A stretch of DNA of 64,000 nt. Source: Candidatus Poribacteria bacterium (lineage in GTDB: Bacteria > Poribacteria > WGA-4E > WGA-3G). The stretch is from the NCBI GenBank assembly GCA_964291315.2, contig OZ219753.1:3197610-3261609 (forward strand). Direction: 5' to 3'. The translations under genes and the position numbers were made by a program. This document shows positions 1 to 64,000 of the stretch, piece by piece. Below the pieces are notes generated by a model. It made no database searches. It saw only the letters and a list, made by a program, of their open reading frames with translations, and was not told where the DNA came from. The stretch's first letter is position 1, and each line of letters starts with the position of its first letter.

Positions 1-25
1 TGTGCGCGCGGAGGTGTGAGCCAAA

Positions 26-1519
26 ATGCTCAAAGTACTCATCGTTAGAGAACTGCTTGACAACCTCATGACCTTCCGTTTTGCCGCGGTCTTGCTGATT
101 ACACTCCTGCTCGTTGTTGCAAATACCGTTGTGCTTGTTCAAGATTACGAACTCCGTTTAGCGAGTTACAACGATGCTGTCAAAATCCACAACGTGGAAC
201 TACGGAAGGCAAAGACCTATTCTAAGATGTACCTGACTGTTGACCGGCCCCCCAATCCGTTGAGTATTTTTAATGTCGGATTGGATAAACGTTTAGGTAA
301 TTCTAGCGGCATCTGGCATGGATTCGTTCCGACGCTCTGGGACGCTCAGAAGCACGGCACCGATAACCCGTTTATCGCCTTCTTTTCTTCCATGGATATT
401 GTCTTTGTCTTTAAGGTGATTTTGAGTCTTATAGGGTTGATATTCGCTTACGACGCGATTACAAGGGAGCGGGAGCGTGGCACCCTACGACTTGTTCTTG
501 CACAGCCCGTCGGACGCGGACAGATCCTGCTTGCAAAATATATGAGTGCGATGGTATGCCTGTTAGTTCCGTTAATATTAAGCCTTCTTTTTGCCCTACT
601 GTTGATAACCCGTTTGATTCCGTTATCAACTGCGGATTTCCTCCGCGTCGCTGGAATTGTGTTTACGTCGTTTGCCTATCTGTCCTTGTTCTATCTCATT
701 GGATTGTTGATATCCGCGATGACCCAAAGAACCGGTACTGCGGTGATGATCGCAATGTTCGTATGGGGCTTTCTGATACTTGTGTACCCAAATCTGATTC
801 GGGCAACAGTTAACCCAGGAGGCGATATTCGCGAGCGCACAAAGTCCGCAGAAAATCAAATTCGACAGATTGTAGATGAATATGAGAGAGCACGGCAAGA
901 ATTTCTTGAAAAGGAGGGTGTCGCCGGCGAAACATCTGAGTTTAACAAGGCTTTGGGGCTTTACACGGATGCACACGTGGATCCAGTCACCCTCTCGCCT
1001 TATTTGGAAAATATGAGCGAGATTTCAGAAATTCCCCCGAAGTTTGAGAAGTACGTTTCAGTCGCTAAGCGATATTATGCATTTGTGGAACCGCTGGCTG
1101 CCGATGCCGCAGAAAAGGCATGGTTCATACAGAGGCAGGCACTTGATGCCACTTTTGTTCGACAAGCCGAAACGGATAGAGCACTGTTGAAGCTTTCACC
1201 GGTGGGTATCTATGAGGCCGCAACACAAGCATGGGCAGGTACTGACTTATCGGGGCTTAGAGATTTTTTTCGGGCAGCACGCCGCTACCGAAGGATCCTA
1301 ATTGATTATTTTTACGCAAAGAACGCATTTTCATCACGGGAGTGGTTTGTTGCCGATAGAGGCGTGGTCGATTGGAGCACACTCCCCACATTTACTTACC
1401 AGAGAAACAATATAGGGGTGAATGCCAAACGAGCATTGCCCAACCTACTTCTATTGTTGATAGCTAACCTCACACTATTTATGGGGATAGTTCTCGTTTT
1501 CATCAAAAGCGAGGTATAG
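26..1519 (+). CDS. ABC-2 type transporter permease subunit
   Basis: Multi-TM protein with 'AYDAITRERERGTLRLVLAQPVGRGQILLAKY' ABC-2 permease motif; GGAGG RBS at 9-14. Confidence 0.85.
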   Translation: MLKVLIVRELLDNLMTFRFAAVLLITLLLVVANTVVLVQDYELRLASYNDAVKIHNVELRKAKTYSKMYLTVDRPPNPLSIFNVGLDKRLGNSSGIWHGFVPTLWDAQKHGTDNPFIAFFSSMDIVFVFKVILSLIGLIFAYDAITRERERGTLRLVLAQPVGRGQILLAKYMSAMVCLLVPLILSLLFALLLITRLIPLSTADFLRVAGIVFTSFAYLSLFYLIGLLISAMTQRTGTAVMIAMFVWGFLILVYPNLIRATVNPGGDIRERTKSAENQIRQIVDEYERARQEFLEKEGVAGETSEFNKALGLYTDAHVDPVTLSPYLENMSEISEIPPKFEKYVSVAKRYYAFVEPLAADAAEKAWFIQRQALDATFVRQAETDRALLKLSPVGIYEAATQAWAGTDLSGLRDFFRAARRYRRILIDYFYAKNAFSSREWFVADRGVVDWSTLPTFTYQRNNIGVNAKRALPNLLLLLIANLTLFMGIVLVFIKSEV

Positions 1520-1687
1520 AATAACGGGCAGCAGGGAGCTATCAGCTCGTAGCTTGCTTGAACTGCATCTCATTAGAGTGCCTGCCGAAAAAACGCAATG
1601 TCCGTTTGGGCCTGACCTCTCCAAGAACGAGTGACATTCAACATATTTTTGCGGATTGAAAACTGACAACGGACAACTATTTAACCG

Positions 1688-3088
1688 ATGTGGCATATCA
1701 CAAAGCGTGAACTCTACGACACCGTCAATAGCCTGCGTTTCGCGTTGGGAACGGTGCTCCTCCTAGTGTTGATGTTAACCAATGCTGTTCTGCATCTGCG
1801 TGAACATCCGGCGCGTCTACAAGCGTATCATAACGCAGCTGCAGAATCTATAAAGACGTTAGAATCGCGCAGTACCAGTTTATATCGTCTTGCAACAGAA
1901 GGCCCTGGAGACCTCCATAAAGCCCCCTCATCCCTCCATTTCTGTGCTGAAGGCGACGAGGTACTTTTACCTAGACATGCCAGTGGCATAAACTACTTTC
2001 GCTATGTCGCCAACGCTAGGCCCGTCTGGCGGATGGTGTATCCACAAGAGACACCTGATCTACGGAATATCCGTCCTGAGTTTACTACACTCGATTGGGC
2101 GTTTATTATCGGCTACGTACTGAGCTTTATCGCCATCCTGTTCACTTTTGACGCAATTTCTGGTGAATTGGATCGCGGCACCTTGCGACTGACTTTAGCA
2201 AACGCTATTCCGCGGCATACGGTGCTGATCGGAAAGTTCTGCGGAGCATTTATCAGCATTAACATACCCTTCACTATTGCGGTGCTGATGAATCTACTTC
2301 TCATCTCTACCTCGAACGCCATACACCTTAACGTCGAGGCATGGAGCCGTTTAGGTATCTTGTACGCTATCGCTATCCTCTATGTCTGCCTGTTTATTGC
2401 TTTAGGACTCTTCATATCTGCTGTAGTTCGAGAAAGTGGGGTGAGTCTTGTCGTTCTCCTTTTAATCTGGGTGAGCTTTGTGATTTTTATGCCGAATACA
2501 TTGGCATCAATTGGAAGTCAAACGTCAGTGCCGACGGCGTATATGAAATTTTGGAATCAACGCATTCAAATTACCGATGAAGTGCGCGCAGCCTATCGAG
2601 ATAAATACGGAGATTCCGAGACAACACCGCCGCTGCATGTAGTCGGTGAGTATGTCAATTCAGAGGCGGAACAGTACGAGCATTTCAATGAGCAGTATTT
2701 GAAGCAACAAATTGCACAGGGAAAACGGGCGCGGGCGATAACCCGTATATCACCAACAGCAATGGTTCAACGCCTATTTGAATCTTTTGCTGGGACCGGG
2801 TTTGAACGGCATCTACAGTTTATTGAGAATGTGCAGCGTTATGCACGGAAATACCGCGAATTCGTCATTGATACCGATAGGGCGGATCCTGAAAGCCTTC
2901 ACGTTGTTGGAGTTCAAGAAGGCATGTCACAAAAAAGTGTCAGCCCAGAGGCGATCCCAAAATTTAAAGACGCACTCAGCCTCAACAAAGACTTCGATGC
3001 AGCCGCAATGGACTTGCTGCTATTGGTTCTGTTTCTGGCGGTGCTTGTGTCGATTGCGTACCTCGCCTTTGTGAGTCTTGAGATTTAA
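1688..3088 (+). CDS. ABC-2 type transporter permease subunit (paralogue of upstream gene)
   Basis: 'FDAISGELDRGTLRLTLANAIPRHTVLIGKF' motif; same TM layout as the upstream gene. Confidence 0.85.
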   Translation: MWHITKRELYDTVNSLRFALGTVLLLVLMLTNAVLHLREHPARLQAYHNAAAESIKTLESRSTSLYRLATEGPGDLHKAPSSLHFCAEGDEVLLPRHASGINYFRYVANARPVWRMVYPQETPDLRNIRPEFTTLDWAFIIGYVLSFIAILFTFDAISGELDRGTLRLTLANAIPRHTVLIGKFCGAFISINIPFTIAVLMNLLLISTSNAIHLNVEAWSRLGILYAIAILYVCLFIALGLFISAVVRESGVSLVVLLLIWVSFVIFMPNTLASIGSQTSVPTAYMKFWNQRIQITDEVRAAYRDKYGDSETTPPLHVVGEYVNSEAEQYEHFNEQYLKQQIAQGKRARAITRISPTAMVQRLFESFAGTGFERHLQFIENVQRYARKYREFVIDTDRADPESLHVVGVQEGMSQKSVSPEAIPKFKDALSLNKDFDAAAMDLLLLVLFLAVLVSIAYLAFVSLEI

Positions 3089-3139
3089 CTTTACGATCCA
3101 TCCATTTGCAGTCGGGAAGATATTTATATTAAATCCGGT

Positions 3140-4042
3140 CTATGGCACCAATTCGCCTCGACTTGCAGTCAATTCAGCGTAAAGCCGCTGCAGTTGGGTT
3201 GTCACTGGGCTAATGCCTCCGTTTCCAATTTTCCTGCCGTCAACCTCTAAGACTGGACTCAGCTCACCGACAGTCCCAGTGGTAAAGACTTCGTCTGCAG
3301 TATAAACTTCAGTCAATGACAAGTTCCGTTCTGTGAGTGGGATACCAGCGTCATGAGCAATTTGGATGACCGTTCCACGTGTAATTCCTGGTAGGCAGCT
3401 ATCGGCGTGTGGGGTTAGTACCCGTCCGCGTTTTATAACAAAGATATTCGTCGCGTTTGTCTCTGAAACGTACCCGTGGATGTCGAGCATAATTGCATCG
3501 TCCATGCCAGCAACGTTCGCCTCAATCTTAGCGAGGATGTTGTTAATCAGGTTATTGTGGTGGATTTTAGAATCGACACACTGTGGCGGATTCCTTCGGA
3601 TCGCTGAAGTGATTAAACGGACACCATCGCTAGCATAGATAGGCGGCTTCCACTCCGCAATTACAATTAAAGTCGTGCCGTACTGGTTGACGCGTGGGTC
3701 CATACTGGATGTGATCTTTTTTCCGCGGCCGAGCGTTAGACGGATATGAACGTTGTCTCGCATGCCGTTGGCTGCGAGCGTTTCGAAAATCGCTTTTTTA
3801 ACTTCGGCGCGCGTCGGAACGCCTGCAAATGCCATAGCATGCGCGGAATCCATGAGTCGATCGAGGTGTGCATCCAAAGCGAAGATTTTCCCGTTATAGA
3901 CACGCAACCCCTCCCATACACCATCACCACCTTGAACAAGGCTGTCGAACACAGAAATTTTCGCATCTTCGCGCCGGAGCAATTCGCCGTTGACGTGGAT
4001 TAATATATTTTCGTTTCTTGCATCAGGTAATTTAGGTTCCAT
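3140..4042 (-). CDS. Class IV PLP aminotransferase (branched-chain amino acid aminotransferase-like)
   Basis: GDGVWEGLRVY, SETNATNIF, LPGITR, ADEVFTTGT motifs; GGAG RBS. Confidence 0.9.
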   Translation of the reverse strand: MEPKLPDARNENILIHVNGELLRREDAKISVFDSLVQGGDGVWEGLRVYNGKIFALDAHLDRLMDSAHAMAFAGVPTRAEVKKAIFETLAANGMRDNVHIRLTLGRGKKITSSMDPRVNQYGTTLIVIAEWKPPIYASDGVRLITSAIRRNPPQCVDSKIHHNNLINNILAKIEANVAGMDDAIMLDIHGYVSETNATNIFVIKRGRVLTPHADSCLPGITRGTVIQIAHDAGIPLTERNLSLTEVYTADEVFTTGTVGELSPVLEVDGRKIGNGGISPVTTQLQRLYAELTASRGELVP

Positions 4043-4183
4043 ATATCCTCCATTTAATAATTATTAGCTGTGAAAGAGCAACAATCAGAGCCCCATAGCA
4101 AACTGCTTTGTTCAGTGTCTTCAAAAGCGGATACATTGTTACAAAACCTGTCTTGAGCGATACCTAACCGTTGATAGTCAGCA

Positions 4184-4963
4184 TTACCACGTATCCCGCA
4201 CACTTACACCCGCGCCGGCGAGGTAGGTTTTAATGTTTTCGATCGTGAATTCTCCGTAGTGTGTAATAGAAGCTACGATTGCAGCATCTGCATTGCTTTC
4301 GATGAAGACATCTCGCAAGTGCTGTGGGTTTCCTGCACCGCCAGAAGCGATAACAGGCACTGAGACCAAATCTGCAATAGCCCGCGTTAACTCAAGTTCA
4401 TATCCTGCTTTTGTGCCGTCCGCATCAATGCTATTAACAACAATCTCGCCCGCTCCTAGATCAACGCTGCGTGCCGACCATTCTAGGGCGTCCCAACCGA
4501 TCGGGGTCCTGCCACCGTCTATGTAAATTTCATAACCGTTTGGAATCTGTTCGCTTTTCGGAACTCGTTTCACTTGCATACTTAGCACAATGCACTGACT
4601 CCCGAACGCCCGTGCGCCTTCGGCAATAATATTAGGGTTTCGCACGGCCCCGGAGTCTATACTCACCTTCTCCGCACCGGCGAGCAGAACGCGGTGCATA
4701 TCCTCAAGGGTTCGCAACCCGCCACCGACTGAAAAGGGAATGAAGATCTCAGCAGCGACAGCAGAGACAACATCAATCATTATATCGCGTTCCTCGTTGC
4801 TGGCTGTAATGTCGTAAAACACAAGTTCATCGGCACCGCCTTCGTAATAGAAACGCGCCATCTCAACAGGGTCGCCGACATCCACATTGCCCTGGAATGC
4901 AATACCTTTTGTGACCTTTCCGGCGCGCACATCTAAACATGGAATTATCCGTTTTGTTAGCAA
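4184..4963 (-). CDS. hisF: Imidazole glycerol phosphate synthase cyclase subunit
   Basis: [42 protein letters not shown]. Confidence 0.97.
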
Positions 4964-4986
4964 AGTTTTCTCCTGTAAGAAGTTGA

Positions 4987-6633
4987 TTAATTTGTGAACC
5001 GTTGCTTCTTGAATATACTCAAAATGTCGTCAAATTCTGCAACTCTTAGGAGCTTATACATTCCGGTGAGCGTGAGGACGCTCAATCCGATTGGGACAAA
5101 CACACCGGCCAAGCGCTGCACTGTACCCTCTGTGCCGAGCCAATCGCCTTCGATCACTCCATTTGTTAACCAGCAGACAACGCCCATGACAGCTGAAGCG
5201 ATTAAGACTTTAAATGTTAACGGGATGACTGCCCTGAGTCCCAAGCGGCCGACCTTACGCCGAAGCAATAACAGTAGCATAGCACAGTTCAACGTCACAG
5301 TCAAAACTGTTGAAAACACTACAGCTCGAGGGTCTAAAAAGAGTTCTCGGTAGATAAAGAGATAGTTGAGACAGATGTTGAGTATAACAGCACAAATGCT
5401 GAGGATGACAGGTGCACGAATGTCTTTATGAGCGTAAAAACCATCCGTAACGATCTTGAGAGCCGAAAATCCACACAAACCGAAGGCGTAAACGAACAGC
5501 ACCCCGGCGGTTCCGGCAGTGTCTAATGCATCAGTCTCTCCTCGTTCATACAGAAATCGGCAGATAGGTATCGACATGACCATCAACCCAACCGCTGCAG
5601 GTACTGTCAAGGTAAGCATGAGGCGCAGGGCGTAAGAGAGGGTGTTGCGGAAATTCTCTGTCTCTCCGATCGATGTGAACCTCGCAAGTTGAGGGAGAGC
5701 CACTGTTGAAATGGCTACACCGAAGATCCCGATCGGAAGATGCAGGATGCGGTACGCACGGCTAATCCACGTCAACCAAGCAGAACCTGATGTAATAAAG
5801 AACGTGTTCGTAAATTGATTTACCTGCACGACTGCAACCCCTAGCACTGCAGGCCCAACCAGGCGCATAACCTGAAGTACCCTCGGATCCCGTAGGCTTA
5901 GCAGCGGGCGATATCGAAACCCGACGCGATACATAGACGGCACCTGAATTGCGAATTGTGCGATCCCGCCAACACATACACCGATAGCCATTCCAGTTAC
6001 AGGATGTGTTCCGGCTAAAGGGAACAAATAGTAACCACTGATCCCAATAAAAAGGGAACTGACATTAAAAAACGAGGAAGCGCACGCCGGAATGCCGAAC
6101 CGACCTTTGCTGTTCAATAGGCCCATCGCAATCGCCGCGAGCGAAACAAAGATCAAGTACGGAAACATCAACTCGGTGAGATAGACGGTTAATTCAACTT
6201 TAGTGTCAAACCCGTAATGTTCGGTGACATCGAATTTCTCATCAAAATCCGTACGGGCTAATACGTCAACGATAGTAGGAGCGAAAACGATACCGAGGAG
6301 CGTGATACCCATTAAGATGAGAAACGTTAGGTTGAATATCCGGTTTGCGAGATTCCACGCTGCTGTTTCCCCATCTTCGGCTTCTGTGGCGAGGAAGGTC
6401 GTAATGAATGCTTTACTCAAGATACCTTCGCCAAACAGATCGCGGAGAAAATTCGGGATGCGAAACGCCAGATAAAAAGCGTCGCCACTAAGATTCGATC
6501 GAAAATAATAGGCGATCGCTGCTTCGCGCGCGAGCCCCAATATCCGCGATCCCATCACAGCAATGCTGACAATTCCAGCCGACCGGGTGACACCTTGATT
6601 ATTTTTTTTTGCAGGTTTTGTTGCTTTTTTCAT
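4987..6633 (-). CDS. murJ: Lipid II flippase MurJ (MviN)
   Basis: [40 protein letters not shown]; start set at ATG 6633. Confidence 0.95.
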
Positions 6634-6682
6634 TTGGAGAAGATTGCCCCGAAGAACTTCAAGCAAGATATTCGGAGCCCGT

Positions 6683-6733
6683 CTGTAGGCAGGGTTTAGT
6701 AGCGTGTAGTCGTTTGGAGCTGCCGCCTACAGA
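6683..6733. repeat. GTAG-type REP-like palindromic element
   Basis: tctgtaggc...gcctacaga inverted ends in the murJ/DUF2203 intergenic region. Confidence 0.5.
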
Positions 6734-6751
6734 TTAGAATGTAACTTCTTG

Positions 6752-6780
6752 TTGACAGGGCTGCTAATTTAGTGTAAATT
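6752..6780 (+). promoter_or_regulatory. sigma70-type promoter
   Basis: TTGACA-17 bp-TAAATT upstream of the 6828 ORF. Confidence 0.55.
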
Positions 6781-6827
6781 TTAGGAAGTTGCCATTACAA
6801 ATTCTATCGACGTAAGGAGCCCCGAAG

Positions 6828-7208
6828 ATGCAGCATAAGCGATATTTCACGCTTGAAGAAGCCAACCGATGTATCCCTGAATTAATTGAGGAGATCTCAC
6901 TCTTAAGAACGATAAGAGACGAACTCGCAATGTATCACGCCAAGGTTACCCCGCTCTTAGAGGTCGTTTCCACTAACGGTGGGAGTCAGTGGACCCCCGT
7001 TCTACTTAAAGCAACAGCGAATTTTCAGGATGCCCTTGCAAGGATCGAAGACCGTGGATGTCATCTGAAAGGAATTGACCCGGGTTTAGTTGACTTCCCA
7101 CACCTACGCGAGGGCAAAGAGGTCTATCTCTGTTGGCAGGTTGGTGAAACCAAAATCCGCTACTGGCACGACATCGAGGACGGGTTTGATGGACGACAAC
7201 CGCTGTAA
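6828..7208 (+). CDS. DUF2203 family protein
   Basis: RYFTLEEAN...KGIDPGLVDFP...EVYLCWQVGE..I.YWH...GFDGRQPL; AAGGAG RBS. Confidence 0.9.
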   Translation: MQHKRYFTLEEANRCIPELIEEISLLRTIRDELAMYHAKVTPLLEVVSTNGGSQWTPVLLKATANFQDALARIEDRGCHLKGIDPGLVDFPHLREGKEVYLCWQVGETKIRYWHDIEDGFDGRQPL

Positions 7209-7214
7209 TAGGTA

Positions 7215-7256
7215 ATTCCCGATTAGCGATTTGCTATTCCCGATTAGCGATTTGCT
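7215..7256. repeat. Perfect 21-bp tandem duplication
   Basis: attcccgattagcgatttgct x2 (7215-7235, 7236-7256). Confidence 0.95.
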
Positions 7257-7362
7257 GTTACCCTTCAGCAGCATTTAATTCGTGTGGCAGTTGCTAACGT
7301 TTGACACGCCACAAACCGCTTTTGACTGACAGCAGAGTGCGGCACGCCCCGATTGCTTGTCG

Positions 7363-8154
7363 CTAATCACAAATTGCTTTAAAAAAATGATGCGTAGGGC
7401 CGTGGCCGTGTCCGATATCCAAGGCGTGTTGAATAGCCCCGGTAATATATACCTTGGCGATCCTGATAGCGTCCACTAAATTTTTGCCGTGTGCAAGTTG
7501 GGTCGCAATCGCCGCTGAATAGGTACAACCTGTGCCGTGTGTGTGGTTCGTCTCGATCCATTCCGCCTGAAAAAACGTCCATTCTCCATCACAATAAAGT
7601 ATGTCGGTAGCCCTATTGCCGGTAAGATGGCCGCCTTTAACCAGCACCGCGTGACAACCGAGTTCGGCAATTGTTTTCGCAGCGCTTTTCGCCGCATCGG
7701 TATCCCGGATGTTCTGTTCCGAGAGCAATTCTGCCTCGTAAATATTAGGCGTAATCACCGTTGCAAGTGGAATCAACACAGTTTTGAGGCTATTAATTGC
7801 TTCCTCTTTTAAGAGTGGGAATTTGCTTTTGGATATCATTACGGGGTCGACGACGAGAGCCGGTGGCGCATATTGCTTCAATTTTCGCGTAACCGTCTCG
7901 ACGATAGCTGACGAAGAGAGCATCCCCGTTTTAACACTGGCTACGTCGAAATCCGTAAAGACAGCATCTAACTGTGCCTCAATTAGCGAAATGGGGAGAT
8001 CAAACGCCTCGGTCACTGCGACCGTATTCTGCGCTGTCACGGAAGTAATCGCCGACATCGCGTAACCGCTATTTGCCGAGATCGCCTTTATATCCGCCTG
8101 TATACCGGCACCGCCCCCTGAATCTGAGCCTGCAATCGTTAAAATCTGTTTCAT
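7363..8154 (-). CDS. thiD: Hydroxymethylpyrimidine/phosphomethylpyrimidine kinase
   Basis: LTIAGSDSGGGAGIQADIK, THGTGCTYSAAI. Confidence 0.97.
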   Translation of the reverse strand: MKQILTIAGSDSGGGAGIQADIKAISANSGYAMSAITSVTAQNTVAVTEAFDLPISLIEAQLDAVFTDFDVASVKTGMLSSSAIVETVTRKLKQYAPPALVVDPVMISKSKFPLLKEEAINSLKTVLIPLATVITPNIYEAELLSEQNIRDTDAAKSAAKTIAELGCHAVLVKGGHLTGNRATDILYCDGEWTFFQAEWIETNHTHGTGCTYSAAIATQLAHGKNLVDAIRIAKVYITGAIQHALDIGHGHGPTHHFFKAICD

Positions 8155-8211
8155 ATTTTTGCAATATTAAATCTAGTCACTGTTCCGCATCCAGCAGGAA
8201 TTGTTAAACAA

Positions 8212-8826
8212 TTAGAGAGTGCCAAGATAGTGTTTCGCCTGTTTCCCGGAGTTTTTAGGAGCCATAACGCCTGACATCACAGCAACTCCAAAGGCACCAG
8301 CTGCTAAGCACTCAGCAACTCTTGCTGGAGTAATGCCACCTAATGCGAATACCGGCAATTTAAAGCGTGATGTTATCTCTCTGAGGCTTCCTAAACCGAC
8401 TGCGGGGCCGTACCCCGGTTTGCTTACAGTCGGATAGATAGGACTATAGGTCAGAAAATCGGCACCTTCTGCCTCTCGTTTTTCTGCTGCCTCAATGGAG
8501 TGCACCGAGCACCCGACATAGAAGTGCTTATCTATCCGAGCCTTTACTACCCTAGCAGATTTCGCACTCGCCGGAAGATGAACACCTGCTGCCCCAGCGT
8601 TGCATGCAACACGTATATTTGTATTGACAAAAAGTTTTGCCTTATAATTCCGACACAATTCAGCAATCGCTTGTGCCAAATCCATTAATTCCTCATCTAT
8701 CATCTCTTTTTCCCGCAATTGGATAGCGGTAACGCCCACGTCCAACAACTCGGAGATCACATCAGTGAGTGGGGTAGGTGTACATCTATTACTATCTGTA
8801 ATAGCATACAGCTTAAAATTAACCAT
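8212..8826 (-). CDS. thiE: Thiamine phosphate synthase (ThiE/TenI family)
   Basis: LYAITD, IQLREK, GVHL, PVFALGGI; adjacent to thiD. Confidence 0.85.
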   Translation of the reverse strand: MVNFKLYAITDSNRCTPTPLTDVISELLDVGVTAIQLREKEMIDEELMDLAQAIAELCRNYKAKLFVNTNIRVACNAGAAGVHLPASAKSARVVKARIDKHFYVGCSVHSIEAAEKREAEGADFLTYSPIYPTVSKPGYGPAVGLGSLREITSRFKLPVFALGGITPARVAECLAAGAFGVAVMSGVMAPKNSGKQAKHYLGTL

Positions 8827-8999
8827 TCTTTTCTAACGATTCTGTCTGTTGTTGATACCGATCATGATTTATTAAATGACCCGATTTAGCAAAATGAGGT
8901 CTCCGTCCATTTAATCCGGTGCAATTAAACTCACAAGAATCCGGTTGAGACGCTTGAGAACCTATAAGGGCAACAAACCGAGCAGGGCAGGAACAGTCC

Positions 9000-10448
9000 T
9001 TAAGAAACACGGCGGAGGCGTGCGGCGAACGTTCCGTCAACGCGGTGTTCGTGTGGCAAGGTCTGGACAAAGCCTTCTGTTGTTAAGGCGCTCGACGGAA
9101 TATCTGGTAAAAAGCGTCTAGCATCTTCTACGATATACGTCGGAAAATTCGCCAAAAACCGTTGAACAACCGCCTCGTTTTCTATTGATTCAATGCTACA
9201 AGTGCTGTAAACAAGGATGCCTCCTGGTTTGATGTGTTGGCCGGCGTTTTCCAATAAGTTATACTGAAGTTGGCTGAGGGCTCGAGTCTGTTCAAATGTT
9301 TTGTTCCACTTGATATCGGGATGCCGTCGGAGCGTTCCGAATCCCGAACAAGGTGCATCGATAAGCACAGCATCCGCGGTTTTAATAAATCCAATATCTG
9401 CTTTCGTTGCGTCCATTATCCGTGTTTCGACGTTGTTGGCACCAACCCGTCGACAGTTCTTTTGCAATAAGGCTATTTTTTCCATGGATACATCCACGGC
9501 AACAAGTTTTCCGCTATTTTCCATGAGATGCGCGAGATGCGTCGTCTTGCCGCCCGGCGCGGCGCAGAGGTCTACGATAAACTGCGTCTCTTTTGGTGCA
9601 AGGAGATAGGAGACTAACATAGCACTTTCATCTTGAATGTAGATATCTTCTCGCCTTAAGACATCTTTTAATGTGTGATCGTTTGTAGTGTCAGAAGCAG
9701 TGGCGACGGCCGGGTTTTCCAGTACTAAGCCGTCGGGGGCGATTTTGGAGAGACGGGCGGTAATACCGCCTGCCCTTAGTGATTGAAGAACTTCTTCGCG
9801 CTGTGTTAGAGGCGAATTTACGCGAACGGCGAGCGGTGCGATTTGGTTGCTTGCGCGACAGAATGCTAAAGTCCATGTAACGCCGCGGGTCTGAAGCCAC
9901 CGCTTTACCAACCAGGTCGGGTAGGACAACGAAATAGCAATATGTTCAACCGGGTTTGCATAGAGTGGCGGGTAGGCCAATGTTCTACCTTTGCGTTGCA
10001 CGGATCGGAGGATAGCATTGATAAACCCAGCAGTTTTCTGCCCACGCGCAGATTTGCGACGGTGAGAATTGGTGAGTTGGACGGTTTCGTAAATCGCTGC
10101 GCGCGCAGGGATCGCGTCGAGATGTAGGAGTTGAAATGCGCCGATCCGCAGGATAGTGCGGTGTCGAGCATCTAACTGAAATCGGGGATTGATAAACTGA
10201 TCCAATACCCAATCCAGTTGCCGCTGCCATCGGATAACACCATAGACGATGCCATTCGCCAGCCGCCGCTCACGTTTACTGATCGCATAACGCCCAAACG
10301 CACTGTCAACAACAGACGCTATGGATGCGCGGGTATGTGTGAGGGTCAACAAGCATTCTAGAGCGACTTTGCGGGCGTTCATATCTCGCGATAACGCGAG
10401 GTGCCGCGAGATATCATCTCGATCCCTCGCGAGCCTCCTTCTTTTCAC
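9000..10448 (-). CDS. rsmB: 16S rRNA m5C967 methyltransferase RsmB/Sun
   Basis: NusB-like N-terminus, DLCAAPGGKT, DAPCSGFG, YSTCS; true start may be ATG 10382. Confidence 0.95.
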   Translation of the reverse strand: MKRRRLARDRDDISRHLALSRDMNARKVALECLLTLTHTRASIASVVDSAFGRYAISKRERRLANGIVYGVIRWQRQLDWVLDQFINPRFQLDARHRTILRIGAFQLLHLDAIPARAAIYETVQLTNSHRRKSARGQKTAGFINAILRSVQRKGRTLAYPPLYANPVEHIAISLSYPTWLVKRWLQTRGVTWTLAFCRASNQIAPLAVRVNSPLTQREEVLQSLRAGGITARLSKIAPDGLVLENPAVATASDTTNDHTLKDVLRREDIYIQDESAMLVSYLLAPKETQFIVDLCAAPGGKTTHLAHLMENSGKLVAVDVSMEKIALLQKNCRRVGANNVETRIMDATKADIGFIKTADAVLIDAPCSGFGTLRRHPDIKWNKTFEQTRALSQLQYNLLENAGQHIKPGGILVYSTCSIESIENEAVVQRFLANFPTYIVEDARRFLPDIPSSALTTEGFVQTLPHEHRVDGTFAARLRRVS

Positions 10449-10475
10449 AGCAAATTATCTAATACAACATTACAA

Positions 10476-10748
10476 TCAAGCCAATTTTGCCTTCAAAGCA
10501 TTCAGTTTGCGGTCGAGTCTGGACTTTTGGCGGTTTCCTGTGCCTTTTTTGATAACGCCTTTACCGGCAGCTCTGTCCAAGAGACTTGCTATGTTCCTAC
10601 ACAATTCTTGTGCTTTTTCAACATCGCCTGCATCCAGTGCCGCTTCGGTCTGTTTGAGCACTGTCCGTAGCGTTGCTTTGCGATGTCGATTGCGTGTGCG
10701 TTTGGCTTTATCTGCCCGCGCGTGTTTCCTTGCAGATTGTCTATTCAA
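10476..10748 (-). CDS. rpsT: 30S ribosomal protein S20
   Basis: Basic 90 aa, SARKHAR...RN...LDRAAGKGVIKK...RQKSRL; AGGAG RBS. Confidence 0.93.
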   Translation of the reverse strand: MNRQSARKHARADKAKRTRNRHRKATLRTVLKQTEAALDAGDVEKAQELCRNIASLLDRAAGKGVIKKGTGNRQKSRLDRKLNALKAKLA

Positions 10749-11091
10749 AATTTATACTCCTTTTGAGAACTTATCCCCCGGTAATTTCATAAACCCCCGA
10801 GGCGTTGAATATCCTTCACAGGATGTGTATATTTAATGATACCACAAAATGTGGGGTTTGTCTACTTTTTTCTCATGAGTTTTCGGCTGTCAGTAATGCA
10901 CGTGATTTCTCCCAGGCTTTCTGTAGGTTGATCTTTCTAAGGCCGGCTTTTGTGGTAGGGACTCGGCGTTTCCTCTTAGAGAGCAGCGAATGGCTGGATT
11001 TCGAATCCGGACCTTTGAAACCGTATTGATTTTTCCCCGAGAAGGCAGTAAAATATTAATAAAACATTGGAAACAAAAAGGAGTTTTTTTC

Positions 11092-12861
11092 ATGAAACGT
11101 CTCCCCCTTCTCTTAATTTTTCTGCTTGGGATCGGACTTTGCGCCACCGTAGCAGCACCGCTAGAGCTCCCTAACACGCCTCCATGGAAACCTATAGGAA
11201 AATACACACACCCGGACATCCGGGAAAGTTCCGGTATTGTTACAAGTCAGCAGTTTGAAGGTGTCTATTGGACACTGAACGACTCCGGTAACCCGGCAAC
11301 ACTTTACGCCACAAAACTAAATGGCGAATTAATTCAAGAGATCACTGTGCAAGGTTCAAAAAACTTCGACTGGGAAGCACTCGGCATCGACTCACAAAAC
11401 CGACTCTGGATTGGTGAGATCGGTAATAATAGTAGATTACGGCAAGATTTAAAGGTGGTCGTCATCGCAGAACCAAACCCTTTCACTGACACGGAAGCGG
11501 TGGTCATTGCAAGTTACCCGTATCAATATCCGGACGAAAATGTTGATGCGGAAGGCCTCTTCATCGTCGAAGGATTCCCTTACATTGTCTCTAAGGAACG
11601 AGAACGGGCTGTACTTTACCGGTTTCCGGCTCTGAAACCGGATGTCAAACAGGTTTTGGGGCGCGTTGGCGAATTTGCGGAGGCAAAATTCGTAACCGGT
11701 GCCGGGGTATCGGAAGACGGAACGCGGCTGGCTGTCTGCACTTACGACGCACTCTGGGTATATAATAAGGCAACAGCGAAAGACTTAGCAGAAATGATTC
11801 AAGGTACACCGTGGCAATTGCCACACGATTTTAGCGGGGAAGCAGTCTGCTTTGACGGTTACGATCTCGTCCTAACGAACGAGGGGCGCGACCTCTACCG
11901 CTTACCACAATTTTGGTATGAGAAAGAGTGGACGCTGCCCCCAAAGAACACGCAATCGGTAGTTCCCCTATTGCCTGACGCAATTACGCATCATGCAACA
12001 GCACAGATAGAAAACTATAGTACTGCTAGCATAAATATAGGCGGGAGCTATGTCGTACTAACACCGCAGACTGACAAAGAGATCGGTTCTCTAACTATTC
12101 CAATAGAAGTGCCTTACAGCGATATTTATGAAATCAGTGCTGTTTTAACGCGAGGACCGGAATACGCGCAGGTCGAACTATCCGTGAACGGCACTGCGGT
12201 CGGCTCGCCATACGACTGCTATTCTGCTGAAACAACAGCCGGAACCTTGGTTTCGTTTGGGACGACCCCGCTGACCGCTGGGACGAACCCTACGATGTTT
12301 AGCATCGTCGGGAAGGCAGCTGAAGCGACAGACTATAAAATCGGTATCGACTCCTATCGGGTGCTGCATGCTTCACCGCTTGTTAAACACTACATGGTGT
12401 TGGGCCCGTTTTCGAAAACAGACGAGATTGACAAGATGCCCGCTCTTGGAAGTCTAGTGGATCCGAACGCAACTTACACAGATATGCATGGCAAAACGAT
12501 CCAGTGGAAGGAAACAACCACGGGGGGAGACGGGTTTCTCAATTTAAGCATAAATCTCGGCTTTGAGTCAGCAGCCGTTGGATACGCACTGATGTACGTC
12601 CACGCATCGAAACCGACTGATTCTGTGTTACTGATCGGCAGTGATGACGGGGCAACTGTGTGGTTAAATGGGGATGAAGTCTACCGAATCGACGCGAACC
12701 GCCCAGCGATTCCAGATGAAGATGCTGTTCCTTGCCAACTCAACGCCGGATGGAATGAGGTTTTGTGCAAGGTCAGTCAGGAAGGGTGGGGTTGGGGACT
12801 CTACCTGCGATTTACAGATGTAGATGGACTTCTTAAGTATAGCGTCCGACGACAGGAATAA
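11092..12861 (+). CDS. Secreted multidomain protein (N-terminal beta-propeller, CBM-like jelly roll, PA14-like C-terminal domain)
   Basis: Signal peptide MKRLPLLLIFLLGIGL; ESSG/WTLNDSGN/DWEA/DAEG propeller motifs; GSDDGATVWLNG; AAGGAG RBS before ATG 11092. Confidence 0.65.
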   Translation: MKRLPLLLIFLLGIGLCATVAAPLELPNTPPWKPIGKYTHPDIRESSGIVTSQQFEGVYWTLNDSGNPATLYATKLNGELIQEITVQGSKNFDWEALGIDSQNRLWIGEIGNNSRLRQDLKVVVIAEPNPFTDTEAVVIASYPYQYPDENVDAEGLFIVEGFPYIVSKERERAVLYRFPALKPDVKQVLGRVGEFAEAKFVTGAGVSEDGTRLAVCTYDALWVYNKATAKDLAEMIQGTPWQLPHDFSGEAVCFDGYDLVLTNEGRDLYRLPQFWYEKEWTLPPKNTQSVVPLLPDAITHHATAQIENYSTASINIGGSYVVLTPQTDKEIGSLTIPIEVPYSDIYEISAVLTRGPEYAQVELSVNGTAVGSPYDCYSAETTAGTLVSFGTTPLTAGTNPTMFSIVGKAAEATDYKIGIDSYRVLHASPLVKHYMVLGPFSKTDEIDKMPALGSLVDPNATYTDMHGKTIQWKETTTGGDGFLNLSINLGFESAAVGYALMYVHASKPTDSVLLIGSDDGATVWLNGDEVYRIDANRPAIPDEDAVPCQLNAGWNEVLCKVSQEGWGWGLYLRFTDVDGLLKYSVRRQE

Positions 12862-13018
12862 AGAACGAATTTGCACAACTGATTGTCAATTCGAGCTTCA
12901 CAACAGCAAGTGCTATCCGTTCGGACTTATAAAGCTGCGAACTACTATAGGTCCTGTCCTTTCGATTTGCATAAAGACGCATTTTCCGTTGCCTAGCGGG
13001 CGCGAGCAGAAGCACATT

Positions 13019-13040
13019 GGCGAGGTTAAGACGCCTCGCC
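13019..13040. repeat. Intergenic palindrome (REP-like or terminator)
   Basis: ggcgagg-ttaagacg-cctcgcc between convergent genes. Confidence 0.55.
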
Positions 13041-13057
13041 CAGCAAAAATGAATCTT

Positions 13058-16000
13058 TTAGACCTGTTCGACGGTTATGGTCGCGGGTTCGCCGTTGAGT
13101 TTCTGAGAAACTGTGAAGGCGTTCTCGCCCGAAGACTCGACAACGGTTGTTGTCAATGTCTCTTGCAGAATATAATCTCGATGCACCTCAAATGCTTCTT
13201 CAACAAGCAATGAAGGCGTTTCGAGACTGAGCTTAATCCGGTCTGAGACATTAAAGTCGGCTTCTTTCCGCATATTCTGGATTTTGTTGACAAGTTCGCG
13301 TGCCAAACCTTCAAGCGTCAGCTCATGTGTCAATTCGGTTGACAATGCCCCGAATTTCTTCGCGTCTACCTCCACAAAGAAACCCTCTCTATTTTGTGTT
13401 TGCACGTCGATTTCTGATTGTTCGAGTGTGTAGGTCTCGCCTGAGGCTTCGAGCTGTAGACTGCCGGTCGCTTCTAGTTCCGCCTTCAGTTGCATTGAAT
13501 TTGCAGTGGCGAGTGCCTTTGCGATGGCTTGTACACCTTTGCCATACTTCGGTCCCAAGGATCTGAAGTTCGGCTTGAGCGTCACTTGTGCGAATGCATC
13601 TAGATTCTCTACAAAGGTAATCGTCTTGACGTTGAGTTCATCGTGGACAAGTTCTGATAGACGGTTAACCGTCTTTTTTTCCAGGTCAGAGAGTCCTCCG
13701 AGTGTGAACTCGGCGAGCGGTTGGCGTGTTTTAATGCCCGATCGGTTGCGTGCAGCATGTCCCATACGGATGATCTCGCGCGTGAAAGCCATATCGGTGT
13801 CGAGCTGGGTGTCTTTTAGTGTGGCATCTGCAACTGGGTATTCTGCAAGATGAACGCTAGGTGGGGCGTTGGGGTCCAGCGAACACGCCAAGTTTCTGTA
13901 GAGTTCGTCCGAGAGAAACGGAGTAAAGGGGGCTGCGAGTTTTGCAAGGGTTACCAGCACCTCATAAAGCGTTGCATAGGCAGCCTGTTTGTCTGGTCCG
14001 GCTTTAGTCCCCCAGAATCGGTCTCGACAGCGTCGGACGTACCAGTTGCTGAGGTCATCGACAAACGTCTCAATAGCGCGCGGCGCGTTCGTGAGGTGGT
14101 AATTTTCCATGCTATTGCGTGCAGCGTCGATGAGGGTATGGAGTCGTGATAAAATCCATCTGTCCATTGTCGCCCGTTTTTTGACCGGTGGGGCATCTTG
14201 TAGCACGTCGATCTGCTCTAAGTTGGCATACATAACGAAGAAGCTGTAGACGTTGTAAAAAGTGCCCATGAACTTCTTCAGGGCTTCATCAACTCCCTCG
14301 GTTTTGAAAGTGCGCGGTGTCCACGGTGTGGTTGCGGTGAACATGTACCAGCGCATTGCGTCCGCGCCTTGTTTGTTGAGAACCGTCCATGGGTCCACTG
14401 TGTTACCTCGGCTCTTACTCATTTTTTGGCCGTCGGGTCCCATAATGAGTTCAAGGCAGAGGCAGTTTCTGTAAGCCGGTTTATCATAGAGAAGGGTGCC
14501 GGTTGCCAAGAGGCTATAGAACCAACCGCGCGTCTGATCGATGGCTTCCGAGATGAAATCGGCGGGGAACGCTTGTTCGAACATCTCTCTGTTTTCAAAC
14601 GGGTAGTGCCATTGTGCAGTGTGTGCACAGCCCGAGTCAAACCAGCAGTCAATTACGTCTTCCACGCGATGCATTATGCTGCTGCACTTACTGCAGGTGA
14701 GGACCACGGCATCCACATACGGGCGGTGCAGTTCGATATCGGCCGGAACGTCTGTGCCTCGTTCCTTCAATTCGGCGATACTTCCCACACAGTGCTGATG
14801 TCCGCAGTCGTCACAAACCCAGATCGGCAGCGGTGTCCCCCAGTATCGTTCACGACTCAGGCCCCAGTCGATGTTATTTTCTAACCAGTTGCCGAACCTT
14901 CCATTTTTGATGTGTTCCGGATACCAATTGATCTCCTGATTGTGTTGACGCATCTGATCGCGAATGGCGGTTGTTCGGACAAACCACGATTCACGGGCGT
15001 AATAGAGCAGCGGGTTATCACATCGCCAGCAGAAGGGATATTGGTGCTTATGTTCGGCAGCCTTGAACAAGAGACCGCGCCCTTTTAAATTGGCTATGAT
15101 GTGTGGATCGGCAGCCTTGACGTATTCCCCCGCCCATTTTTCTTTCACCTCTGGAACAAATCTGCCATCCGCCCCGACTAATTGCACAAGGGGCAGGTTA
15201 TATTTTTGCCCGATCTCATAGTCGTCTTGTCCAAAGGCGGGGGCGATGTGGACCAAGCCGCTACCCTCTGTCGTTGTCACGAAATCTGCTGTGACGATGT
15301 AGTGCGATTTTTCTGGGTGCTGTCCGCTATCAAACAGCGGCTCGTACTCCCAATCGCGGAGGGCACTGCCTTTATAGCTCTCAACGATTTGTGGAGATTC
15401 ATCACCGAATAGACTCTGCATACACGCTTTTGCAAGTATAAGATGCTGCCCGTTGTGTTCAACAGAGACATACTCGTAATCTTCACCGACAGCAACGGCG
15501 ACGTTAGACGGCAGCGTCCACGGGGTCGTCGTCCACACGAGCAAATAGGTGTTTTCCTGATTTTTCAACGGGAAACGCACAAAGATTGACGGATCTGAGA
15601 CTTCTTGGTACGCCAAAGCGACTTCGTGACTAGCTAAGGTTGTACCGCACCGGTAGCAGTAGGGTTGCACTTTGTGCCCCTGATACAGCAGATCCTTATC
15701 CCATGCCTGCCGAAGTACCCACCAGACGCTTTCTATGTAGTCGTTTGACAAGGTAATATAGGCATCGTCAAGGTTGACCCAGAACCCGATGCGTTCTGTC
15801 ATTTGTCGCCAGTCTTGCTCGTATTGGAACACGTTCTCTTTACATTTTTCGATAAAGTTCTGAACACCGTAAGCCTCAAGTTCGGCTTTGTTTGTAATAT
15901 TCAGCTGCTTTTCAACCTGATATTCAACGGGGAGTCCGTGTGTGTCCCAACCTGCCTTCCGGTGGACGTAGTGTCCTGTCATCGTTTTGTAGCGGCAAAT

Positions 16001-16201
16001 AGCGTCCTTCATGACGCGAGCGAGGACGTGATGCACACCGGGCGGTGCGTTTGCAAACGGCGGTCCCTCTAAGAAAACAAATGGCGGCGCGTCTTTTCGC
16101 AGCTCCATGCTCTTCTGAAAGATGTTATTTTCACGCCAGAAGGCTAAGGTATGTTTTTCTTTCTCAGAAAACGTAAATTGTGGTGATACCTCTTCAAACA
16201 T
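13058..16201 (-). CDS. ileS: Isoleucine--tRNA ligase, type 2 (IleRS2)
   Basis: EGPPFAN..GVHH, WTTTPWTLP, DQTRGWFY, KMSKS, C-terminal EGLARELVNKIQNMRK; GGAGG RBS before ATG 16201. Confidence 0.97.
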   Translation of the reverse strand: MFEEVSPQFTFSEKEKHTLAFWRENNIFQKSMELRKDAPPFVFLEGPPFANAPPGVHHVLARVMKDAICRYKTMTGHYVHRKAGWDTHGLPVEYQVEKQLNITNKAELEAYGVQNFIEKCKENVFQYEQDWRQMTERIGFWVNLDDAYITLSNDYIESVWWVLRQAWDKDLLYQGHKVQPYCYRCGTTLASHEVALAYQEVSDPSIFVRFPLKNQENTYLLVWTTTPWTLPSNVAVAVGEDYEYVSVEHNGQHLILAKACMQSLFGDESPQIVESYKGSALRDWEYEPLFDSGQHPEKSHYIVTADFVTTTEGSGLVHIAPAFGQDDYEIGQKYNLPLVQLVGADGRFVPEVKEKWAGEYVKAADPHIIANLKGRGLLFKAAEHKHQYPFCWRCDNPLLYYARESWFVRTTAIRDQMRQHNQEINWYPEHIKNGRFGNWLENNIDWGLSRERYWGTPLPIWVCDDCGHQHCVGSIAELKERGTDVPADIELHRPYVDAVVLTCSKCSSIMHRVEDVIDCWFDSGCAHTAQWHYPFENREMFEQAFPADFISEAIDQTRGWFYSLLATGTLLYDKPAYRNCLCLELIMGPDGQKMSKSRGNTVDPWTVLNKQGADAMRWYMFTATTPWTPRTFKTEGVDEALKKFMGTFYNVYSFFVMYANLEQIDVLQDAPPVKKRATMDRWILSRLHTLIDAARNSMENYHLTNAPRAIETFVDDLSNWYVRRCRDRFWGTKAGPDKQAAYATLYEVLVTLAKLAAPFTPFLSDELYRNLACSLDPNAPPSVHLAEYPVADATLKDTQLDTDMAFTREIIRMGHAARNRSGIKTRQPLAEFTLGGLSDLEKKTVNRLSELVHDELNVKTITFVENLDAFAQVTLKPNFRSLGPKYGKGVQAIAKALATANSMQLKAELEATGSLQLEASGETYTLEQSEIDVQTQNREGFFVEVDAKKFGALSTELTHELTLEGLARELVNKIQNMRKEADFNVSDRIKLSLETPSLLVEEAFEVHRDYILQETLTTTVVESSGENAFTVSQKLNGEPATITVEQV

Positions 16202-16331
16202 TTGGAAATTCCTCCGGCTCTTGTGGAAGTTGGAAGCGGCTGTCTGCTTGCCATCCGCACCGTCTTCCATCTACATCTGGAAGCGTGGGAAAGTAGTATG
16301 AAGTTCCTTCCAGATTTTCTTAGATCGTAAC

Positions 16332-16374
16332 AAAAAAACGCCCTCACCGAAATCGTCCGTTTCAGCGATGGGCA
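16332..16374 (-). terminator. Intrinsic terminator of the ileS leader (attenuator)
   Basis: GCCC-A-UCGCUGAAA/UUUCGGUGA-GGGC stem followed by G-U7 on the minus strand. Confidence 0.85.
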
Positions 16375-16404
16375 TCCGAATAAAGACTGCGTATCTACCT
16401 ATGA

Positions 16405-16503
16405 TTAGCCCACCACGGCATGATCAATAGCAATAACAGTGGGTAGGGCGCGCAGAACCGCGGCAACCCGAGGGTTCCCTGGATGTGGAACGTTGTTGCG
16501 CAT
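16405..16503 (-). CDS. Putative ileS leader peptide (32 aa; in-frame upstream ATGs extend it up to 55 aa, start 16572)
   Basis: MRNNVPHPGNPRVAAVLRALPTVIAIDHAVVG*; Val-Ile-Ala-Ile codons lie just before the antiterminator segment. Confidence 0.7.
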   Translation of the reverse strand: MRNNVPHPGNPRVAAVLRALPTVIAIDHAVVG

Positions 16504-16631
16504 CAGTTTCTTATATTGCAGCAGCATCAATGTGGGAAGCGATTTTCTGTCCATGCCTGGTTTGAATGACATTTAGTACTGTGAACGTCGACTTTTCTCG
16601 AATTTATCTGCTAAAGATATACTAGTTAATT

Positions 16632-16660
16632 ATAATACTACATTCTCTGTGGGATGTCAA
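16632..16660 (-). promoter_or_regulatory. sigma70-type promoter for the ileS leader
   Basis: TTGACA-17 bp-TATTAT on the minus strand. Confidence 0.7.
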
Positions 16661-16981
16661 CTATTTTTCCGCTGTAGAAGGCTATTCAAATGCCTCCCAA
16701 AAAATAGAAGTGTTTATAGAAAATGCCGGGGGCTATTTTTCCTTGGATCCGCTAGCAATCTCACTGGTATCTAATGATTTTGGGTTGAAAATTATAGATT
16801 TATCAGGTATACTAGATAAAAGTAGCATCTAACTTATTTTTCCCTGAATTATAGCAATCCGTTGACATTTTGCGAACCACAAATCTATAAGTGTGTTTCT
16901 CGAAAAACAGCGTATGTACATCACCTCTTACTGCTGATAGCGTAATAAATAATACAAGGATGACTCATTCGGAGAACTAGC

Positions 16982-18106
16982 ATGGCTAAACAGATTGCAC
17001 TTTTCAACCATAAAGGCGGTGTCGGCAAGACAACAACAACCTTCAATCTAGGTTGGATGTTAGCAAATAAAGACAAAAGGGTTATTATTGTGGATTGTGA
17101 CCCACAGTGTAACCTTACCGGCATGGTGCTTGGGTTTAAAGATGCTGAGGGATTCGCCTCAATGTATGAGTCGGCTGGCGTAACGAACATTCGCAAAGGT
17201 CTCGCTCCTGCTTTTGAATCGCGGCCTGCACTTATGAAACCTGTGAAGTGTACCTCTATCAGGGGACAACCGGATATGTACCTACTCCCTGGGCACATCG
17301 GTCTTGCCGAGTATGAAATTACCTTAGGGATTGCCCAAGAGCTGTCTGGATCCTTGGTAACACTTCAGAACTTGCCAGGCTCCTTGCACTATCTTTTTCG
17401 CAAGACTGCTGAAAAATACAACGCCGATTTCATCTTAGTAGACATGAGTCCAAGTTTGGGACCAATTAACCAAAACTTACTGATGACGAGTGACTATTTC
17501 ATTGTGCCGATGTTTCCTGATTACTTTTCAACCATGGCGATAAGAAGCCTCGCCTCAATTTTACCGAAATGGTCAGCATGGGCAAAGCAGGGCAAAAAGT
17601 CAACCATCTTGCAACAAGCGATTTACCCTTTTCCCGACAAGCACCCTAAGTTTCTAGGACCCATAATCCAGAATTTTCGAATTAGGGGAGGCATTCCGGC
17701 TACCGCTTTCAAAAAATGGATTGAGGAAATAAAAACGGGCATTAAGGAAAAGCTCATCCCTGTCTTACGTGAAAACAACATGCTACTTCCAGATGAATGG
17801 TATATAGAAGGGAGGTCAATTGAATCATATCAGACCCAATTTAATTTTCTTAATCCGAATTTCACACACGACTCGATCATAAGCCAACCACTTTTCCAAG
17901 TGTCAGACTTCAATAGTCTCATTGCTCTCTCACAAAAACATAAAGCCCCGGTTTTTGACTTGAGGGACGATCAGATTGGTCAAGCAGGTATAATACTTGC
18001 GAATACCAAAGCTTCGATGAAAAGGTTTTATGACTTATTTGATGATGGAGCTGACCGGATAATCACCCTCACTGAGAAGGTCGAATCCGATTGTCTATGC
18101 AACTGA
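16982..18106 (+). CDS. ParA/Soj (SIMIBI) family ATPase, orphan (no ParB)
   Basis: Deviant Walker A KGGVGKTT, DCDPQCNLT, ILVDMSPSLG. Confidence 0.9.
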   Translation: MAKQIALFNHKGGVGKTTTTFNLGWMLANKDKRVIIVDCDPQCNLTGMVLGFKDAEGFASMYESAGVTNIRKGLAPAFESRPALMKPVKCTSIRGQPDMYLLPGHIGLAEYEITLGIAQELSGSLVTLQNLPGSLHYLFRKTAEKYNADFILVDMSPSLGPINQNLLMTSDYFIVPMFPDYFSTMAIRSLASILPKWSAWAKQGKKSTILQQAIYPFPDKHPKFLGPIIQNFRIRGGIPATAFKKWIEEIKTGIKEKLIPVLRENNMLLPDEWYIEGRSIESYQTQFNFLNPNFTHDSIISQPLFQVSDFNSLIALSQKHKAPVFDLRDDQIGQAGIILANTKASMKRFYDLFDDGADRIITLTEKVESDCLCN

Positions 18107-18756
18107 CGATCTACATACCACTTGAGATAATATCCTCGAGCGTGTTGAATCCTATTGAGCAATTTCGTGGAAATATAGACCGCGTCCGAGCACACGGTAG
18201 ATTGCACGCTGCGTTCGACCAGCAGACTACTGATGTTGTAGATCTGACTGATCTTTTACGCGCCCAGATCGTTATGCTTATCAGTGCGCTTGACCACTAC
18301 ATCCACGAAATCACACGGATTGGAATGTTAGAAGTCTATGCCGGGATACGTCCAAAGACGAAGCCTTTTTCACGTTTTCAAGTGTCTCTGGACGCGACGA
18401 TAATGGGAATTTCCAAACCCAATGAGAAAGAGTGGCTTGATATAGCAATCCGAGAAAAGCATGGTCATAAAGCTTTCCAGCAACCAGATAAGATCGCCGA
18501 TGCGGTCCGGCTCTTTTCATCCTGCAAGTTATGGAGAACCGTTGCATCAGAACTTAACCTAACCGAGCAGGACGTGAAAAACCGACTCCGTACGATAGTT
18601 AACCGGCGAAATCAAATTGTCCATGGGGTTGACTTGGATCCGAGTTATCCAGGAACTAGAAACCGTTGGCAGATTTCTCCTTCGGATGTGACAGATGCCC
18701 TGGAATTCATTCAGGAAGTTTGTGAAACGATTGATGTTGTTGTTAATCAAAATTAG
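18097..18756 (+). CDS. HEPN-domain putative RNase (MAE_18760 / RiboL-PSP-HEPN-like)
   Basis: Helical protein with 'LLRAQIVMLISALDHYIHE' and R-x4-H motif RNQIVH; start uncertain (18091/18097/18142). Confidence 0.8.
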   Translation: MQLTIYIPLEIISSSVLNPIEQFRGNIDRVRAHGRLHAAFDQQTTDVVDLTDLLRAQIVMLISALDHYIHEITRIGMLEVYAGIRPKTKPFSRFQVSLDATIMGISKPNEKEWLDIAIREKHGHKAFQQPDKIADAVRLFSSCKLWRTVASELNLTEQDVKNRLRTIVNRRNQIVHGVDLDPSYPGTRNRWQISPSDVTDALEFIQEVCETIDVVVNQN

Positions 18757-18759
18757 ATC

Positions 18760-21700
18760 TCACCGCGCCATCCCCGCCTCACGATACGTCTGCTCAATCA
18801 ACGCGATCTCCGCATCTGTCAAACCATACACCCGATACACCCACGCGTCTATCTCCCGCTCTATGTCGCGCACGCCCTCGCTCTCTGGATCTGCCAATAT
18901 CTGCTCGACGAGCCGTGACAGCTCCGCTTTCTGTGCATCAGTCCGATCTGCTATCGGGGTACGGCGCATATACTGTGGCTTGAAACGTAAACCACCCGTC
19001 CAAGGATCATTAAGGCTCTGGAATTTATGGCGTGCATACCAATCAAGCAGTGTGCTGTTTAAGATAGCAAGCAAGGAGAGATCATAGGTCGGTATAAAGT
19101 GGGTTGTGTCTAACCCGAATGATTTCATTGTGTCATAGCATGCGTGAATCGATTTTGAAATCTCTGGGTACAAAATCTTCGGTTTTTCGAACTTGTCATA
19201 ATAAGCGGTATTCGCTTGTATTTCATACCACTGATAGCGTCCTGCTGCCCTATTTTCAAGTGCCTCTCTATATTGGCTCAGATGTTTCTTGACAGCTGGG
19301 TATCGGTCAATCTCAACCCCTTGCCGTGTGAAGATGAGATATTGCCCTGTGCTATCCGTCCGCCACTTTCTAAGGTCTCGCCCTCTGAGCAAAGGCTTTA
19401 TGAGCTCATCGCTCTTCGGATCCTCGGAGATCAGCCGCTGCCGCACAGCCGCATCGATGATAAATGCCTTGTTATATCCTGTTACGACCCCGCGCCAAAG
19501 TCCATCCACATATTCTCCGAGGGGTGTGCCAGTTGTTTCGAGTTTCCGCAGGAGCCGCACTGTCTCGGGCGATGCCAAGGTCCAGCCCTCCGCTGATAAA
19601 TCACGCGGATGCAGCCGAAACGCCCGCTCCCGAAACGCCGCAGACAGCCGCAGCACATCGGACGCCTCCCGAAACGTCGCCACCGAAACAGGCACTCTGT
19701 CTGATGTAGCATTTTCAAGGATCAGGATACAGGTATCCACACTCGCTTTGAAGACAGCGACACTCCCGAAGTCAAGCAGCCGCTGAATGCGTTGGGTATC
19801 GCTGAAAAAGGTACGCAGTTTTCTGCCATACGCTGCCCGCAAAAACTTGTTTGAGGAGATATACGCCAAGATGCCGTGCCTCCGCAGCAGCTCCGTGCCG
19901 CGCTTGTAAAAATAGACGTAGAGGTCTGCGGTGCCGACATACACCTCTGGGAATAGCCGTTTGTAAGTCGGCTTCATCGCTTTGATAAGTTCTTGTCGCA
20001 CATAAGGTGGGTTGCCGATCACAACATCAAAACCACCGGCTTGAAAAACCTCCGGAAACTCAACCTGCCAGACAAACGCCTCCTCCGGGGCATCTTGCCA
20101 GCCTTGAAGATCCGCTCGGAGTGTCGCGATCTGCTCTCGGAGTGCCTGTCTCTTTGCATCCCCGCGCGTGCCGAAATAGACGGCTTGCCGCTCCTGTATC
20201 TCTTGGATCAACGGCCTGTCAAGCGTCATCTGTTCGGGGGCTGCACCGGTCAAACTGTCTCCTGTTGCAACCTTATAGTCCAAGTTCGGCAGCGGTTCCG
20301 GTACGGCACCTTCATAGTCTACTGTGAGGCTCAGCCACAGGCGCAGCATCGCGATGTTGACAGCGAAGTCGTCTCTGTCCACGCCGTAAAGGTTCTTCCG
20401 GATAATCTCCAGCTTGCGTTCATACACCGTGCCAGAATCGGTCTGATCGCTTTGGAACAGAGCATCGCGCAGGCGGAGCAGTTCGCCCATCATACCGAGT
20501 AGATACGCACCGCTCCCACACGCAGGATCACACACCCGTAAGTTCTGCAGCACCGCTAACACGCCCTCTGAATCGCGGATCCCCGTGGCATCGCCTGCGT
20601 CAACAAACTGTGTCAGGCACGCCGCGCTCTCCGTTGTCTGCGTCTGCAAGCAGAGCTTCAGGCTCTCCCTGCACATGAAGGAGACAACCGCACGCGGCGT
20701 GTAGTAGCTCCCACTGGCGTGCCGCCCCGTGACGAGTTCCTCAAACACCTTACCCAGCATCTCGGGATCCACTGCAACCTCTATGTCTAGCGGCGTGGAT
20801 TCGGTGATCGTGAAGTTATAACGTTCGAAGAGGTTGAGGATGTCGGCAAAGGTGTCGTTCGGCAGATCCACTGCGTGTTGTTCATCATACGGCTGCATCT
20901 CGAAGAGTCCACCGTTGAGGAACGGCACATCGCCGCGCCGGGTGCGAGCGGCGGCATCTTCGGATCCGGACTCACCGGCGGGATTGCTGAGACCGTGGAA
21001 GAAGACGTAATAGAGCCGGTCGTTGAGCAAGCTCTCTGTCCGAGGCTCCTTGTGCTTATCAGAGATTACCCCCCCCGCTTCTTATAGATTCCGCACTGCC
21101 AGAGAGAGTCTCGATGCCCATTGCAGCCTCATACAACGCACGCAAGTAGTCCCGGCGACCCGCATACCGCAACCAACCCTTTTTTTCAAGAAAACGCAGA
21201 AACATCAAACGATTCAACAGACGCTGCGTATACAACCGACGAGCCTCCACAGCGCTCTCCGGGATCCCTGACAGCGAGGCCTCCACCAACGCAAAGACGC
21301 TCTTATACTCACGGAAAAACTGATCCGTCACAGCCGCCACATCAAACGCACGCTGCCATTTAGCAACCCACGCTTGCGACGACGAAAAACCGCCACGCGG
21401 AAACGCCAGAGCCGGCAGGTTGTATTCACACAGCGTCCGAAGGTGCGTATCCCCACGATCCCACGAGAATATAGACAGCACCGCATCCTGCCAAGACGCA
21501 CCCGCACCTGCGAAGTGGGCAAACGCAAACCGATGAAAATCAGCAGTCGTGCAGATGAATAGCAGATGATCCAGCTCCCACGCAGGCAACCGTGCATCTC
21601 GGGCGCGCCTTTCAACCAGACCCCGCAGAACCCGCCGCAACTCCGTGCGATACACCCGCTCGCTACTGAATTCAACAAAGAAGATGCCCCACGGCTGCGA

Positions 21701-21937
21701 GCCGACCTCGGGAGAAAATCCCAACGCCTCGCGCGCGAACGGCGGCAGCTGCAGACAGTCAGCGACTCGTGCCTCAGACGTTTCATCAAGCTCCAGCTCT
21801 GCTGACGACCACGGGAAAGCTATCTCGCCGAGCGTCACGTCTTCGGGGATAGGCCAGTCGAGAGTGTCACGAAAAAACGCTAAGAGCGTCTCAAAGTCAG
21901 TTATAGTATCAACATTTTCAACGGGTATATATGACAT
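18760..21937 (-). pseudogene. Type IIG/IIL (Eco57I-like) restriction-modification enzyme, frameshifted at a G8 tract (21069-21076); possibly phase-variable
   Basis: ORFs 21059-21937 and 18760-21030; PFLNGGLF, GSYYTP, DPACGSGAY, GNPPY, TaqI-C-like TRD; G8->G7 fuses them into one 1058-aa ORF. Confidence 0.85.
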
Positions 21938-22028
21938 TGGTATTCCTCAAGGGTTAGGCGATAAGTAAACGGATAACGGACATCTTGGAAAATAGACCCG
22001 ACCAACGAGACGGGTGCTTCACTCTCCT

Positions 22029-22057
22029 AATATAGCACGCACCGCTTGTTTTGTCAA
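22029..22057 (-). promoter_or_regulatory. sigma70-type promoter for the type IIG gene
   Basis: TTGACA-17 bp-TATATT with extended TG on the minus strand. Confidence 0.65.
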
Positions 22058-22123
22058 ATGTAGCACAACAGGCGTACCGGGTGTAGAACATTAATCTTTA
22101 GTGTGTACCCAAAAGATTTTGCC

Positions 22124-22152
22124 TTGACATTCAGACGTATACCGCGTATCAT
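22124..22152 (+). promoter_or_regulatory. sigma70-type promoter
   Basis: TTGACA-17 bp-TATCAT. Confidence 0.65.
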
Positions 22153-22205
22153 AGATAAAAAAGAATTTACCAATCGGAGATTAGCATTAGAATAGCATAG
22201 AAAAC

Positions 22206-24224
22206 ATGAAAAAATTAATCCTCATATCACCCTTTTTACTCTTCACGTTCTGCTTTCTACACCTGGGACTCAATACCGCCCTTTCCGTGGATTTTATCCA
22301 ATTAGAGCGTGAATTTTCAGGCAAAGGAGCAACCCAAGGGCGGTTCAGTAAGGACATTCATCTTGCCTTTGACAGACAACACATTTACATTAGCGACACC
22401 AAAAATCGATTGATTCAGAAGTTATCGGCGACCGGAGAATTTTTGCTTCAATTCCCAGAAGCACCAGAATCTCCGGACAATATTCTGCGAAAACCAGGGC
22501 ATCTGGCTGTAGATAGCATCGGGAACATCTATGTTGCCGACGTGACTGTGCACCATATTGCCGAAACTGCTGACCCAAAAGTCTACATATTTGTGCCGTG
22601 TGTCTATAAATTCAGTGCAACAGGCGAAGTGTTAGATACCTACTTTGTGGATCCGGTGGACATCCGTCCAAAGGTCGTCTTACCAGTAAATCTCATTATT
22701 GATGAACAAGGGAAAACCGCTTTCGCCATTCAACCGAACGGACATGATAGAGCCCTTCGTGTCGCGCTCAGTGCCGAAAATGAACTCTACGTCTTGGATG
22801 CAACACGAGGACGTATTCATAAATTCAGTGCTGACGGAGAGGCACTGCTCACTTTCGGTAGGTACGGTGCGGCGGACGGCGAATTTGATATGGATGCTGC
22901 AGATATCGCGGTTGACGCGACCGGAAACTTACTCATTGCAGATACCGGGAACCACCGTATTGTGAAATTTGATTCAGCAGGTCAATTTGTCGGCAGTTTT
23001 GGCAGAAAAGGGCGCGGTAACGGTGAATTCACCAAACCGATGGCGCTTGCTACACTGCCCACGGGCGAGATTTTAGTTAAAGATGCAAGTCAATTTCGCA
23101 GGAAAATAGGCGGGATGCCGGAGATCATCGCGCTCTCTCCAACATTGACACAGCTGACGGAAGTTACGCCTGGACAAGCAGAACTTGCCGATACAATCGC
23201 AAACGCAGTTCGAACCCAATACGGACCCTTCCCTCAAAGTCGGGCTGCCACCGCCGATACGGCTGCCTTGAACCGACGCGTCCGATTGCTGGAAGAAGCA
23301 GAATACAACCGTTACTATTCCGACGAAACGAACGATGAAGGTAAGACTGAACTTGCCGAAGAACTCAAACGGAAAGACATCCGTCTCACCATCTTTCATA
23401 ACGTCATCTCACGTATCCAAAAGTTTGACAGCAATGGACAGTATGTGGGACGTATCATTTATGAGACCGACCAGCTTGACGAAGCGAAACACGATCAGAC
23501 CTTCTTAGACCTTGACAATTCTGGGTACCTCTACTTGCGAGATGCCAGCGATTTTACCATCGCGCAGTATTCAGTCACAGGCTTTACTGTGAAACCTTCC
23601 CACATGAATGGATTCTATACTACGCGGGCCGCAAGTCTACGTAACAACTATTTGGAAGATTACGAAGACATTGACTTCTCAACCGATGTCCAAGATCAAC
23701 TCAGCCAATTGGAATTAAAAAATATGTTTGGATGGTCTTACAGCCTGTCTGAACGCTGGCATTTGACGCTCCTTGATGAACTAACTTACAGCGAGCAGGA
23801 TGAACGCTATATCACCCCAGCGAAAGTAGAGGACAGCTACGATTTCGAGACGCAGGCATTAGAGAACGCGTTCGCAGCGAATCTGAAGTTTATTACCAAT
23901 CCGAATCCGTATCGCTATAAGGAGCTAAATCTGTCCGTTGGACGTGTTGATGGTACATCTGATTTGACCCAGGATGCCCTCTTCCCCGAGCTCAACAAAC
24001 AACACAGAAAAGACACCGGCGACGCAAGTTCTACCGTTATTGAGCTGAATTGGGATATATGGTCACGTGGAAACTTATGGCTCCGGTATGCGGACCTGAA
24101 TCCTGCTGAAACAAGTCGAAATTTTGTTCGCCGATTTTACGATGTCTCTGGCGACCTCTATGAAGTCTTTGGAAGCCGCAACGAAGCCAGGCAGTTTATG
24201 GGCGAACTAACCCTAAAATTTTGA
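22206..24224 (+). CDS. Secreted NHL-repeat protein with a putative C-terminal outer-membrane beta-barrel
   Basis: Signal peptide; NHL repeats (DIAVDATGNLLIADTGNHRIVKFD, FGRKGRGNGEFTKP); C-terminus ends FMGELTLKF. Confidence 0.75.
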   Translation: MKKLILISPFLLFTFCFLHLGLNTALSVDFIQLEREFSGKGATQGRFSKDIHLAFDRQHIYISDTKNRLIQKLSATGEFLLQFPEAPESPDNILRKPGHLAVDSIGNIYVADVTVHHIAETADPKVYIFVPCVYKFSATGEVLDTYFVDPVDIRPKVVLPVNLIIDEQGKTAFAIQPNGHDRALRVALSAENELYVLDATRGRIHKFSADGEALLTFGRYGAADGEFDMDAADIAVDATGNLLIADTGNHRIVKFDSAGQFVGSFGRKGRGNGEFTKPMALATLPTGEILVKDASQFRRKIGGMPEIIALSPTLTQLTEVTPGQAELADTIANAVRTQYGPFPQSRAATADTAALNRRVRLLEEAEYNRYYSDETNDEGKTELAEELKRKDIRLTIFHNVISRIQKFDSNGQYVGRIIYETDQLDEAKHDQTFLDLDNSGYLYLRDASDFTIAQYSVTGFTVKPSHMNGFYTTRAASLRNNYLEDYEDIDFSTDVQDQLSQLELKNMFGWSYSLSERWHLTLLDELTYSEQDERYITPAKVEDSYDFETQALENAFAANLKFITNPNPYRYKELNLSVGRVDGTSDLTQDALFPELNKQHRKDTGDASSTVIELNWDIWSRGNLWLRYADLNPAETSRNFVRRFYDVSGDLYEVFGSRNEARQFMGELTLKF

Positions 24225-24239
24225 AGGAATTGCGTAAGT

Positions 24240-25202
24240 ATGGAATTTCGGTCACTTTATCCTGAAGAATTCGAGACCTGGTTAGAGCATGTTACGTCTG
24301 TTTTTGCAGGCGGCGGTCAATACTTTTCGAATCACTGGCACAACGATCCCTGGCGAGACGCTGAAGGGATCCGGGTCGCTGTTGATAATGGTTCCATTGT
24401 TAGTACAGTCCGCGTCTTTATTCGGAAAATGTTTTTGCACGGGGAACCAGTAAGTGTCGGGGGGATCGGAGAAGTCAGCACCCGCCCGGAATACCGTCGA
24501 CGCGGGATCGCCACACAACTTCTCAAGGATGCGATTGAATTTATGGAATCCCGTGACATCGCTATGTCCTCGCTCCACGGAAGCCAACGCATCTATTCGC
24601 TTGAAGGATGGGAAAAAGTGCCCCGCTACTATGCAAGACAATCTTTCAAGGCTGAAAAACTAGCAGAATGGGCAGTGCATGCAATGAATTTTGACAACGC
24701 AGCTGAAGTCAAACGGATCGCGGAAATCTATGATTGGTATGCACGAAAATTCAACGGCACTTTCGTCAGAGACAAGATGACTTACTGGACACAATGGGTG
24801 CGAACTGAGTCATCAAACACATGGGTTGCTAAACGTAATGGCAACATTGAAGGTTATATTTCGGTCGTCCGGCGTGACAATGAGCTGAGCGTCGAAGAAT
24901 TCATCGCTTCAGAGGCTGCTTTCGCAATGGATAAGGGCAAGCAACTTTTTAAAAACATGATTTCTCACATTATCTCCGAGCTAGACGCGAAATCACTGGC
25001 GGTCGTTTATCCGGCCCCGATCGCGGACGGTTTTAAGGCACCGAATATTGAAGAACACGGGAGCACGATGTATCGTATTGTTCAACCGGCTGTGCTTTCG
25101 ACCCGAGCCGATTCAATTCCGAGCTTGCTACACAATCAACCGAAACCTTTCGCACAAGGTATCAAGTCGCATCATATCTTTTGGTATACTGACGGATATT
25201 AA
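24240..25202 (+). CDS. GNAT family N-acetyltransferase (Eis-like N-terminus)
   Basis: GGIGEVSTRPEYRRRGIATQLL acetyl-CoA motif. Confidence 0.85.
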   Translation: MEFRSLYPEEFETWLEHVTSVFAGGGQYFSNHWHNDPWRDAEGIRVAVDNGSIVSTVRVFIRKMFLHGEPVSVGGIGEVSTRPEYRRRGIATQLLKDAIEFMESRDIAMSSLHGSQRIYSLEGWEKVPRYYARQSFKAEKLAEWAVHAMNFDNAAEVKRIAEIYDWYARKFNGTFVRDKMTYWTQWVRTESSNTWVAKRNGNIEGYISVVRRDNELSVEEFIASEAAFAMDKGKQLFKNMISHIISELDAKSLAVVYPAPIADGFKAPNIEEHGSTMYRIVQPAVLSTRADSIPSLLHNQPKPFAQGIKSHHIFWYTDGY

Positions 25203-25251
25203 GCAGCAGACAGATCAATTCATGAAGGCTTCAAAAGTGGAGGATGGAGAA

Positions 25252-26250
25252 ATGGCAAAACTGCGTGTAGGTGTTATCGGTTGTAGCGGTATCGGTACGA
25301 CACAGGTATCAGGTTTAGTCGACATGCCAAACGTTGAATTAGTCGCTGGCTGCGATTTTGTTCAGAGCACATTGGATACTTTTAAAGAAAAACACCAAGA
25401 TACCTGGGATAACATTTCTCTGTACACCGACCATCAAGAGATGCTTGCCTCTGAAAATTTAGACATTGTGACAGTGGCGACTTCTGACCATCAGCACGCC
25501 GATGTGGTCGTTGATGCAGCAAACGCCGGTGTGAAAGGCATCTTCTGTGAAAAACCGATGGCGACGAACATCGCAGATGCAGACAGAATGATGGAGGCAA
25601 CAGCACGAAACCGGACTATCCTATCAATCGATCACACCCGTCGATGGCAGCCGCTGTGGCGGCACACTAAAGAAATAGTCGTCGGCAGCGGACAGATCGG
25701 GGAAGTCCAGTATATTATCGGCACGCTGAGTGGTGGACGAGCAATGCTGTTCCGCAATGGAACGCATCTTATCGATGCTATTTGTTATTTCGCCGATTCT
25801 GATCCACAGTGGGTTTCTGCTGAGCTAGAGGAGGGTTACGAAAACTATAACGAATATAAAGGCGATGGCGGACATGATCCGGCAACGGAACCCTCGGCAC
25901 ACGGCTATATTCACTTTGCAAACGGGGTGCGCGGCTACTACGCCGGGGGGCCAAAGACCACCCTCTCGGGGTTCCGCGTGGAGATTGTGGGCACCGAGGG
26001 TTATATTCTCATCAGTGACCGAGGGGCAACACGCCATCAAGGGGAGGTCATTGAGACAATAACCGCACCGACATGGGACATTTCCGGTATCCCTGCTGGG
26101 CCACGAGAGCTGGTAGGTTTGATTACAGAAGGTGGAGAACCCGTCTCGCCTGGAAGCGAAGGCTACAAAGTTGTCCAAATTATCATCGGTTTTTTAACCT
26201 CACAACAACGCGACAATGGAAAGGTCAAGCTGCCATTGCCTGCAGGTTAA
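25252..26250 (+). CDS. Gfo/Idh/MocA family oxidoreductase
   Basis: RVGVIGCSGIG, CEKPMA, NGTHLID; GGAG RBS before ATG 25252. Confidence 0.9.
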   Translation: MAKLRVGVIGCSGIGTTQVSGLVDMPNVELVAGCDFVQSTLDTFKEKHQDTWDNISLYTDHQEMLASENLDIVTVATSDHQHADVVVDAANAGVKGIFCEKPMATNIADADRMMEATARNRTILSIDHTRRWQPLWRHTKEIVVGSGQIGEVQYIIGTLSGGRAMLFRNGTHLIDAICYFADSDPQWVSAELEEGYENYNEYKGDGGHDPATEPSAHGYIHFANGVRGYYAGGPKTTLSGFRVEIVGTEGYILISDRGATRHQGEVIETITAPTWDISGIPAGPRELVGLITEGGEPVSPGSEGYKVVQIIIGFLTSQQRDNGKVKLPLPAG

Positions 26251-27338
26251 TCCTCATCAGTTTTCAAAACAAATGCATTCTCAGGGGGCCATTGTAGATA
26301 GATCGTATCGCCGCGTTGAAAGCGTAGGGTTTCCCTCGCGCCCGTATTTTGTTGGTGAACGATGAGTGGATCTGGATAGTCGGTCTGTACTGTGTATTGC
26401 AGCGTTGTGCCAAGGTAACTTTCGTCTTGAATTACGCCGCGTAGGAGATTTGGAACATCAGAAGCGGGTGCCACTCTTAAGTTAAAACGTTCTGGACGAA
26501 TCGCAACCGTGACAGGCGTGTTCAATGGGATATCCTTGTTTGACACAGTGACAATTTTAAGCAGCGGTTCTGTTGTTAGCACAATCTCATTCTCACTGAT
26601 ACATATACCTTCAAGAAAGTTAGAGGTACCAATGAAATCCGCGACGAAGCGGTCATGTGGTGAGTCGTAGATTTCAGCGGGCGTGCCTATCTGAAGGATT
26701 TTCCCATCTTTCATCACTGCAATCCGATCAGACAGCGCTAACGCCTCACCTTGATCATGTGTAACGTAGACGAACGTAATGCCGACTTTGCGTTGCAGTA
26801 CTTTGAGTTCCGATTGCATCTGCTTTCGGAGTTTTAAGTCTAGTGCGGAAAGCGGTTCGTCTAAGAGCAAGATACTGGGTTCGTTAATTAATGCACGAGC
26901 GAGTGCGACGCGCTGCCGCTCGCCGCCAGAGAGTTCACTCGGTTTACGGTCGCCATAGCCGGTCAGTTGAATTAAATTTAATGAACGTTCAACGGCATCC
27001 GAGATTTCTTGTTTCGATGCCTTTTTCATCTGTAACCCGAAAGCAATATTCTGTGAGACCGTCTTATGAGGAAATAAAGCGTAATTTTGGAAAACAGTGT
27101 TGACAGGCCGACGATAAGGGGGCGTTTTTATCATCAATTCATCGTTGATGTAGACTTCTCCGGTGGTAGGGTACTCGAAACCTCCGATGAGGCGCAGCGT
27201 CGTTGTTTTTCCGCACCCGCTCGGGCCCAGTAGCGAAAAAAATTCACCGCCCTCTATCTGTAGCGACACGTCATCCACAGCGGTGGTGTCGCCAAACGTT
27301 TTCGTTACGGATATGAGCGTAATCTGGCCTACTGACAT
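26247..27338 (-). CDS. potA: Polyamine-type ABC transporter ATP-binding protein (PotA-like)
   Basis: GPSGCGKTT, NTVFQNYALFPH, LSGGERQR, TOBE-like C-terminus. Confidence 0.85.
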   Translation of the reverse strand: MSVGQITLISVTKTFGDTTAVDDVSLQIEGGEFFSLLGPSGCGKTTTLRLIGGFEYPTTGEVYINDELMIKTPPYRRPVNTVFQNYALFPHKTVSQNIAFGLQMKKASKQEISDAVERSLNLIQLTGYGDRKPSELSGGERQRVALARALINEPSILLLDEPLSALDLKLRKQMQSELKVLQRKVGITFVYVTHDQGEALALSDRIAVMKDGKILQIGTPAEIYDSPHDRFVADFIGTSNFLEGICISENEIVLTTEPLLKIVTVSNKDIPLNTPVTVAIRPERFNLRVAPASDVPNLLRGVIQDESYLGTTLQYTVQTDYPDPLIVHQQNTGARETLRFQRGDTIYLQWPPENAFVLKTDED

Positions 27339-27560
27339 GGATACGTTGTTTTTTGACAGATGACAATGTTCTCTTCGTTCATCGTTGCAGAGGTTTCCCC
27401 GGCGATATTGGATGGACTGTTCTTCTTCGGCATCCGTTTGTTTGGTATGTTTCGGACGATGGTAACCTTATGCGTGAATCCATGTTGTCGGAATGCCTCA
27501 ACAACAAATTCATCAGTCGGTAGCAATACCTCCTTACACGGCAATCGCTAATAATCCGAT
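27329..27560 (-). pseudogene. C-terminal remnant of an amino-DNA methyltransferase
   Basis: LLPTDEF..E.F...GF.H..TIVRNIPNKRMP.KNSPSN..G....TMNEE.IVI resembles MTase C-termini; degenerate and frameshifted upstream. Confidence 0.6.
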
Positions 27561-27594
27561 TGCGGCCATTCTTGCTTTTCAAGGGACTGCACGG

Positions 27595-28277
27595 TCACGC
27601 TGAATCTTGGTCGATAAGGATATCCCTAATAATACTTTCAGTTTCGGGGATACAGAGAAGCTCCTGAAGAAAATAATAAATGTTATCTTCAGCATCTAGC
27701 TTACGAATTTCTATGATCTCATCGTAATTAATCTCTAGTAGATCACAAAACTCTCTTCCTGTCATTGCTTCTTCAATATCGATTTTCTCTTTGAATCCTC
27801 TCCAAATGACTTCATTATCATCTTGATTAAACGCACAAAAGTGAGTTGAAACCCTATACGGGAGCCGTCCTGCATTTCGTCTAGCAAAGCCGTGCAGTGC
27901 CTCACGTTCGCTATTGGCTTTTTTTGTATCAAAGATGTGTCCATCCTTTAATTCCACAATATGACAATGTTGGTGCCCCCCTCGCCTCTTGAAAATCATA
28001 AAATCAGGTTCTGATCCTTGAGAATCTAATTGGATACACCTCTTAATCTTTTTTTTTCGGCCAAAAGCACACCATTAGGCATGATATCTTTGCACAGAAA
28101 GGTATCTAAGTCGTCTATAGTTTCTACTCTCTCCGCTATGAGTTTTTCTAACTCACTCCCTGCAGAGATCACTGTTCCCTGCACCTTGCTCATGAGTTCA
28201 CCTAATGCCTCATTACCGAATAAGCGAGCATATCCGCCAGAAGATTCCTTAGGGATTCTACCTCTAATTTTTGCCAC
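27595..28277 (-). pseudogene. Type II PD-(D/E)xK restriction endonuclease split at an A9 tract (28049-28057)
   Basis: ORFs 28026-28301 and 27595-27999; one extra A joins them via KIKRCIQLDSQGSEPDFMIF...IVELKDG into ~227 aa; GGAGG RBS before GTG 28277. Confidence 0.8.
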
Positions 28278-28278
28278 C

Positions 28279-29040
28279 TTATCCCTCCAGATCGCAACCA
28301 ATGAAATTTCGATTTTTTGAGAGCGCTGCTTCCATGACAGAAAAAGACCCCGCGGCAGGGTCTATTACATAATCGCCTTCATTACTAACCGCAGCAATAA
28401 GTTCTGCTTGCAAGCAGACAGGTTTCTGATGCGGATGCTTTTTCGTTTTCGTCCGTTCGACCCAAACATCGCGAATGTTATGTATTTTCCAAATCCCTTT
28501 GGCCTTTCTAGGGTGCTTCTGCAGAACAACACAATATTCGCTCACGCGCCTGGATCGATATCCCATCCCAAACCTGTCTTTATTCCAGACGATCAAATCA
28601 ACAGTATCTAATTGTGTACTATCAAACCAGGTTCTAAAACCTTGACACAGGTGAAATTTATCTATCCACAGAAACAGATGCCCGGTCGGGATAAGCACAT
28701 CGGCAATGCCTCGAATGAATTCACCGATGAGTTCCTCAGGCATCTGTGTCAATGAACACCTACGTTTTTCTCTACTTTTTCCCTCGTTGCCATAATTCAT
28801 TCTGTCAAGCACCCCTCGATACTGTGGATCAAGAAACGCTACAGGTATAGCTTCTTTGGGAAGATGAGACAGGAGTTTTAGCCCCTCCATCTTTAACCTT
28901 GTATTCGGTTTCAAAAAATTGGGCAGATCGATAGGTGGGGCTTGTACAAGCCGCTCAGTAGAAAATACAGTATTTTTAGCATGATCGGTTGCTTCCGGGA
29001 AAAGTGTAAAGGTTTCCGACGTAGCGGCCAATTTCTTCAT
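28279..29040 (-). CDS. Beta-class amino (probably m6A) DNA methyltransferase
   Basis: FLDPQY catalytic motif precedes HPHQKP and VIDPAAGS SAM-binding motif. Confidence 0.9.
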   Translation of the reverse strand: MKKLAATSETFTLFPEATDHAKNTVFSTERLVQAPPIDLPNFLKPNTRLKMEGLKLLSHLPKEAIPVAFLDPQYRGVLDRMNYGNEGKSREKRRCSLTQMPEELIGEFIRGIADVLIPTGHLFLWIDKFHLCQGFRTWFDSTQLDTVDLIVWNKDRFGMGYRSRRVSEYCVVLQKHPRKAKGIWKIHNIRDVWVERTKTKKHPHQKPVCLQAELIAAVSNEGDYVIDPAAGSFSVMEAALSKNRNFIGCDLEG

Positions 29041-29065
29041 GGATTCTCCTTAACTATTAATCGAC

Positions 29066-30511
29066 TTAATCAGCTGATAGTATTCGAATTAATATCTGAT
29101 TCACCAGTTGCGGGTTCGCCTTTCCACGAGTAACACGCATCACTTGTCCTACAAGGAATCCGATCGCTTTTTTGGTGCCGTCTCGGTAATCTTGAGCAGG
29201 ACCGGGGTTTTCCTTCACAACCTGTAACACAATATTTTCTATTTTTGAACTATCCGTAATCTGCGCCAACCCCTTTTCTTCAACGATATCTGTCGGCATT
29301 TTGCCGGTCTCAAAGGCATCATCAAGTACAGACTTAGCAATTTTTCCGCTGATGGTTGCGTTATCAATCAATTGAATGAGTTCGCTGAGATGCGCCGGCG
29401 TCACTCTTGAGTCTTGGATATTAATTTCTGATGTGTTCAGGAGTCGCGTTAAGTCCCCCATGATCCAGTTTGCACAGGCAGTAGGTTGAGCGCTGCGTTT
29501 TGCTGCTTCATCGAAGAATTCAGCGAGGGGGCGGGTGGCCGTCAGGAATTCGGCGTTTTCAGCTGAGATGCCGTAATCTGCAATGAAGCGTTTGCGGCGA
29601 GCTGCGGGGAGTTCTGGGAGCGTCGGTCGGATGTCCGCTATCCATTCATCACTGATCTGTATGTGAACGAGGTCCGGCTCTGGAAAATAGCGATAGTCGT
29701 CCGCTTCTTCTTTGCCACGCATCGCCACAGTCTTCCCGGTGGTGGCATCAAAGAGGAGTGTCTCTTGGACGACTTCGTCACCTGCGTCTAAAATTCGAGC
29801 CTGGCGTTTTACTTCATATTCCATCGCATCGATCAGTTCTTGGAACGAGTTCTTGTTTTTGATTTCTGTCCGCGTTCCCAATTCCTGGCTCCCCTTGGAT
29901 CGTAACGATAGGTTAGGCTCACATCGCAGGCTACCTTCTTCCATGTTGCAGTTACTGACTCCGATATATTCCAAAATTTCTTTAACAGCACGACAGTAAG
30001 CGATAGCTTCGTCAGGGGAACGTAGCTCGGGCTCACTTACAATTTCAAGTAAAGGAACGCCTGCTCGATTGAAATCCATAAAACTACGACTGGGGTCGCC
30101 TGTGATCTGAGCGTGAATAGACTTCCCTGCGTCCTCTTCGAGATGAATTCTCCGGAGTGCGACAGTGAGCGGTTCACCTTCAAAATCAAACGTTACCTGC
30201 CCGTTCTGACAGAAAGGTATGTCATACTGCGAAATTTGGTAGTTCTTCGGTAAATCTGGATAGAAATAGTTTTTACGGTCGAATTTACTAGAAGCTGTAA
30301 TGTCACACGCCATTGCCAAGCCGGCGCGAACCGCAAATTCCACTGCCCGTCTATTGACGACAGGCAGCGTTCCTGGCATTCCTAAGCAAATTGGGCACGT
30401 ACAGGCGTTTGCCAAAGCACCAAAGGTATAGGCGCAATTGCAGAAGAGCTTACTCTCTGTGCATAATTCTGCATGGATTTCCAATCCAATAACTATTTCA
30501 TATTTTTCCAT
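29066..30511 (-). CDS. gatB: Asp/Glu-tRNA amidotransferase subunit B
   Basis: IGLEIH, RKNYFYPDLPKNYQISQ, YRYFPEPDL, C-terminal Yqey domain. Confidence 0.98.
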   Translation of the reverse strand: MEKYEIVIGLEIHAELCTESKLFCNCAYTFGALANACTCPICLGMPGTLPVVNRRAVEFAVRAGLAMACDITASSKFDRKNYFYPDLPKNYQISQYDIPFCQNGQVTFDFEGEPLTVALRRIHLEEDAGKSIHAQITGDPSRSFMDFNRAGVPLLEIVSEPELRSPDEAIAYCRAVKEILEYIGVSNCNMEEGSLRCEPNLSLRSKGSQELGTRTEIKNKNSFQELIDAMEYEVKRQARILDAGDEVVQETLLFDATTGKTVAMRGKEEADDYRYFPEPDLVHIQISDEWIADIRPTLPELPAARRKRFIADYGISAENAEFLTATRPLAEFFDEAAKRSAQPTACANWIMGDLTRLLNTSEINIQDSRVTPAHLSELIQLIDNATISGKIAKSVLDDAFETGKMPTDIVEEKGLAQITDSSKIENIVLQVVKENPGPAQDYRDGTKKAIGFLVGQVMRVTRGKANPQLVNQILIRILSAD

Positions 30512-30604
30512 ATATCATGACGTTCCTTCTCGTTTCAATCTGTCGCGATCATACCAACCTTAGCGGATGAGATAAGGTAGCTCATGCTTGCATAAAAACA
30601 TGCT

Positions 30605-31378
30605 CTATAAGGATCTCCGCGAAAACTCGTTGACGACGGCGACGTTTGATTCGACTTCGTCCTTTGAAGTCATACCGATAGTCATTGCATGTACACAAGA
30701 TAAGCGCATCACAAATTCAATTGCTTCGCGTTGGCGCGGCGCTTCCGTCGCCAATTTACCCTGTCCGAGGACCTTCATGCCGTAAATACCTTTTCCTGCA
30801 AACGCCATCTGTTGCATTGTACGGATGACATCAGCCGGAGAAGCATCCATATGAACCCCGGCATGATTAATTCGCGCCAAAACGACATCAACCCATTCTG
30901 TCGTTGCAGATGTTTGGAACGCACCGAAATCATGACAAGATACGCCGTGGGCACGAATCAGCCCCTGCTCCTTACAACGGACGAGTGCCTCCATAGTCTC
31001 CGGATATCGCTGTGGCCAGTCAACCTGTGTGAGACAATGGAGCAGAACAATATCAACATAATCAGACCCAATTTCTTTAAGAAAACGTTTCACATCAGCT
31101 TCCACCGTTTCACGCGCGCGGGACACCGTCTTTGTAGTAATAGTGATACTCTCCCTTGGCAGTTCTTTGAGTGCTGCCTTGACATGTGGATGACTCCCAT
31201 ATTGATCAGCAGAATCCCAGAATGTCACGCCTTTTTCATGTGAAAATAGGAGCAAATCGCGCAATCCTTCTAATCCCAAATCTGTCTGATTTGAGCGGCC
31301 ATTCCAACCATTCGACCCGGTACCAATTGAGAGCCTTGAAACCTGCAATCCTGTTTCCCCAAGTGCTACAATTTCCAT
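30605..31378 (-). CDS. Aldo/keto reductase
   Basis: LGETGLQVSRLSIGT, DSADQYG, DYVDIVLLH, GVSCH. Confidence 0.9.
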   Translation of the reverse strand: MEIVALGETGLQVSRLSIGTGSNGWNGRSNQTDLGLEGLRDLLLFSHEKGVTFWDSADQYGSHPHVKAALKELPRESITITTKTVSRARETVEADVKRFLKEIGSDYVDIVLLHCLTQVDWPQRYPETMEALVRCKEQGLIRAHGVSCHDFGAFQTSATTEWVDVVLARINHAGVHMDASPADVIRTMQQMAFAGKGIYGMKVLGQGKLATEAPRQREAIEFVMRLSCVHAMTIGMTSKDEVESNVAVVNEFSRRSL

Positions 31379-31607
31379 CAGATATCCTCCTTAGTTCGAG
31401 ACCTATAAGGCATCTAAACCATACAATCAGTTATGAGTGTAAATTAAGTGTAACACAAGCCCCAAAATTTGGCAAGCGATTTCTATGAGATTCACTTTTT
31501 TGTTGCCTTCTCACCTCAGACAACGTTATAGTATAAGTTATAGCATACGATATTAGTCGGAAAATCTATCTTCATCGTCATTGTCGTCAATTACACACTA
31601 ATTTCCA

Positions 31608-33914
31608 TTGAGGGAGACCAACAGAGATATCGAAATGAAATATACAATTTTTTGGGGCATAAACCGAATTCAGTCTGACCTGAAAGTGAAACTACACGCT
31701 GGGTCATATCCCATCTTAATTCAGAGAACTTTTTACGGTCTGCTAGCTCTGGTTTATAGCTGCCTTACAATAGGGATACCCGTTTTTGCTGATGAAGAAC
31801 ATAGTGCTGCATGGAAAGAAGCCTTCGCTTTAATTGACCAACGGAACCGCAAAAGTGCAGTCTCCAAATTGGAGGTTTTATTGCAAATGGATCTATCTGA
31901 ATCAGAGAAACTTCAGATTCATCACGTACTCGGTTATAACTATGAGAAGCTTAGAAATCGACCAAAAGCTGTTCGTCATTACGCACGTGTCGCCTCGCTT
32001 AATTATCCATTAGCAGATCATGCTGTGTACCGTCTTGCGAAGCTGTATAAAGGAATGAACAATAACACGCGGGCGATAAAGTGGTATGCACAACTCGTTA
32101 AGGATTACCCCACGAGTTTCTACTTTTTGGAAGCAAAAGAGGCTTTGGCACAGCTGTATCTTGATCAGAAACAGTACGAAGCGGCAAAACTAGAGTTCAC
32201 TGAACTGGTTAACCACTCACAATATAAGAGACAGGCAGCCTTCGGGTTAGCACGCTGTAACGAAGAACTCGGCGATATTGGTGCAGCATTTAAGGCCTAC
32301 CGCGAACTTATAACAGAGAATCACTCAGGAAGCGCTGCCAAAAAAGCACTAGATCGACTCAAAAAACTCACGCGGGGAAATAAATCTTTAAAACTCACTC
32401 CGCATGATCGGATTAATTGTGGTTTGGTCTTCTTTTCGCATAAGGCGTGGAAGTCTGCGGTATCAGAATTAGAGCGGATTCCCAAGACACTAAATATAGA
32501 GATACGGGCACAAGCACTATACCACATTGGGCGAAGTTACGAGGGACGCAAGTGGTATAACACTGCGATTAAAAAGTATAACGCAGTGCTCGCCCTCGGG
32601 AATAACAACGAATATCTGACACGAGCGACCTATCGAATAGCACAATGTTACCAGAAAAAAGGACACCTCAAAACTGCAGTTAACCGACTTGAAAAATTTG
32701 TAAAAAACCACACATGGAGCGCGTTGGTAGATGATGCTCTATACGATATCGCGCAAATCCGTGAGAAACAAGACAAATCGGAATTGGCATTGGATGCTTA
32801 TGCTCGTTTAACCGAAACGGCACCTAAGAGCCCCTACGCCGATGTAGCAGCGTGGCGCACAGGTTGGCAACGTTTCGACGAAAGACGCTACGAAGAAAGC
32901 TACAAGGCCTTCAAAGGGTTGAAGGAAAATTTTCCGGGAAATAGATATGCCATGGGAGCCCATTTCTGGATGGCAAAGATCCGAGAACGCCAAAAACGAC
33001 CTGCTCTCGCTCGAAAATTATACCAAGAAGTGGCTGAAGCAAGATATTGGTACTATACAGCCAGGGCAAAGGCAATTCTGGAAATTACTGCCTCGGAATT
33101 GGAACCTAAAGCTGTTGAGGACGCAAAATTACCGTTGTGTGAGACGTGCTCACATCAGGTAACCTCGTTGATGACGCTCAGACTTTATGAAGATGCCATC
33201 GCACATTTAAACCGGCACATCAATACAAGAGCGGTCCTAGAACGCCAATGTTTTTATAATTTGATTACATGCTACGAACGTCTCGCGATGTATGATAAAG
33301 CCCGGAAGTTAACCGAAGAAGCGCTTGACAGTCCGGCTTTTGCAAACGCATCACGAGCAGATTTAGCGAAACTCCAACGCAAACTTTACCCACGCTATTA
33401 CACGAACACAGTTGAAAAATACGCACAACTCTACAACGTAGACCCTTTTCTAATCGCTGCAATGATTTTAGAGGAAAGCCGATACAACCAGGAAATAGTT
33501 TCTTGGGCAGGCGCGATCGGATTGATGCAGATTATGCCCGCTACCGGGAGAGAACTCGCTCAAAGCCTCAAAATTCGGCGCTTCCGAACCGCAATGCTTA
33601 AACAACCCGACGTGAATATTCGGATGGGAACGAAGTACATCGCCTACCTTAATTCGCTATTTGATGGCAACCCGATGTTGGTGATCGGCGCGTATAACGG
33701 AGGGCCCGGACGGATGAAGCGATGGGTGGCCTCAAAAAATATAAAGGACATAGATGAATTTGTGGAGAAAATTACCATCCGAGAAACCCGGCTCCATATT
33801 AAGAAAGTTATCGACAGCCACTACAACTATGTCGGAACTTATCGGCAAACCGATGAACCGCCCGCGGTGAACTCCAAAGCAGACATCACACCGAAGCGAT
33901 TCGGAGGGTTTTAG
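31608..33914 (+). CDS. Soluble lytic murein transglycosylase with TPR repeats (Slt70-like)
   Basis: TPR helices; EESRY, GAIGLMQIMP, AYNGGPG, ETRLHIKKV; start may be ATG 31635. Confidence 0.9.
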   Translation: MRETNRDIEMKYTIFWGINRIQSDLKVKLHAGSYPILIQRTFYGLLALVYSCLTIGIPVFADEEHSAAWKEAFALIDQRNRKSAVSKLEVLLQMDLSESEKLQIHHVLGYNYEKLRNRPKAVRHYARVASLNYPLADHAVYRLAKLYKGMNNNTRAIKWYAQLVKDYPTSFYFLEAKEALAQLYLDQKQYEAAKLEFTELVNHSQYKRQAAFGLARCNEELGDIGAAFKAYRELITENHSGSAAKKALDRLKKLTRGNKSLKLTPHDRINCGLVFFSHKAWKSAVSELERIPKTLNIEIRAQALYHIGRSYEGRKWYNTAIKKYNAVLALGNNNEYLTRATYRIAQCYQKKGHLKTAVNRLEKFVKNHTWSALVDDALYDIAQIREKQDKSELALDAYARLTETAPKSPYADVAAWRTGWQRFDERRYEESYKAFKGLKENFPGNRYAMGAHFWMAKIRERQKRPALARKLYQEVAEARYWYYTARAKAILEITASELEPKAVEDAKLPLCETCSHQVTSLMTLRLYEDAIAHLNRHINTRAVLERQCFYNLITCYERLAMYDKARKLTEEALDSPAFANASRADLAKLQRKLYPRYYTNTVEKYAQLYNVDPFLIAAMILEESRYNQEIVSWAGAIGLMQIMPATGRELAQSLKIRRFRTAMLKQPDVNIRMGTKYIAYLNSLFDGNPMLVIGAYNGGPGRMKRWVASKNIKDIDEFVEKITIRETRLHIKKVIDSHYNYVGTYRQTDEPPAVNSKADITPKRFGGF

Positions 33915-33971
33915 TTATCTGATACAACGCGGCAAATTAACAACTGCTAATTCTGTTTTTTTTCGGAAAAG

Positions 33972-34000
33972 TTGACACAGGATTAAAATTAGCGTATAAT
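33972..34000 (+). promoter_or_regulatory. Perfect-consensus sigma70 promoter
   Basis: TTGACA-17 bp-TATAAT. Confidence 0.8.
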
Positions 34001-34082
34001 GCTATCTATCCAAGCTTCCGCTACAAAACCCTGTCTGTGTCAGGAATGGAGTAGCGGTTAATGAACGGTGTCAAGAACATAT

Positions 34083-34111
34083 TTGACAATCTCGAAAAAA
34101 TGTAGTATCAT
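34083..34111 (+). promoter_or_regulatory. Second sigma70 promoter; its -35 is half of a TGTCAA-N8-TTGACA inverted repeat
   Basis: TTGACA-17 bp-TATCAT; TGTCAA at 34069-34074. Confidence 0.7.
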
Positions 34112-34117
34112 ATATGT

Positions 34118-34615
34118 AACGCGAGTTTGAAAAAAGATTTAGGGCTGCGCTTTTATAGCATCGCCTGTTCGGTCTGAAAGCCATTGGTAGCATAGACTGT
34201 GAGGCTGTGCCGCTTCAACACTTGTTAGAACTTGCGACTGCAAGCAGCTCCTCGTAGAGAACGCCACAACCGGCCCCTAAAAGCAGGGGATCCACGTTCA
34301 GCAGAATCCTGCATGCGTTGGTTGGCGGAATGTATCAAACGGTGTAAATAACATTTTAATGTTTCGATATTTCACATAGAGTTAGAAACGATGGCGGACT
34401 TTCATATAGATTTCGACATGAGGAACGGGGCTTCAGCTGCCCTTCTGCAGCATGTGCGCTCTCGCTGCGTGTTTTTCCTTAATCTGTGTGACATTGACTA
34501 TGAGCTAGTCGCTATCTACCCCTCCCGCTCAACTTCTGTTAAGTAAATTCAGTCAACTACTTTATATCGGAAAAGAGGGCACCACCCACACTTCTGGTGC
34601 GTGGTGCCCTCTTTT
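34118..34615 (+). ncRNA. Candidate structured ncRNA or long regulatory 5' leader (family unknown)
   Basis: Bounded by promoters and a terminator; nested stems with G-U pairs on the + strand; no ORF of 60 aa or more within it. Confidence 0.45.
34571..34615 (+). terminator. Intrinsic (bidirectional-type) terminator upstream of the WD40 gene
   Basis: 15-bp perfect inverted repeat AAAAGAGGGCACCAC/GTGGTGCCCTCTTTT. Confidence 0.8.
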
Positions 34616-34670
34616 AAGGCACACTATAAATACCGGATAAATACCGGACGTAATAAAGGAGACCTTTTTT

Positions 34671-37175
34671 ATGAGAAACACACTCTTTGCATCTTTACTG
34701 ATAGGATTTTTGATATTCGCGTTTGCTCCAAATACTTTCGCTCAAGACTACACGCAATGGAATTTACCAGAGGGTGCAAAGGCACGCCTCGGCAAAGGTG
34801 CTATAAACGACATCGCCTATTCCCCGGACGGCAGGCGCTTAGCGGTTGCAAGCAGTATCGGTATCTGGCTCTATGACGCAGAGACCGGCGAAGAACTCGA
34901 CCTGATCACCGGACATACAGGTTGGGTCAACAGCGTAGCCTTCAGCCCAGATGGCAAAACAATCGTAAGTGGGGGTTACGATGATACCGTCCGTCTGTGG
35001 GACGCGACAACGGGCGAGAATATCCATACCCTTGCTGGACATACAGATGCGGTCAGGAGCGTCGCATTTAGTCCCAATGGACAGACGATCGCAAGTGCTA
35101 GTTCGGATAAGACCCTCCGTCTGTGGAATGCTACGACAGGAGAGCATATCCATACACTCACTAGACATACAAGTGGAGTCCTTAGCGTAGCCTTCAGTCC
35201 TGATGGAAAAACAATCGCAAGTGGCGGTTCTGATAACACCGTGCGCCTATGGGACGCGACGACAGGCGAGAATATCCATACACTCACTGGACATACAGAT
35301 GCGGTCGAGAGCGTAGCCTTCAGTCCTGATGGAAAAACAATCGCAAGTGGCGGTTCTGATAACACCGTGCGCCTATGGGACGCGACGACAGGCGAGAATA
35401 TCCATACACTCACTGGACACACCGGTACCCTCATTGGACTTACATATTCGGTCGAGAGCGTAGCCTTCAGTCCTGATGGAAAAACAATCGCCGCAAGTAT
35501 AGGTGCTTGGTTTGAGAGTCCCGTCCGTCTGTGGGACGCGACGACAGGCGAGAACATTCGAACACTCACCGGACATACGGGTTGGGTCAACAGCGTGGCA
35601 TTCAGCCCCAATGGAAGAACAATCGCAAGTGGCGGTGAGGATGGAAACCTCCGTCTGTGGGACGCGACGACAGGCGAGAACATTCGAACACTCACCGGAC
35701 ATACAGATGCGGTCAGGAGCGTGGCATTCAGCCCCAATGGAAGAACAATCGCAAGTGGCGGTAGGGATGGAAACCTCCGTCTGTGGAATGCTATGACAGA
35801 GGATCACATCCATACACTCACTGGACATACAGGTTCAGTCTGGAGCGTGGCATTCAGCCCCAATGGAAGAACAATCGCAAGTGCCAGCGGGGATAGCACC
35901 ATCCATCTGTGGAATGCTACGACAGGAGAGCATATCCATACGCTCACCGGACACTTACTTAGTGTCTACAGCATAGCGTTTAGTCCAGATGGACAGACGC
36001 TCGCAAGTGGAGGGTGGGATAAAACCGTCCGTCTATGGAACTCTACGACAGGGGAGAACATCTACACACTCAGACGTGCTGGTATAGTCGGGAGTGTCTC
36101 ATTTAGTCCGGATGGACAGACGATCGCAACCGGCAGTTGGGATAGCGCCGTGCGCCTGTGGAATGCTACGACAGGAGAGCACATCCGCACACTCATACTC
36201 ATTGAACCTACGAGTGAGATCGGCAGCGTCTCATTCAGCCCGGATGGACAGACGCTCGTAACCGGCAGTTGGGCCGGGATCATCCAGCTTTGGAACGCTA
36301 CATTGAGTGAGAATATCCGCACACTCACTGGACATAAGAGTCGGGTCTATAGTGTTTCATTTAGTCCGGATGGACAGACGCTCACAAGCAGCGGTGGCGA
36401 TAATACCGTCCGCATGTGGGACGTTATGACAGGAGAGAACATCCGCACACTCACTGGACATACAAGTTTAGTCTGGAGCGTGGCATTCAGTCCCGATGGA
36501 AGAACAATCGCAACAGGCAGTGAGGATGGAACCGTGCTTTTATGGGACCTCGCACCCTCTTCACCAGAAAAAGTCGCAGCCGACATCAACGCAGACGGTA
36601 CCGTGAACATACAAGACTTGGTGTTAGCCGCAGCAAACCTCGGCAAAACAGGAACGAATACTGCAGACATCAACGCAGACGGGGTCGTGGATGTGCTAGA
36701 CCTTACCTTAGTCGCGCAGGCGATCAACCCCGGAGCCGCCGCTCCTGCTCTCAGCGCAAACACGCTCACACGCAAACACCTCCAGCACCATCTTAACCAG
36801 GCACGGCAGATAAAATCCGAAGACCCCGTGTTTCAACGCGGAATACGCATGCTGGCACAACTCCTCGCCGCGTTGACCCCCGAAGAGACGGCTCTCTTGC
36901 CGAACTACCCAAACCCGTTCAACCCAGAGACCTGGATGCCGTATCAGCTGTCCGAGGCTGCTGAGGTGAGAGTGTCTGTATATTCAACGGACGGCGGTTT
37001 GGTGCGGACGTTGTCCTTAGGGCATCGGGCCCCGGGTGTTTACCGTAGCAAGTCTCGTGCGGTGTATTGGGACGGGCGCAACGATGCGGGCGAGCGCGTC
37101 GCAAGCGGGCTCTATTTCTATACGCTCACCGCAGGAGAGTTCACGGCTACACGGAAAATGATCATCCGCAAGTAA
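34671..37175 (+). CDS. Secreted WD40-repeat protein (~14 repeats) with dockerin-like EF-hand pair and FlgD-Ig/secretion-tail C-terminal domain
   Basis: Signal peptide; GH...SVAFSPDG...WD repeats; DINADGTVNIQDL x2; LLPNYPNPFNPETW...TATRKMIIRK; AAAGGAG RBS. Confidence 0.93.
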   Translation: MRNTLFASLLIGFLIFAFAPNTFAQDYTQWNLPEGAKARLGKGAINDIAYSPDGRRLAVASSIGIWLYDAETGEELDLITGHTGWVNSVAFSPDGKTIVSGGYDDTVRLWDATTGENIHTLAGHTDAVRSVAFSPNGQTIASASSDKTLRLWNATTGEHIHTLTRHTSGVLSVAFSPDGKTIASGGSDNTVRLWDATTGENIHTLTGHTDAVESVAFSPDGKTIASGGSDNTVRLWDATTGENIHTLTGHTGTLIGLTYSVESVAFSPDGKTIAASIGAWFESPVRLWDATTGENIRTLTGHTGWVNSVAFSPNGRTIASGGEDGNLRLWDATTGENIRTLTGHTDAVRSVAFSPNGRTIASGGRDGNLRLWNAMTEDHIHTLTGHTGSVWSVAFSPNGRTIASASGDSTIHLWNATTGEHIHTLTGHLLSVYSIAFSPDGQTLASGGWDKTVRLWNSTTGENIYTLRRAGIVGSVSFSPDGQTIATGSWDSAVRLWNATTGEHIRTLILIEPTSEIGSVSFSPDGQTLVTGSWAGIIQLWNATLSENIRTLTGHKSRVYSVSFSPDGQTLTSSGGDNTVRMWDVMTGENIRTLTGHTSLVWSVAFSPDGRTIATGSEDGTVLLWDLAPSSPEKVAADINADGTVNIQDLVLAAANLGKTGTNTADINADGVVDVLDLTLVAQAINPGAAAPALSANTLTRKHLQHHLNQARQIKSEDPVFQRGIRMLAQLLAALTPEETALLPNYPNPFNPETWMPYQLSEAAEVRVSVYSTDGGLVRTLSLGHRAPGVYRSKSRAVYWDGRNDAGERVASGLYFYTLTAGEFTATRKMIIRK
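34890..36550 (+). repeat. Intragenic ~126-bp WD40 tandem repeats with high DNA identity
   Basis: 35184-35293 is identical to 35310-35419. Confidence 0.9.
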
Positions 37176-37182
37176 GCAGAAA

Positions 37183-37207
37183 TTATGCCCCTTCTAAGGG
37201 GGCATAA
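37183..37207. terminator. Hairpin between the convergent WD40 gene and nadB
   Basis: ttatgcccc/ggggcataa inverted repeat. Confidence 0.65.
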
Positions 37208-37237
37208 GACTTAAAGGCGTTTTTTAGACTGGAAACT

Positions 37238-38917
37238 TTAGAAGTCAATCACTGCTGGCATCTTCCCTCGCTTAAGGAGAACACGGCGGCACCAGTCAGC
37301 ACCGTTTTGGTTCGGAAAGTCGGCCCGGTAGTGTGCACCACGGCTCTCAGTCCGAACAAGTGCAGATTCGGTAATCAGCAAGGCAACATTTAGCATGTTA
37401 ACTGCTTCAACGACTTCCACATCTGTGGTCTGAAAAGGGGTTATTACCCGTTCCTCAGGTGGGGCTTGCAGGTTCTCCAAACCTGCTGATAGGTCTTGCA
37501 ATTCGGCGAGGGTTTGCTGCAACCCCTCGCCACTTCTTTCGATACTGACGTTTTGCCAGAGTGTTTCCCGAACAGCGTCTTTTATGTCGTCTATATGGGC
37601 AGGATCTGTTTTAGCAGATGCCAACGTATTATCGATTGTAGGTATATCGGGAGAGGAGTCAAAAGAGTGTGAGAGGGCAAATGTTGCGGCGCTTGTGCCA
37701 GCGCGAGCCCCGTAGACGAGACACTCCAAAAGAGAGTTGCTTGCCAAGCGATTTGCGCCGTGGACACCCGTGCATGCCACTTCACCACATGCATAAAGCC
37801 CTCTGAGGTTGGTTTCCGTGTCCGTGTTAGTACGGATGCCGCCCATCATAAAGTGTGCCCCCGGACGCACCGGTATTAAGTCAATGCTAATGTCTAAACC
37901 GTAGCGTTTTGTGGTATCAGAAATAGTCGGAAACCGTTCGAGGATAAATTCAGCGGATTTGTGGGTGATATCGAGATAAACGCAAGGGAAATGTGTCAGT
38001 TCTATTTCCTTCTGGATAGAACGACTGACGACATCGCGCGGGGCGAGCTCCCCTTTCTTATGGTATTTTTCCATAAAACGTTCCCCGCGTATATTAATAA
38101 GTTTGCCGCCTTCCCCGCGCACAGCTTCGGAAATCAAAAAACTTGGTGCCCCGTCTAAGTAGAGTGTCGTTGGATGGAACTGAACGAATTCCATATCGAC
38201 CATTTCACACCCGGCACGCCACGCTGCAGCGAAACCGTCTCCGGTTGCTATTTTGGGGTTAGAAGTGCAGGGGTAAAGACGACCCAACCCGCCGGTAGCA
38301 AGAATAGTGGATCCCGCCCGGATGCAGACGAATTCCCCATCTACAACAGCAGTAGCCCCGTAACATGTGGAGGCTTGCCCATTCCGGTTTGCAAGTTCCG
38401 CATCTGTTAATAGGTCGATAGCGAACGCGCTCTGGAGGATTTGAACGCGCTCAGTATTGAGTACGCGCTGAATGAGAACATCGGTTGTCTCACGTCCGGT
38501 TGCGTCCCCTTTGTGGACAATGCGCCGGCGACTGTGTGCAGCTTCTTGCGTAAAGCGGGGCAAGGTGCCTTCCCAATCAAAATTTGCCCCCCAATCCAGC
38601 AACTCTGCGACCCTCGGGATGCCCTCAGACACCATCATTTCAACAGCCTTAACATCACACAAACCTGCTCCTGCTGAGCACGTATCTTTTATGTGTAACG
38701 CAATTGTGTCATCTAAGTTCATGGCAACAGCAATACCGCCTTGGGCATAATGCGTGTTGCTTTCCGTGAGTGTAGTCTTGGTGATCAAGGTCACATCGGC
38801 GAGCTCACTTGCAGCGAGTGCAGCGCGTAACCCCGCAGCACCACTACCGATGATAAGTACGTCGGTGTCCCAACTTGAACGTCTCTTTGGCTTCATCAGA
38901 GATGTCGGATTTTCCAT
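37238..38917 (-). CDS. nadB: L-aspartate oxidase
   Basis: GSGAAG, YAQGGIA, QFHPT, SEAVRGEG, HGANRLASNSLLE, ESRGAHYR. Confidence 0.95.
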   Translation of the reverse strand: MENPTSLMKPKRRSSWDTDVLIIGSGAAGLRAALAASELADVTLITKTTLTESNTHYAQGGIAVAMNLDDTIALHIKDTCSAGAGLCDVKAVEMMVSEGIPRVAELLDWGANFDWEGTLPRFTQEAAHSRRRIVHKGDATGRETTDVLIQRVLNTERVQILQSAFAIDLLTDAELANRNGQASTCYGATAVVDGEFVCIRAGSTILATGGLGRLYPCTSNPKIATGDGFAAAWRAGCEMVDMEFVQFHPTTLYLDGAPSFLISEAVRGEGGKLINIRGERFMEKYHKKGELAPRDVVSRSIQKEIELTHFPCVYLDITHKSAEFILERFPTISDTTKRYGLDISIDLIPVRPGAHFMMGGIRTNTDTETNLRGLYACGEVACTGVHGANRLASNSLLECLVYGARAGTSAATFALSHSFDSSPDIPTIDNTLASAKTDPAHIDDIKDAVRETLWQNVSIERSGEGLQQTLAELQDLSAGLENLQAPPEERVITPFQTTDVEVVEAVNMLNVALLITESALVRTESRGAHYRADFPNQNGADWCRRVLLKRGKMPAVIDF

Positions 38918-39055
38918 ATATTGGCTTTCGGCTTCGGTTATCGGTTTCCAATCTGGTTTTGTGTCAGTTAAACTTCACAATCTTTTGATAACGCAATTAG
39001 GATTTCAGAGCGTTAGAAAACACCTCAAACCGCAAGCCTAACCGACACCTGAGAA

Positions 39056-39505
39056 TTATTCGGGTCCCTTAGCGGCAAAACTTTCACTAACCGGCACGAC
39101 CTTACCGGTACCTGTAGCGATAAGCGTTCCATCCTTAAGCCTGACCTCTGCTTTTGCTTCGATCAACCTTCGTGAAACTTTAGTCCGTTCTGCAGAAACA
39201 AATAGCTTCGCGCGCGTTGGCGCTGGATTTCGAAAGCGGACCTCAAGTTGTGCCGTTACAGCGTGCTGACCGAACGTACTAATTCCAACGTAAGTAATAG
39301 CTTCATCCAACAGAGTACTGAGGATCCCGCCGTGTAGAATGTCCGCCCACCCTTGCAAATGTTCTGGCGGAGTGCATTCAATATGAACTAATGCCCCGCC
39401 ATCTCTAATCTCCGGTTTAACCCGTAACCCGAACGGATTTTTCGTACCGCAGACAAAGCAGTGATCATTATTTAACGAGAGACGTGTCGATGTATCAGAT
39501 TGCAT
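39056..39505 (-). CDS. PaaI/hotdog-fold thioesterase
   Basis: CFVCG..NPFGL, HGGILSTLLDE. Confidence 0.9.
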   Translation of the reverse strand: MQSDTSTRLSLNNDHCFVCGTKNPFGLRVKPEIRDGGALVHIECTPPEHLQGWADILHGGILSTLLDEAITYVGISTFGQHAVTAQLEVRFRNPAPTRAKLFVSAERTKVSRRLIEAKAEVRLKDGTLIATGTGKVVPVSESFAAKGPE

Positions 39506-39506
39506 G

Positions 39507-42182
39507 TTAATCGCTATCTTCCTCGGCGGATTGGCTCAGCATCGCTATACTCCTAGCTAACTTCTCTTGCTCGATGAGCAGGCGTTCAAGCTGTGCCCGC
39601 TTTTGTGCAATGACATTTTCTGGAGCCCGTTGGGTGAAATTAGGATTATCTAAGGTCTGCCGCGCTGCCACTACCGCCTTGGCAGCCTGCTGATGCCGTT
39701 TGCTAAGTCTTGCCCGTTCAGCTTGCAGATCGATTACGTTGGCAAGTGGCATGTAGATAGCGAGATCTCCAATGACGGCTTCTGCTGAAGCCGGCGGTTT
39801 CTGTACGGTTTCAGCAATAGTAATGCCCGCCACGCGCGTAAAAGCGGGTAAGTACTGAGGGAGATACGTTTCAAGCCAGTTCCGAACTTCAGCATCCGGC
39901 GACTGGATATGGATGTTTACGGAGGTGCCAATCGGAACATTTAACTCACCCCGAATGCTTCGAATACTCTCAATAACCTCCATAAGCGTTGCCATAGTAG
40001 CTTCTGCCATTGGGTCTTCACCTATCGGCTCTGGCCAAGAAGCGACTGCTACGGAATCTGTGTTCACTGCAAATTCGCTACTGCTATGTGAGAGTTGTTG
40101 CCAAATTTCCTCGCTCAAGAACGGCATAATTGGGTGGATTAAACGCACCGTTTGCTCTAAAACATCAGCGGCTATCCAGAGCGCCTTTGGTTCATTTTGA
40201 GCGATCCGTTGTTTCGTGAATTCCAAGTACCAATCACAGAATTCGTGCCAAAGGAAGGCATAAAGTGTTTGTGCAGCCTCATAAAATCGAAAGTTTTCTA
40301 GGGCTTCAGTCGTTGTATTGATAGTATAGTTAAGGCGACTCCGTATCCAAGCGATCTCCAAGGTGTCCTGCGCAGCTTCCAGCATATCCGTTTCTGTGGG
40401 AATGGGGTGTTTTTCTAGATTCATGAGAACGAAGCGAGCTGCGTTCCAAATTTTGTTAGCAAATCGCCTGCCGGATTCAATCTGGGATTCTGACAGCGTG
40501 ACATAAGGAATTGGGGTGCTGACATTAGCGAGTGCAAAACGGAAGGCATCCGCGCCATAGGTGGCGACTGCCTCGAGCGGGTCTATGCTATTCCCTTTCG
40601 ACTTACTCATTTTGTCTCCGTTCTCATCAGTGACAAGTCCATGGAGATAGACCGTTCGAAACGGAACCTCGTCCATACAACCCAACCCTAACATTATCAT
40701 TCTGGCTACCCAAAAAAAGAGAATATCCCAGCCAGTCACAAGGACAGAAGTCGGATAGAACGTTTCTAATTCTGGGGTATTTTCTGGCCATCCCATAGTG
40801 GAGAAGGGCCATAACCCCGAACTAAACCATGTATCCAAAACATCCTCTTCTTGTCGGAAATCGGCGGCACCACACTCACACTGTTGCGGTTCCTTCATTG
40901 CAGCAGTAACACTCTCACATGCGTTGCAGTACCATATCGGGATCCGATGGCCCCACCACCGTTGTCGCCCGATGGGCCAGGGTTCTATATTCTCCATCCA
41001 GTGATAAAAACGGGCCGTTTCGCGTTCAGGAATAAACTTGACTTCCCCCTTCTCCGTTGCCTCAATGGCGCGCTCGGCAAGCGGACGGACATTCATAAAC
41101 CACTGCAGGGATATCGCAGGTTCAACAACCACGCCACATCTATCATGATGGCCGACAGCGTGCCGATGCGGTACAATTTTGATGAGATAGCCAGCGTTCC
41201 GCAAATCTTCCACAATGTGTTCCCGACACTCCTCTCTTGATAAACCGACATATTTTTCAGGTGCGTTTTCGTTTATATATCCATCTCGGGTAAAGACTGT
41301 ACACTGCTCAAGATCATGCCGCAAACCGATTTCATAATCATTGGTATCATGAGCAGGTGTTACTTTCAAAGCACCTGTACCGAATTCTCTATCAACGTAA
41401 ACATCGGCAATGATCGGAATATCCCTACTACACAGTGGAAGGTGTGCAGTTTTTCCGATAAGGTGTTGATACCGCTCATCTTCAGGATGCACTGCAACAG
41501 CAGTATCACCTAACATCGTTTCCGGACGTGTTGTGGCAACTTCAAGGACAATATCACTATCTTTCACAGGATAACGGATGTGATAAAAGTTACCATCTAT
41601 CTCAACGGGTTCTACCTCAAGATTACTCACAACCGTGTTACATTGCGGACACCAATTGATCATATAAGTGTCACGATAAATGAGGCCTTGATTATAGAAC
41701 TTAACGAAAGCAGTGCATACAGCTTCAGAGAGGCCCTCATCAAGCGTAAAACGCTCACGTTCCCAATCACAAGAGCATCCCATTTGTTGGAGTTGAGATA
41801 CGATATATCCAGCAGATTCGGCTTTCCATTGCCACATCCGTTCAATAAATTTTTCGCGACCCAGGTCGGTTCGACTGATACCTTCTTCAGTGAGCTGTCG
41901 TTCCATGATAAGCTCGGTCATGATACCAGCATGGTCTGTCCCTGGCATCCAGAGCGTGTTATAACCTTGCATGCGCCGCCATCGGATAAGACAATCTTGG
42001 AGTGTGTTATCAAGCGCGTGCCCGATATGCAGACTACCGGTGATATTCGGTGGCGGAATTACAATTGCATACGGCGGTTTTTCGGAAGCTGCCTCAGCAT
42101 GGAAATAGTTGTTTTTTTCCCAGAATTGATACCATTTCCTCTCAATTTCATGAGGGGTATAGGTTTTCAGGAAGTTTTCCAT
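39507..42182 (-). CDS. valS: Valine--tRNA ligase
   Basis: PPPNITGSLHIGHAL, GTDHAG, KMSKS, C-terminal coiled coil; start set at ATG 42182. Confidence 0.97.
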   Translation of the reverse strand: MENFLKTYTPHEIERKWYQFWEKNNYFHAEAASEKPPYAIVIPPPNITGSLHIGHALDNTLQDCLIRWRRMQGYNTLWMPGTDHAGIMTELIMERQLTEEGISRTDLGREKFIERMWQWKAESAGYIVSQLQQMGCSCDWERERFTLDEGLSEAVCTAFVKFYNQGLIYRDTYMINWCPQCNTVVSNLEVEPVEIDGNFYHIRYPVKDSDIVLEVATTRPETMLGDTAVAVHPEDERYQHLIGKTAHLPLCSRDIPIIADVYVDREFGTGALKVTPAHDTNDYEIGLRHDLEQCTVFTRDGYINENAPEKYVGLSREECREHIVEDLRNAGYLIKIVPHRHAVGHHDRCGVVVEPAISLQWFMNVRPLAERAIEATEKGEVKFIPERETARFYHWMENIEPWPIGRQRWWGHRIPIWYCNACESVTAAMKEPQQCECGAADFRQEEDVLDTWFSSGLWPFSTMGWPENTPELETFYPTSVLVTGWDILFFWVARMIMLGLGCMDEVPFRTVYLHGLVTDENGDKMSKSKGNSIDPLEAVATYGADAFRFALANVSTPIPYVTLSESQIESGRRFANKIWNAARFVLMNLEKHPIPTETDMLEAAQDTLEIAWIRSRLNYTINTTTEALENFRFYEAAQTLYAFLWHEFCDWYLEFTKQRIAQNEPKALWIAADVLEQTVRLIHPIMPFLSEEIWQQLSHSSSEFAVNTDSVAVASWPEPIGEDPMAEATMATLMEVIESIRSIRGELNVPIGTSVNIHIQSPDAEVRNWLETYLPQYLPAFTRVAGITIAETVQKPPASAEAVIGDLAIYMPLANVIDLQAERARLSKRHQQAAKAVVAARQTLDNPNFTQRAPENVIAQKRAQLERLLIEQEKLARSIAMLSQSAEEDSD

Positions 42183-42228
42183 ATTTTTCAAGACCTTTCT
42201 TTGCAAGATAGACTTGCAAGTGTCACCC

Positions 42229-42789
42229 TTAATCGAAAAGCGGTTCTACCCACCCATACGTCCCATTCGCCATTTCATAAAGCAGATTCACCTGTTGCGT
42301 CTCGGCGTTTAGAAACAGGAGGAAAGCTGCATTCGAGGCTTGGAGTTCTGTTGCAGCTTCCGCAACAGTGAACGGTTTAGAAGCAAATCTCTCCTGTGTT
42401 GCAACGATAACAGGAGTATTGGGATCATCAACTTCCAAAGGCATTTCTCCCGCTCCATTCGGATTGAGATGTGCTACGACTTCCCGGTCGGGTACGCTAT
42501 TTCTTCGGTCTTTCACTCTGTCCTTGTAACGACGAATCTGGCTGACAATTTTATCCGCAGCGCTGTCAAGAGCAGACATTACCTCATCGGTATGGCTTTT
42601 TGCATAGAACGACACACGAGGAGCTGTGACCATCATCTCAGCGTCAAACCGATGTTTCTCGGCTTTGAGGACAACATTCAACTCATGCATTCCACCAAAA
42701 CGAGACTTAATTTTATCAGCACGTTTGAGTATGTGTGTATGGAGATCGTCGGTAATTTTTAAGTTGTGTCCGGAATAAGTTACTTTCAT
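42229..42789 (-). CDS. hpf: Ribosome hibernation promoting factor (long HPF/RaiA)
   Basis: MKVTYSGHNLKITDDL...ALDSAADKI..QIRRYK; S30AE C-domain; follows rpoN; AGGAG RBS. Confidence 0.9.
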   Translation of the reverse strand: MKVTYSGHNLKITDDLHTHILKRADKIKSRFGGMHELNVVLKAEKHRFDAEMMVTAPRVSFYAKSHTDEVMSALDSAADKIVSQIRRYKDRVKDRRNSVPDREVVAHLNPNGAGEMPLEVDDPNTPVIVATQERFASKPFTVAEAATELQASNAAFLLFLNAETQQVNLLYEMANGTYGWVEPLFD

Positions 42790-42891
42790 TTTAAAACTCC
42801 TGATTTTTGTATATGTACCAAACCGGAGACAGAGGAAAGGCAACCCTGCAACAGACGCAAAAATAGACCGGCTTCCCGTGACGGCCACCAG

Positions 42892-44775
42892 TCAACCAGC
42901 CCGAGAATTGCTACGGACAGAAGATCTTTCACGTGATGTCGGGATACCTAATTCGTCCCGGTATTTCTGAACAGTCCGTCTTGCGATTCGGATACCTTTT
43001 GTCTTCAATATATTACTAATTGCCTGATCACTGAGAGATTTCCCAGGCATCTCGTCCCGAATCATTTCTTGAATCAAACCTTTCACCTGCTTGGAAGAAA
43101 CAGATTCCCCACGTGTTGTTAAGAGTTCATTGCTGAAGAAAAACCGGAGCGGATACATACCGTGCGGGGTCTGGACATACTTATTGCTCGTTACACGACT
43201 AACAGTTGACTCATGAATACCCAATTTCTCAGCGATTGTTCTCAGCGTTAGAGGTTTAATGCCTTTAGTACCTTGTGTCAGAAATTCGGTTTGTATCTCA
43301 AAGATAGCTTCAGTAACTCGAGCGATCGTGCTGCCGCGATGTGCAAGGCTGCTCAGCAGGTTCGACGCATCACGATACCGCTTTTCTATCCATTCCTTCG
43401 CCTCCGGATCTAAGGTATCCTGATGATTCCGCATCATATTTAGATAATACGGATTTATCTGCAGCCGTGGTATATAACTATCCACAGAAACAGCCTGATA
43501 TTTTCCATTAAGGTACTGTATTTCCACATCAGGTGTAACAGTTTCTGTGAGCTCCCTATTCTTAAGTATAAGCCTCATCGGATCAGTAAAGTAGCGACCT
43601 GGGTATGGAGACAAAGTGCCTATCCATCGAGCAGCTGCGTCAATCTCTGCAACCTCAACTTTCAGGGCCTCAGCAATGTCCTCCCATTGGCGATTAAGAA
43701 AAGCGTCAAACTGCTTCTCAACGATCTCCTGGGCAAGGCGACACGTGGATCCTTGTCTATCCAAAAAATCCGAGGCTTCCTTTTCAGAATCTGATGAGTG
43801 GAAGCTCCCGTTCTCCTTCACATTTTCCTGCGCCTCTCCTTGCAGATTGCGAATCTGAATTAGTAATGCCTCTCGAACATCGCGATATGCAATGCCACAT
43901 GGTTCAAAAGTATCTTGTATCTTACGGAGTACAACCTCAACCAATGCTACATTACATCCGACCTCATCAGCAATATCGTCTAACGTCAATTGATAGAAGT
44001 TTAAAATACATTTATCACTACAAGGAAGTCGTTCGTATAGAACAGTATATGTCTTTTTGTTGTCGGTATCACTAATTTTCCAAGCTCTCTTTACGCGTGG
44101 GAGCTCATTCTCGTCAGAAGCGCCTATGATCTTTTTCGGTGCAATCGTAGCAGTTTCTGAGAATTGGATATCACTATTATTTGATTTTTGTAGTTTTTTT
44201 TCAATGCTACTATGTAGCTCTGCTGAGAGCTCAACGTTATCAAGGTCCCCTAGAAATTCACACGGAATCTGAAACAGTTTGAGTTCCAACTGTCCATCAT
44301 CATTTAAGTTTCCGAGAATGCATTCTCCGATGGCGAGTTCCATTTCCGAGGTTATAATATGGGGATAGGCGAGCCGCAGCTGCTCAGCAAGGTGCTCATG
44401 CAGCAAACGTTCCTCTGGTACATCTAATGACAGCTCGCTAGAGTCCGAGGTGGCAGAATTTCTGGAATTCGCCCGCTCACTAAGTGAAATACGCTCCTCA
44501 AAAACGGTATCCCAATCAATATCAACAGTAGTATCTTCTTGATCAACAGTTTTTTCGGGTTCATTCCACTCAAGTGCTGGGTCCGGTTCCTCAAGAGGTA
44601 AAGTTGTCTCCGCTTCTTGCAGTTCAAGAAGCGGGTTCTGCTCTAATTCTTGCTTAATAAATTGCGTTAGTTCCTGCAGGGGCATATTGAGCACTTTAAG
44701 TGCCTGTTGCAACCTCGGCGTAATAGACATCTTTTGCGTCAGCTGAGGAGTCTGGGTAAGTTGCACTTTGTACAT
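42892..44775 (-). CDS. rpoN: RNA polymerase sigma-54 factor with internal insertions
   Basis: Q-rich region I, ELEQNPLLE, HESTVSRVTSNKY, RpoN box ARRTVQKYR; start set at ATG 44775. Confidence 0.95.
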   Translation of the reverse strand: MYKVQLTQTPQLTQKMSITPRLQQALKVLNMPLQELTQFIKQELEQNPLLELQEAETTLPLEEPDPALEWNEPEKTVDQEDTTVDIDWDTVFEERISLSERANSRNSATSDSSELSLDVPEERLLHEHLAEQLRLAYPHIITSEMELAIGECILGNLNDDGQLELKLFQIPCEFLGDLDNVELSAELHSSIEKKLQKSNNSDIQFSETATIAPKKIIGASDENELPRVKRAWKISDTDNKKTYTVLYERLPCSDKCILNFYQLTLDDIADEVGCNVALVEVVLRKIQDTFEPCGIAYRDVREALLIQIRNLQGEAQENVKENGSFHSSDSEKEASDFLDRQGSTCRLAQEIVEKQFDAFLNRQWEDIAEALKVEVAEIDAAARWIGTLSPYPGRYFTDPMRLILKNRELTETVTPDVEIQYLNGKYQAVSVDSYIPRLQINPYYLNMMRNHQDTLDPEAKEWIEKRYRDASNLLSSLAHRGSTIARVTEAIFEIQTEFLTQGTKGIKPLTLRTIAEKLGIHESTVSRVTSNKYVQTPHGMYPLRFFFSNELLTTRGESVSSKQVKGLIQEMIRDEMPGKSLSDQAISNILKTKGIRIARRTVQKYRDELGIPTSRERSSVRSNSRAG

Positions 44776-44928
44776 TTCTTGCCTCTGTTGAATATATATA
44801 GTGGATTGGGCGTTTACGTTTCCTAAATTTACCTTATGAGAGCTGTATCGATAACACTCGGTTAATCCAACAGATAACGCACGGCGGAGGACATTGTCAA
44901 AAGACTCAGCCATGCAATAGTTGCAGAG

Positions 44929-45693
44929 CTAATCCCCGGGAGACTCAATAGCGTCTGCGACTCGATAGGAAAAGTTATGCCCAAAATAGAGATCCCTCGC
45001 TTTCTCATTGTTAATGAGTTCTGTGGGCGTTCCAGCGAGCGTAATTTTCCCATCGACAATGATATACGCCCTGTCAACTATATCCAGGGTCTCAACAGCG
45101 TTATGGTCTGTAATAAGTACGCCAAGATTTCGTGATCGTAAATGCGAGATGAGCTGCTTAATGTCAGCAACAGCAATTGGATCTATCCCGGAGAGGGGTT
45201 CATCTAGCAGAATGAAATCAGGTTGCGCAGCGAGGGCTCGTGCTATTTCCGCACGCCGACATTCACCCCCCGAGAGCGTATACGCCTTACGCGTTAAGAG
45301 ATCTGAAATGCCAAGCTCATCCGTCAACTCATGAATACGAGGTTTACGCTCAGATTTCGGTACCCTTTGTACTTCAAGAACCGCCTCAATATTCTGTTGA
45401 ACTGTTAATTTCCGGAAAATCGAAGTCTCTTGTGCCAGATAGCCGATACCAAGCCGGGCTCGTTTATACATCGGATAGAAAGTAATGTCCTCGTCGGCAT
45501 ACATGATTCTACCAGCATTTGGACGAATCAAACCGACTACCATGTAGAACGTCGTCGATTTTCCAGCACCGTTTGGCCCCAAGAGCCCGACTATTTCACC
45601 TTGCTGTACCGACAAGCTCACTTCATTGACGACAATGGGGCCCCGGCGTGTATAACGTTTTACGAGTCTGTGTGCTTGGAGTTCTATTGCCAC
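44929..45693 (-). CDS. lptB: LPS export ABC transporter ATP-binding protein
   Basis: GPNGAGKST, YLAQETSIFRKL, ITDHN; lptCAB-rpoN-hpf synteny. Confidence 0.95.
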   Translation of the reverse strand: MAIELQAHRLVKRYTRRGPIVVNEVSLSVQQGEIVGLLGPNGAGKSTTFYMVVGLIRPNAGRIMYADEDITFYPMYKRARLGIGYLAQETSIFRKLTVQQNIEAVLEVQRVPKSERKPRIHELTDELGISDLLTRKAYTLSGGECRRAEIARALAAQPDFILLDEPLSGIDPIAVADIKQLISHLRSRNLGVLITDHNAVETLDIVDRAYIIVDGKITLAGTPTELINNEKARDLYFGHNFSYRVADAIESPGD

Positions 45694-45844
45694 GATTTCT
45701 AAATTACGACACCTTACCTTGATTGACCCATAGGGTCATTGTAATGAAATTCATAACGCTTTAAGACAGACCTAACGGCCCCATCATACCGAGTGTTGAC
45801 AAAAAGGTTTTGATAGGTAAGCAGTCTTAGCGGACATAATTCGC

Positions 45845-46783
45845 TCAATCGCTCTCGGAGTCTTCGGTTTCATCAGTCTTATCTGTGCTATTGACATCTT
45901 CAGCATCTGTATCAGTTTCATCTTCCGAATCGGTATCCTCAGACCCCTCAATATCTGCGTCAGGTTTTTCTTTTGCGTCCCCGTTTGCCTTGGGCATATC
46001 AGCGTTAGGGTCCTTCTCAATTTCACCTTCTGTTCCATCAAGCGTAGCTGTAGAAGTTTCATCTTCAGTAGTGCTTGCACCACCTTCGGCATCTGCGCCA
46101 GTTTCTGTCTTTACTGGTTCTGCCTGTGTAACGGTAACCTTAAATTTAACACCGCCTTCGCCAGTCTGCTTGCCGGTTGTCCTATTAAAAGTGAAAAGTT
46201 TGGTTTCGAGCCGGTCTCTGTTCTGTAAAACCACAACATTCTCTTTCAGCACAACAGTATTCGTCAAGTTGTTCATGATCGCCTGATCACAAGTAGCAAA
46301 TATATCTTGATCACGGATTTCTACACTCCCCACGGCAATAACTTCCGTTGTTGCCCCCGTTTCCGGATCACTCTTGAGGGTGATTTTATCAGCATTGAGG
46401 AATCCAATTTCAACGCCTTGTTCGTTATATCGGACAGTTTTGGCTTCGTCGATAAGAACCGTTATGCCCTCTTTCTCAAATCTTTCCATTCTCTTTGAAG
46501 TGCCAGTAATGGTTTCTGTAGTCGATCCAGCAGCGCTGCCCCTATTGGCACTTGCGCCTTCTTCATTTTCAGAGTTTTCCGCTTCCAGCACACTGTTTTC
46601 TGTAGGTGATGCCACAGCGGCGGGGGCTTCGGTTTCCTCCGCATTGAGGACTAAAGGAACAACACATATAAAAAATAGAAAAAGACCTGTATAAACAAAA
46701 TTACACAATTTGTGAAAGTAAAATCGTTGCTCAGGTCTATTCCTGCACAACAGGTGTTCTGTGATATTTATCTGTTTTCTCAT
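45845..46783 (-). CDS. lptA: LptA/OstA-like LPS transport protein with acidic tail
   Basis: Beta-jellyroll pattern (AVGSVEI, ATCDQA, VVLKENVVVLQ); position between lptC and lptB. Confidence 0.75.
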   Translation of the reverse strand: MRKQINITEHLLCRNRPEQRFYFHKLCNFVYTGLFLFFICVVPLVLNAEETEAPAAVASPTENSVLEAENSENEEGASANRGSAAGSTTETITGTSKRMERFEKEGITVLIDEAKTVRYNEQGVEIGFLNADKITLKSDPETGATTEVIAVGSVEIRDQDIFATCDQAIMNNLTNTVVLKENVVVLQNRDRLETKLFTFNRTTGKQTGEGGVKFKVTVTQAEPVKTETGADAEGGASTTEDETSTATLDGTEGEIEKDPNADMPKANGDAKEKPDADIEGSEDTDSEDETDTDAEDVNSTDKTDETEDSESD

Positions 46784-47411
46784 CTTTTGGGTAAAGTTTA
46801 AATCGATTATTTTTCATTTTTACCGTTTCAAGCGTCGGATTCGCATACATCTCGGTTCCGACCCAGGTGGAATCTCCACGTATAAGTGTTACTTCCTCCG
46901 GGGCATACAACCTACCTGCCCGACTCTGCCAATGGAGGTGTTCAGTATACAAAATACCATTCTCGCTGACACCGACGACATGTCCTGATAGATAGAGATC
47001 GTTTTTCTTGCTACCTGTCAGAATCTGTTTGCCCTTTTGACTTTTCAAAGTCATAAAAACGACACCGTCTTCAAAAATCTCAACAGTTGGACTTTCAACT
47101 TCAACATAATTTCCGTGGAATGCTGAGGTATCACCAACAAGTGTCCATTTGACCAGCCCCGCTTCAGTATGCTGTGTGGAAAACTGCTCCAATTGCTGTG
47201 TCGGAATTGCTTCCACGGGTTCGTCAGACGGACCAACGAGGGTTTCCGTACTTTTGCAACACGTTAGGCAGAAAAGCGAACAAAGATACAAACACATGAT
47301 GATGCAACTAAGGTTGTGTTTTCCATCGTCGATGCATCCAAATCCACTGTGCTGGGTACCGCCGAACGTAGAATTCAATAATCTTTGTGAATTTCTGTGT
47401 ATTGACAACAA
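46737..47411 (-). CDS. lptC: LPS export protein LptC (start uncertain, perhaps ATG 47297)
   Basis: KWTL, LYTEHLHW, VTLIRGD...GTEMYAN pattern; synteny. Confidence 0.8.
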   Translation of the reverse strand: MLSIHRNSQRLLNSTFGGTQHSGFGCIDDGKHNLSCIIMCLYLCSLFCLTCCKSTETLVGPSDEPVEAIPTQQLEQFSTQHTEAGLVKWTLVGDTSAFHGNYVEVESPTVEIFEDGVVFMTLKSQKGKQILTGSKKNDLYLSGHVVGVSENGILYTEHLHWQSRAGRLYAPEEVTLIRGDSTWVGTEMYANPTLETVKMKNNRFKLYPKDEKTDKYHRTPVVQE

Positions 47412-48180
47412 GATCCTTCTCTTTTACATTTGTCCGCTGCAACATCAAAGGCGGCTCAATAATCGCACGGTGTGAACCATCAGGCTGACGAACAATAAAC
47501 GTCGGTAGTACCGGTGCCCTTGTCTTGAGCGCAATAGCGACAGGACTATACGGTGTATAGGCGGGTCTACCAAAAAAATCGACAAAAACACCGCTTACAC
47601 TTGTGTCTACATCAGCGACAATACCAAGCAACTCGTTGCGTTTAAGGCATCGAAGAGCGTGCCGAACTCCTGTATCCCGATCAATCACAGCATATCCGGC
47701 TTGTGCCCGGTAACGTGAAACTAAGGCGTTTAAGCGAGAAGAACGCAGCTTGCGAGCAATAGGTGTCAACGGAGCAATCGTAGCAGAAATACTTGCTGCA
47801 AGCAATTCCCAATTCCCGAAATGCCCTGTCAGAATGATAGCTCCTTTCCCTTGTGCAAGCGCCTCCTCCACATGCTGGATGCCTTGAAAACGGACATATT
47901 GCTGAATTTGTTTTGAATTCATGTGAGGCAATTGCATAAATTCTAAGACAGTCTTGCCTAAATTTTCAAAGCACTGCTTCGCTATCGCCCTCATCTCGTG
48001 TTCATCCACGTAGTCCAAGCTGGCACGTAAGTGTTCACATGTTAACTTCCTTTGCTGCGGTGCAATCCAGAATATGAGAGCTCCTAACCGACCGCCAATA
48101 GCCAACATAACAGAACGAGGCAGTCGAGATACAAAGAATCCAATTAATTTCGCGGTAAACTCGTAACACCAGTCTTTCAT
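47308..48180 (-). CDS. Lipid A late acyltransferase (LpxL/HtrB family)
   Basis: GHFGNWE, VDFFG, PAQWIWMHRRWK. Confidence 0.9.
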   Translation of the reverse strand: MKDWCYEFTAKLIGFFVSRLPRSVMLAIGGRLGALIFWIAPQQRKLTCEHLRASLDYVDEHEMRAIAKQCFENLGKTVLEFMQLPHMNSKQIQQYVRFQGIQHVEEALAQGKGAIILTGHFGNWELLAASISATIAPLTPIARKLRSSRLNALVSRYRAQAGYAVIDRDTGVRHALRCLKRNELLGIVADVDTSVSGVFVDFFGRPAYTPYSPVAIALKTRAPVLPTFIVRQPDGSHRAIIEPPLMLQRTNVKEKDLVVNTQKFTKIIEFYVRRYPAQWIWMHRRWKTQP

Positions 48181-48474
48181 TATTAATTAGTATACTAAAT
48201 TTCTACCAAAATTACAAAGAAATTTGCAGAGTAGCAAGTAACGCCTATCAAATCTAGACAATTTTTTCCATTTCTTAATTACTTCCGCTTGCAGTCCGAA
48301 AATGCCATGCCTCTTTCATAGCATCCTCTGTTTTTAGTTACGAACAACTTCGGTTCTCTTCAAAAAATAGTCAAAGCTCACCAAGCTGAAAACTAAACAA
48401 GCCCGGCGAAATAGCACTTGCATCTCATCGCAATTGCAAGTAAAATCTGAAACAGATACAGAACGGAAACCTCT

Positions 48475-49794
48475 ATGTACACCACTGAAAACATCAATAA
48501 GCAGATTGTTAATCTCGCGCTTCCAAATATCATCAGCAATTTCTCTGTCCCTCTTTTAGGAGCAGTAGATACCGCTTTGATGGGACGATTAGAGCCCGAA
48601 TACTACCTTGGAGCAATCGGTATCAGCGGGATTATTTTCAGCTTTATCTATTGGGGGTTCGGTTTTATCAGAATGGCAACCACAGGACTCACCGCGCAAG
48701 CCTTCGGGGACAATAACACACTAGAATGCGGACACCTGCTCATACGCGCTACATGCCTCGGTATCACGTCAAGTCTATTACTGTTTATCTTCCAATGGAA
48801 CCTTATCGATCTCAGTTTCTTATTTATTGATGCAAGTCCTAAAGTGGAACAACTCGCCCGTATTTATTTTCACATCCGTATCTATGCTGCTCCGGCGACA
48901 CTGTGCCTCCATGCATTTCACGGGGTTTTTCTAGGTTTACAGAATGCACACTATCCCATGTTGTTGACGATTATGGTGAACTTTGTCAATATCATCTTAA
49001 ATTTGGTGTTTGTACAGGTACTCGGTATGAAAGTGGCAGGCGTGGCATTAGCAACCGTTATTGCGCAATATATAGGAGCACTTTTAGCAGTTCTACTCTT
49101 CTTCAGACGCTACCGAAGTCTCCTAGCAGCATGGGACATCCGAGAAGTCTTGGACCTTCCGAAACTTAAGCGATTTCTAGGTATTAGCGGCGACATTTTT
49201 ATTCGTACGCTCTGCCTGGTGTTTAGCAACGCCTATTTCACAGCAAAATCCGCGGCTTTGAGCGATACTTTTTTGGCGATTAACACTATTCTACTACAAT
49301 ATATTCATCTAATGTCCCATGCAATCGATGGGTTCGCTTTTGCAGCAGAGAGCTTAGTCGGCAAGTACAAAGGAGCAGAAGATACGCTAAACCTCAAAGA
49401 GACTATCCGCCAGATATTCTTTTGGGCATTTCTGTTCGGCATCGCGATTATGCTAACTTTCATGGTTCTTGGAGAGCAAATGCTACACCTTTTTACAAAT
49501 CAGATGCCGCTTATTGAAGGAGCAAAGCCTTACCTTATCTGGGTAATCGCAGCCCCGATTGTTAACGTTGCTGCTTACATTTGGGACGGCATCTTTCTAG
49601 GAGTGACTGCCTCTAAGGCTTTGCGGAATTCCGTAATGGTGTCAACCCTGGCCTACTTAATTGCTGTCTACCTGCTCACACCTTATAACAATCACGGTTT
49701 GTGGGGAGCGTTAACAGTCCTCCTCGTTACCCGTGGCATTTCGTTGACAATACTGACACCGAAATACCTTTTCAAACCAAAGGGGCTCGGATAG
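48475..49794 (+). CDS. MATE family efflux transporter (DinF-like)
   Basis: LALPNIISNFSVPLLGAVDTA, GFIRMATTGLTAQA, DIFIRT. Confidence 0.92.
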   Translation: MYTTENINKQIVNLALPNIISNFSVPLLGAVDTALMGRLEPEYYLGAIGISGIIFSFIYWGFGFIRMATTGLTAQAFGDNNTLECGHLLIRATCLGITSSLLLFIFQWNLIDLSFLFIDASPKVEQLARIYFHIRIYAAPATLCLHAFHGVFLGLQNAHYPMLLTIMVNFVNIILNLVFVQVLGMKVAGVALATVIAQYIGALLAVLLFFRRYRSLLAAWDIREVLDLPKLKRFLGISGDIFIRTLCLVFSNAYFTAKSAALSDTFLAINTILLQYIHLMSHAIDGFAFAAESLVGKYKGAEDTLNLKETIRQIFFWAFLFGIAIMLTFMVLGEQMLHLFTNQMPLIEGAKPYLIWVIAAPIVNVAAYIWDGIFLGVTASKALRNSVMVSTLAYLIAVYLLTPYNNHGLWGALTVLLVTRGISLTILTPKYLFKPKGLG

Positions 49795-50015
49795 ACAGAA
49801 TATCTTCACAGACCTACCAAAAGTCTAAGGCGAGTTTGATAAATATCTGGCTCGTTTTTGAATAAAGAGAAACCTTTGGTACACCCAGATCGGTTCGAAA
49901 AAACTACAGACGAGAAAACAGGTACCGCTGATAGATAAAATAAAAAGGTTGAAAACGGTTTTGGATTTATGCTAAACTTCAGAAATAGTACATGCTATCA
50001 GGAGGACAATATAAA

Positions 50016-50867
50016 ATGCCGAAATTTGGTGTCAATTTATTACTCTGGGCAGATAAATTTGACAGAGAAACCGTAGACTTAATTCCGAAAGTGGCAGAGA
50101 TGGGGTTTGAAGGTGTCGAAATTCCTATCTTTGATCCGGACACGGTAGATATTCCACACACACAAGCCGCCCTGAAAGCCACGGGGCTCGAGCCTATCGG
50201 GTGTAACATTATGGGCCCCGATAGGAACCCGATTGATGCAGATTCTGCGGTCCGAGAAGCCGGGAAAACTTACCTCAAGCGCGCAATCGAGATTATCGCC
50301 GAACTAGGCGGAGATACGTTCGTCGGACCCATGTATAGTGCAGTCGGTAAACTGGTTGGTAGAGGCAGAAATCAACAAGAATGGGACTGGTGCGTTCAAG
50401 GGCTACAAGAAGTTGCTGAATTCGCAGGACAACACGGTATTACGCTCGCTAGTGAACCCCTCAATCGATTTGAAACCTATTTTATTAACATCGCCGAAGA
50501 CGCTGTTAAACTCGCGAAAGCAGTAGACAGCCCGTACTTTAAAGTACACCTTGATACGTTCCACATGAACATAGAAGAAAAAAATCAAGCCGACGCGATT
50601 ATCACGACCGGTGAATTCTTACATCATGTTCACTGCTGCGAGAACGATCGGGGAACTCCGGGTACAGGCCCCATAGATTGGGACGGTGTGTTCGGCGCAC
50701 TCGCCAAAGTAAACTATGACAGATGGCTGGTGATTGAATCATTTACACCCGCGGTTAAAGAGATTGCAGCTGCAACGTGCATCTGGCGGGACATCGCACC
50801 GAGCGCTGAAAGCTTGGCGACAGACGGTCTCGCGTTCCTTAAGCAGAAAGCAGCGCAATATCTATAG
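50016..50867 (+). CDS. Sugar 3-epimerase (D-psicose/D-tagatose 3-epimerase family)
   Basis: EPLNRFE, LDTFHMNIEE, H.CENDRGTPG, IESF; AGGAGG RBS. Confidence 0.88.
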   Translation: MPKFGVNLLLWADKFDRETVDLIPKVAEMGFEGVEIPIFDPDTVDIPHTQAALKATGLEPIGCNIMGPDRNPIDADSAVREAGKTYLKRAIEIIAELGGDTFVGPMYSAVGKLVGRGRNQQEWDWCVQGLQEVAEFAGQHGITLASEPLNRFETYFINIAEDAVKLAKAVDSPYFKVHLDTFHMNIEEKNQADAIITTGEFLHHVHCCENDRGTPGTGPIDWDGVFGALAKVNYDRWLVIESFTPAVKEIAAATCIWRDIAPSAESLATDGLAFLKQKAAQYL

Positions 50868-50880
50868 CAACAACCCTTCC

Positions 50881-50903
50881 GTAGGAGTGCGATTTATCGC
50901 ACG
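50881..50903. repeat. GTAG-type REP palindrome
   Basis: GTAGGA-GTGCGAT-TT-ATCGCAC. Confidence 0.7.
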
Positions 50904-50943
50904 TCTATTAGAAAGTACCATACCTAAAATCGGAGGGATTGAA

Positions 50944-53913
50944 ATGCGCTGCATAGAAGCGATCGGCCTGCTCTGCACAATACTCCTTGCCATTTTTTTA
51001 ACGAGCGATATTGTAGCACAACACGCTACATCAAACGAGACGGAAACCAACCTTGCTACCGAGGAATCACAATTTCTTAGTAACATTCGACAACTCACCT
51101 ATGACGGCAAGCGTGCTGGAGAGGGATACTTCTCCGAAGACGGCAACGCTATCATTTTTCAAAGCGAACGCGAGCTGGATAACCCGTTCTACCAAATTTA
51201 TATTTTAGACCTACTGACGGGTGATACGCACCGCGTCTCCCCGGGTATTGGTAAGACAACCTGTGCTTTCTTCCGCCCCAGGACCGACGAAGTGCTTTAC
51301 GCTTCAACACATCACGATGCCTTTGCAACAACAAAACAGGAAGAAGAGCTCAAATTCCGAGCATCAGGAAAAGAACGCCGCTATAGCTGGGATTACGACG
51401 CAGCAATGGATATTTTCTCGGCAAATCGTGATGGCAGCAACCTCAAGCAACTGACAGATGCCCCCGGATACGATGCCGAAGCATCATATTCACCCGATGG
51501 CAAGCACATCGTCTTTTGCTCACTGCGGGATGCATACCCTAAAAGCCAACTATCTCCTAAAGAGTTGAAGCAACTTGAAGTAGATCCATCTTATTTTGGC
51601 GAAATTTATATCATGAATGCCGACGGGTCAAATCAGAGACGTCTGACAGACTCCCCCGGATACGATGGAGGCCCCTTCTTTACACCTGATGGTCGACACA
51701 TCGTCTGGCGCCACTTTACACATGACGGCAGCAAAGCAGACATCTACACGATGCAGGTAGATGGTTCAAACATCCAGCGATTGACCGATTTTGACAGTGT
51801 GTCGTGGGCACCTTACTTCCACCCAAGCGGAACCTATGTTATTTTCGCTTCTAATAAACCCGGATTTTCAAATTTCGAGCTATATCTTGTTGATACAAAA
51901 GGTAGGCACGAACCCGTTCGGGTTACGACAACCGAAGGATTTGATGGACTTCCCGTCTTCTCGCCCGATGGAAGACACCTGTGTTGGACCTCCAACCGCA
52001 ATACTCAAGAGGTATCACAGCTTTATCTCGCAGAATGGGGCCATGAAATTGCTTTGGAAACACTTGCAGCAGCACCGAGACATAAACACTCACCGGAGCA
52101 TCTCATAGGACAGGCTTCTAACCCAAAACCGGGAAATAAAAAGAAAACGAGCGTTCGACAACATGTCGAATTTCTTGCCGATGACGCACTAGAAGGCAGA
52201 ATGACTGGTTCAGAAGGGGCAAAACGCGCTGCGGAACACATCGCCACACAATTTGAAGAACTGAACCTCAAGCCTGTTGGTGATGCACAAAACTATTTTC
52301 AAACTTTCGAGTTCACCGCGGGCAGGCGGATTCTACCGGAAGGAAACAAGTTCTATATCACGCTTCGAACCCAAGGTTCTGAAAAAGTATTAGAATTTAG
52401 GGTAAAAAAAGACTTCCAACCGCTCTCTTTCTCTCGTAACGGCGTTGTTGAAGGCGAAGTAGTATTCGTTGGATATGGATTATCAGTCCCCGGCGAACTC
52501 GGAGAAGGATATGACGCTTATGCCGGGTTAGATGTGAAGGATAAGGTTGTTGTTGCACTCCGCTATGTCCCTGAAGAGGTTGAACCGGAACGTCGACAGC
52601 AATTGAATCGATATGCCGGACTCCGTTACAAAGCAATGCAAGCACGAGAACAAGGAGCGAAGGCGTTTCTCGTCGTCGCGGGACCTAACTCTCCAAATGC
52701 TGGCAAACTGATCCCTCTCGATTTTGACAGCAGCCTCGCGGATTCCGGTATCGTCGCCGCGTCAATAACGGATACCGTCGCGAACGCTATCTTCACCGCG
52801 TCCGGTAGAAATTTAAAAGACGTTCAATCCGGGCTTGATATGGAAAACCCGCACTTCGTAGGGCAATTTCCGTTGCCCGATGTCAAAGTCAAAATCGTCG
52901 CCTCTATAGAAAAAGTGAAGAAAACCGCTCAGAATGTAGTCGCCCTTCTCCCACCACAAGGGTTAACAGATAGCACCGAATACGTCGTTGTCGGAGCACA
53001 CTATGACCATATCGGTTACGGTGAAATCGGCTCTCTCGCAAGAAAGGAGGAAGTGGGGCAAATTCACAACGGGGCAGATGACAATGCCTCTGGAACTGCT
53101 GTTGTATTAGAATTGGCACTAACCCTCAGTAGAGCTCACCGAGAACACCCTGAGAAATTTGGCAGAGGCGTTATCTTTGCACTCTGGTCTGGAGAAGAAC
53201 TTGGCCTTATCGGATCAACCCATTTCGCCAACCACCCGATCATCCCTTTAGAGAAAGTAACTGCATATGTCAACTTTGATATGGTAGGACGCCTCCGTGA
53301 AAATAAGCTTATCTTACAAGGGGTCGGCTCATCGTCCGTATGGACCAAGCTGATTGAAAAACGGAACGTTCCAATCGGTTTTAATCTGATGCTACAAACA
53401 GATCCTTACCTACCGACAGACACGACTGCCTTCTATTCGAAAGAGGTACCGGTACTCAGCTTTTTCACGGGCGGACATGAGGACTATAACCGTCCAACGG
53501 ATGACATAGAAACGCTTAATTATGACGGACTTGACCGGATCTCCAAATTCGCATACGGCATCATTTTGGATTTAATTAGTGGCACAGAGCGTCCGGAATA
53601 TGTTCGGGTTGAGCGGAATCAACCAGAAGAAGGGAGTAGGGAGACGCTGCGCGCGTATCTTGGCACAATCCCGGACTATACAACAGAAGAGACAGGTGTC
53701 AGACTCTCAGGCGTTCGCGCCGGCGGACCTGCCGAGAAAGCAGGTTTAAAAGGAGGCGATGTTATCGTAGAACTTGGAGGACAGAAAATTACCAATATCT
53801 ACGACTACACCTATGCCCTTGATGCGGTGAAAATCGGTAACCCTGTCGAAGTTGTCGTTCTACGAGACGCGAAACGAGTAAAGTTGACAGTTACACCCGA
53901 AGCCCGGAATTAA
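50944..53913 (+). CDS. M28 peptidase with TolB-like propeller, PA and PDZ domains
   Basis: PD40-type repeats (YSPDGK), GAHYDH, GADDNASG, SGEELGL, NFDMVG, C-terminal PDZ. Confidence 0.92.
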   Translation: MRCIEAIGLLCTILLAIFLTSDIVAQHATSNETETNLATEESQFLSNIRQLTYDGKRAGEGYFSEDGNAIIFQSERELDNPFYQIYILDLLTGDTHRVSPGIGKTTCAFFRPRTDEVLYASTHHDAFATTKQEEELKFRASGKERRYSWDYDAAMDIFSANRDGSNLKQLTDAPGYDAEASYSPDGKHIVFCSLRDAYPKSQLSPKELKQLEVDPSYFGEIYIMNADGSNQRRLTDSPGYDGGPFFTPDGRHIVWRHFTHDGSKADIYTMQVDGSNIQRLTDFDSVSWAPYFHPSGTYVIFASNKPGFSNFELYLVDTKGRHEPVRVTTTEGFDGLPVFSPDGRHLCWTSNRNTQEVSQLYLAEWGHEIALETLAAAPRHKHSPEHLIGQASNPKPGNKKKTSVRQHVEFLADDALEGRMTGSEGAKRAAEHIATQFEELNLKPVGDAQNYFQTFEFTAGRRILPEGNKFYITLRTQGSEKVLEFRVKKDFQPLSFSRNGVVEGEVVFVGYGLSVPGELGEGYDAYAGLDVKDKVVVALRYVPEEVEPERRQQLNRYAGLRYKAMQAREQGAKAFLVVAGPNSPNAGKLIPLDFDSSLADSGIVAASITDTVANAIFTASGRNLKDVQSGLDMENPHFVGQFPLPDVKVKIVASIEKVKKTAQNVVALLPPQGLTDSTEYVVVGAHYDHIGYGEIGSLARKEEVGQIHNGADDNASGTAVVLELALTLSRAHREHPEKFGRGVIFALWSGEELGLIGSTHFANHPIIPLEKVTAYVNFDMVGRLRENKLILQGVGSSSVWTKLIEKRNVPIGFNLMLQTDPYLPTDTTAFYSKEVPVLSFFTGGHEDYNRPTDDIETLNYDGLDRISKFAYGIILDLISGTERPEYVRVERNQPEEGSRETLRAYLGTIPDYTTEETGVRLSGVRAGGPAEKAGLKGGDVIVELGGQKITNIYDYTYALDAVKIGNPVEVVVLRDAKRVKLTVTPEARN

Positions 53914-54047
53914 TCTACCTCTGAGACACCGTTCGCATTATATCATATAACCGAAGTCAGCTCTCCTAAACCGGTTTAGCCTCAAACCAGAAAGAACAGT
54001 GTACTCCCAATTTTATGTATTTCATTTGACTACAAGAGGAGAATCTC

Positions 54048-55217
54048 GTGAATTTGAAAATTTTTAAATTGTCAATGTGTGTGCTCGTTCTACTCTCGGG
54101 CGTGCTGCTGTCCGCGTGCAATAGGATCCAGGACATAGGAATAACTGATGAAATGGTCCCTCCATCCGACACCGACATTGTGCCTACGCTGAAAGTAGGC
54201 GTGATTCGTCCATATCCACTCTATCCAAATTTTGGTGAAGGCGCAGAACTTGCTCTATCCGAGATCAATCAAGCAGGCGGCGTTCTAGGGAGGCAAGTCG
54301 AGTTTGTCTATAGAGAGGAGCTCACCGAAAACGTTGTTCAATCCGCTACAGACTTAATTACACAAGAAAAGGTAGTGGCAATTTTGGGACCGCTGTTTTC
54401 AAGTCATGCCGTGAAAGTTGGACCCGTTGCTACGGTCCCGGTACTCCCGGGCGCAACAGGCGCAAACGTAACGGACACCGGTGACTTCCTTTTCCTCGCA
54501 GCAAGTTCCAATGTGTTGCAGGCAAAACTTATGGCACAATTCGCAGTTAGTGAACTCGGGGCGAAAACAGCTGCAATGATCTGGCAGAACGAAGATGTCT
54601 ATTCTATCGGTTTCATTAAAGCATTCGATGCTAACTTCCAAGAACTCGGCGGCAGCATCCTTGCCAAGGAAACCTACGAAAAAGACGACACGACGTTCGA
54701 AACACAGCTCATAGCCATCAGAGAGGCGGACCCGGATGTACTCTTTCTCGCAAGTTTCCCACCGGAAAACCCGCTTATAATGAAACAAGCGAGAGACATG
54801 GGAATCGAATCCATCTTTATTGGCAGCGATGGTATGGACGATTCATTGATGTTCAAGGTCTTGGAAGATAACACACCGCTTGAAAACACCTATTATTGTA
54901 CACACTTTGATCCAGATAAAGTAGAATTTATCTCTGCATACGAAACCATGTTTGAAACCCCCGCTAACGGAATGGCCGCAAGTGGCTACGATGCCATGAA
55001 AATATTAGCAATTGCACTTCAGGCAGCGGAATCGACAGATCCAGTAGTGATTCGGGACGCAATTGCTGCGATAACCGATTACGAGGGAGCCACAAGCATT
55101 TCTTACTTCGACGAGAACCGCCACCCTGTCAAAAGTATCAATGTCTTCCAAATTAGTGACGGGCAGAGGAAGGCTTACCCAACTAAAATAGCACCTGAGA
55201 TTAGTAAATCTGAGTAA
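54048..55217 (+). CDS. Branched-chain amino acid-type ABC substrate-binding lipoprotein
   Basis: Lipobox LSAC; EINQAGGVLGRQVE; GYDA; type I periplasmic binding protein. Confidence 0.88.
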   Translation: MNLKIFKLSMCVLVLLSGVLLSACNRIQDIGITDEMVPPSDTDIVPTLKVGVIRPYPLYPNFGEGAELALSEINQAGGVLGRQVEFVYREELTENVVQSATDLITQEKVVAILGPLFSSHAVKVGPVATVPVLPGATGANVTDTGDFLFLAASSNVLQAKLMAQFAVSELGAKTAAMIWQNEDVYSIGFIKAFDANFQELGGSILAKETYEKDDTTFETQLIAIREADPDVLFLASFPPENPLIMKQARDMGIESIFIGSDGMDDSLMFKVLEDNTPLENTYYCTHFDPDKVEFISAYETMFETPANGMAASGYDAMKILAIALQAAESTDPVVIRDAIAAITDYEGATSISYFDENRHPVKSINVFQISDGQRKAYPTKIAPEISKSE

Positions 55218-55310
55218 GTACAAAACATCTCAAACAAAAATCGTGCTTCGACAGAATTTCAATTGCTATTTTAGCACACCTTACTTCGTTTAAGAACTAA
55301 GCCAATTTTG

Positions 55311-56441
55311 TTACTGAAACGCCAGATGTGCGACAACACCGGCATGGTCAGAAGGCCACAATCCAGAGGTCAACCGCTCCGAGGGTTTATCCCCCACAGT
55401 ATGTGTTCGAATAGAAGCAGGAAGCTCCAAGTTACGGACGAAAATCTGGTCAATCCGTATAGAGAGAGCATTCATCTCATTTAAGAGGTCGTTTTCTTGA
55501 CAACAAGTGTCCCCAGTCTCTTCGGAATCCAGCTGCCAAACATCAGAATATCCTGCTGATAGTAAAGTTTGATAAGCAGCACCGTCAGTTGCCCTTGTAT
55601 TAAAATCCCCTAACAAAATAATCGGTAAGGTTTCGTCTCCGAGAACATCAATCAATTCTTGCGCTTGTGCCTCCCGACTCTCCTGTACAAACGCCTCTAA
55701 GTGTGTGTTCACAAAACGATAAGTGACACCGTCAACAGTAGCATCTACGGCCGTATACCCCCTCTGAACTTCAAGAGCAAGCATGTCGATTGTAAGCAGA
55801 TTTGCATAGTTCGCACTCACAGGACGTGATGTCACAACATCGCTGCGAGCCAAAATTACATCAAAATCGGTCAAGCGGACATCGACTATCCCGGCATCAG
55901 TGAACATTGGCATTTCGACATCAATGTTTTGGACCTGGGCAGCAACCCGATAGTTTAAACCTTCTGATTGAAGAGCGTCCATCAGGACTTGGAGAAAATC
56001 TATGACAACTTCTTCAGCTGGAACAGTCCCGCCCGCAATGCGATCCCCCGGGCTCTGTCGCCGAATTAGCGAAATCTCTTGCAAACCGATGAGATGCGGA
56101 CGATACAGTTTTATAGATTCAGCGATCGCTGCAGCGCGCCCTGGGAAATCAGATGCTATGACGTTGTTGTATATGTTAGCAACTTCCGTCGGCACTTGCA
56201 ATACATTCTCTACGGCCAAAAGTGCATCTACACTGCTACCGACATAAACGTTATAGGTCATCACTGTAAGCGGCTCCGCATCCGGGGCAATGGCATCTGG
56301 TATCATCGACATTTGTATTTTTTCACAACTCGAAAAACTCAACAGTATCCCCAATAACAGAATCCCTGTTTTCACAAAAGAGACAAGTTTTGAAAATCTA
56401 TCATAACAATTTATTTTTCTCGACATATTCATCTCCAACAC
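55311..56441 (-). CDS. Endonuclease/exonuclease/phosphatase family lipoprotein
   Basis: VMTYNV, GLQE, NTHLE, GDFN, RIDQIF, SDH; FSSC lipobox. Confidence 0.9.
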   Translation of the reverse strand: MLEMNMSRKINCYDRFSKLVSFVKTGILLLGILLSFSSCEKIQMSMIPDAIAPDAEPLTVMTYNVYVGSSVDALLAVENVLQVPTEVANIYNNVIASDFPGRAAAIAESIKLYRPHLIGLQEISLIRRQSPGDRIAGGTVPAEEVVIDFLQVLMDALQSEGLNYRVAAQVQNIDVEMPMFTDAGIVDVRLTDFDVILARSDVVTSRPVSANYANLLTIDMLALEVQRGYTAVDATVDGVTYRFVNTHLEAFVQESREAQAQELIDVLGDETLPIILLGDFNTRATDGAAYQTLLSAGYSDVWQLDSEETGDTCCQENDLLNEMNALSIRIDQIFVRNLELPASIRTHTVGDKPSERLTSGLWPSDHAGVVAHLAFQ

Positions 56442-56659
56442 CTCAATTTTGTAATTGAGGCTACTTTGCTAATCAGTGATCTTTTGACCACCGCTAGTAT
56501 TGATTATTTATCATCTCTGAAGAAACTTACACCGAAGAAGAGCGTACCACAAATCTATTTATGTGTCAAATTGAATTGTCTTGTTACTTCCGCTTGACAC
56601 TTGCCTATCATTCCACTTATACTTAAGAGAGTTTTCTAAAACGCTATGGAGGTATTGTA

Positions 56660-57100
56660 GTGAGATACTACTATCAATCTTGTTTGTATTACTGGAAGTT
56701 AGCACTTATATGCCCTTTTATGACAACAATATTCCTTATTGGATGCAGTCACACAAAGGGCGGGACGGAGTTCTCTCAATCGACCCAGCTCATTGGGGCA
56801 ATCACCGAGATAGACGACCACGGTAACGCTGTGACTGACTTAGTAATTGCACCGTTTATCACGCGTGGCTGGGAACTTGGCGATACGCTCAAAGTAACCT
56901 TTGCAACCGGGCAGAAAATTCAGATAAAATTAGTTGAAAACTATGGAGATGTTCCTGTAGGTGACTATTTAGGCCGGTTTTCGACCACCACGAAACGCTT
57001 TAAAATCGCGATTAATAGCGGGAATATCGCCAAAACACTAGAGTTGGAGAGCCCAAGCAGAGTAGTTCTTAAGAAAGTAGATTCCCCGGCAACAGATTGA
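56660..57100 (+). CDS. Lipoprotein consisting of a stand-alone SAM hydroxide adenosyltransferase C-terminal-like domain
   Basis: LIGC lipobox; IDDHGNAVTD, YGDVPVG, KIAINSGN motifs. Confidence 0.65.
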   Translation: MRYYYQSCLYYWKLALICPFMTTIFLIGCSHTKGGTEFSQSTQLIGAITEIDDHGNAVTDLVIAPFITRGWELGDTLKVTFATGQKIQIKLVENYGDVPVGDYLGRFSTTTKRFKIAINSGNIAKTLELESPSRVVLKKVDSPATD

Positions 57101-57196
57101 AAAGCTCTGCCACGTCAAGTGGACAGCTCTTCTCTACTTTACAAATACAAACGGTTCTTTAATAAAAAAATATATGATAGAGGGGTAGATATAGAA

Positions 57197-58771
57197 ATGC
57201 TCTTGACGCTTAAACAAGCAAGCAAATGGGCTTCAGAACATCTCAGCAAAAATGTTACATCGTCAAATATCTCCTATTTAATCCAATATGGGAGGATTGA
57301 ATCCGTTGTTAGCAATAGCGTAACGTTAGTTCCCATGCAAAGTCTTGTGGATTACTACAGCCTGAGTTGTAGAGAGACGCGATGGAAGGACCAGCTCGGA
57401 GACGATTTAAATTGGACATTGGCTTTTGAAAAGGTTAAAGAGGCAGAAACAACAAAACACGTTCACCGGTTACATCCGTATAAAGGCAAATTTATTCCAC
57501 AGCTGGTAGCCTATTTCTTGGATTTGCATACTGACAGTTTTAAGCGAGATGTCTATTTTCAGCCGAGCGATATTGTGCTTGACCCATTTTGCGGAAGTGG
57601 GACTACCTTGGTACAAGCCAACGAATTGGGTATGCACGCGATTGGCATTGACGTTTCAGCATTTAATGCCTTCATCAGCAACGGTAAAGTCGGAACATAT
57701 AATTTGACTCATCTGTATGAAGAAAGCCAAAAAATCACAGCATCGCTCAAAAATTTCGTCGCTACATCTGGGGTAACCGAATTTGAAGCTAAACTCTCAG
57801 AAATGCTTGTAGATTTCAATAATCAACACTTTCCAGCCTCTTTCAAACGCCAAGTCAGATCGGGTGAAATAGATCAGAAGCAGTATGGAGCTGAGAAAGA
57901 ATCCATTTTTTTAGAAACATACCATAAACTTGTCGCCGAGTACCAAATTGACACACAGATACTTAGTGACACCGATCGTTTCATGAAAACGTGGTATTTT
58001 CTCGGGGTCAGGACAGAGATCGATTTTGTTCACAACGCAATTCGCAAAGTGGAAGATCTGTCAACACAAAAAGCTTTGAAGCTCATTTTAAGCCGTACCA
58101 TCCGTTCCTGTAGAGCCACAACACACGCAGATTTAGGTACATTGCGGCAGCCTGTAACGACGACCTATTATTGTCGGAAACATGGGAAAGTTTGCAAACC
58201 GCTCTTTTCAATCCTGAGATGGTGGGAGCGATATAATAAAGACAGCATAGCACGATGGTCTGAGTTCAGTAAATTAAAAACGGATACCTTTCAACACTGT
58301 ATCACCGGTGATTCACGGACAATCGACATCTTCGCTACGCTAAAACAGGTAGATTCGCAATTCACAGAAACTTGCCAAAAACAACTGATTAAGGGTATTT
58401 TTACTAGCCCACCGTATGTTGGCCTCATCAACTACCACGAGCAACATGCCTACGCTTATGATCTCTTTGGATTCAAACGGCTAGATGAATTAGAAATTGG
58501 TCCCTTATCTAGAGGAAAAGGAAGAGAAGCAAGAAAAACATATATTCACGGCACAGCGGAAGTTTTCAAAAACTGTAAGCGGTTTTTGGCCGATGATTAC
58601 GATGTCTTTGTAGTCGCAAACGATAAGTTTAACATGTATCCGACTATCGCTGAAATAGCGGGGATGTGCATTGTCAACCAATACAAACGCCCCGTCTTAA
58701 ACCGAACTGAAAAAAATCGAGAAGCAGCATATTCCGAAACGATATTTCACTTGAAAGAAAAAAGGAATTGA
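57197..58771 (+). CDS. m4C-type DNA methyltransferase with N-terminal HTH (MjaII-like)
   Basis: HRLHPYKGKFIPQL, DPFCGSGT, TSPPY; start set at ATG 57197. Confidence 0.88.
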   Translation: MLLTLKQASKWASEHLSKNVTSSNISYLIQYGRIESVVSNSVTLVPMQSLVDYYSLSCRETRWKDQLGDDLNWTLAFEKVKEAETTKHVHRLHPYKGKFIPQLVAYFLDLHTDSFKRDVYFQPSDIVLDPFCGSGTTLVQANELGMHAIGIDVSAFNAFISNGKVGTYNLTHLYEESQKITASLKNFVATSGVTEFEAKLSEMLVDFNNQHFPASFKRQVRSGEIDQKQYGAEKESIFLETYHKLVAEYQIDTQILSDTDRFMKTWYFLGVRTEIDFVHNAIRKVEDLSTQKALKLILSRTIRSCRATTHADLGTLRQPVTTTYYCRKHGKVCKPLFSILRWWERYNKDSIARWSEFSKLKTDTFQHCITGDSRTIDIFATLKQVDSQFTETCQKQLIKGIFTSPPYVGLINYHEQHAYAYDLFGFKRLDELEIGPLSRGKGREARKTYIHGTAEVFKNCKRFLADDYDVFVVANDKFNMYPTIAEIAGMCIVNQYKRPVLNRTEKNREAAYSETIFHLKEKRN

Positions 58772-58774
58772 CGG

Positions 58775-59545
58775 ATGCCCTTACAACGACAAACAGCAAT
58801 TAAAGAAACAATTAAAAAGTGTCTAAGGACTAAATTTCGGTATTATAAGCCTGAAACTGATAAAATGCCATTTCACTACCGTTTGCTCGGTAAGGATAGA
58901 ATGGCTTTATTTTCATTTATCCAGTCCTTGAATACAACATTTGGTGTATCGATTTATGAGCCAGTGGCTATTGCCCTGGCGAGGTAAAGGTTTAAGGTCG
59001 TAGAAACACAAGTTAAACCCTTTAACAAAATTAGCTCGGAAGCACACAAGCAAATTCAGACTATAATGAATGAATTAACGGCGGCTAATAGAGATCCCGA
59101 CAAATCTATAGAAATAGAAAAGATCAGAGAAGTTTGCTGCACTGGCACCTTAGAAACAGTTAAATTGACTCAAGTAGATGTCTGGATCGAAAACCATGAA
59201 GATGAATTGTTTTTAATCGATCTGAAAACTGTGAAACCTAACAAAGGAAATTTCGAGAAATTCAAACGAACACTATTGGAATGGGGTGCCGCTGAATTAG
59301 CCCGAGATCCCAGTGTTGTTGTAAACACAATGATCGGGATCCCCTACAACCCTTATGCACCCAAAGAATATAAACGATGGACAATGAAAGGGATGTTAGA
59401 CCTAAACCACGAAGTTTTGATAGCAGAAAATCTCTGGGATTTTTTGGGTGGTGAAGGCAGTTACACAGATCTGCTAGATGCCTTTGAGAAAGCAGGTCTT
59501 GAATTAAGGGATGAGATTGATACTTATTTTGAGAAATTCAGATAA
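58775..59545 (+). pseudogene. TdeIII/MjaII-family type II restriction endonuclease with an in-frame TAA (58985-58987)
   Basis: PET..MPFHYRLLGKDRMALFSFIQSLNTTFG and DLKTVKPN motifs; both ORF pieces are in the same frame and joined by 26 open codons. Confidence 0.85.
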
Positions 59546-59571
59546 ATTTTCCGATTCTTAACGGGCTTTTT

Positions 59572-60600
59572 ATGAAAGTTGATAATGCTTTTGATAAAAG
59601 AGAATTACTGAAACACCTCGTTACTGCCTACAAGCTACCGTTGCAGTCGATAACCTTTCTTCCTGAGGGTGAAGATAGTTACGGTTACATTATTGCTTCC
59701 GAAACAGGTGAAAAATATTTTGCCAAAGCCTCAACTTCTGTGCCAAGCAGTCGCTTGCATGTAGCCTCACTCTTGCGGCACCAATGCAACATATCCGGTA
59801 TCGTGGCACCTTTGAAAACACAAGACGGGCAACAAACTATGGCATGGCAACACTTCCAAGTCTCGCTGTTTCCGTTCATTGAAGGTAAAACTCGCTGGGA
59901 TCTGTGGAAAGCCGGAGCAGATTTCACGGACACCCAACTTTCAGAAACAGGAGCCTTACTTGCAACAATCCATGGCTGTTCAAATACAATCGCATCCAAT
60001 CATCTTACATCAGCAAAATACGATCTACCTTTACGACATGAATTTCACACAGTCCTTGAGGCACCTTCGAAAAAAACAACACCGCAGAACCAATATCAGA
60101 AACAGCTCCTTGAATTACTCATACAACACAAATCAGAGATTCTGCAGACCCTCGAAAGATACGAAAGTCTTGGACACTCGGCAGCAGCATTACAGATTCC
60201 TTTCGTCATTACACACGGCGATCCGACCCCTGGCAACCTCATCCTAGATCTCGAGAATCGACTTCATTTAATCGATTGGGATAGTGTGTGTTTAGGTCCA
60301 CCCGAAAAAGATTTGGTCGCCTTCACGGGGGAACGGTTTGAGGTGGTTTTGGAAAGGTATCTTACCGAGAGCGAAGAGAAAGCCTCTCTATATGCGGATA
60401 TTTTTGGCTTCTATATCTACGAATGGACAATTAATGAAATCCGAGATTACGGCACCAAGATTCTCTTTCGGCACAACAACGCAAAACAGAACGAATACGA
60501 CTGGGAAAGCCTGCAAGACTACCTTCCGCCGAATCGAGAGTACATGGAAGATGGAATCGAGGTTATCCGAAGAACACTGGCACAATATCAAAACGTTTAG
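59572..60600 (+). CDS. Aminoglycoside phosphotransferase family kinase
   Basis: THGDPTPGN, LIDWD, PPEKDL. Confidence 0.85.
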   Translation: MKVDNAFDKRELLKHLVTAYKLPLQSITFLPEGEDSYGYIIASETGEKYFAKASTSVPSSRLHVASLLRHQCNISGIVAPLKTQDGQQTMAWQHFQVSLFPFIEGKTRWDLWKAGADFTDTQLSETGALLATIHGCSNTIASNHLTSAKYDLPLRHEFHTVLEAPSKKTTPQNQYQKQLLELLIQHKSEILQTLERYESLGHSAAALQIPFVITHGDPTPGNLILDLENRLHLIDWDSVCLGPPEKDLVAFTGERFEVVLERYLTESEEKASLYADIFGFYIYEWTINEIRDYGTKILFRHNNAKQNEYDWESLQDYLPPNREYMEDGIEVIRRTLAQYQNV

Positions 60601-60685
60601 CATGCCGAAAATTTAAAAAGGAGTAACGTAGAGGCCAGAAATTTATTTTTCTCCTACACATCTAAATATGGAGGTCAGTTAAACA

Positions 60686-61414
60686 ATGTCCAAAATTAAA
60701 TCCGTGCTACTTTGGGAAAACCAACGGCGGTATATCCGAGAGGCGATTGATGCCGGTACACTCAAGGGCGCGATTATTCCAACAGGCAGCACAGAACAAC
60801 ACAATGAGCACTTGGCAATGTATCATGATACACAAAGTGCAGTGCATGTCTCTAAATTAGTAGCCGAAAGGTTATTTCCACAGGTTGTCGTCACGACACC
60901 CTTAGCGATCGGTGTATCCGAGCACTGGATGGACCACAAGGGTACCTTGACACTCCGCCCAGAAGTCTTCGGTGAGGTGCTATACGATGTCGCTGATAGC
61001 GTGCATCGACATGGAATCGACAACATCTTGATTGTCAACGGGCACGCGGGGAACGCGGGGCCAGTGAACGATCGGTTAAGCGGTTACCGAGAGAAACTCG
61101 GCATTAATATCGTATTTCACTCCTACTGGGAAGCTTATACTGAAAAATTGGTCAAGGTGCAGATGGAATCCGGCATTTGTCCGGGGCACGCAGCAGAATT
61201 CGAGACAGCGTTCGCGCTCGCTGCTTTTGCGGAAAATGTTGATTGGAACGGTGTAGATTACGACAGAGCAAAACTTACGATCTCTAACGAAGAACAAGCA
61301 AAAGAGGATAGGGAATATCACCACCAAGCCAAGTTAGCAACGGTTGAAAAAGGACAAGCGATGATTGATGTCGCTGTGGAGTGGCTAGTAGAAAAAATGC
61401 AGGTAATGCTCTAA
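60686..61414 (+). CDS. Creatininase family amidohydrolase
   Basis: PTGSTEQH.EHL...D, VNGHAGN, GHAAEFET. Confidence 0.9.
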   Translation: MSKIKSVLLWENQRRYIREAIDAGTLKGAIIPTGSTEQHNEHLAMYHDTQSAVHVSKLVAERLFPQVVVTTPLAIGVSEHWMDHKGTLTLRPEVFGEVLYDVADSVHRHGIDNILIVNGHAGNAGPVNDRLSGYREKLGINIVFHSYWEAYTEKLVKVQMESGICPGHAAEFETAFALAAFAENVDWNGVDYDRAKLTISNEEQAKEDREYHHQAKLATVEKGQAMIDVAVEWLVEKMQVML

Positions 61415-61485
61415 TAGGTGTGAGTTACCGTTGGTTAATTAAGAGATACGGTTATTGAACGAGAGTACTCTTTTAAATGAGAACC

Positions 61486-61512
61486 CGCCGAGTGCAACCC
61501 GTGCACTCGGCG
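61486..61512. terminator. Perfect hairpin between convergent genes
   Basis: cgccgagtgca-acccg-tgcactcggcg. Confidence 0.65.
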
Positions 61513-61534
61513 TTGATCCGAACTAATAAGGTTT

Positions 61535-62323
61535 CTAGTGTCCCTCAATAGCCTTCCGTAACCCGCCACCATGCTCTCGCCACCAACTGTAGAGAATAGA
61601 GATATCCGTGCCGATGCAAAAATGTCGTACCCCCATGTCAAGATAGCGTTTCGCGTCATCGGCACTTCCAATTTCAGCACGCGGCGGTACGCCCATCTTT
61701 ATTGCGGTTTTAAACACCTTATCTTGTACCTCACGGATTTCAGGATCCCCGCGCTGACCAACCATTCCAACACTCATAGAATAATCTGAACCGCCCCATT
61801 GAATCATATCAACGCCTTCAACAGACAAGACCTCCTCAAGGTGTTCAACAGTGCCTCTCTTTTCTATCATAATAACAACAACGACATCACGGAGCGCCTG
61901 GACGTATTCTGGACCGCCGCCGTACCCCATATAGGAGAAACGGCGGGTCGCCACACCGTAACTGCCACCATCTTCAGGGGTATCGGCACGGGTAATACGA
62001 ACGCATTCCTCGACATCTTTGACATTCTGACAGTCTGCGTAAAGAACGCTCTGGAAACCAGAGCCAATTGCGCGTTGTGCGATGAAGCCGCGTGGCTCCT
62101 GGTCAACTTTAATCATTGTGGAGATATTGTGAAGTTCAGCTGCTCGGCACAAATTATCGAGATCGTGCAGATCAAACGGGCCGTATTCGCCCACAAATTC
62201 GACATAATCGTACATCCCAGTGTGCCCAATCGCTTCAACGATGGAGGGCCAGGTAGTATGGATATGCGTGCCAACAGTAGGTTTGTCAGCAGTTAACAGT
62301 TCTCGGAAGGTGTTTCTTCTCAT
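61535..62323 (-). CDS. HpcH/HpaI aldolase family protein
   Basis: MIE, GVDMIQWGGSDYSMSVG pattern; GAGGAG RBS. Confidence 0.88.
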   Translation of the reverse strand: MRRNTFRELLTADKPTVGTHIHTTWPSIVEAIGHTGMYDYVEFVGEYGPFDLHDLDNLCRAAELHNISTMIKVDQEPRGFIAQRAIGSGFQSVLYADCQNVKDVEECVRITRADTPEDGGSYGVATRRFSYMGYGGGPEYVQALRDVVVVIMIEKRGTVEHLEEVLSVEGVDMIQWGGSDYSMSVGMVGQRGDPEIREVQDKVFKTAIKMGVPPRAEIGSADDAKRYLDMGVRHFCIGTDISILYSWWREHGGGLRKAIEGH

Positions 62324-62588
62324 AAATTGCTCCTCTGTTTTGAAGTATAGGTGACCCTTTTGAATATGGGCTTGCAGGCTGCACCCTAAAGCAAGTCCAT
62401 ATTAACATTAGCAGAGATACACACTTTTTTCAACAACTTTTAACAGCAGGTTTTGAATTGCAAGCCATCCCCCACGGGGTTCCTGTTTTTTTATCTCTAA
62501 CTCTTTTTTCAAACTCACGGTATAATGTAGCATGGCTAAAAACTGCCATCTATTTCAGGCTCCGTGCCAATACCTTTGATTTTTCGCT

Positions 62589-62618
62589 TGACACCATAAG
62601 GTCTATTCGTGTAAAATT
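62589..62618 (+). promoter_or_regulatory. sigma70-type promoter
   Basis: TTGACA-18 bp-TAAAAT with extended TG, upstream of the small lipoprotein. Confidence 0.5.
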
Positions 62619-62720
62619 GCTAAAATTAAAAAAAATGAAAAATTGGTGATAATATGAGGGAGGCACACCCCGTGAGCTTGTTCCTACAATAGCAAAATCT
62701 AAATAGAAGGAGAAATTCAC

Positions 62721-62897
62721 ATGAAAAACATCTATATAACCGCAACGATACTGTTAATCGCCTTGCTGACCCTCGGCGGCCTCTTTGGGTGTGGTCAAGA
62801 TGCACAGATACTACAACCTTCAGTTGAAGAACCTGAGGTGTCTGCTGCACCGGCTATGCCGGTAGCAGTAGTTTCGGTAACGCATTTTAACAGTTAA
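62721..62897 (+). CDS. Small 58-aa lipoprotein (not in ORF track)
   Basis: AAGGAG RBS; MKNIYITATILLIALLTLGGLFG-C lipobox, then GQDAQILQPSVEEPEVSAAPAMPVAVVSVTHFNS*. Confidence 0.7.
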   Translation: MKNIYITATILLIALLTLGGLFGCGQDAQILQPSVEEPEVSAAPAMPVAVVSVTHFNS

Positions 62898-63284
62898 TGG
62901 CTCCCGAAATCTTAGTTCTTTTAACTAACTCGGCAATCTAGGCCACCGGGTTTTTTATATAGTTTTGGTGTGGAGAAAAATGAGGTCGCACCCAGTGGTG
63001 GGAGGGAATAATTGCCATGAGTATCACAGGCTCCGGTGTGAGAATGGGAAGGAAACGGATGCTGATTGAAACACGGATCGATCTGCTGAAAAGTCAGACA
63101 CAGTTGGAACACTTGCAGGATCGGAACTTTAGGAACTGCGAAGTCAATAGATACGCACCGTTGCCAGCGTGCAGTTGTCAGAGCATAAACCGGCCCCGAA
63201 CGACTCTGAACTTCTGCAAAATAGCGCGGAACCCCGCTGCCCTAAATTCTAACTCTTTTATGAAACTTACATGAATGAGAAAAA

Positions 63285-64000
63285 ATGGAAAACTTGATCG
63301 CATTACCAACAAATTTTTCTGATTATTTGAGCATTGAAAACGCAGATATCCGCTTCGAAGAAGCGACTGCGGTTGCAGAAAGCGTCATAGGAGCCGGTGT
63401 AAAGCTTCACGCCAATATGGATCACGCTGCGATTTTCTGTGATCCACCGCACCTTGTGGCAGAGGGTCTAAAACGACTCGGTTACGTCAACGGATGGGAT
63501 GCGCGGTGTTATCCATCCCCTGTTGATGGTTACGATTATATCAATGTCTCTGCACAATTGACAGCGGCTAGTTCTGCCCGCAGCGAAGGATGGTTTGACT
63601 ACGTTGCTGTTGTACATCCTATTGACAAACTAGCACTACAACATATGCTTAGCCAAGGATATGGGAACCCGTTTATCCATCATCTGACCTGGGGACTTGT
63701 GCCGCCTGAACGAACGACGGCTGATGACTTTGAATATGCGAACCGCGTTGTGCCCTTCATGGTGGAAAAACGCCAAGTTATCGGGGAGGCAATCGGCCAG
63801 GCTCCTGGCACTTTGATTATAGCGCTGCCAGAGAACGTCGTCGCGCACCCGAAATTTGAAGAGGCTCTACCGACATGGTTGGAAAACCTTGATGAAGAAG
63901 AATATCAGGTAGAGTCGATGCAGGGAGGCGGTTTTCTGATTCAGTTCTTTGTATTGACAGGCGGCAGGATTGAGGTCGCATTGCGCTTTGACACAACGCA
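63285..64000 (+). CDS. Hypothetical protein, possibly VOC/HPPD-like metalloenzyme; runs off the window end
   Basis: Open frame from ATG 63285 (MENLIALPTNF...) with no stop to 64000; MDHAAI, FIHHLTW, LIQFF...RIE motifs. Confidence 0.65.
   Translation, partial: MENLIALPTNFSDYLSIENADIRFEEATAVAESVIGAGVKLHANMDHAAIFCDPPHLVAEGLKRLGYVNGWDARCYPSPVDGYDYINVSAQLTAASSARSEGWFDYVAVVHPIDKLALQHMLSQGYGNPFIHHLTWGLVPPERTTADDFEYANRVVPFMVEKRQVIGEAIGQAPGTLIIALPENVVAHPKFEEALPTWLENLDEEEYQVESMQGGGFLIQFFVLTGGRIEVALRFDTT

Follow-up and report, generated by a model that had tools for sequence, protein, structure and literature searches.

AbiL-type and PARIS-type systems are two-gene "ABC ATPase + nuclease" abortive-infection systems, and PrrC and RloC are fused anticodon nucleases. 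In a computational survey (Anantharaman et al., Biol Direct 2013, PMC3710099), the nuclease of PrrC and RloC is of the HEPN type. The same survey predicted that dyads of a ParA/Soj ATPase and a HEPN protein of the MAE_18760 family are toxin-antitoxin systems, with the ATPase as antitoxin and the HEPN RNase as toxin. Another family, RiboL-PSP-HEPN, appears in its table as an L-PSP fusion and as "operon with ParB," not ParA (PMC3710099). More recently, a preprint of October 2026 (Li, Burroughs and Aravind, bioRxiv 10.64898/2026.10.19.760177) described "ParA-effector systems" of two genes, one variant of which has a HEPN effector. In the parts of that preprint considered here, ParA is proposed as the main effector for most immune ParAs, and PriB1/ConB1 ParAs are marked by an Asn ahead of the Walker A motif, a Val within the motif, and a Gln that follows two positions past the DxD.

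Here we describe a ParA-HEPN gene pair in a 64,000-nucleotide stretch of the genome of a Candidatus Poribacteria bacterium (GCA_964291315.2, contig OZ219753.1, positions 3,197,610 to 3,261,609), referred to below as the window. A sequence-only reading of this DNA had proposed the pair as an uncharacterized anti-phage system. As a kind, the pair is not new: two-gene units of this sort were already predicted in 2013 and described in the October 2026 preprint. That reading also knew of no experimental characterization, and our literature searches agree, having found no bench experiment on a ParA-HEPN pair. The locus shares with AbiL, PARIS, PrrC, and RloC a P-loop ATPase upstream of, or fused to, a nuclease effector. 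AbiL and PARIS, however, join an ABC ATPase to a second protein of their own, whereas the window joins a SIMIBI ParA to a HEPN protein; PrrC and RloC are fused ABC ATPase-nucleases within restriction-modification (R-M) loci, whereas the genes in the window are separate and their R-M linkage is not conserved.

Results

The genome that contains the window is 4.40 Mb long, in 4 contigs, and is 95.2% complete. It is rich in R-M genes, and the pair is an ordinary accessory gene pair there. On the ileS side, the pair is flanked by a 1,070-aa ORF with a KMSKS motif (13058..16270, - strand), and on the other side lies the ORF that had been called an NHL gene (22206..24224, + strand), so that the islet lies between these two genes as originally described. 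The HEPN gene ends at 18756 and a convergent type IIG R-M ORF ends at 18760, in agreement with the 3-bp gap reported earlier; the type IIG gene is split by a frameshift at a G8 run. The GC content is 0.42 to 0.46 in the pair, 0.49 to 0.54 in ileS, 0.55 to 0.60 in the type IIG gene, and 0.364 in positions 16500 to 16999. Searches of positions 16000 to 22300 with Rfam gave no match at E values up to 0.1, and positions 8000 to 28000 contain no tRNA genes.

The first gene of the pair (16982..18106, + strand) encodes a 374-aa ParA-type ATPase of the SIMIBI class, as judged from the ORF list and Pfam. In the translation, the deviant Walker A motif KGGVGKTT (17012..17035, + strand) contains the signature Lys11 and the Walker A Lys16. 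A consensus scan found a candidate sigma-70-like promoter about 170 nt 5' of the start, within an intergenic stretch of 36% GC (TTGAAA-17 nt-TATACT, 16785..16813, + strand; 10/12 matches, a pattern only). The protein matches the Pfam models AAA_31 (3.7e-31) and CbiA (1.4e-14). Foldseek searches with its AF2 model (pLDDT 86.7, pTM 0.90) returned 3pg5 (1e-12) and Soj (2bek) as the best matches, and Soj, ParA, McdA, and MinD structures at E values of 1e-12 to 1e-8. The window's ParA thus combines a deviant Walker A motif with a ParA/MinD fold. Its best solved relative is DIP2308 of Corynebacterium diphtheriae (3pg5), a ParA-like protein of similar length (361 aa) from structural genomics, with a profile E value of 5.6e-27 over the ATPase core; the "DFNxL...PVF" segment conserved in the C-terminal part of ParA also matches faintly. 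The identity to DIP2308 is low, at 20 to 27%.

Across 70 complete ParA-HEPN pairs, K11, K16, D38, and D40 of ParA are 100% conserved and D154 is 99% conserved. N9, V14, and the D38-C-D40-P-Q42 segment are invariant in the alignment and in the 70 pairs. The window's ParA therefore bears the PriB1/ConB1 marks as the preprint describes them (N9, V14, and D38-x-D40-P-Q42). The HEPN variant of the ParA-effector systems, assigned in the preprint to the ConB1 clade, likewise consists of two genes, a ParA and a variable enzymatic effector, scattered across lineages. One difference concerns the C-terminal extension, which comprises about 170 residues in the window's ParA. The preprint describes this region as rapidly evolving, whereas here its column identity of 0.58 to 0.69, against 0.77 to 0.82 for the core, makes it moderately less conserved than the core but not fast-evolving.

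The second gene was listed as a 221-aa ORF (18091..18756, + strand) with a TTG start at 18091, and an ATG at 18097 would overlap the ParA stop by 10 nt. HEPN homologs, however, begin (MLxPIEQ) where a GTG stands at 18142, and a contig of a related strain has an ATG at this position. Because these starts agree, the true product is probably a 204-aa protein (18142..18756, + strand) that starts 36 nt past the ParA stop. It belongs to the RiboL-PSP-HEPN family (PF18735), scoring 53.4 bits against a cutoff of 28.4 over residues 46 to 218 of the 221-aa ORF, and this domain is present in 120/120 HEPN homologs among the matches listed. The sequence-only reading had pointed to MAE_18760-like HEPNs in operons with ParA/Soj ATPases. 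The HEPN protein of the window is not of that family: the MAE_28990/MAE_18760-like model (PF18737) gave 16.9 bits against a cutoff of 26.8 (E value of 0.0075), matching the C-terminal part alone. The pair thus shares with the 2013 dyad a ParA/Soj-like SIMIBI ATPase and a HEPN protein with an intact Rx4-6H motif and differs from it in HEPN family, which is MAE_18760 there and RiboL-PSP-HEPN in the window.

The R-x4-H catalytic motif noted earlier as RNQIVH is indeed intact, reading RRNQIVH at 18604..18624 (+ strand) in the translation. R156 and H161 are unchanged in 70/70 pairs and in distant members, and the RRNxIxH motif is invariant. Across phyla, the R-x4-H motif and several further polar residues do not vary. 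The window's copy is slightly atypical in having Gly162 after the catalytic His, where 97% of pairs have Glu, and in its GTG start without the usual overlap with ParA. With its AF2 model (pLDDT 90.7), Foldseek found no match at an E value of 0.001 or below (best, at least 0.26), and a HEPN profile searched against the sequences of solved structures found no meaningful match (best E value, 0.57). VIA-align placed HEPN domain proteins or toxins in most of its top 12 rows (Z scores of 7.9 to 9.4), although helical bundles in general may give Z scores of up to about 13. Among the closest solved folds are type VII HepT-MntA structures (5yep, 7ae2, and 6m6u), with Z scores of 8.6 to 9.1, Foldseek probabilities of 0.8 to 0.89, and E values of at least 0.26. 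As in the window, the regulator gene comes first in HepT-MntA and the Rx4H HEPN gene second; the partner there, however, is an MNT nucleotidyltransferase, whereas that in the window is an AAA_31/CbiA ATPase with no NTP_transf match, and the HEPN proteins measure 130 to 150 aa there versus about 200 aa here. The HEPN protein is a probable RNA-cutting enzyme.

The two genes are paired far beyond chance. In 79 of 80 loci with a relative of the HEPN gene, drawn from many phyla, a full-length ParA relative (45 to 79% identity) lies directly upstream on the same strand, and in the single exception the HEPN gene is at a contig edge. The co-occurrence elsewhere on which the sequence-only reading depended is therefore borne out. 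In most loci, the HEPN gene starts before the ParA stop, with an overlap of 4 or 14 nt. No third gene is conserved with the pair: 295 flanking ORFs from 79 loci fell into 246 clusters, the largest of which spans 5 loci. A winged helix-turn-helix (wHTH) gene that lies upstream in some of the preprint's exemplars likewise has no conserved counterpart at these loci. Pairwise distances of ParA and HEPN are correlated (r = 0.78 in 2,415 comparisons), as is expected of linked genes, and this value is therefore not independent evidence of inheritance as a unit. We found no fused ParA-HEPN protein among proteins of 358 to 2,000 residues, which is weak evidence. The family has about 400 matches in a collection of 185,579 species, each represented by a single genome. 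With a strict unit and intact catalytic residues in both proteins, the two genes are a conserved, self-contained, and widely shared module, in support of the sequence-only reading.

The pair is also accessory, patchy, and tied to mobile elements. We found the HEPN gene in 9 of the 36 other congeneric genomes and, outside the family, in 1 of 24 genomes of the order. The GC content of the pair, below that of ileS and of the type IIG gene, agrees with an accessory status. The ParAs of a Cyanobium, a Pseudomonas, and a Methylobacter are 61 to 65% identical to that in the window, compared with 54% for one Poribacteria copy, and the identities therefore do not track taxonomy. Diverged pairs (ParA, 38 to 41% identity; HEPN, about 30% and still PF18735) occur in 13 records of Burkholderia plasmids, most of them conjugative, as well as in the Pseudomonas filamentous phage WX-TY, next to its integrase; a literature search for Pf phages with HEPN or ParA yielded nothing relevant. 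Among relatives on IMG/VR viral contigs, ParA is retained in 11 of 14. Cultivated carriers include Caulobacter vibrioides T5M6.

Carriage by conjugative plasmids and by a filamentous prophage, which stand to gain from addiction, together with the patchy chromosomal distribution, would suit a plain toxin-antitoxin pair. The HEPN protein would then be a toxin and ParA a constitutive antitoxin that neutralizes it by ATP-dependent binding or modification, by analogy with MNT-HEPN pairs; there would be no sensing of an invader, and the pair would only stabilize the DNA that carries it. The order of the genes, putative antidote before toxin with overlapping or adjacent ORFs, is the usual type II/VII layout. 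Three of 79 loci (L005, L048, and L080) have a disrupted HEPN gene beside an intact ParA gene, a common fate of toxin genes, and this function was predicted for the related MAE_18760 dyad in the portion of the 2013 survey cited above (PMC3710099). At a further locus, L069, the first 68 residues of ParA are apparently missing and the HEPN gene is seemingly intact. All four disruptions are in draft assemblies, and they are uninformative as to which partner is the antidote. A 350- to 370-aa ATPase whose catalytic residues are fully conserved, and which keeps an extra domain that is conserved as well, would be costly as a mere antidote.

The plasmid and phage copies might instead point to a partition or positioning cassette, in which ParA would act as the motor and the HEPN-fold protein would stand in for ParB as a noncatalytic adaptor. 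The layout resembles that of type Ib partition operons, in which the gene after ParA is small and varies greatly. The sequence-only reading had found no ParB in the window, and we extend this finding to the entire 95.2%-complete genome, in which there is no match to ParB_N (PF02195) and one other, weak ParA-like match, a result that would suit a substitute for ParB. We judged membership among partition ParAs from curated model cutoffs and from the preprint's sequence marks. The window's ParA falls below the cutoffs of all NCBIfam partition, MinD, and BcsQ models (ParA_partition, 59.4 of 180 bits; partition_RepA, 47.9 of 348; PrgP, 35 of 400; SopA, 24 of 725), and the alignments to ParA_partition, PrgP, and SopA cover the P-loop region alone. 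The possibility raised earlier, that the ATPase might group with partitioning ParAs, is in this way answered in the negative insofar as model scores are the yardstick. No iteron- or centromere-like repeat array surrounds the operon, as positions 16271 to 18800 contain merely short two-copy matches. The R-x4-H motif and the other polar HEPN residues, invariant across phyla, would be needless in an adaptor, and a sister clade of the HEPN family lies behind an ABC ATPase. Finally, the pair in the window is chromosomal and present in just 9 of 36 congeneric genomes, and it is therefore not the segregation system of the chromosome. With the model cutoffs missed, no ParB, no repeat array, and a patchy distribution, we reject ParABS or plasmid Par membership and regard a partition cassette as extremely unlikely.

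The sister clade shows that the ATPase beside this HEPN family can be exchanged. More distant PF18735 HEPN genes sit behind an overlapping gene for an AbiLi-like ABC ATPase (PF13304; PADLOC AbiLi, 2.5e-58 and 6.5e-85). Metagenome loci of this clade, found with a 2-sequence alignment of AbiLi-linked HEPNs, have the AbiLi-like ATPase upstream in 61 of 62 testable cases and ParA in 0 of 62. AbiLi-like ABC ATPases are a protein type known from abortive-infection systems. The sister architecture is not mentioned in sections 12, 13, 16, and 41 of the ParA-effector preprint. The arrangement resembles, by analogy, the PrrC/RloC-like logic that the sequence-only reading had invoked, and the idea that the ATPase governs the RNase is strengthened because the sister HEPN clade sits behind an AbiLi-like ABC ATPase; the control of the RNase itself is something that we infer.

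The ParA clade is variable in turn. A Burkholderia gladioli plasmid carries a ParA of the same clade (40% identity) with an overlapping gene for a 311-aa partner that has no Pfam or PADLOC match. Solo ParAs of the clade lie beside transposases or a repressor of the prophage type in records of Pantoea and Escherichia coli, and solo copies also occur in Vibrio records. The effector position is thus variable within the ParA clade, as in the ParA-effector systems. The exchange of partners beside the same ParA clade does not fit a dedicated antitoxin, and the AbiLi-like ATPase beside the same HEPN family also speaks against the plain toxin-antitoxin reading, which we consider unlikely. It is compatible with the reading of the pair as a conflict module, since phage defense is common among toxin-antitoxin pairs.

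The solo ParAs in transposon and prophage contexts bring to mind another possibility, that ParA is itself the main effector, a polymer that coats or sequesters invader DNA, with the HEPN protein as a second-line suicide effector set free if this first line breaks down. The preprint puts this model forward for ParA-effector systems (bioRxiv 10.64898/2026.10.19.760177), and the DNA-bound ParA/Soj structures 5u1j and 8jmj are among the Foldseek matches of the ParA model. However, 79 of 80 loci of the HEPN-linked clade retain the HEPN gene, whose catalytic residues are invariant, and it is therefore no optional add-on there. Although less conserved than the core, the C-terminal part of ParA also lacks the fast evolution described for those systems. 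We hold this role of ParA to be very unlikely for the pair in the window.

We compared the pair and its surroundings with known defense genes. PADLOC-DB v2.0.0, a check that the sequence-only reading had suggested, has no full-length model for both proteins: the HEPN protein matched 0 families, and of ParA, residues 2 to 40 alone matched PDC-M28B, at the P-loop level. A second suggestion, that homologous pairs would be enriched in defense islands, was not upheld by the raw PADLOC rate, which was 25 of 150 immediate neighbors against 14 of 124 background ORFs (Fisher p = 0.23; not significant). The scan covered 150 of the 152 immediate and none of the 143 second neighbors, and the background, a single-genome control, was made up of ORFs from 20 regularly spaced places in the genome that contains the window. 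Matches that we classified as "specific" to defense numbered 17 of 150 against 2 of 124 (p = 0.0014), a classification made post hoc and with one control genome. It includes full-length mad3 matches (E values of about 1e-92) and sets aside housekeeping look-alikes (partial ABC-ATPase mad3, DndA/IscS, UvrD/GajB, MotAB/Zor, HEAT, and CARF-LolE). At one locus (L029), the pair lies between genes for a type III restriction enzyme and its methyltransferase; at others, it adjoins type I S subunits, AbiEi, RmrA, a TIR effector, or HEC-01. A role as a back-up to R-M, which the type IIG neighbor had suggested, fits poorly with these flanks, which differ at nearly every locus and include R-M genes in some alone, and with the frameshift in the type IIG gene itself. 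The R-M linkage of the pair is occasional, not conserved.

Complex modeling had been proposed as a further check. The predicted ParA-HEPN complex scored 0.46 (0.43, 0.47, and 0.46 in separate runs), above the best of 3 controls (0.00), with a contact agreement of at least 91% and a partner pLDDT of at least 85. Among known cases, 116 of 157 solved complexes attained the mark used for this score, as did 2 of 215 mismatched pairs. At scores of 0.60 or below, where it was reached by 18 of the 157 solved complexes and by both mismatches, such predictions are usually wrong unless the interaction is likely beforehand, and the score of the pair falls in this unreliable band. The model weakly supports direct binding of ParA to the HEPN protein.

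Discussion

The strict pairing, the patchy and mobile distribution, and the intact catalytic residues of both proteins are most likely those of a mobile defense or toxin-type module. More specifically, we favor, with a probability of roughly 0.6, a mobile conflict module in which the HEPN RNase is the toxic effector and the ParA ATPase is its regulator and sensor. Anantharaman et al. (2013) and Li et al. (2026) had arrived at this logic through comparative genomics. In this scheme, the HEPN protein would be a metal-independent RNase, and ParA, made just ahead of it, would restrain it. ATP-bound ParA dimers may hold the HEPN protein inactive in normal cells, probably by blocking the HEPN dimer that builds the composite active site. 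An invader would then alter the nucleotide cycle of ParA or titrate ParA off the HEPN protein. Candidate cues include foreign DNA, bound by the C-terminal region of ParA, and a partner protein from a phage or plasmid, such as a foreign ParB. The released RNase would cleave cellular RNA (tRNA, rRNA, or mRNA), and the infected cell would stop growing. On a plasmid or prophage, the pair would double as an addiction or competition element. RNase activity, toxicity, the sensing roles, and phage protection are properties that we infer for the pair.

The exchange of ATPases suggests a bolder and rather doubtful version of this scheme. The PF18735 HEPN protein may be a portable "warhead" wired to either of two unrelated sensors, a SIMIBI ParA or an AbiLi-like ABC ATPase, with the ParA version triggered by the partition or DNA-organizing machinery of the invader and directed against plasmids and prophages. 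ParB-like proteins of foreign origin, or the invading DNA, would either stimulate the ParA ATPase or titrate ParA, and the RNase would be released. If so, the system would read the segregation apparatus of mobile DNA, and filamentous phages and conjugative plasmids would carry it because mobile elements compete with one another, and not for the defense of the host.

What is added here is a large, strictly paired family with a RiboL-PSP-type HEPN partner; copies amenable to study are present in cultivated bacteria (C. vibrioides T5M6 is one), phages, and plasmids. Also added is the AbiLi-run sister clade, which offers a natural comparison for what the ATPase senses. ParA ATPases are textbook DNA-segregation motors, and a ParA in charge of a toxic RNase would put this switch to another use.

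A conserved ParA-type ATPase and HEPN gene pair

The first gene of the pair (16982..18106, + strand) encodes a 374-aa protein that matched Pfam AAA_31 (3.7e-31) and CbiA and, more weakly, ParA, NifH, ArsA, BcsQ, VirC1, and MipZ. Its translation contains a deviant Walker A motif, KGGVGKTT (17012-17035, +), and on this basis we assign the protein to the ParA/MinD (SIMIBI) group. The second gene lies in an ORF opening with TTG (18091..18756, +) whose translation contains the HEPN motif RRNQIVH (18604-18624, +). A convergent type IIG restriction-modification (R-M) ORF ends 3 bp from the HEPN stop. The ORFs, Pfam matches, and translations thus bear out the sequence-only reading of a ParA-type ATPase with an R-x4-H HEPN protein ending 3 bp from a type IIG gene. 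The MAE_18760-like family to which that reading pointed does not fit: the MAE_28990/MAE_18760 model scored 16.9 bits, under its cut-off of 26.8, and Pfam places the protein in HEPN_RiboL-PSP (PF18735; 53.4 bits versus a cut-off of 28.4).

An ATG at 18097 within the HEPN ORF overlaps the ParA stop by 10 nt. Because homologue N termini align with the GTG at 18142 (MLxPIEQFR) and an ATG stands at exactly that position in a related strain's contig, the product is probably a 204-aa protein starting 36 nt past the ParA stop. In that related strain, the ParA-HEPN junction (window 18075-18148) is swapped for 8 nt that supply the ATG start. Residue 162 (18625-18627), directly after the catalytic His, is Gly in the window and Glu in 97% of 70 homologues. 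With this Gly and a GTG start that does not overlap the ParA stop, the window's copy appears slightly atypical and may be a slightly degenerate variant. The AT-rich stretch 5' of ParA holds two copies (16615-16670 and 16805-16849, 173-190 nt apart) of a two-part motif, AGrTATACTAGwTAA plus a 22-nt segment with the end TATTTTTCC; the second copy overlaps a promoter-like site. The repeat may be an operator duplication, or chance.

A word-based protein search found 499 HEPN relatives at E up to 0.001, and PF18735 was present in all of the best 120, most of them about 200 aa long. From a scan of one genome per species, with 400 stretches encoding HEPN relatives, 80 loci were kept (Poribacteria, Chloroflexota, Acidobacteriota, Cyanobacteria, Alpha-, Beta-, and Gammaproteobacteria, and others). 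The expectation that the two genes co-occur elsewhere held: in 79 of the 80, a full-length relative of the window's ParA (45-79% identity, tblastn) immediately precedes the HEPN gene on its strand, the sole exception being a HEPN gene at a contig edge. In most loci the ParA stop and HEPN start overlap by 4 or 14 nt. Among 70 complete pairs, ParA Lys11 (signature), Lys16 (Walker A), Asp38, and Asp40 and HEPN Arg156 and His161 were kept in every one, and the Walker B Asp154 of ParA in 99%. The gene pair is real and strongly conserved. Pairwise ParA and HEPN distances correlated (r=0.78; 2415 comparisons among these 70 pairs), evidence that the two are inherited together, but no more than that. 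Two loci have unusual layouts: a 389-nt gap separates ParA from HEPN in one Poribacteria genome (L029), and in a Chloroflexaceae contig (L051:1153-3924) the pair is immediately preceded by another gene of ParA type (352 aa, AAA_31 2.6e-29).

Genomic setting and mobility of the pair

The two nearest ORFs on each side at 79 loci (295 ORFs) fell into 246 similarity clusters, with at most 5 loci in any one cluster. Thus no third gene is conserved, and the pair has inserted at many different places. Within the window's genus the HEPN gene was present in 9 of 36 other species genomes, and in 1 of 24 genomes from other families of the order; the window's own genome (4.40 Mb, 95.2% complete) has a single copy. 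The pair stands at a synteny break: in five closed genomes from this genus (G006, G007, G014, G018, and G024), over 1 Mb separates ileS from the gene that lies beyond the pair on its other side (22206-24224). The 6-kb stretch with both the pair and the R-M gene is therefore a point of rearrangement or insertion. GC content is 0.42-0.46 in the pair, versus 0.49-0.54 in ileS and 0.55-0.60 in the type IIG gene.

More diverged whole pairs (ParA 38-41% identical, E 1e-81 and 5e-94; HEPN about 30% and still passing the PF18735 cut-off) were found on 13 plasmid records from Burkholderia (9 typed conjugative) and in the Pseudomonas filamentous phage WX-TY (L082:2676-4308), adjoining the integrase. The Pf1-type phage record AY324828.1 also matched the HEPN protein. 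In these Pf-type phages the pair occupies an accessory slot beside the integrase, and we found no paper discussing Pf-type phage carriage of a ParA-HEPN pair. Among IMG/VR viral-contig relatives, ParA was kept in 11 of 14.

The absence of ParB from the window, noted in the sequence-only reading, extends to its whole genome (95.2% complete), where ParB_N (PF02195) had no match; the same search gave matches in 10 of 14 control genomes. The only other ParA-like sequence there was one weak match (C4:2670533-2670712). That the pair is a partition cassette is unlikely. The ATPase scores under the cut-off for all partition models, and the locus has neither a centromere-like repeat array nor, next to ParA, any adaptor of the known partition types. 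In addition, the catalytic residues of the HEPN protein are invariant, and the pair is patchy among close relatives.

Predicted structures

The AF2 model of the ParA-type protein (pLDDT 86.7, pTM 0.90) has a predicted ParA/Soj core, extra helices and strands past residue ~200, and a final long helix at 336-371. A low-confidence insert at 283-287 is replaced in related strains and gapped in other phyla. The closest solved structure was 3pg5 (DIP2308, uncharacterised; Foldseek 1e-12, profile E 5.6e-27), followed by Soj, ParA, McdA, and MinD. The HEPN model is all-helical (pLDDT 90.7). Foldseek returned nothing for it at E up to 0.001, and its weak top rows were mostly HEPN toxins of MNT-HEPN pairs. 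In an exhaustive VIA-align comparison, most of the top 12 were HEPN domain proteins or toxins, including the AbiA C-terminal region, at Z scores (7.9-9.4) that can be generic for helical bundles. Complex prediction for the two proteins gave a score of 0.46 (runs 0.43, 0.47, and 0.46; best of three controls, 0.00), with contact agreement of at least 91% and partner pLDDT of at least 85. In calibration, 116 of 157 solved complexes passed the mark for this score, as did 2 of 215 mismatches; scores up to 0.60 take in only 18 of those complexes, together with both passing mismatches. The model thus lends weak support to direct ParA-HEPN binding.

Defense genes and the adjacent R-M gene

PADLOC has no model for the pair. 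We scanned 150 of the 152 immediate neighbors at 77 loci (PADLOC, E up to 1e-5) and obtained matches for 25 proteins, spread over 20 loci. In L029 (1588-7363) the pair has a type III REase gene on one side and a type III MTase gene fragment on the other, and in L068 and L078 its neighbors are a type I S subunit and PDC-S23 or PDC-S05. Other loci have HEC-01 (L016 and L019), AbiEi (L069), RmrA (L070), TIR (L073), or full-length mad3 (L054 and L057) adjoining. As background we spaced 20 stretches of 8 kb evenly along the genome of the window and took every ORF of at least 80 aa in them, called in the same way; 14 of 124 matched at that E limit, mostly housekeeping look-alikes. The defense-island enrichment anticipated from the sequence was not significant over all matches (p=0.23) and emerged in a post hoc "specific" subset (17/150 versus 2/124, p=0.0014), a hint that the pair is co-located with defense genes.

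The suggestion that the pair backs up R-M is not supported. R-M neighbors are only occasional, R-M linkage is no property of the ParA-HEPN system, and the adjoining type IIG gene (18760-21937, -) is frameshifted. It is split into a 292-aa ORF (21937..21059) and a 756-aa ORF (21030..18760), which match positions 187-262 and 538-1144 of the PADLOC REase_MTase_IIG model. The 1-nt frame change falls at an eight-G run (- strand reading, 21069-21076), with the second frame open from 21081, and could reflect phase variation, an assembly error, or a pseudogene. In four public runs, summed contig depth across 18712-21400 was several-fold to ~20-fold higher over the type IIG gene than over the pair, and the best run's exact contig ends at 18789, just inside that gene; for these reasons it looks multi-copy, or common to many strains, in those samples.

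Published precedents

Full-text literature searches, with most subscription journals outside their coverage, found no bench study of a two-gene ParA-HEPN pair, in agreement with the sequence-only reading. Predictions are in print. Anantharaman et al. (2013, PMC3710099) list a dyad of ParA/Soj and a MAE_18760 HEPN as a predicted toxin-antitoxin with the ATPase as antitoxin, and have a RiboL-PSP-HEPN table entry, "operon with ParB." An October 2026 preprint by Li, Burroughs and Aravind (bioRxiv 10.64898/2026.10.19.760177) describes two-gene "ParA-effector systems" of a ConB1 clade, with a HEPN RNase as one of seven effector types. As these systems share the architecture and the Walker A and sensor-1 marks of the window's pair, we infer that the window's family is the preprint's HEPN-type family. 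The ParA-HEPN pair is thus a kind already predicted in print, and the window's copy is a further member. The one experimentally studied relative cited there, the Salmonella ParA-HeH-HEPN system, differs in architecture, having three genes rather than two. The preprint proposes interception of invader DNA by ParA, with cell killing by the effector should this fail. This model, in which ParA would be the primary, DNA-coating effector and HEPN the back-up, may hold, but the HEPN gene is no optional addition in this clade.

Exchange of ATPase and effector

Two of the three viral contigs without ParA (L123:72-1735 and L124:3430-5516) have in its place an ABC-type ATPase gene, upstream and overlapping (Pfam AAA_21, PF13304; PADLOC AbiLi model, 2.5e-58 and 6.5e-85). 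In the third (L125), a HEPN-like ORF stands alone next to a phage tail S gene. A metagenome-contig scan with the L123 and L124 HEPN proteins kept 80 loci (L130-L209), 62 with room for an upstream gene. An AbiLi-like ATPase was adjacent upstream in 61 of these 62 and ParA in none; the exception (L170) had a partial match. In this sister module the PF18735 HEPN protein has an extra N-terminal segment of ~45 aa, and PADLOC has a model for the ATPase only, none for the HEPN protein.

The ParA side also varies. The 32 plasmid records with ParA relatives include three arrangements other than ParA-HEPN. On a B. gladioli plasmid (L127:3498-5455), the gene after a same-clade ParA (40% identical) overlaps it by 4 nt and encodes a 311-aa protein without a Pfam or PADLOC match, which may be an alternative effector. 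Solo ParA copies lie next to an Abi gene and Tn3 and IS110 transposases in Pantoea, or after an S24/HTH repressor in an E. coli record. A solo copy in Vibrio has "mobile mystery" genes and a type I R-M gene as neighbors. These AbiLi-linked, solo, and other-partner loci suggest that two unrelated P-loop ATPases drive a single PF18735 HEPN family and that a single ParA clade drives various partners, or none.

A plain addiction toxin-antitoxin pair, as Anantharaman et al. proposed, would also fit the order of the genes and their carriage on plasmids and prophages. Addiction leaves unexplained the costly, fully conserved ATPase and the AbiLi-type sister. We favor, at a probability of roughly 60%, an ATPase-governed RNase module of mobile-element conflict, a reading that overlaps with addiction. 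The ATPase would act as regulator or sensor and the HEPN protein as RNase effector, mechanistic steps that we infer and for which the modular pattern is the strongest comparative evidence in this analysis. The most useful new point is the sister architecture, in which the ATPase is an AbiLi-like ABC type.
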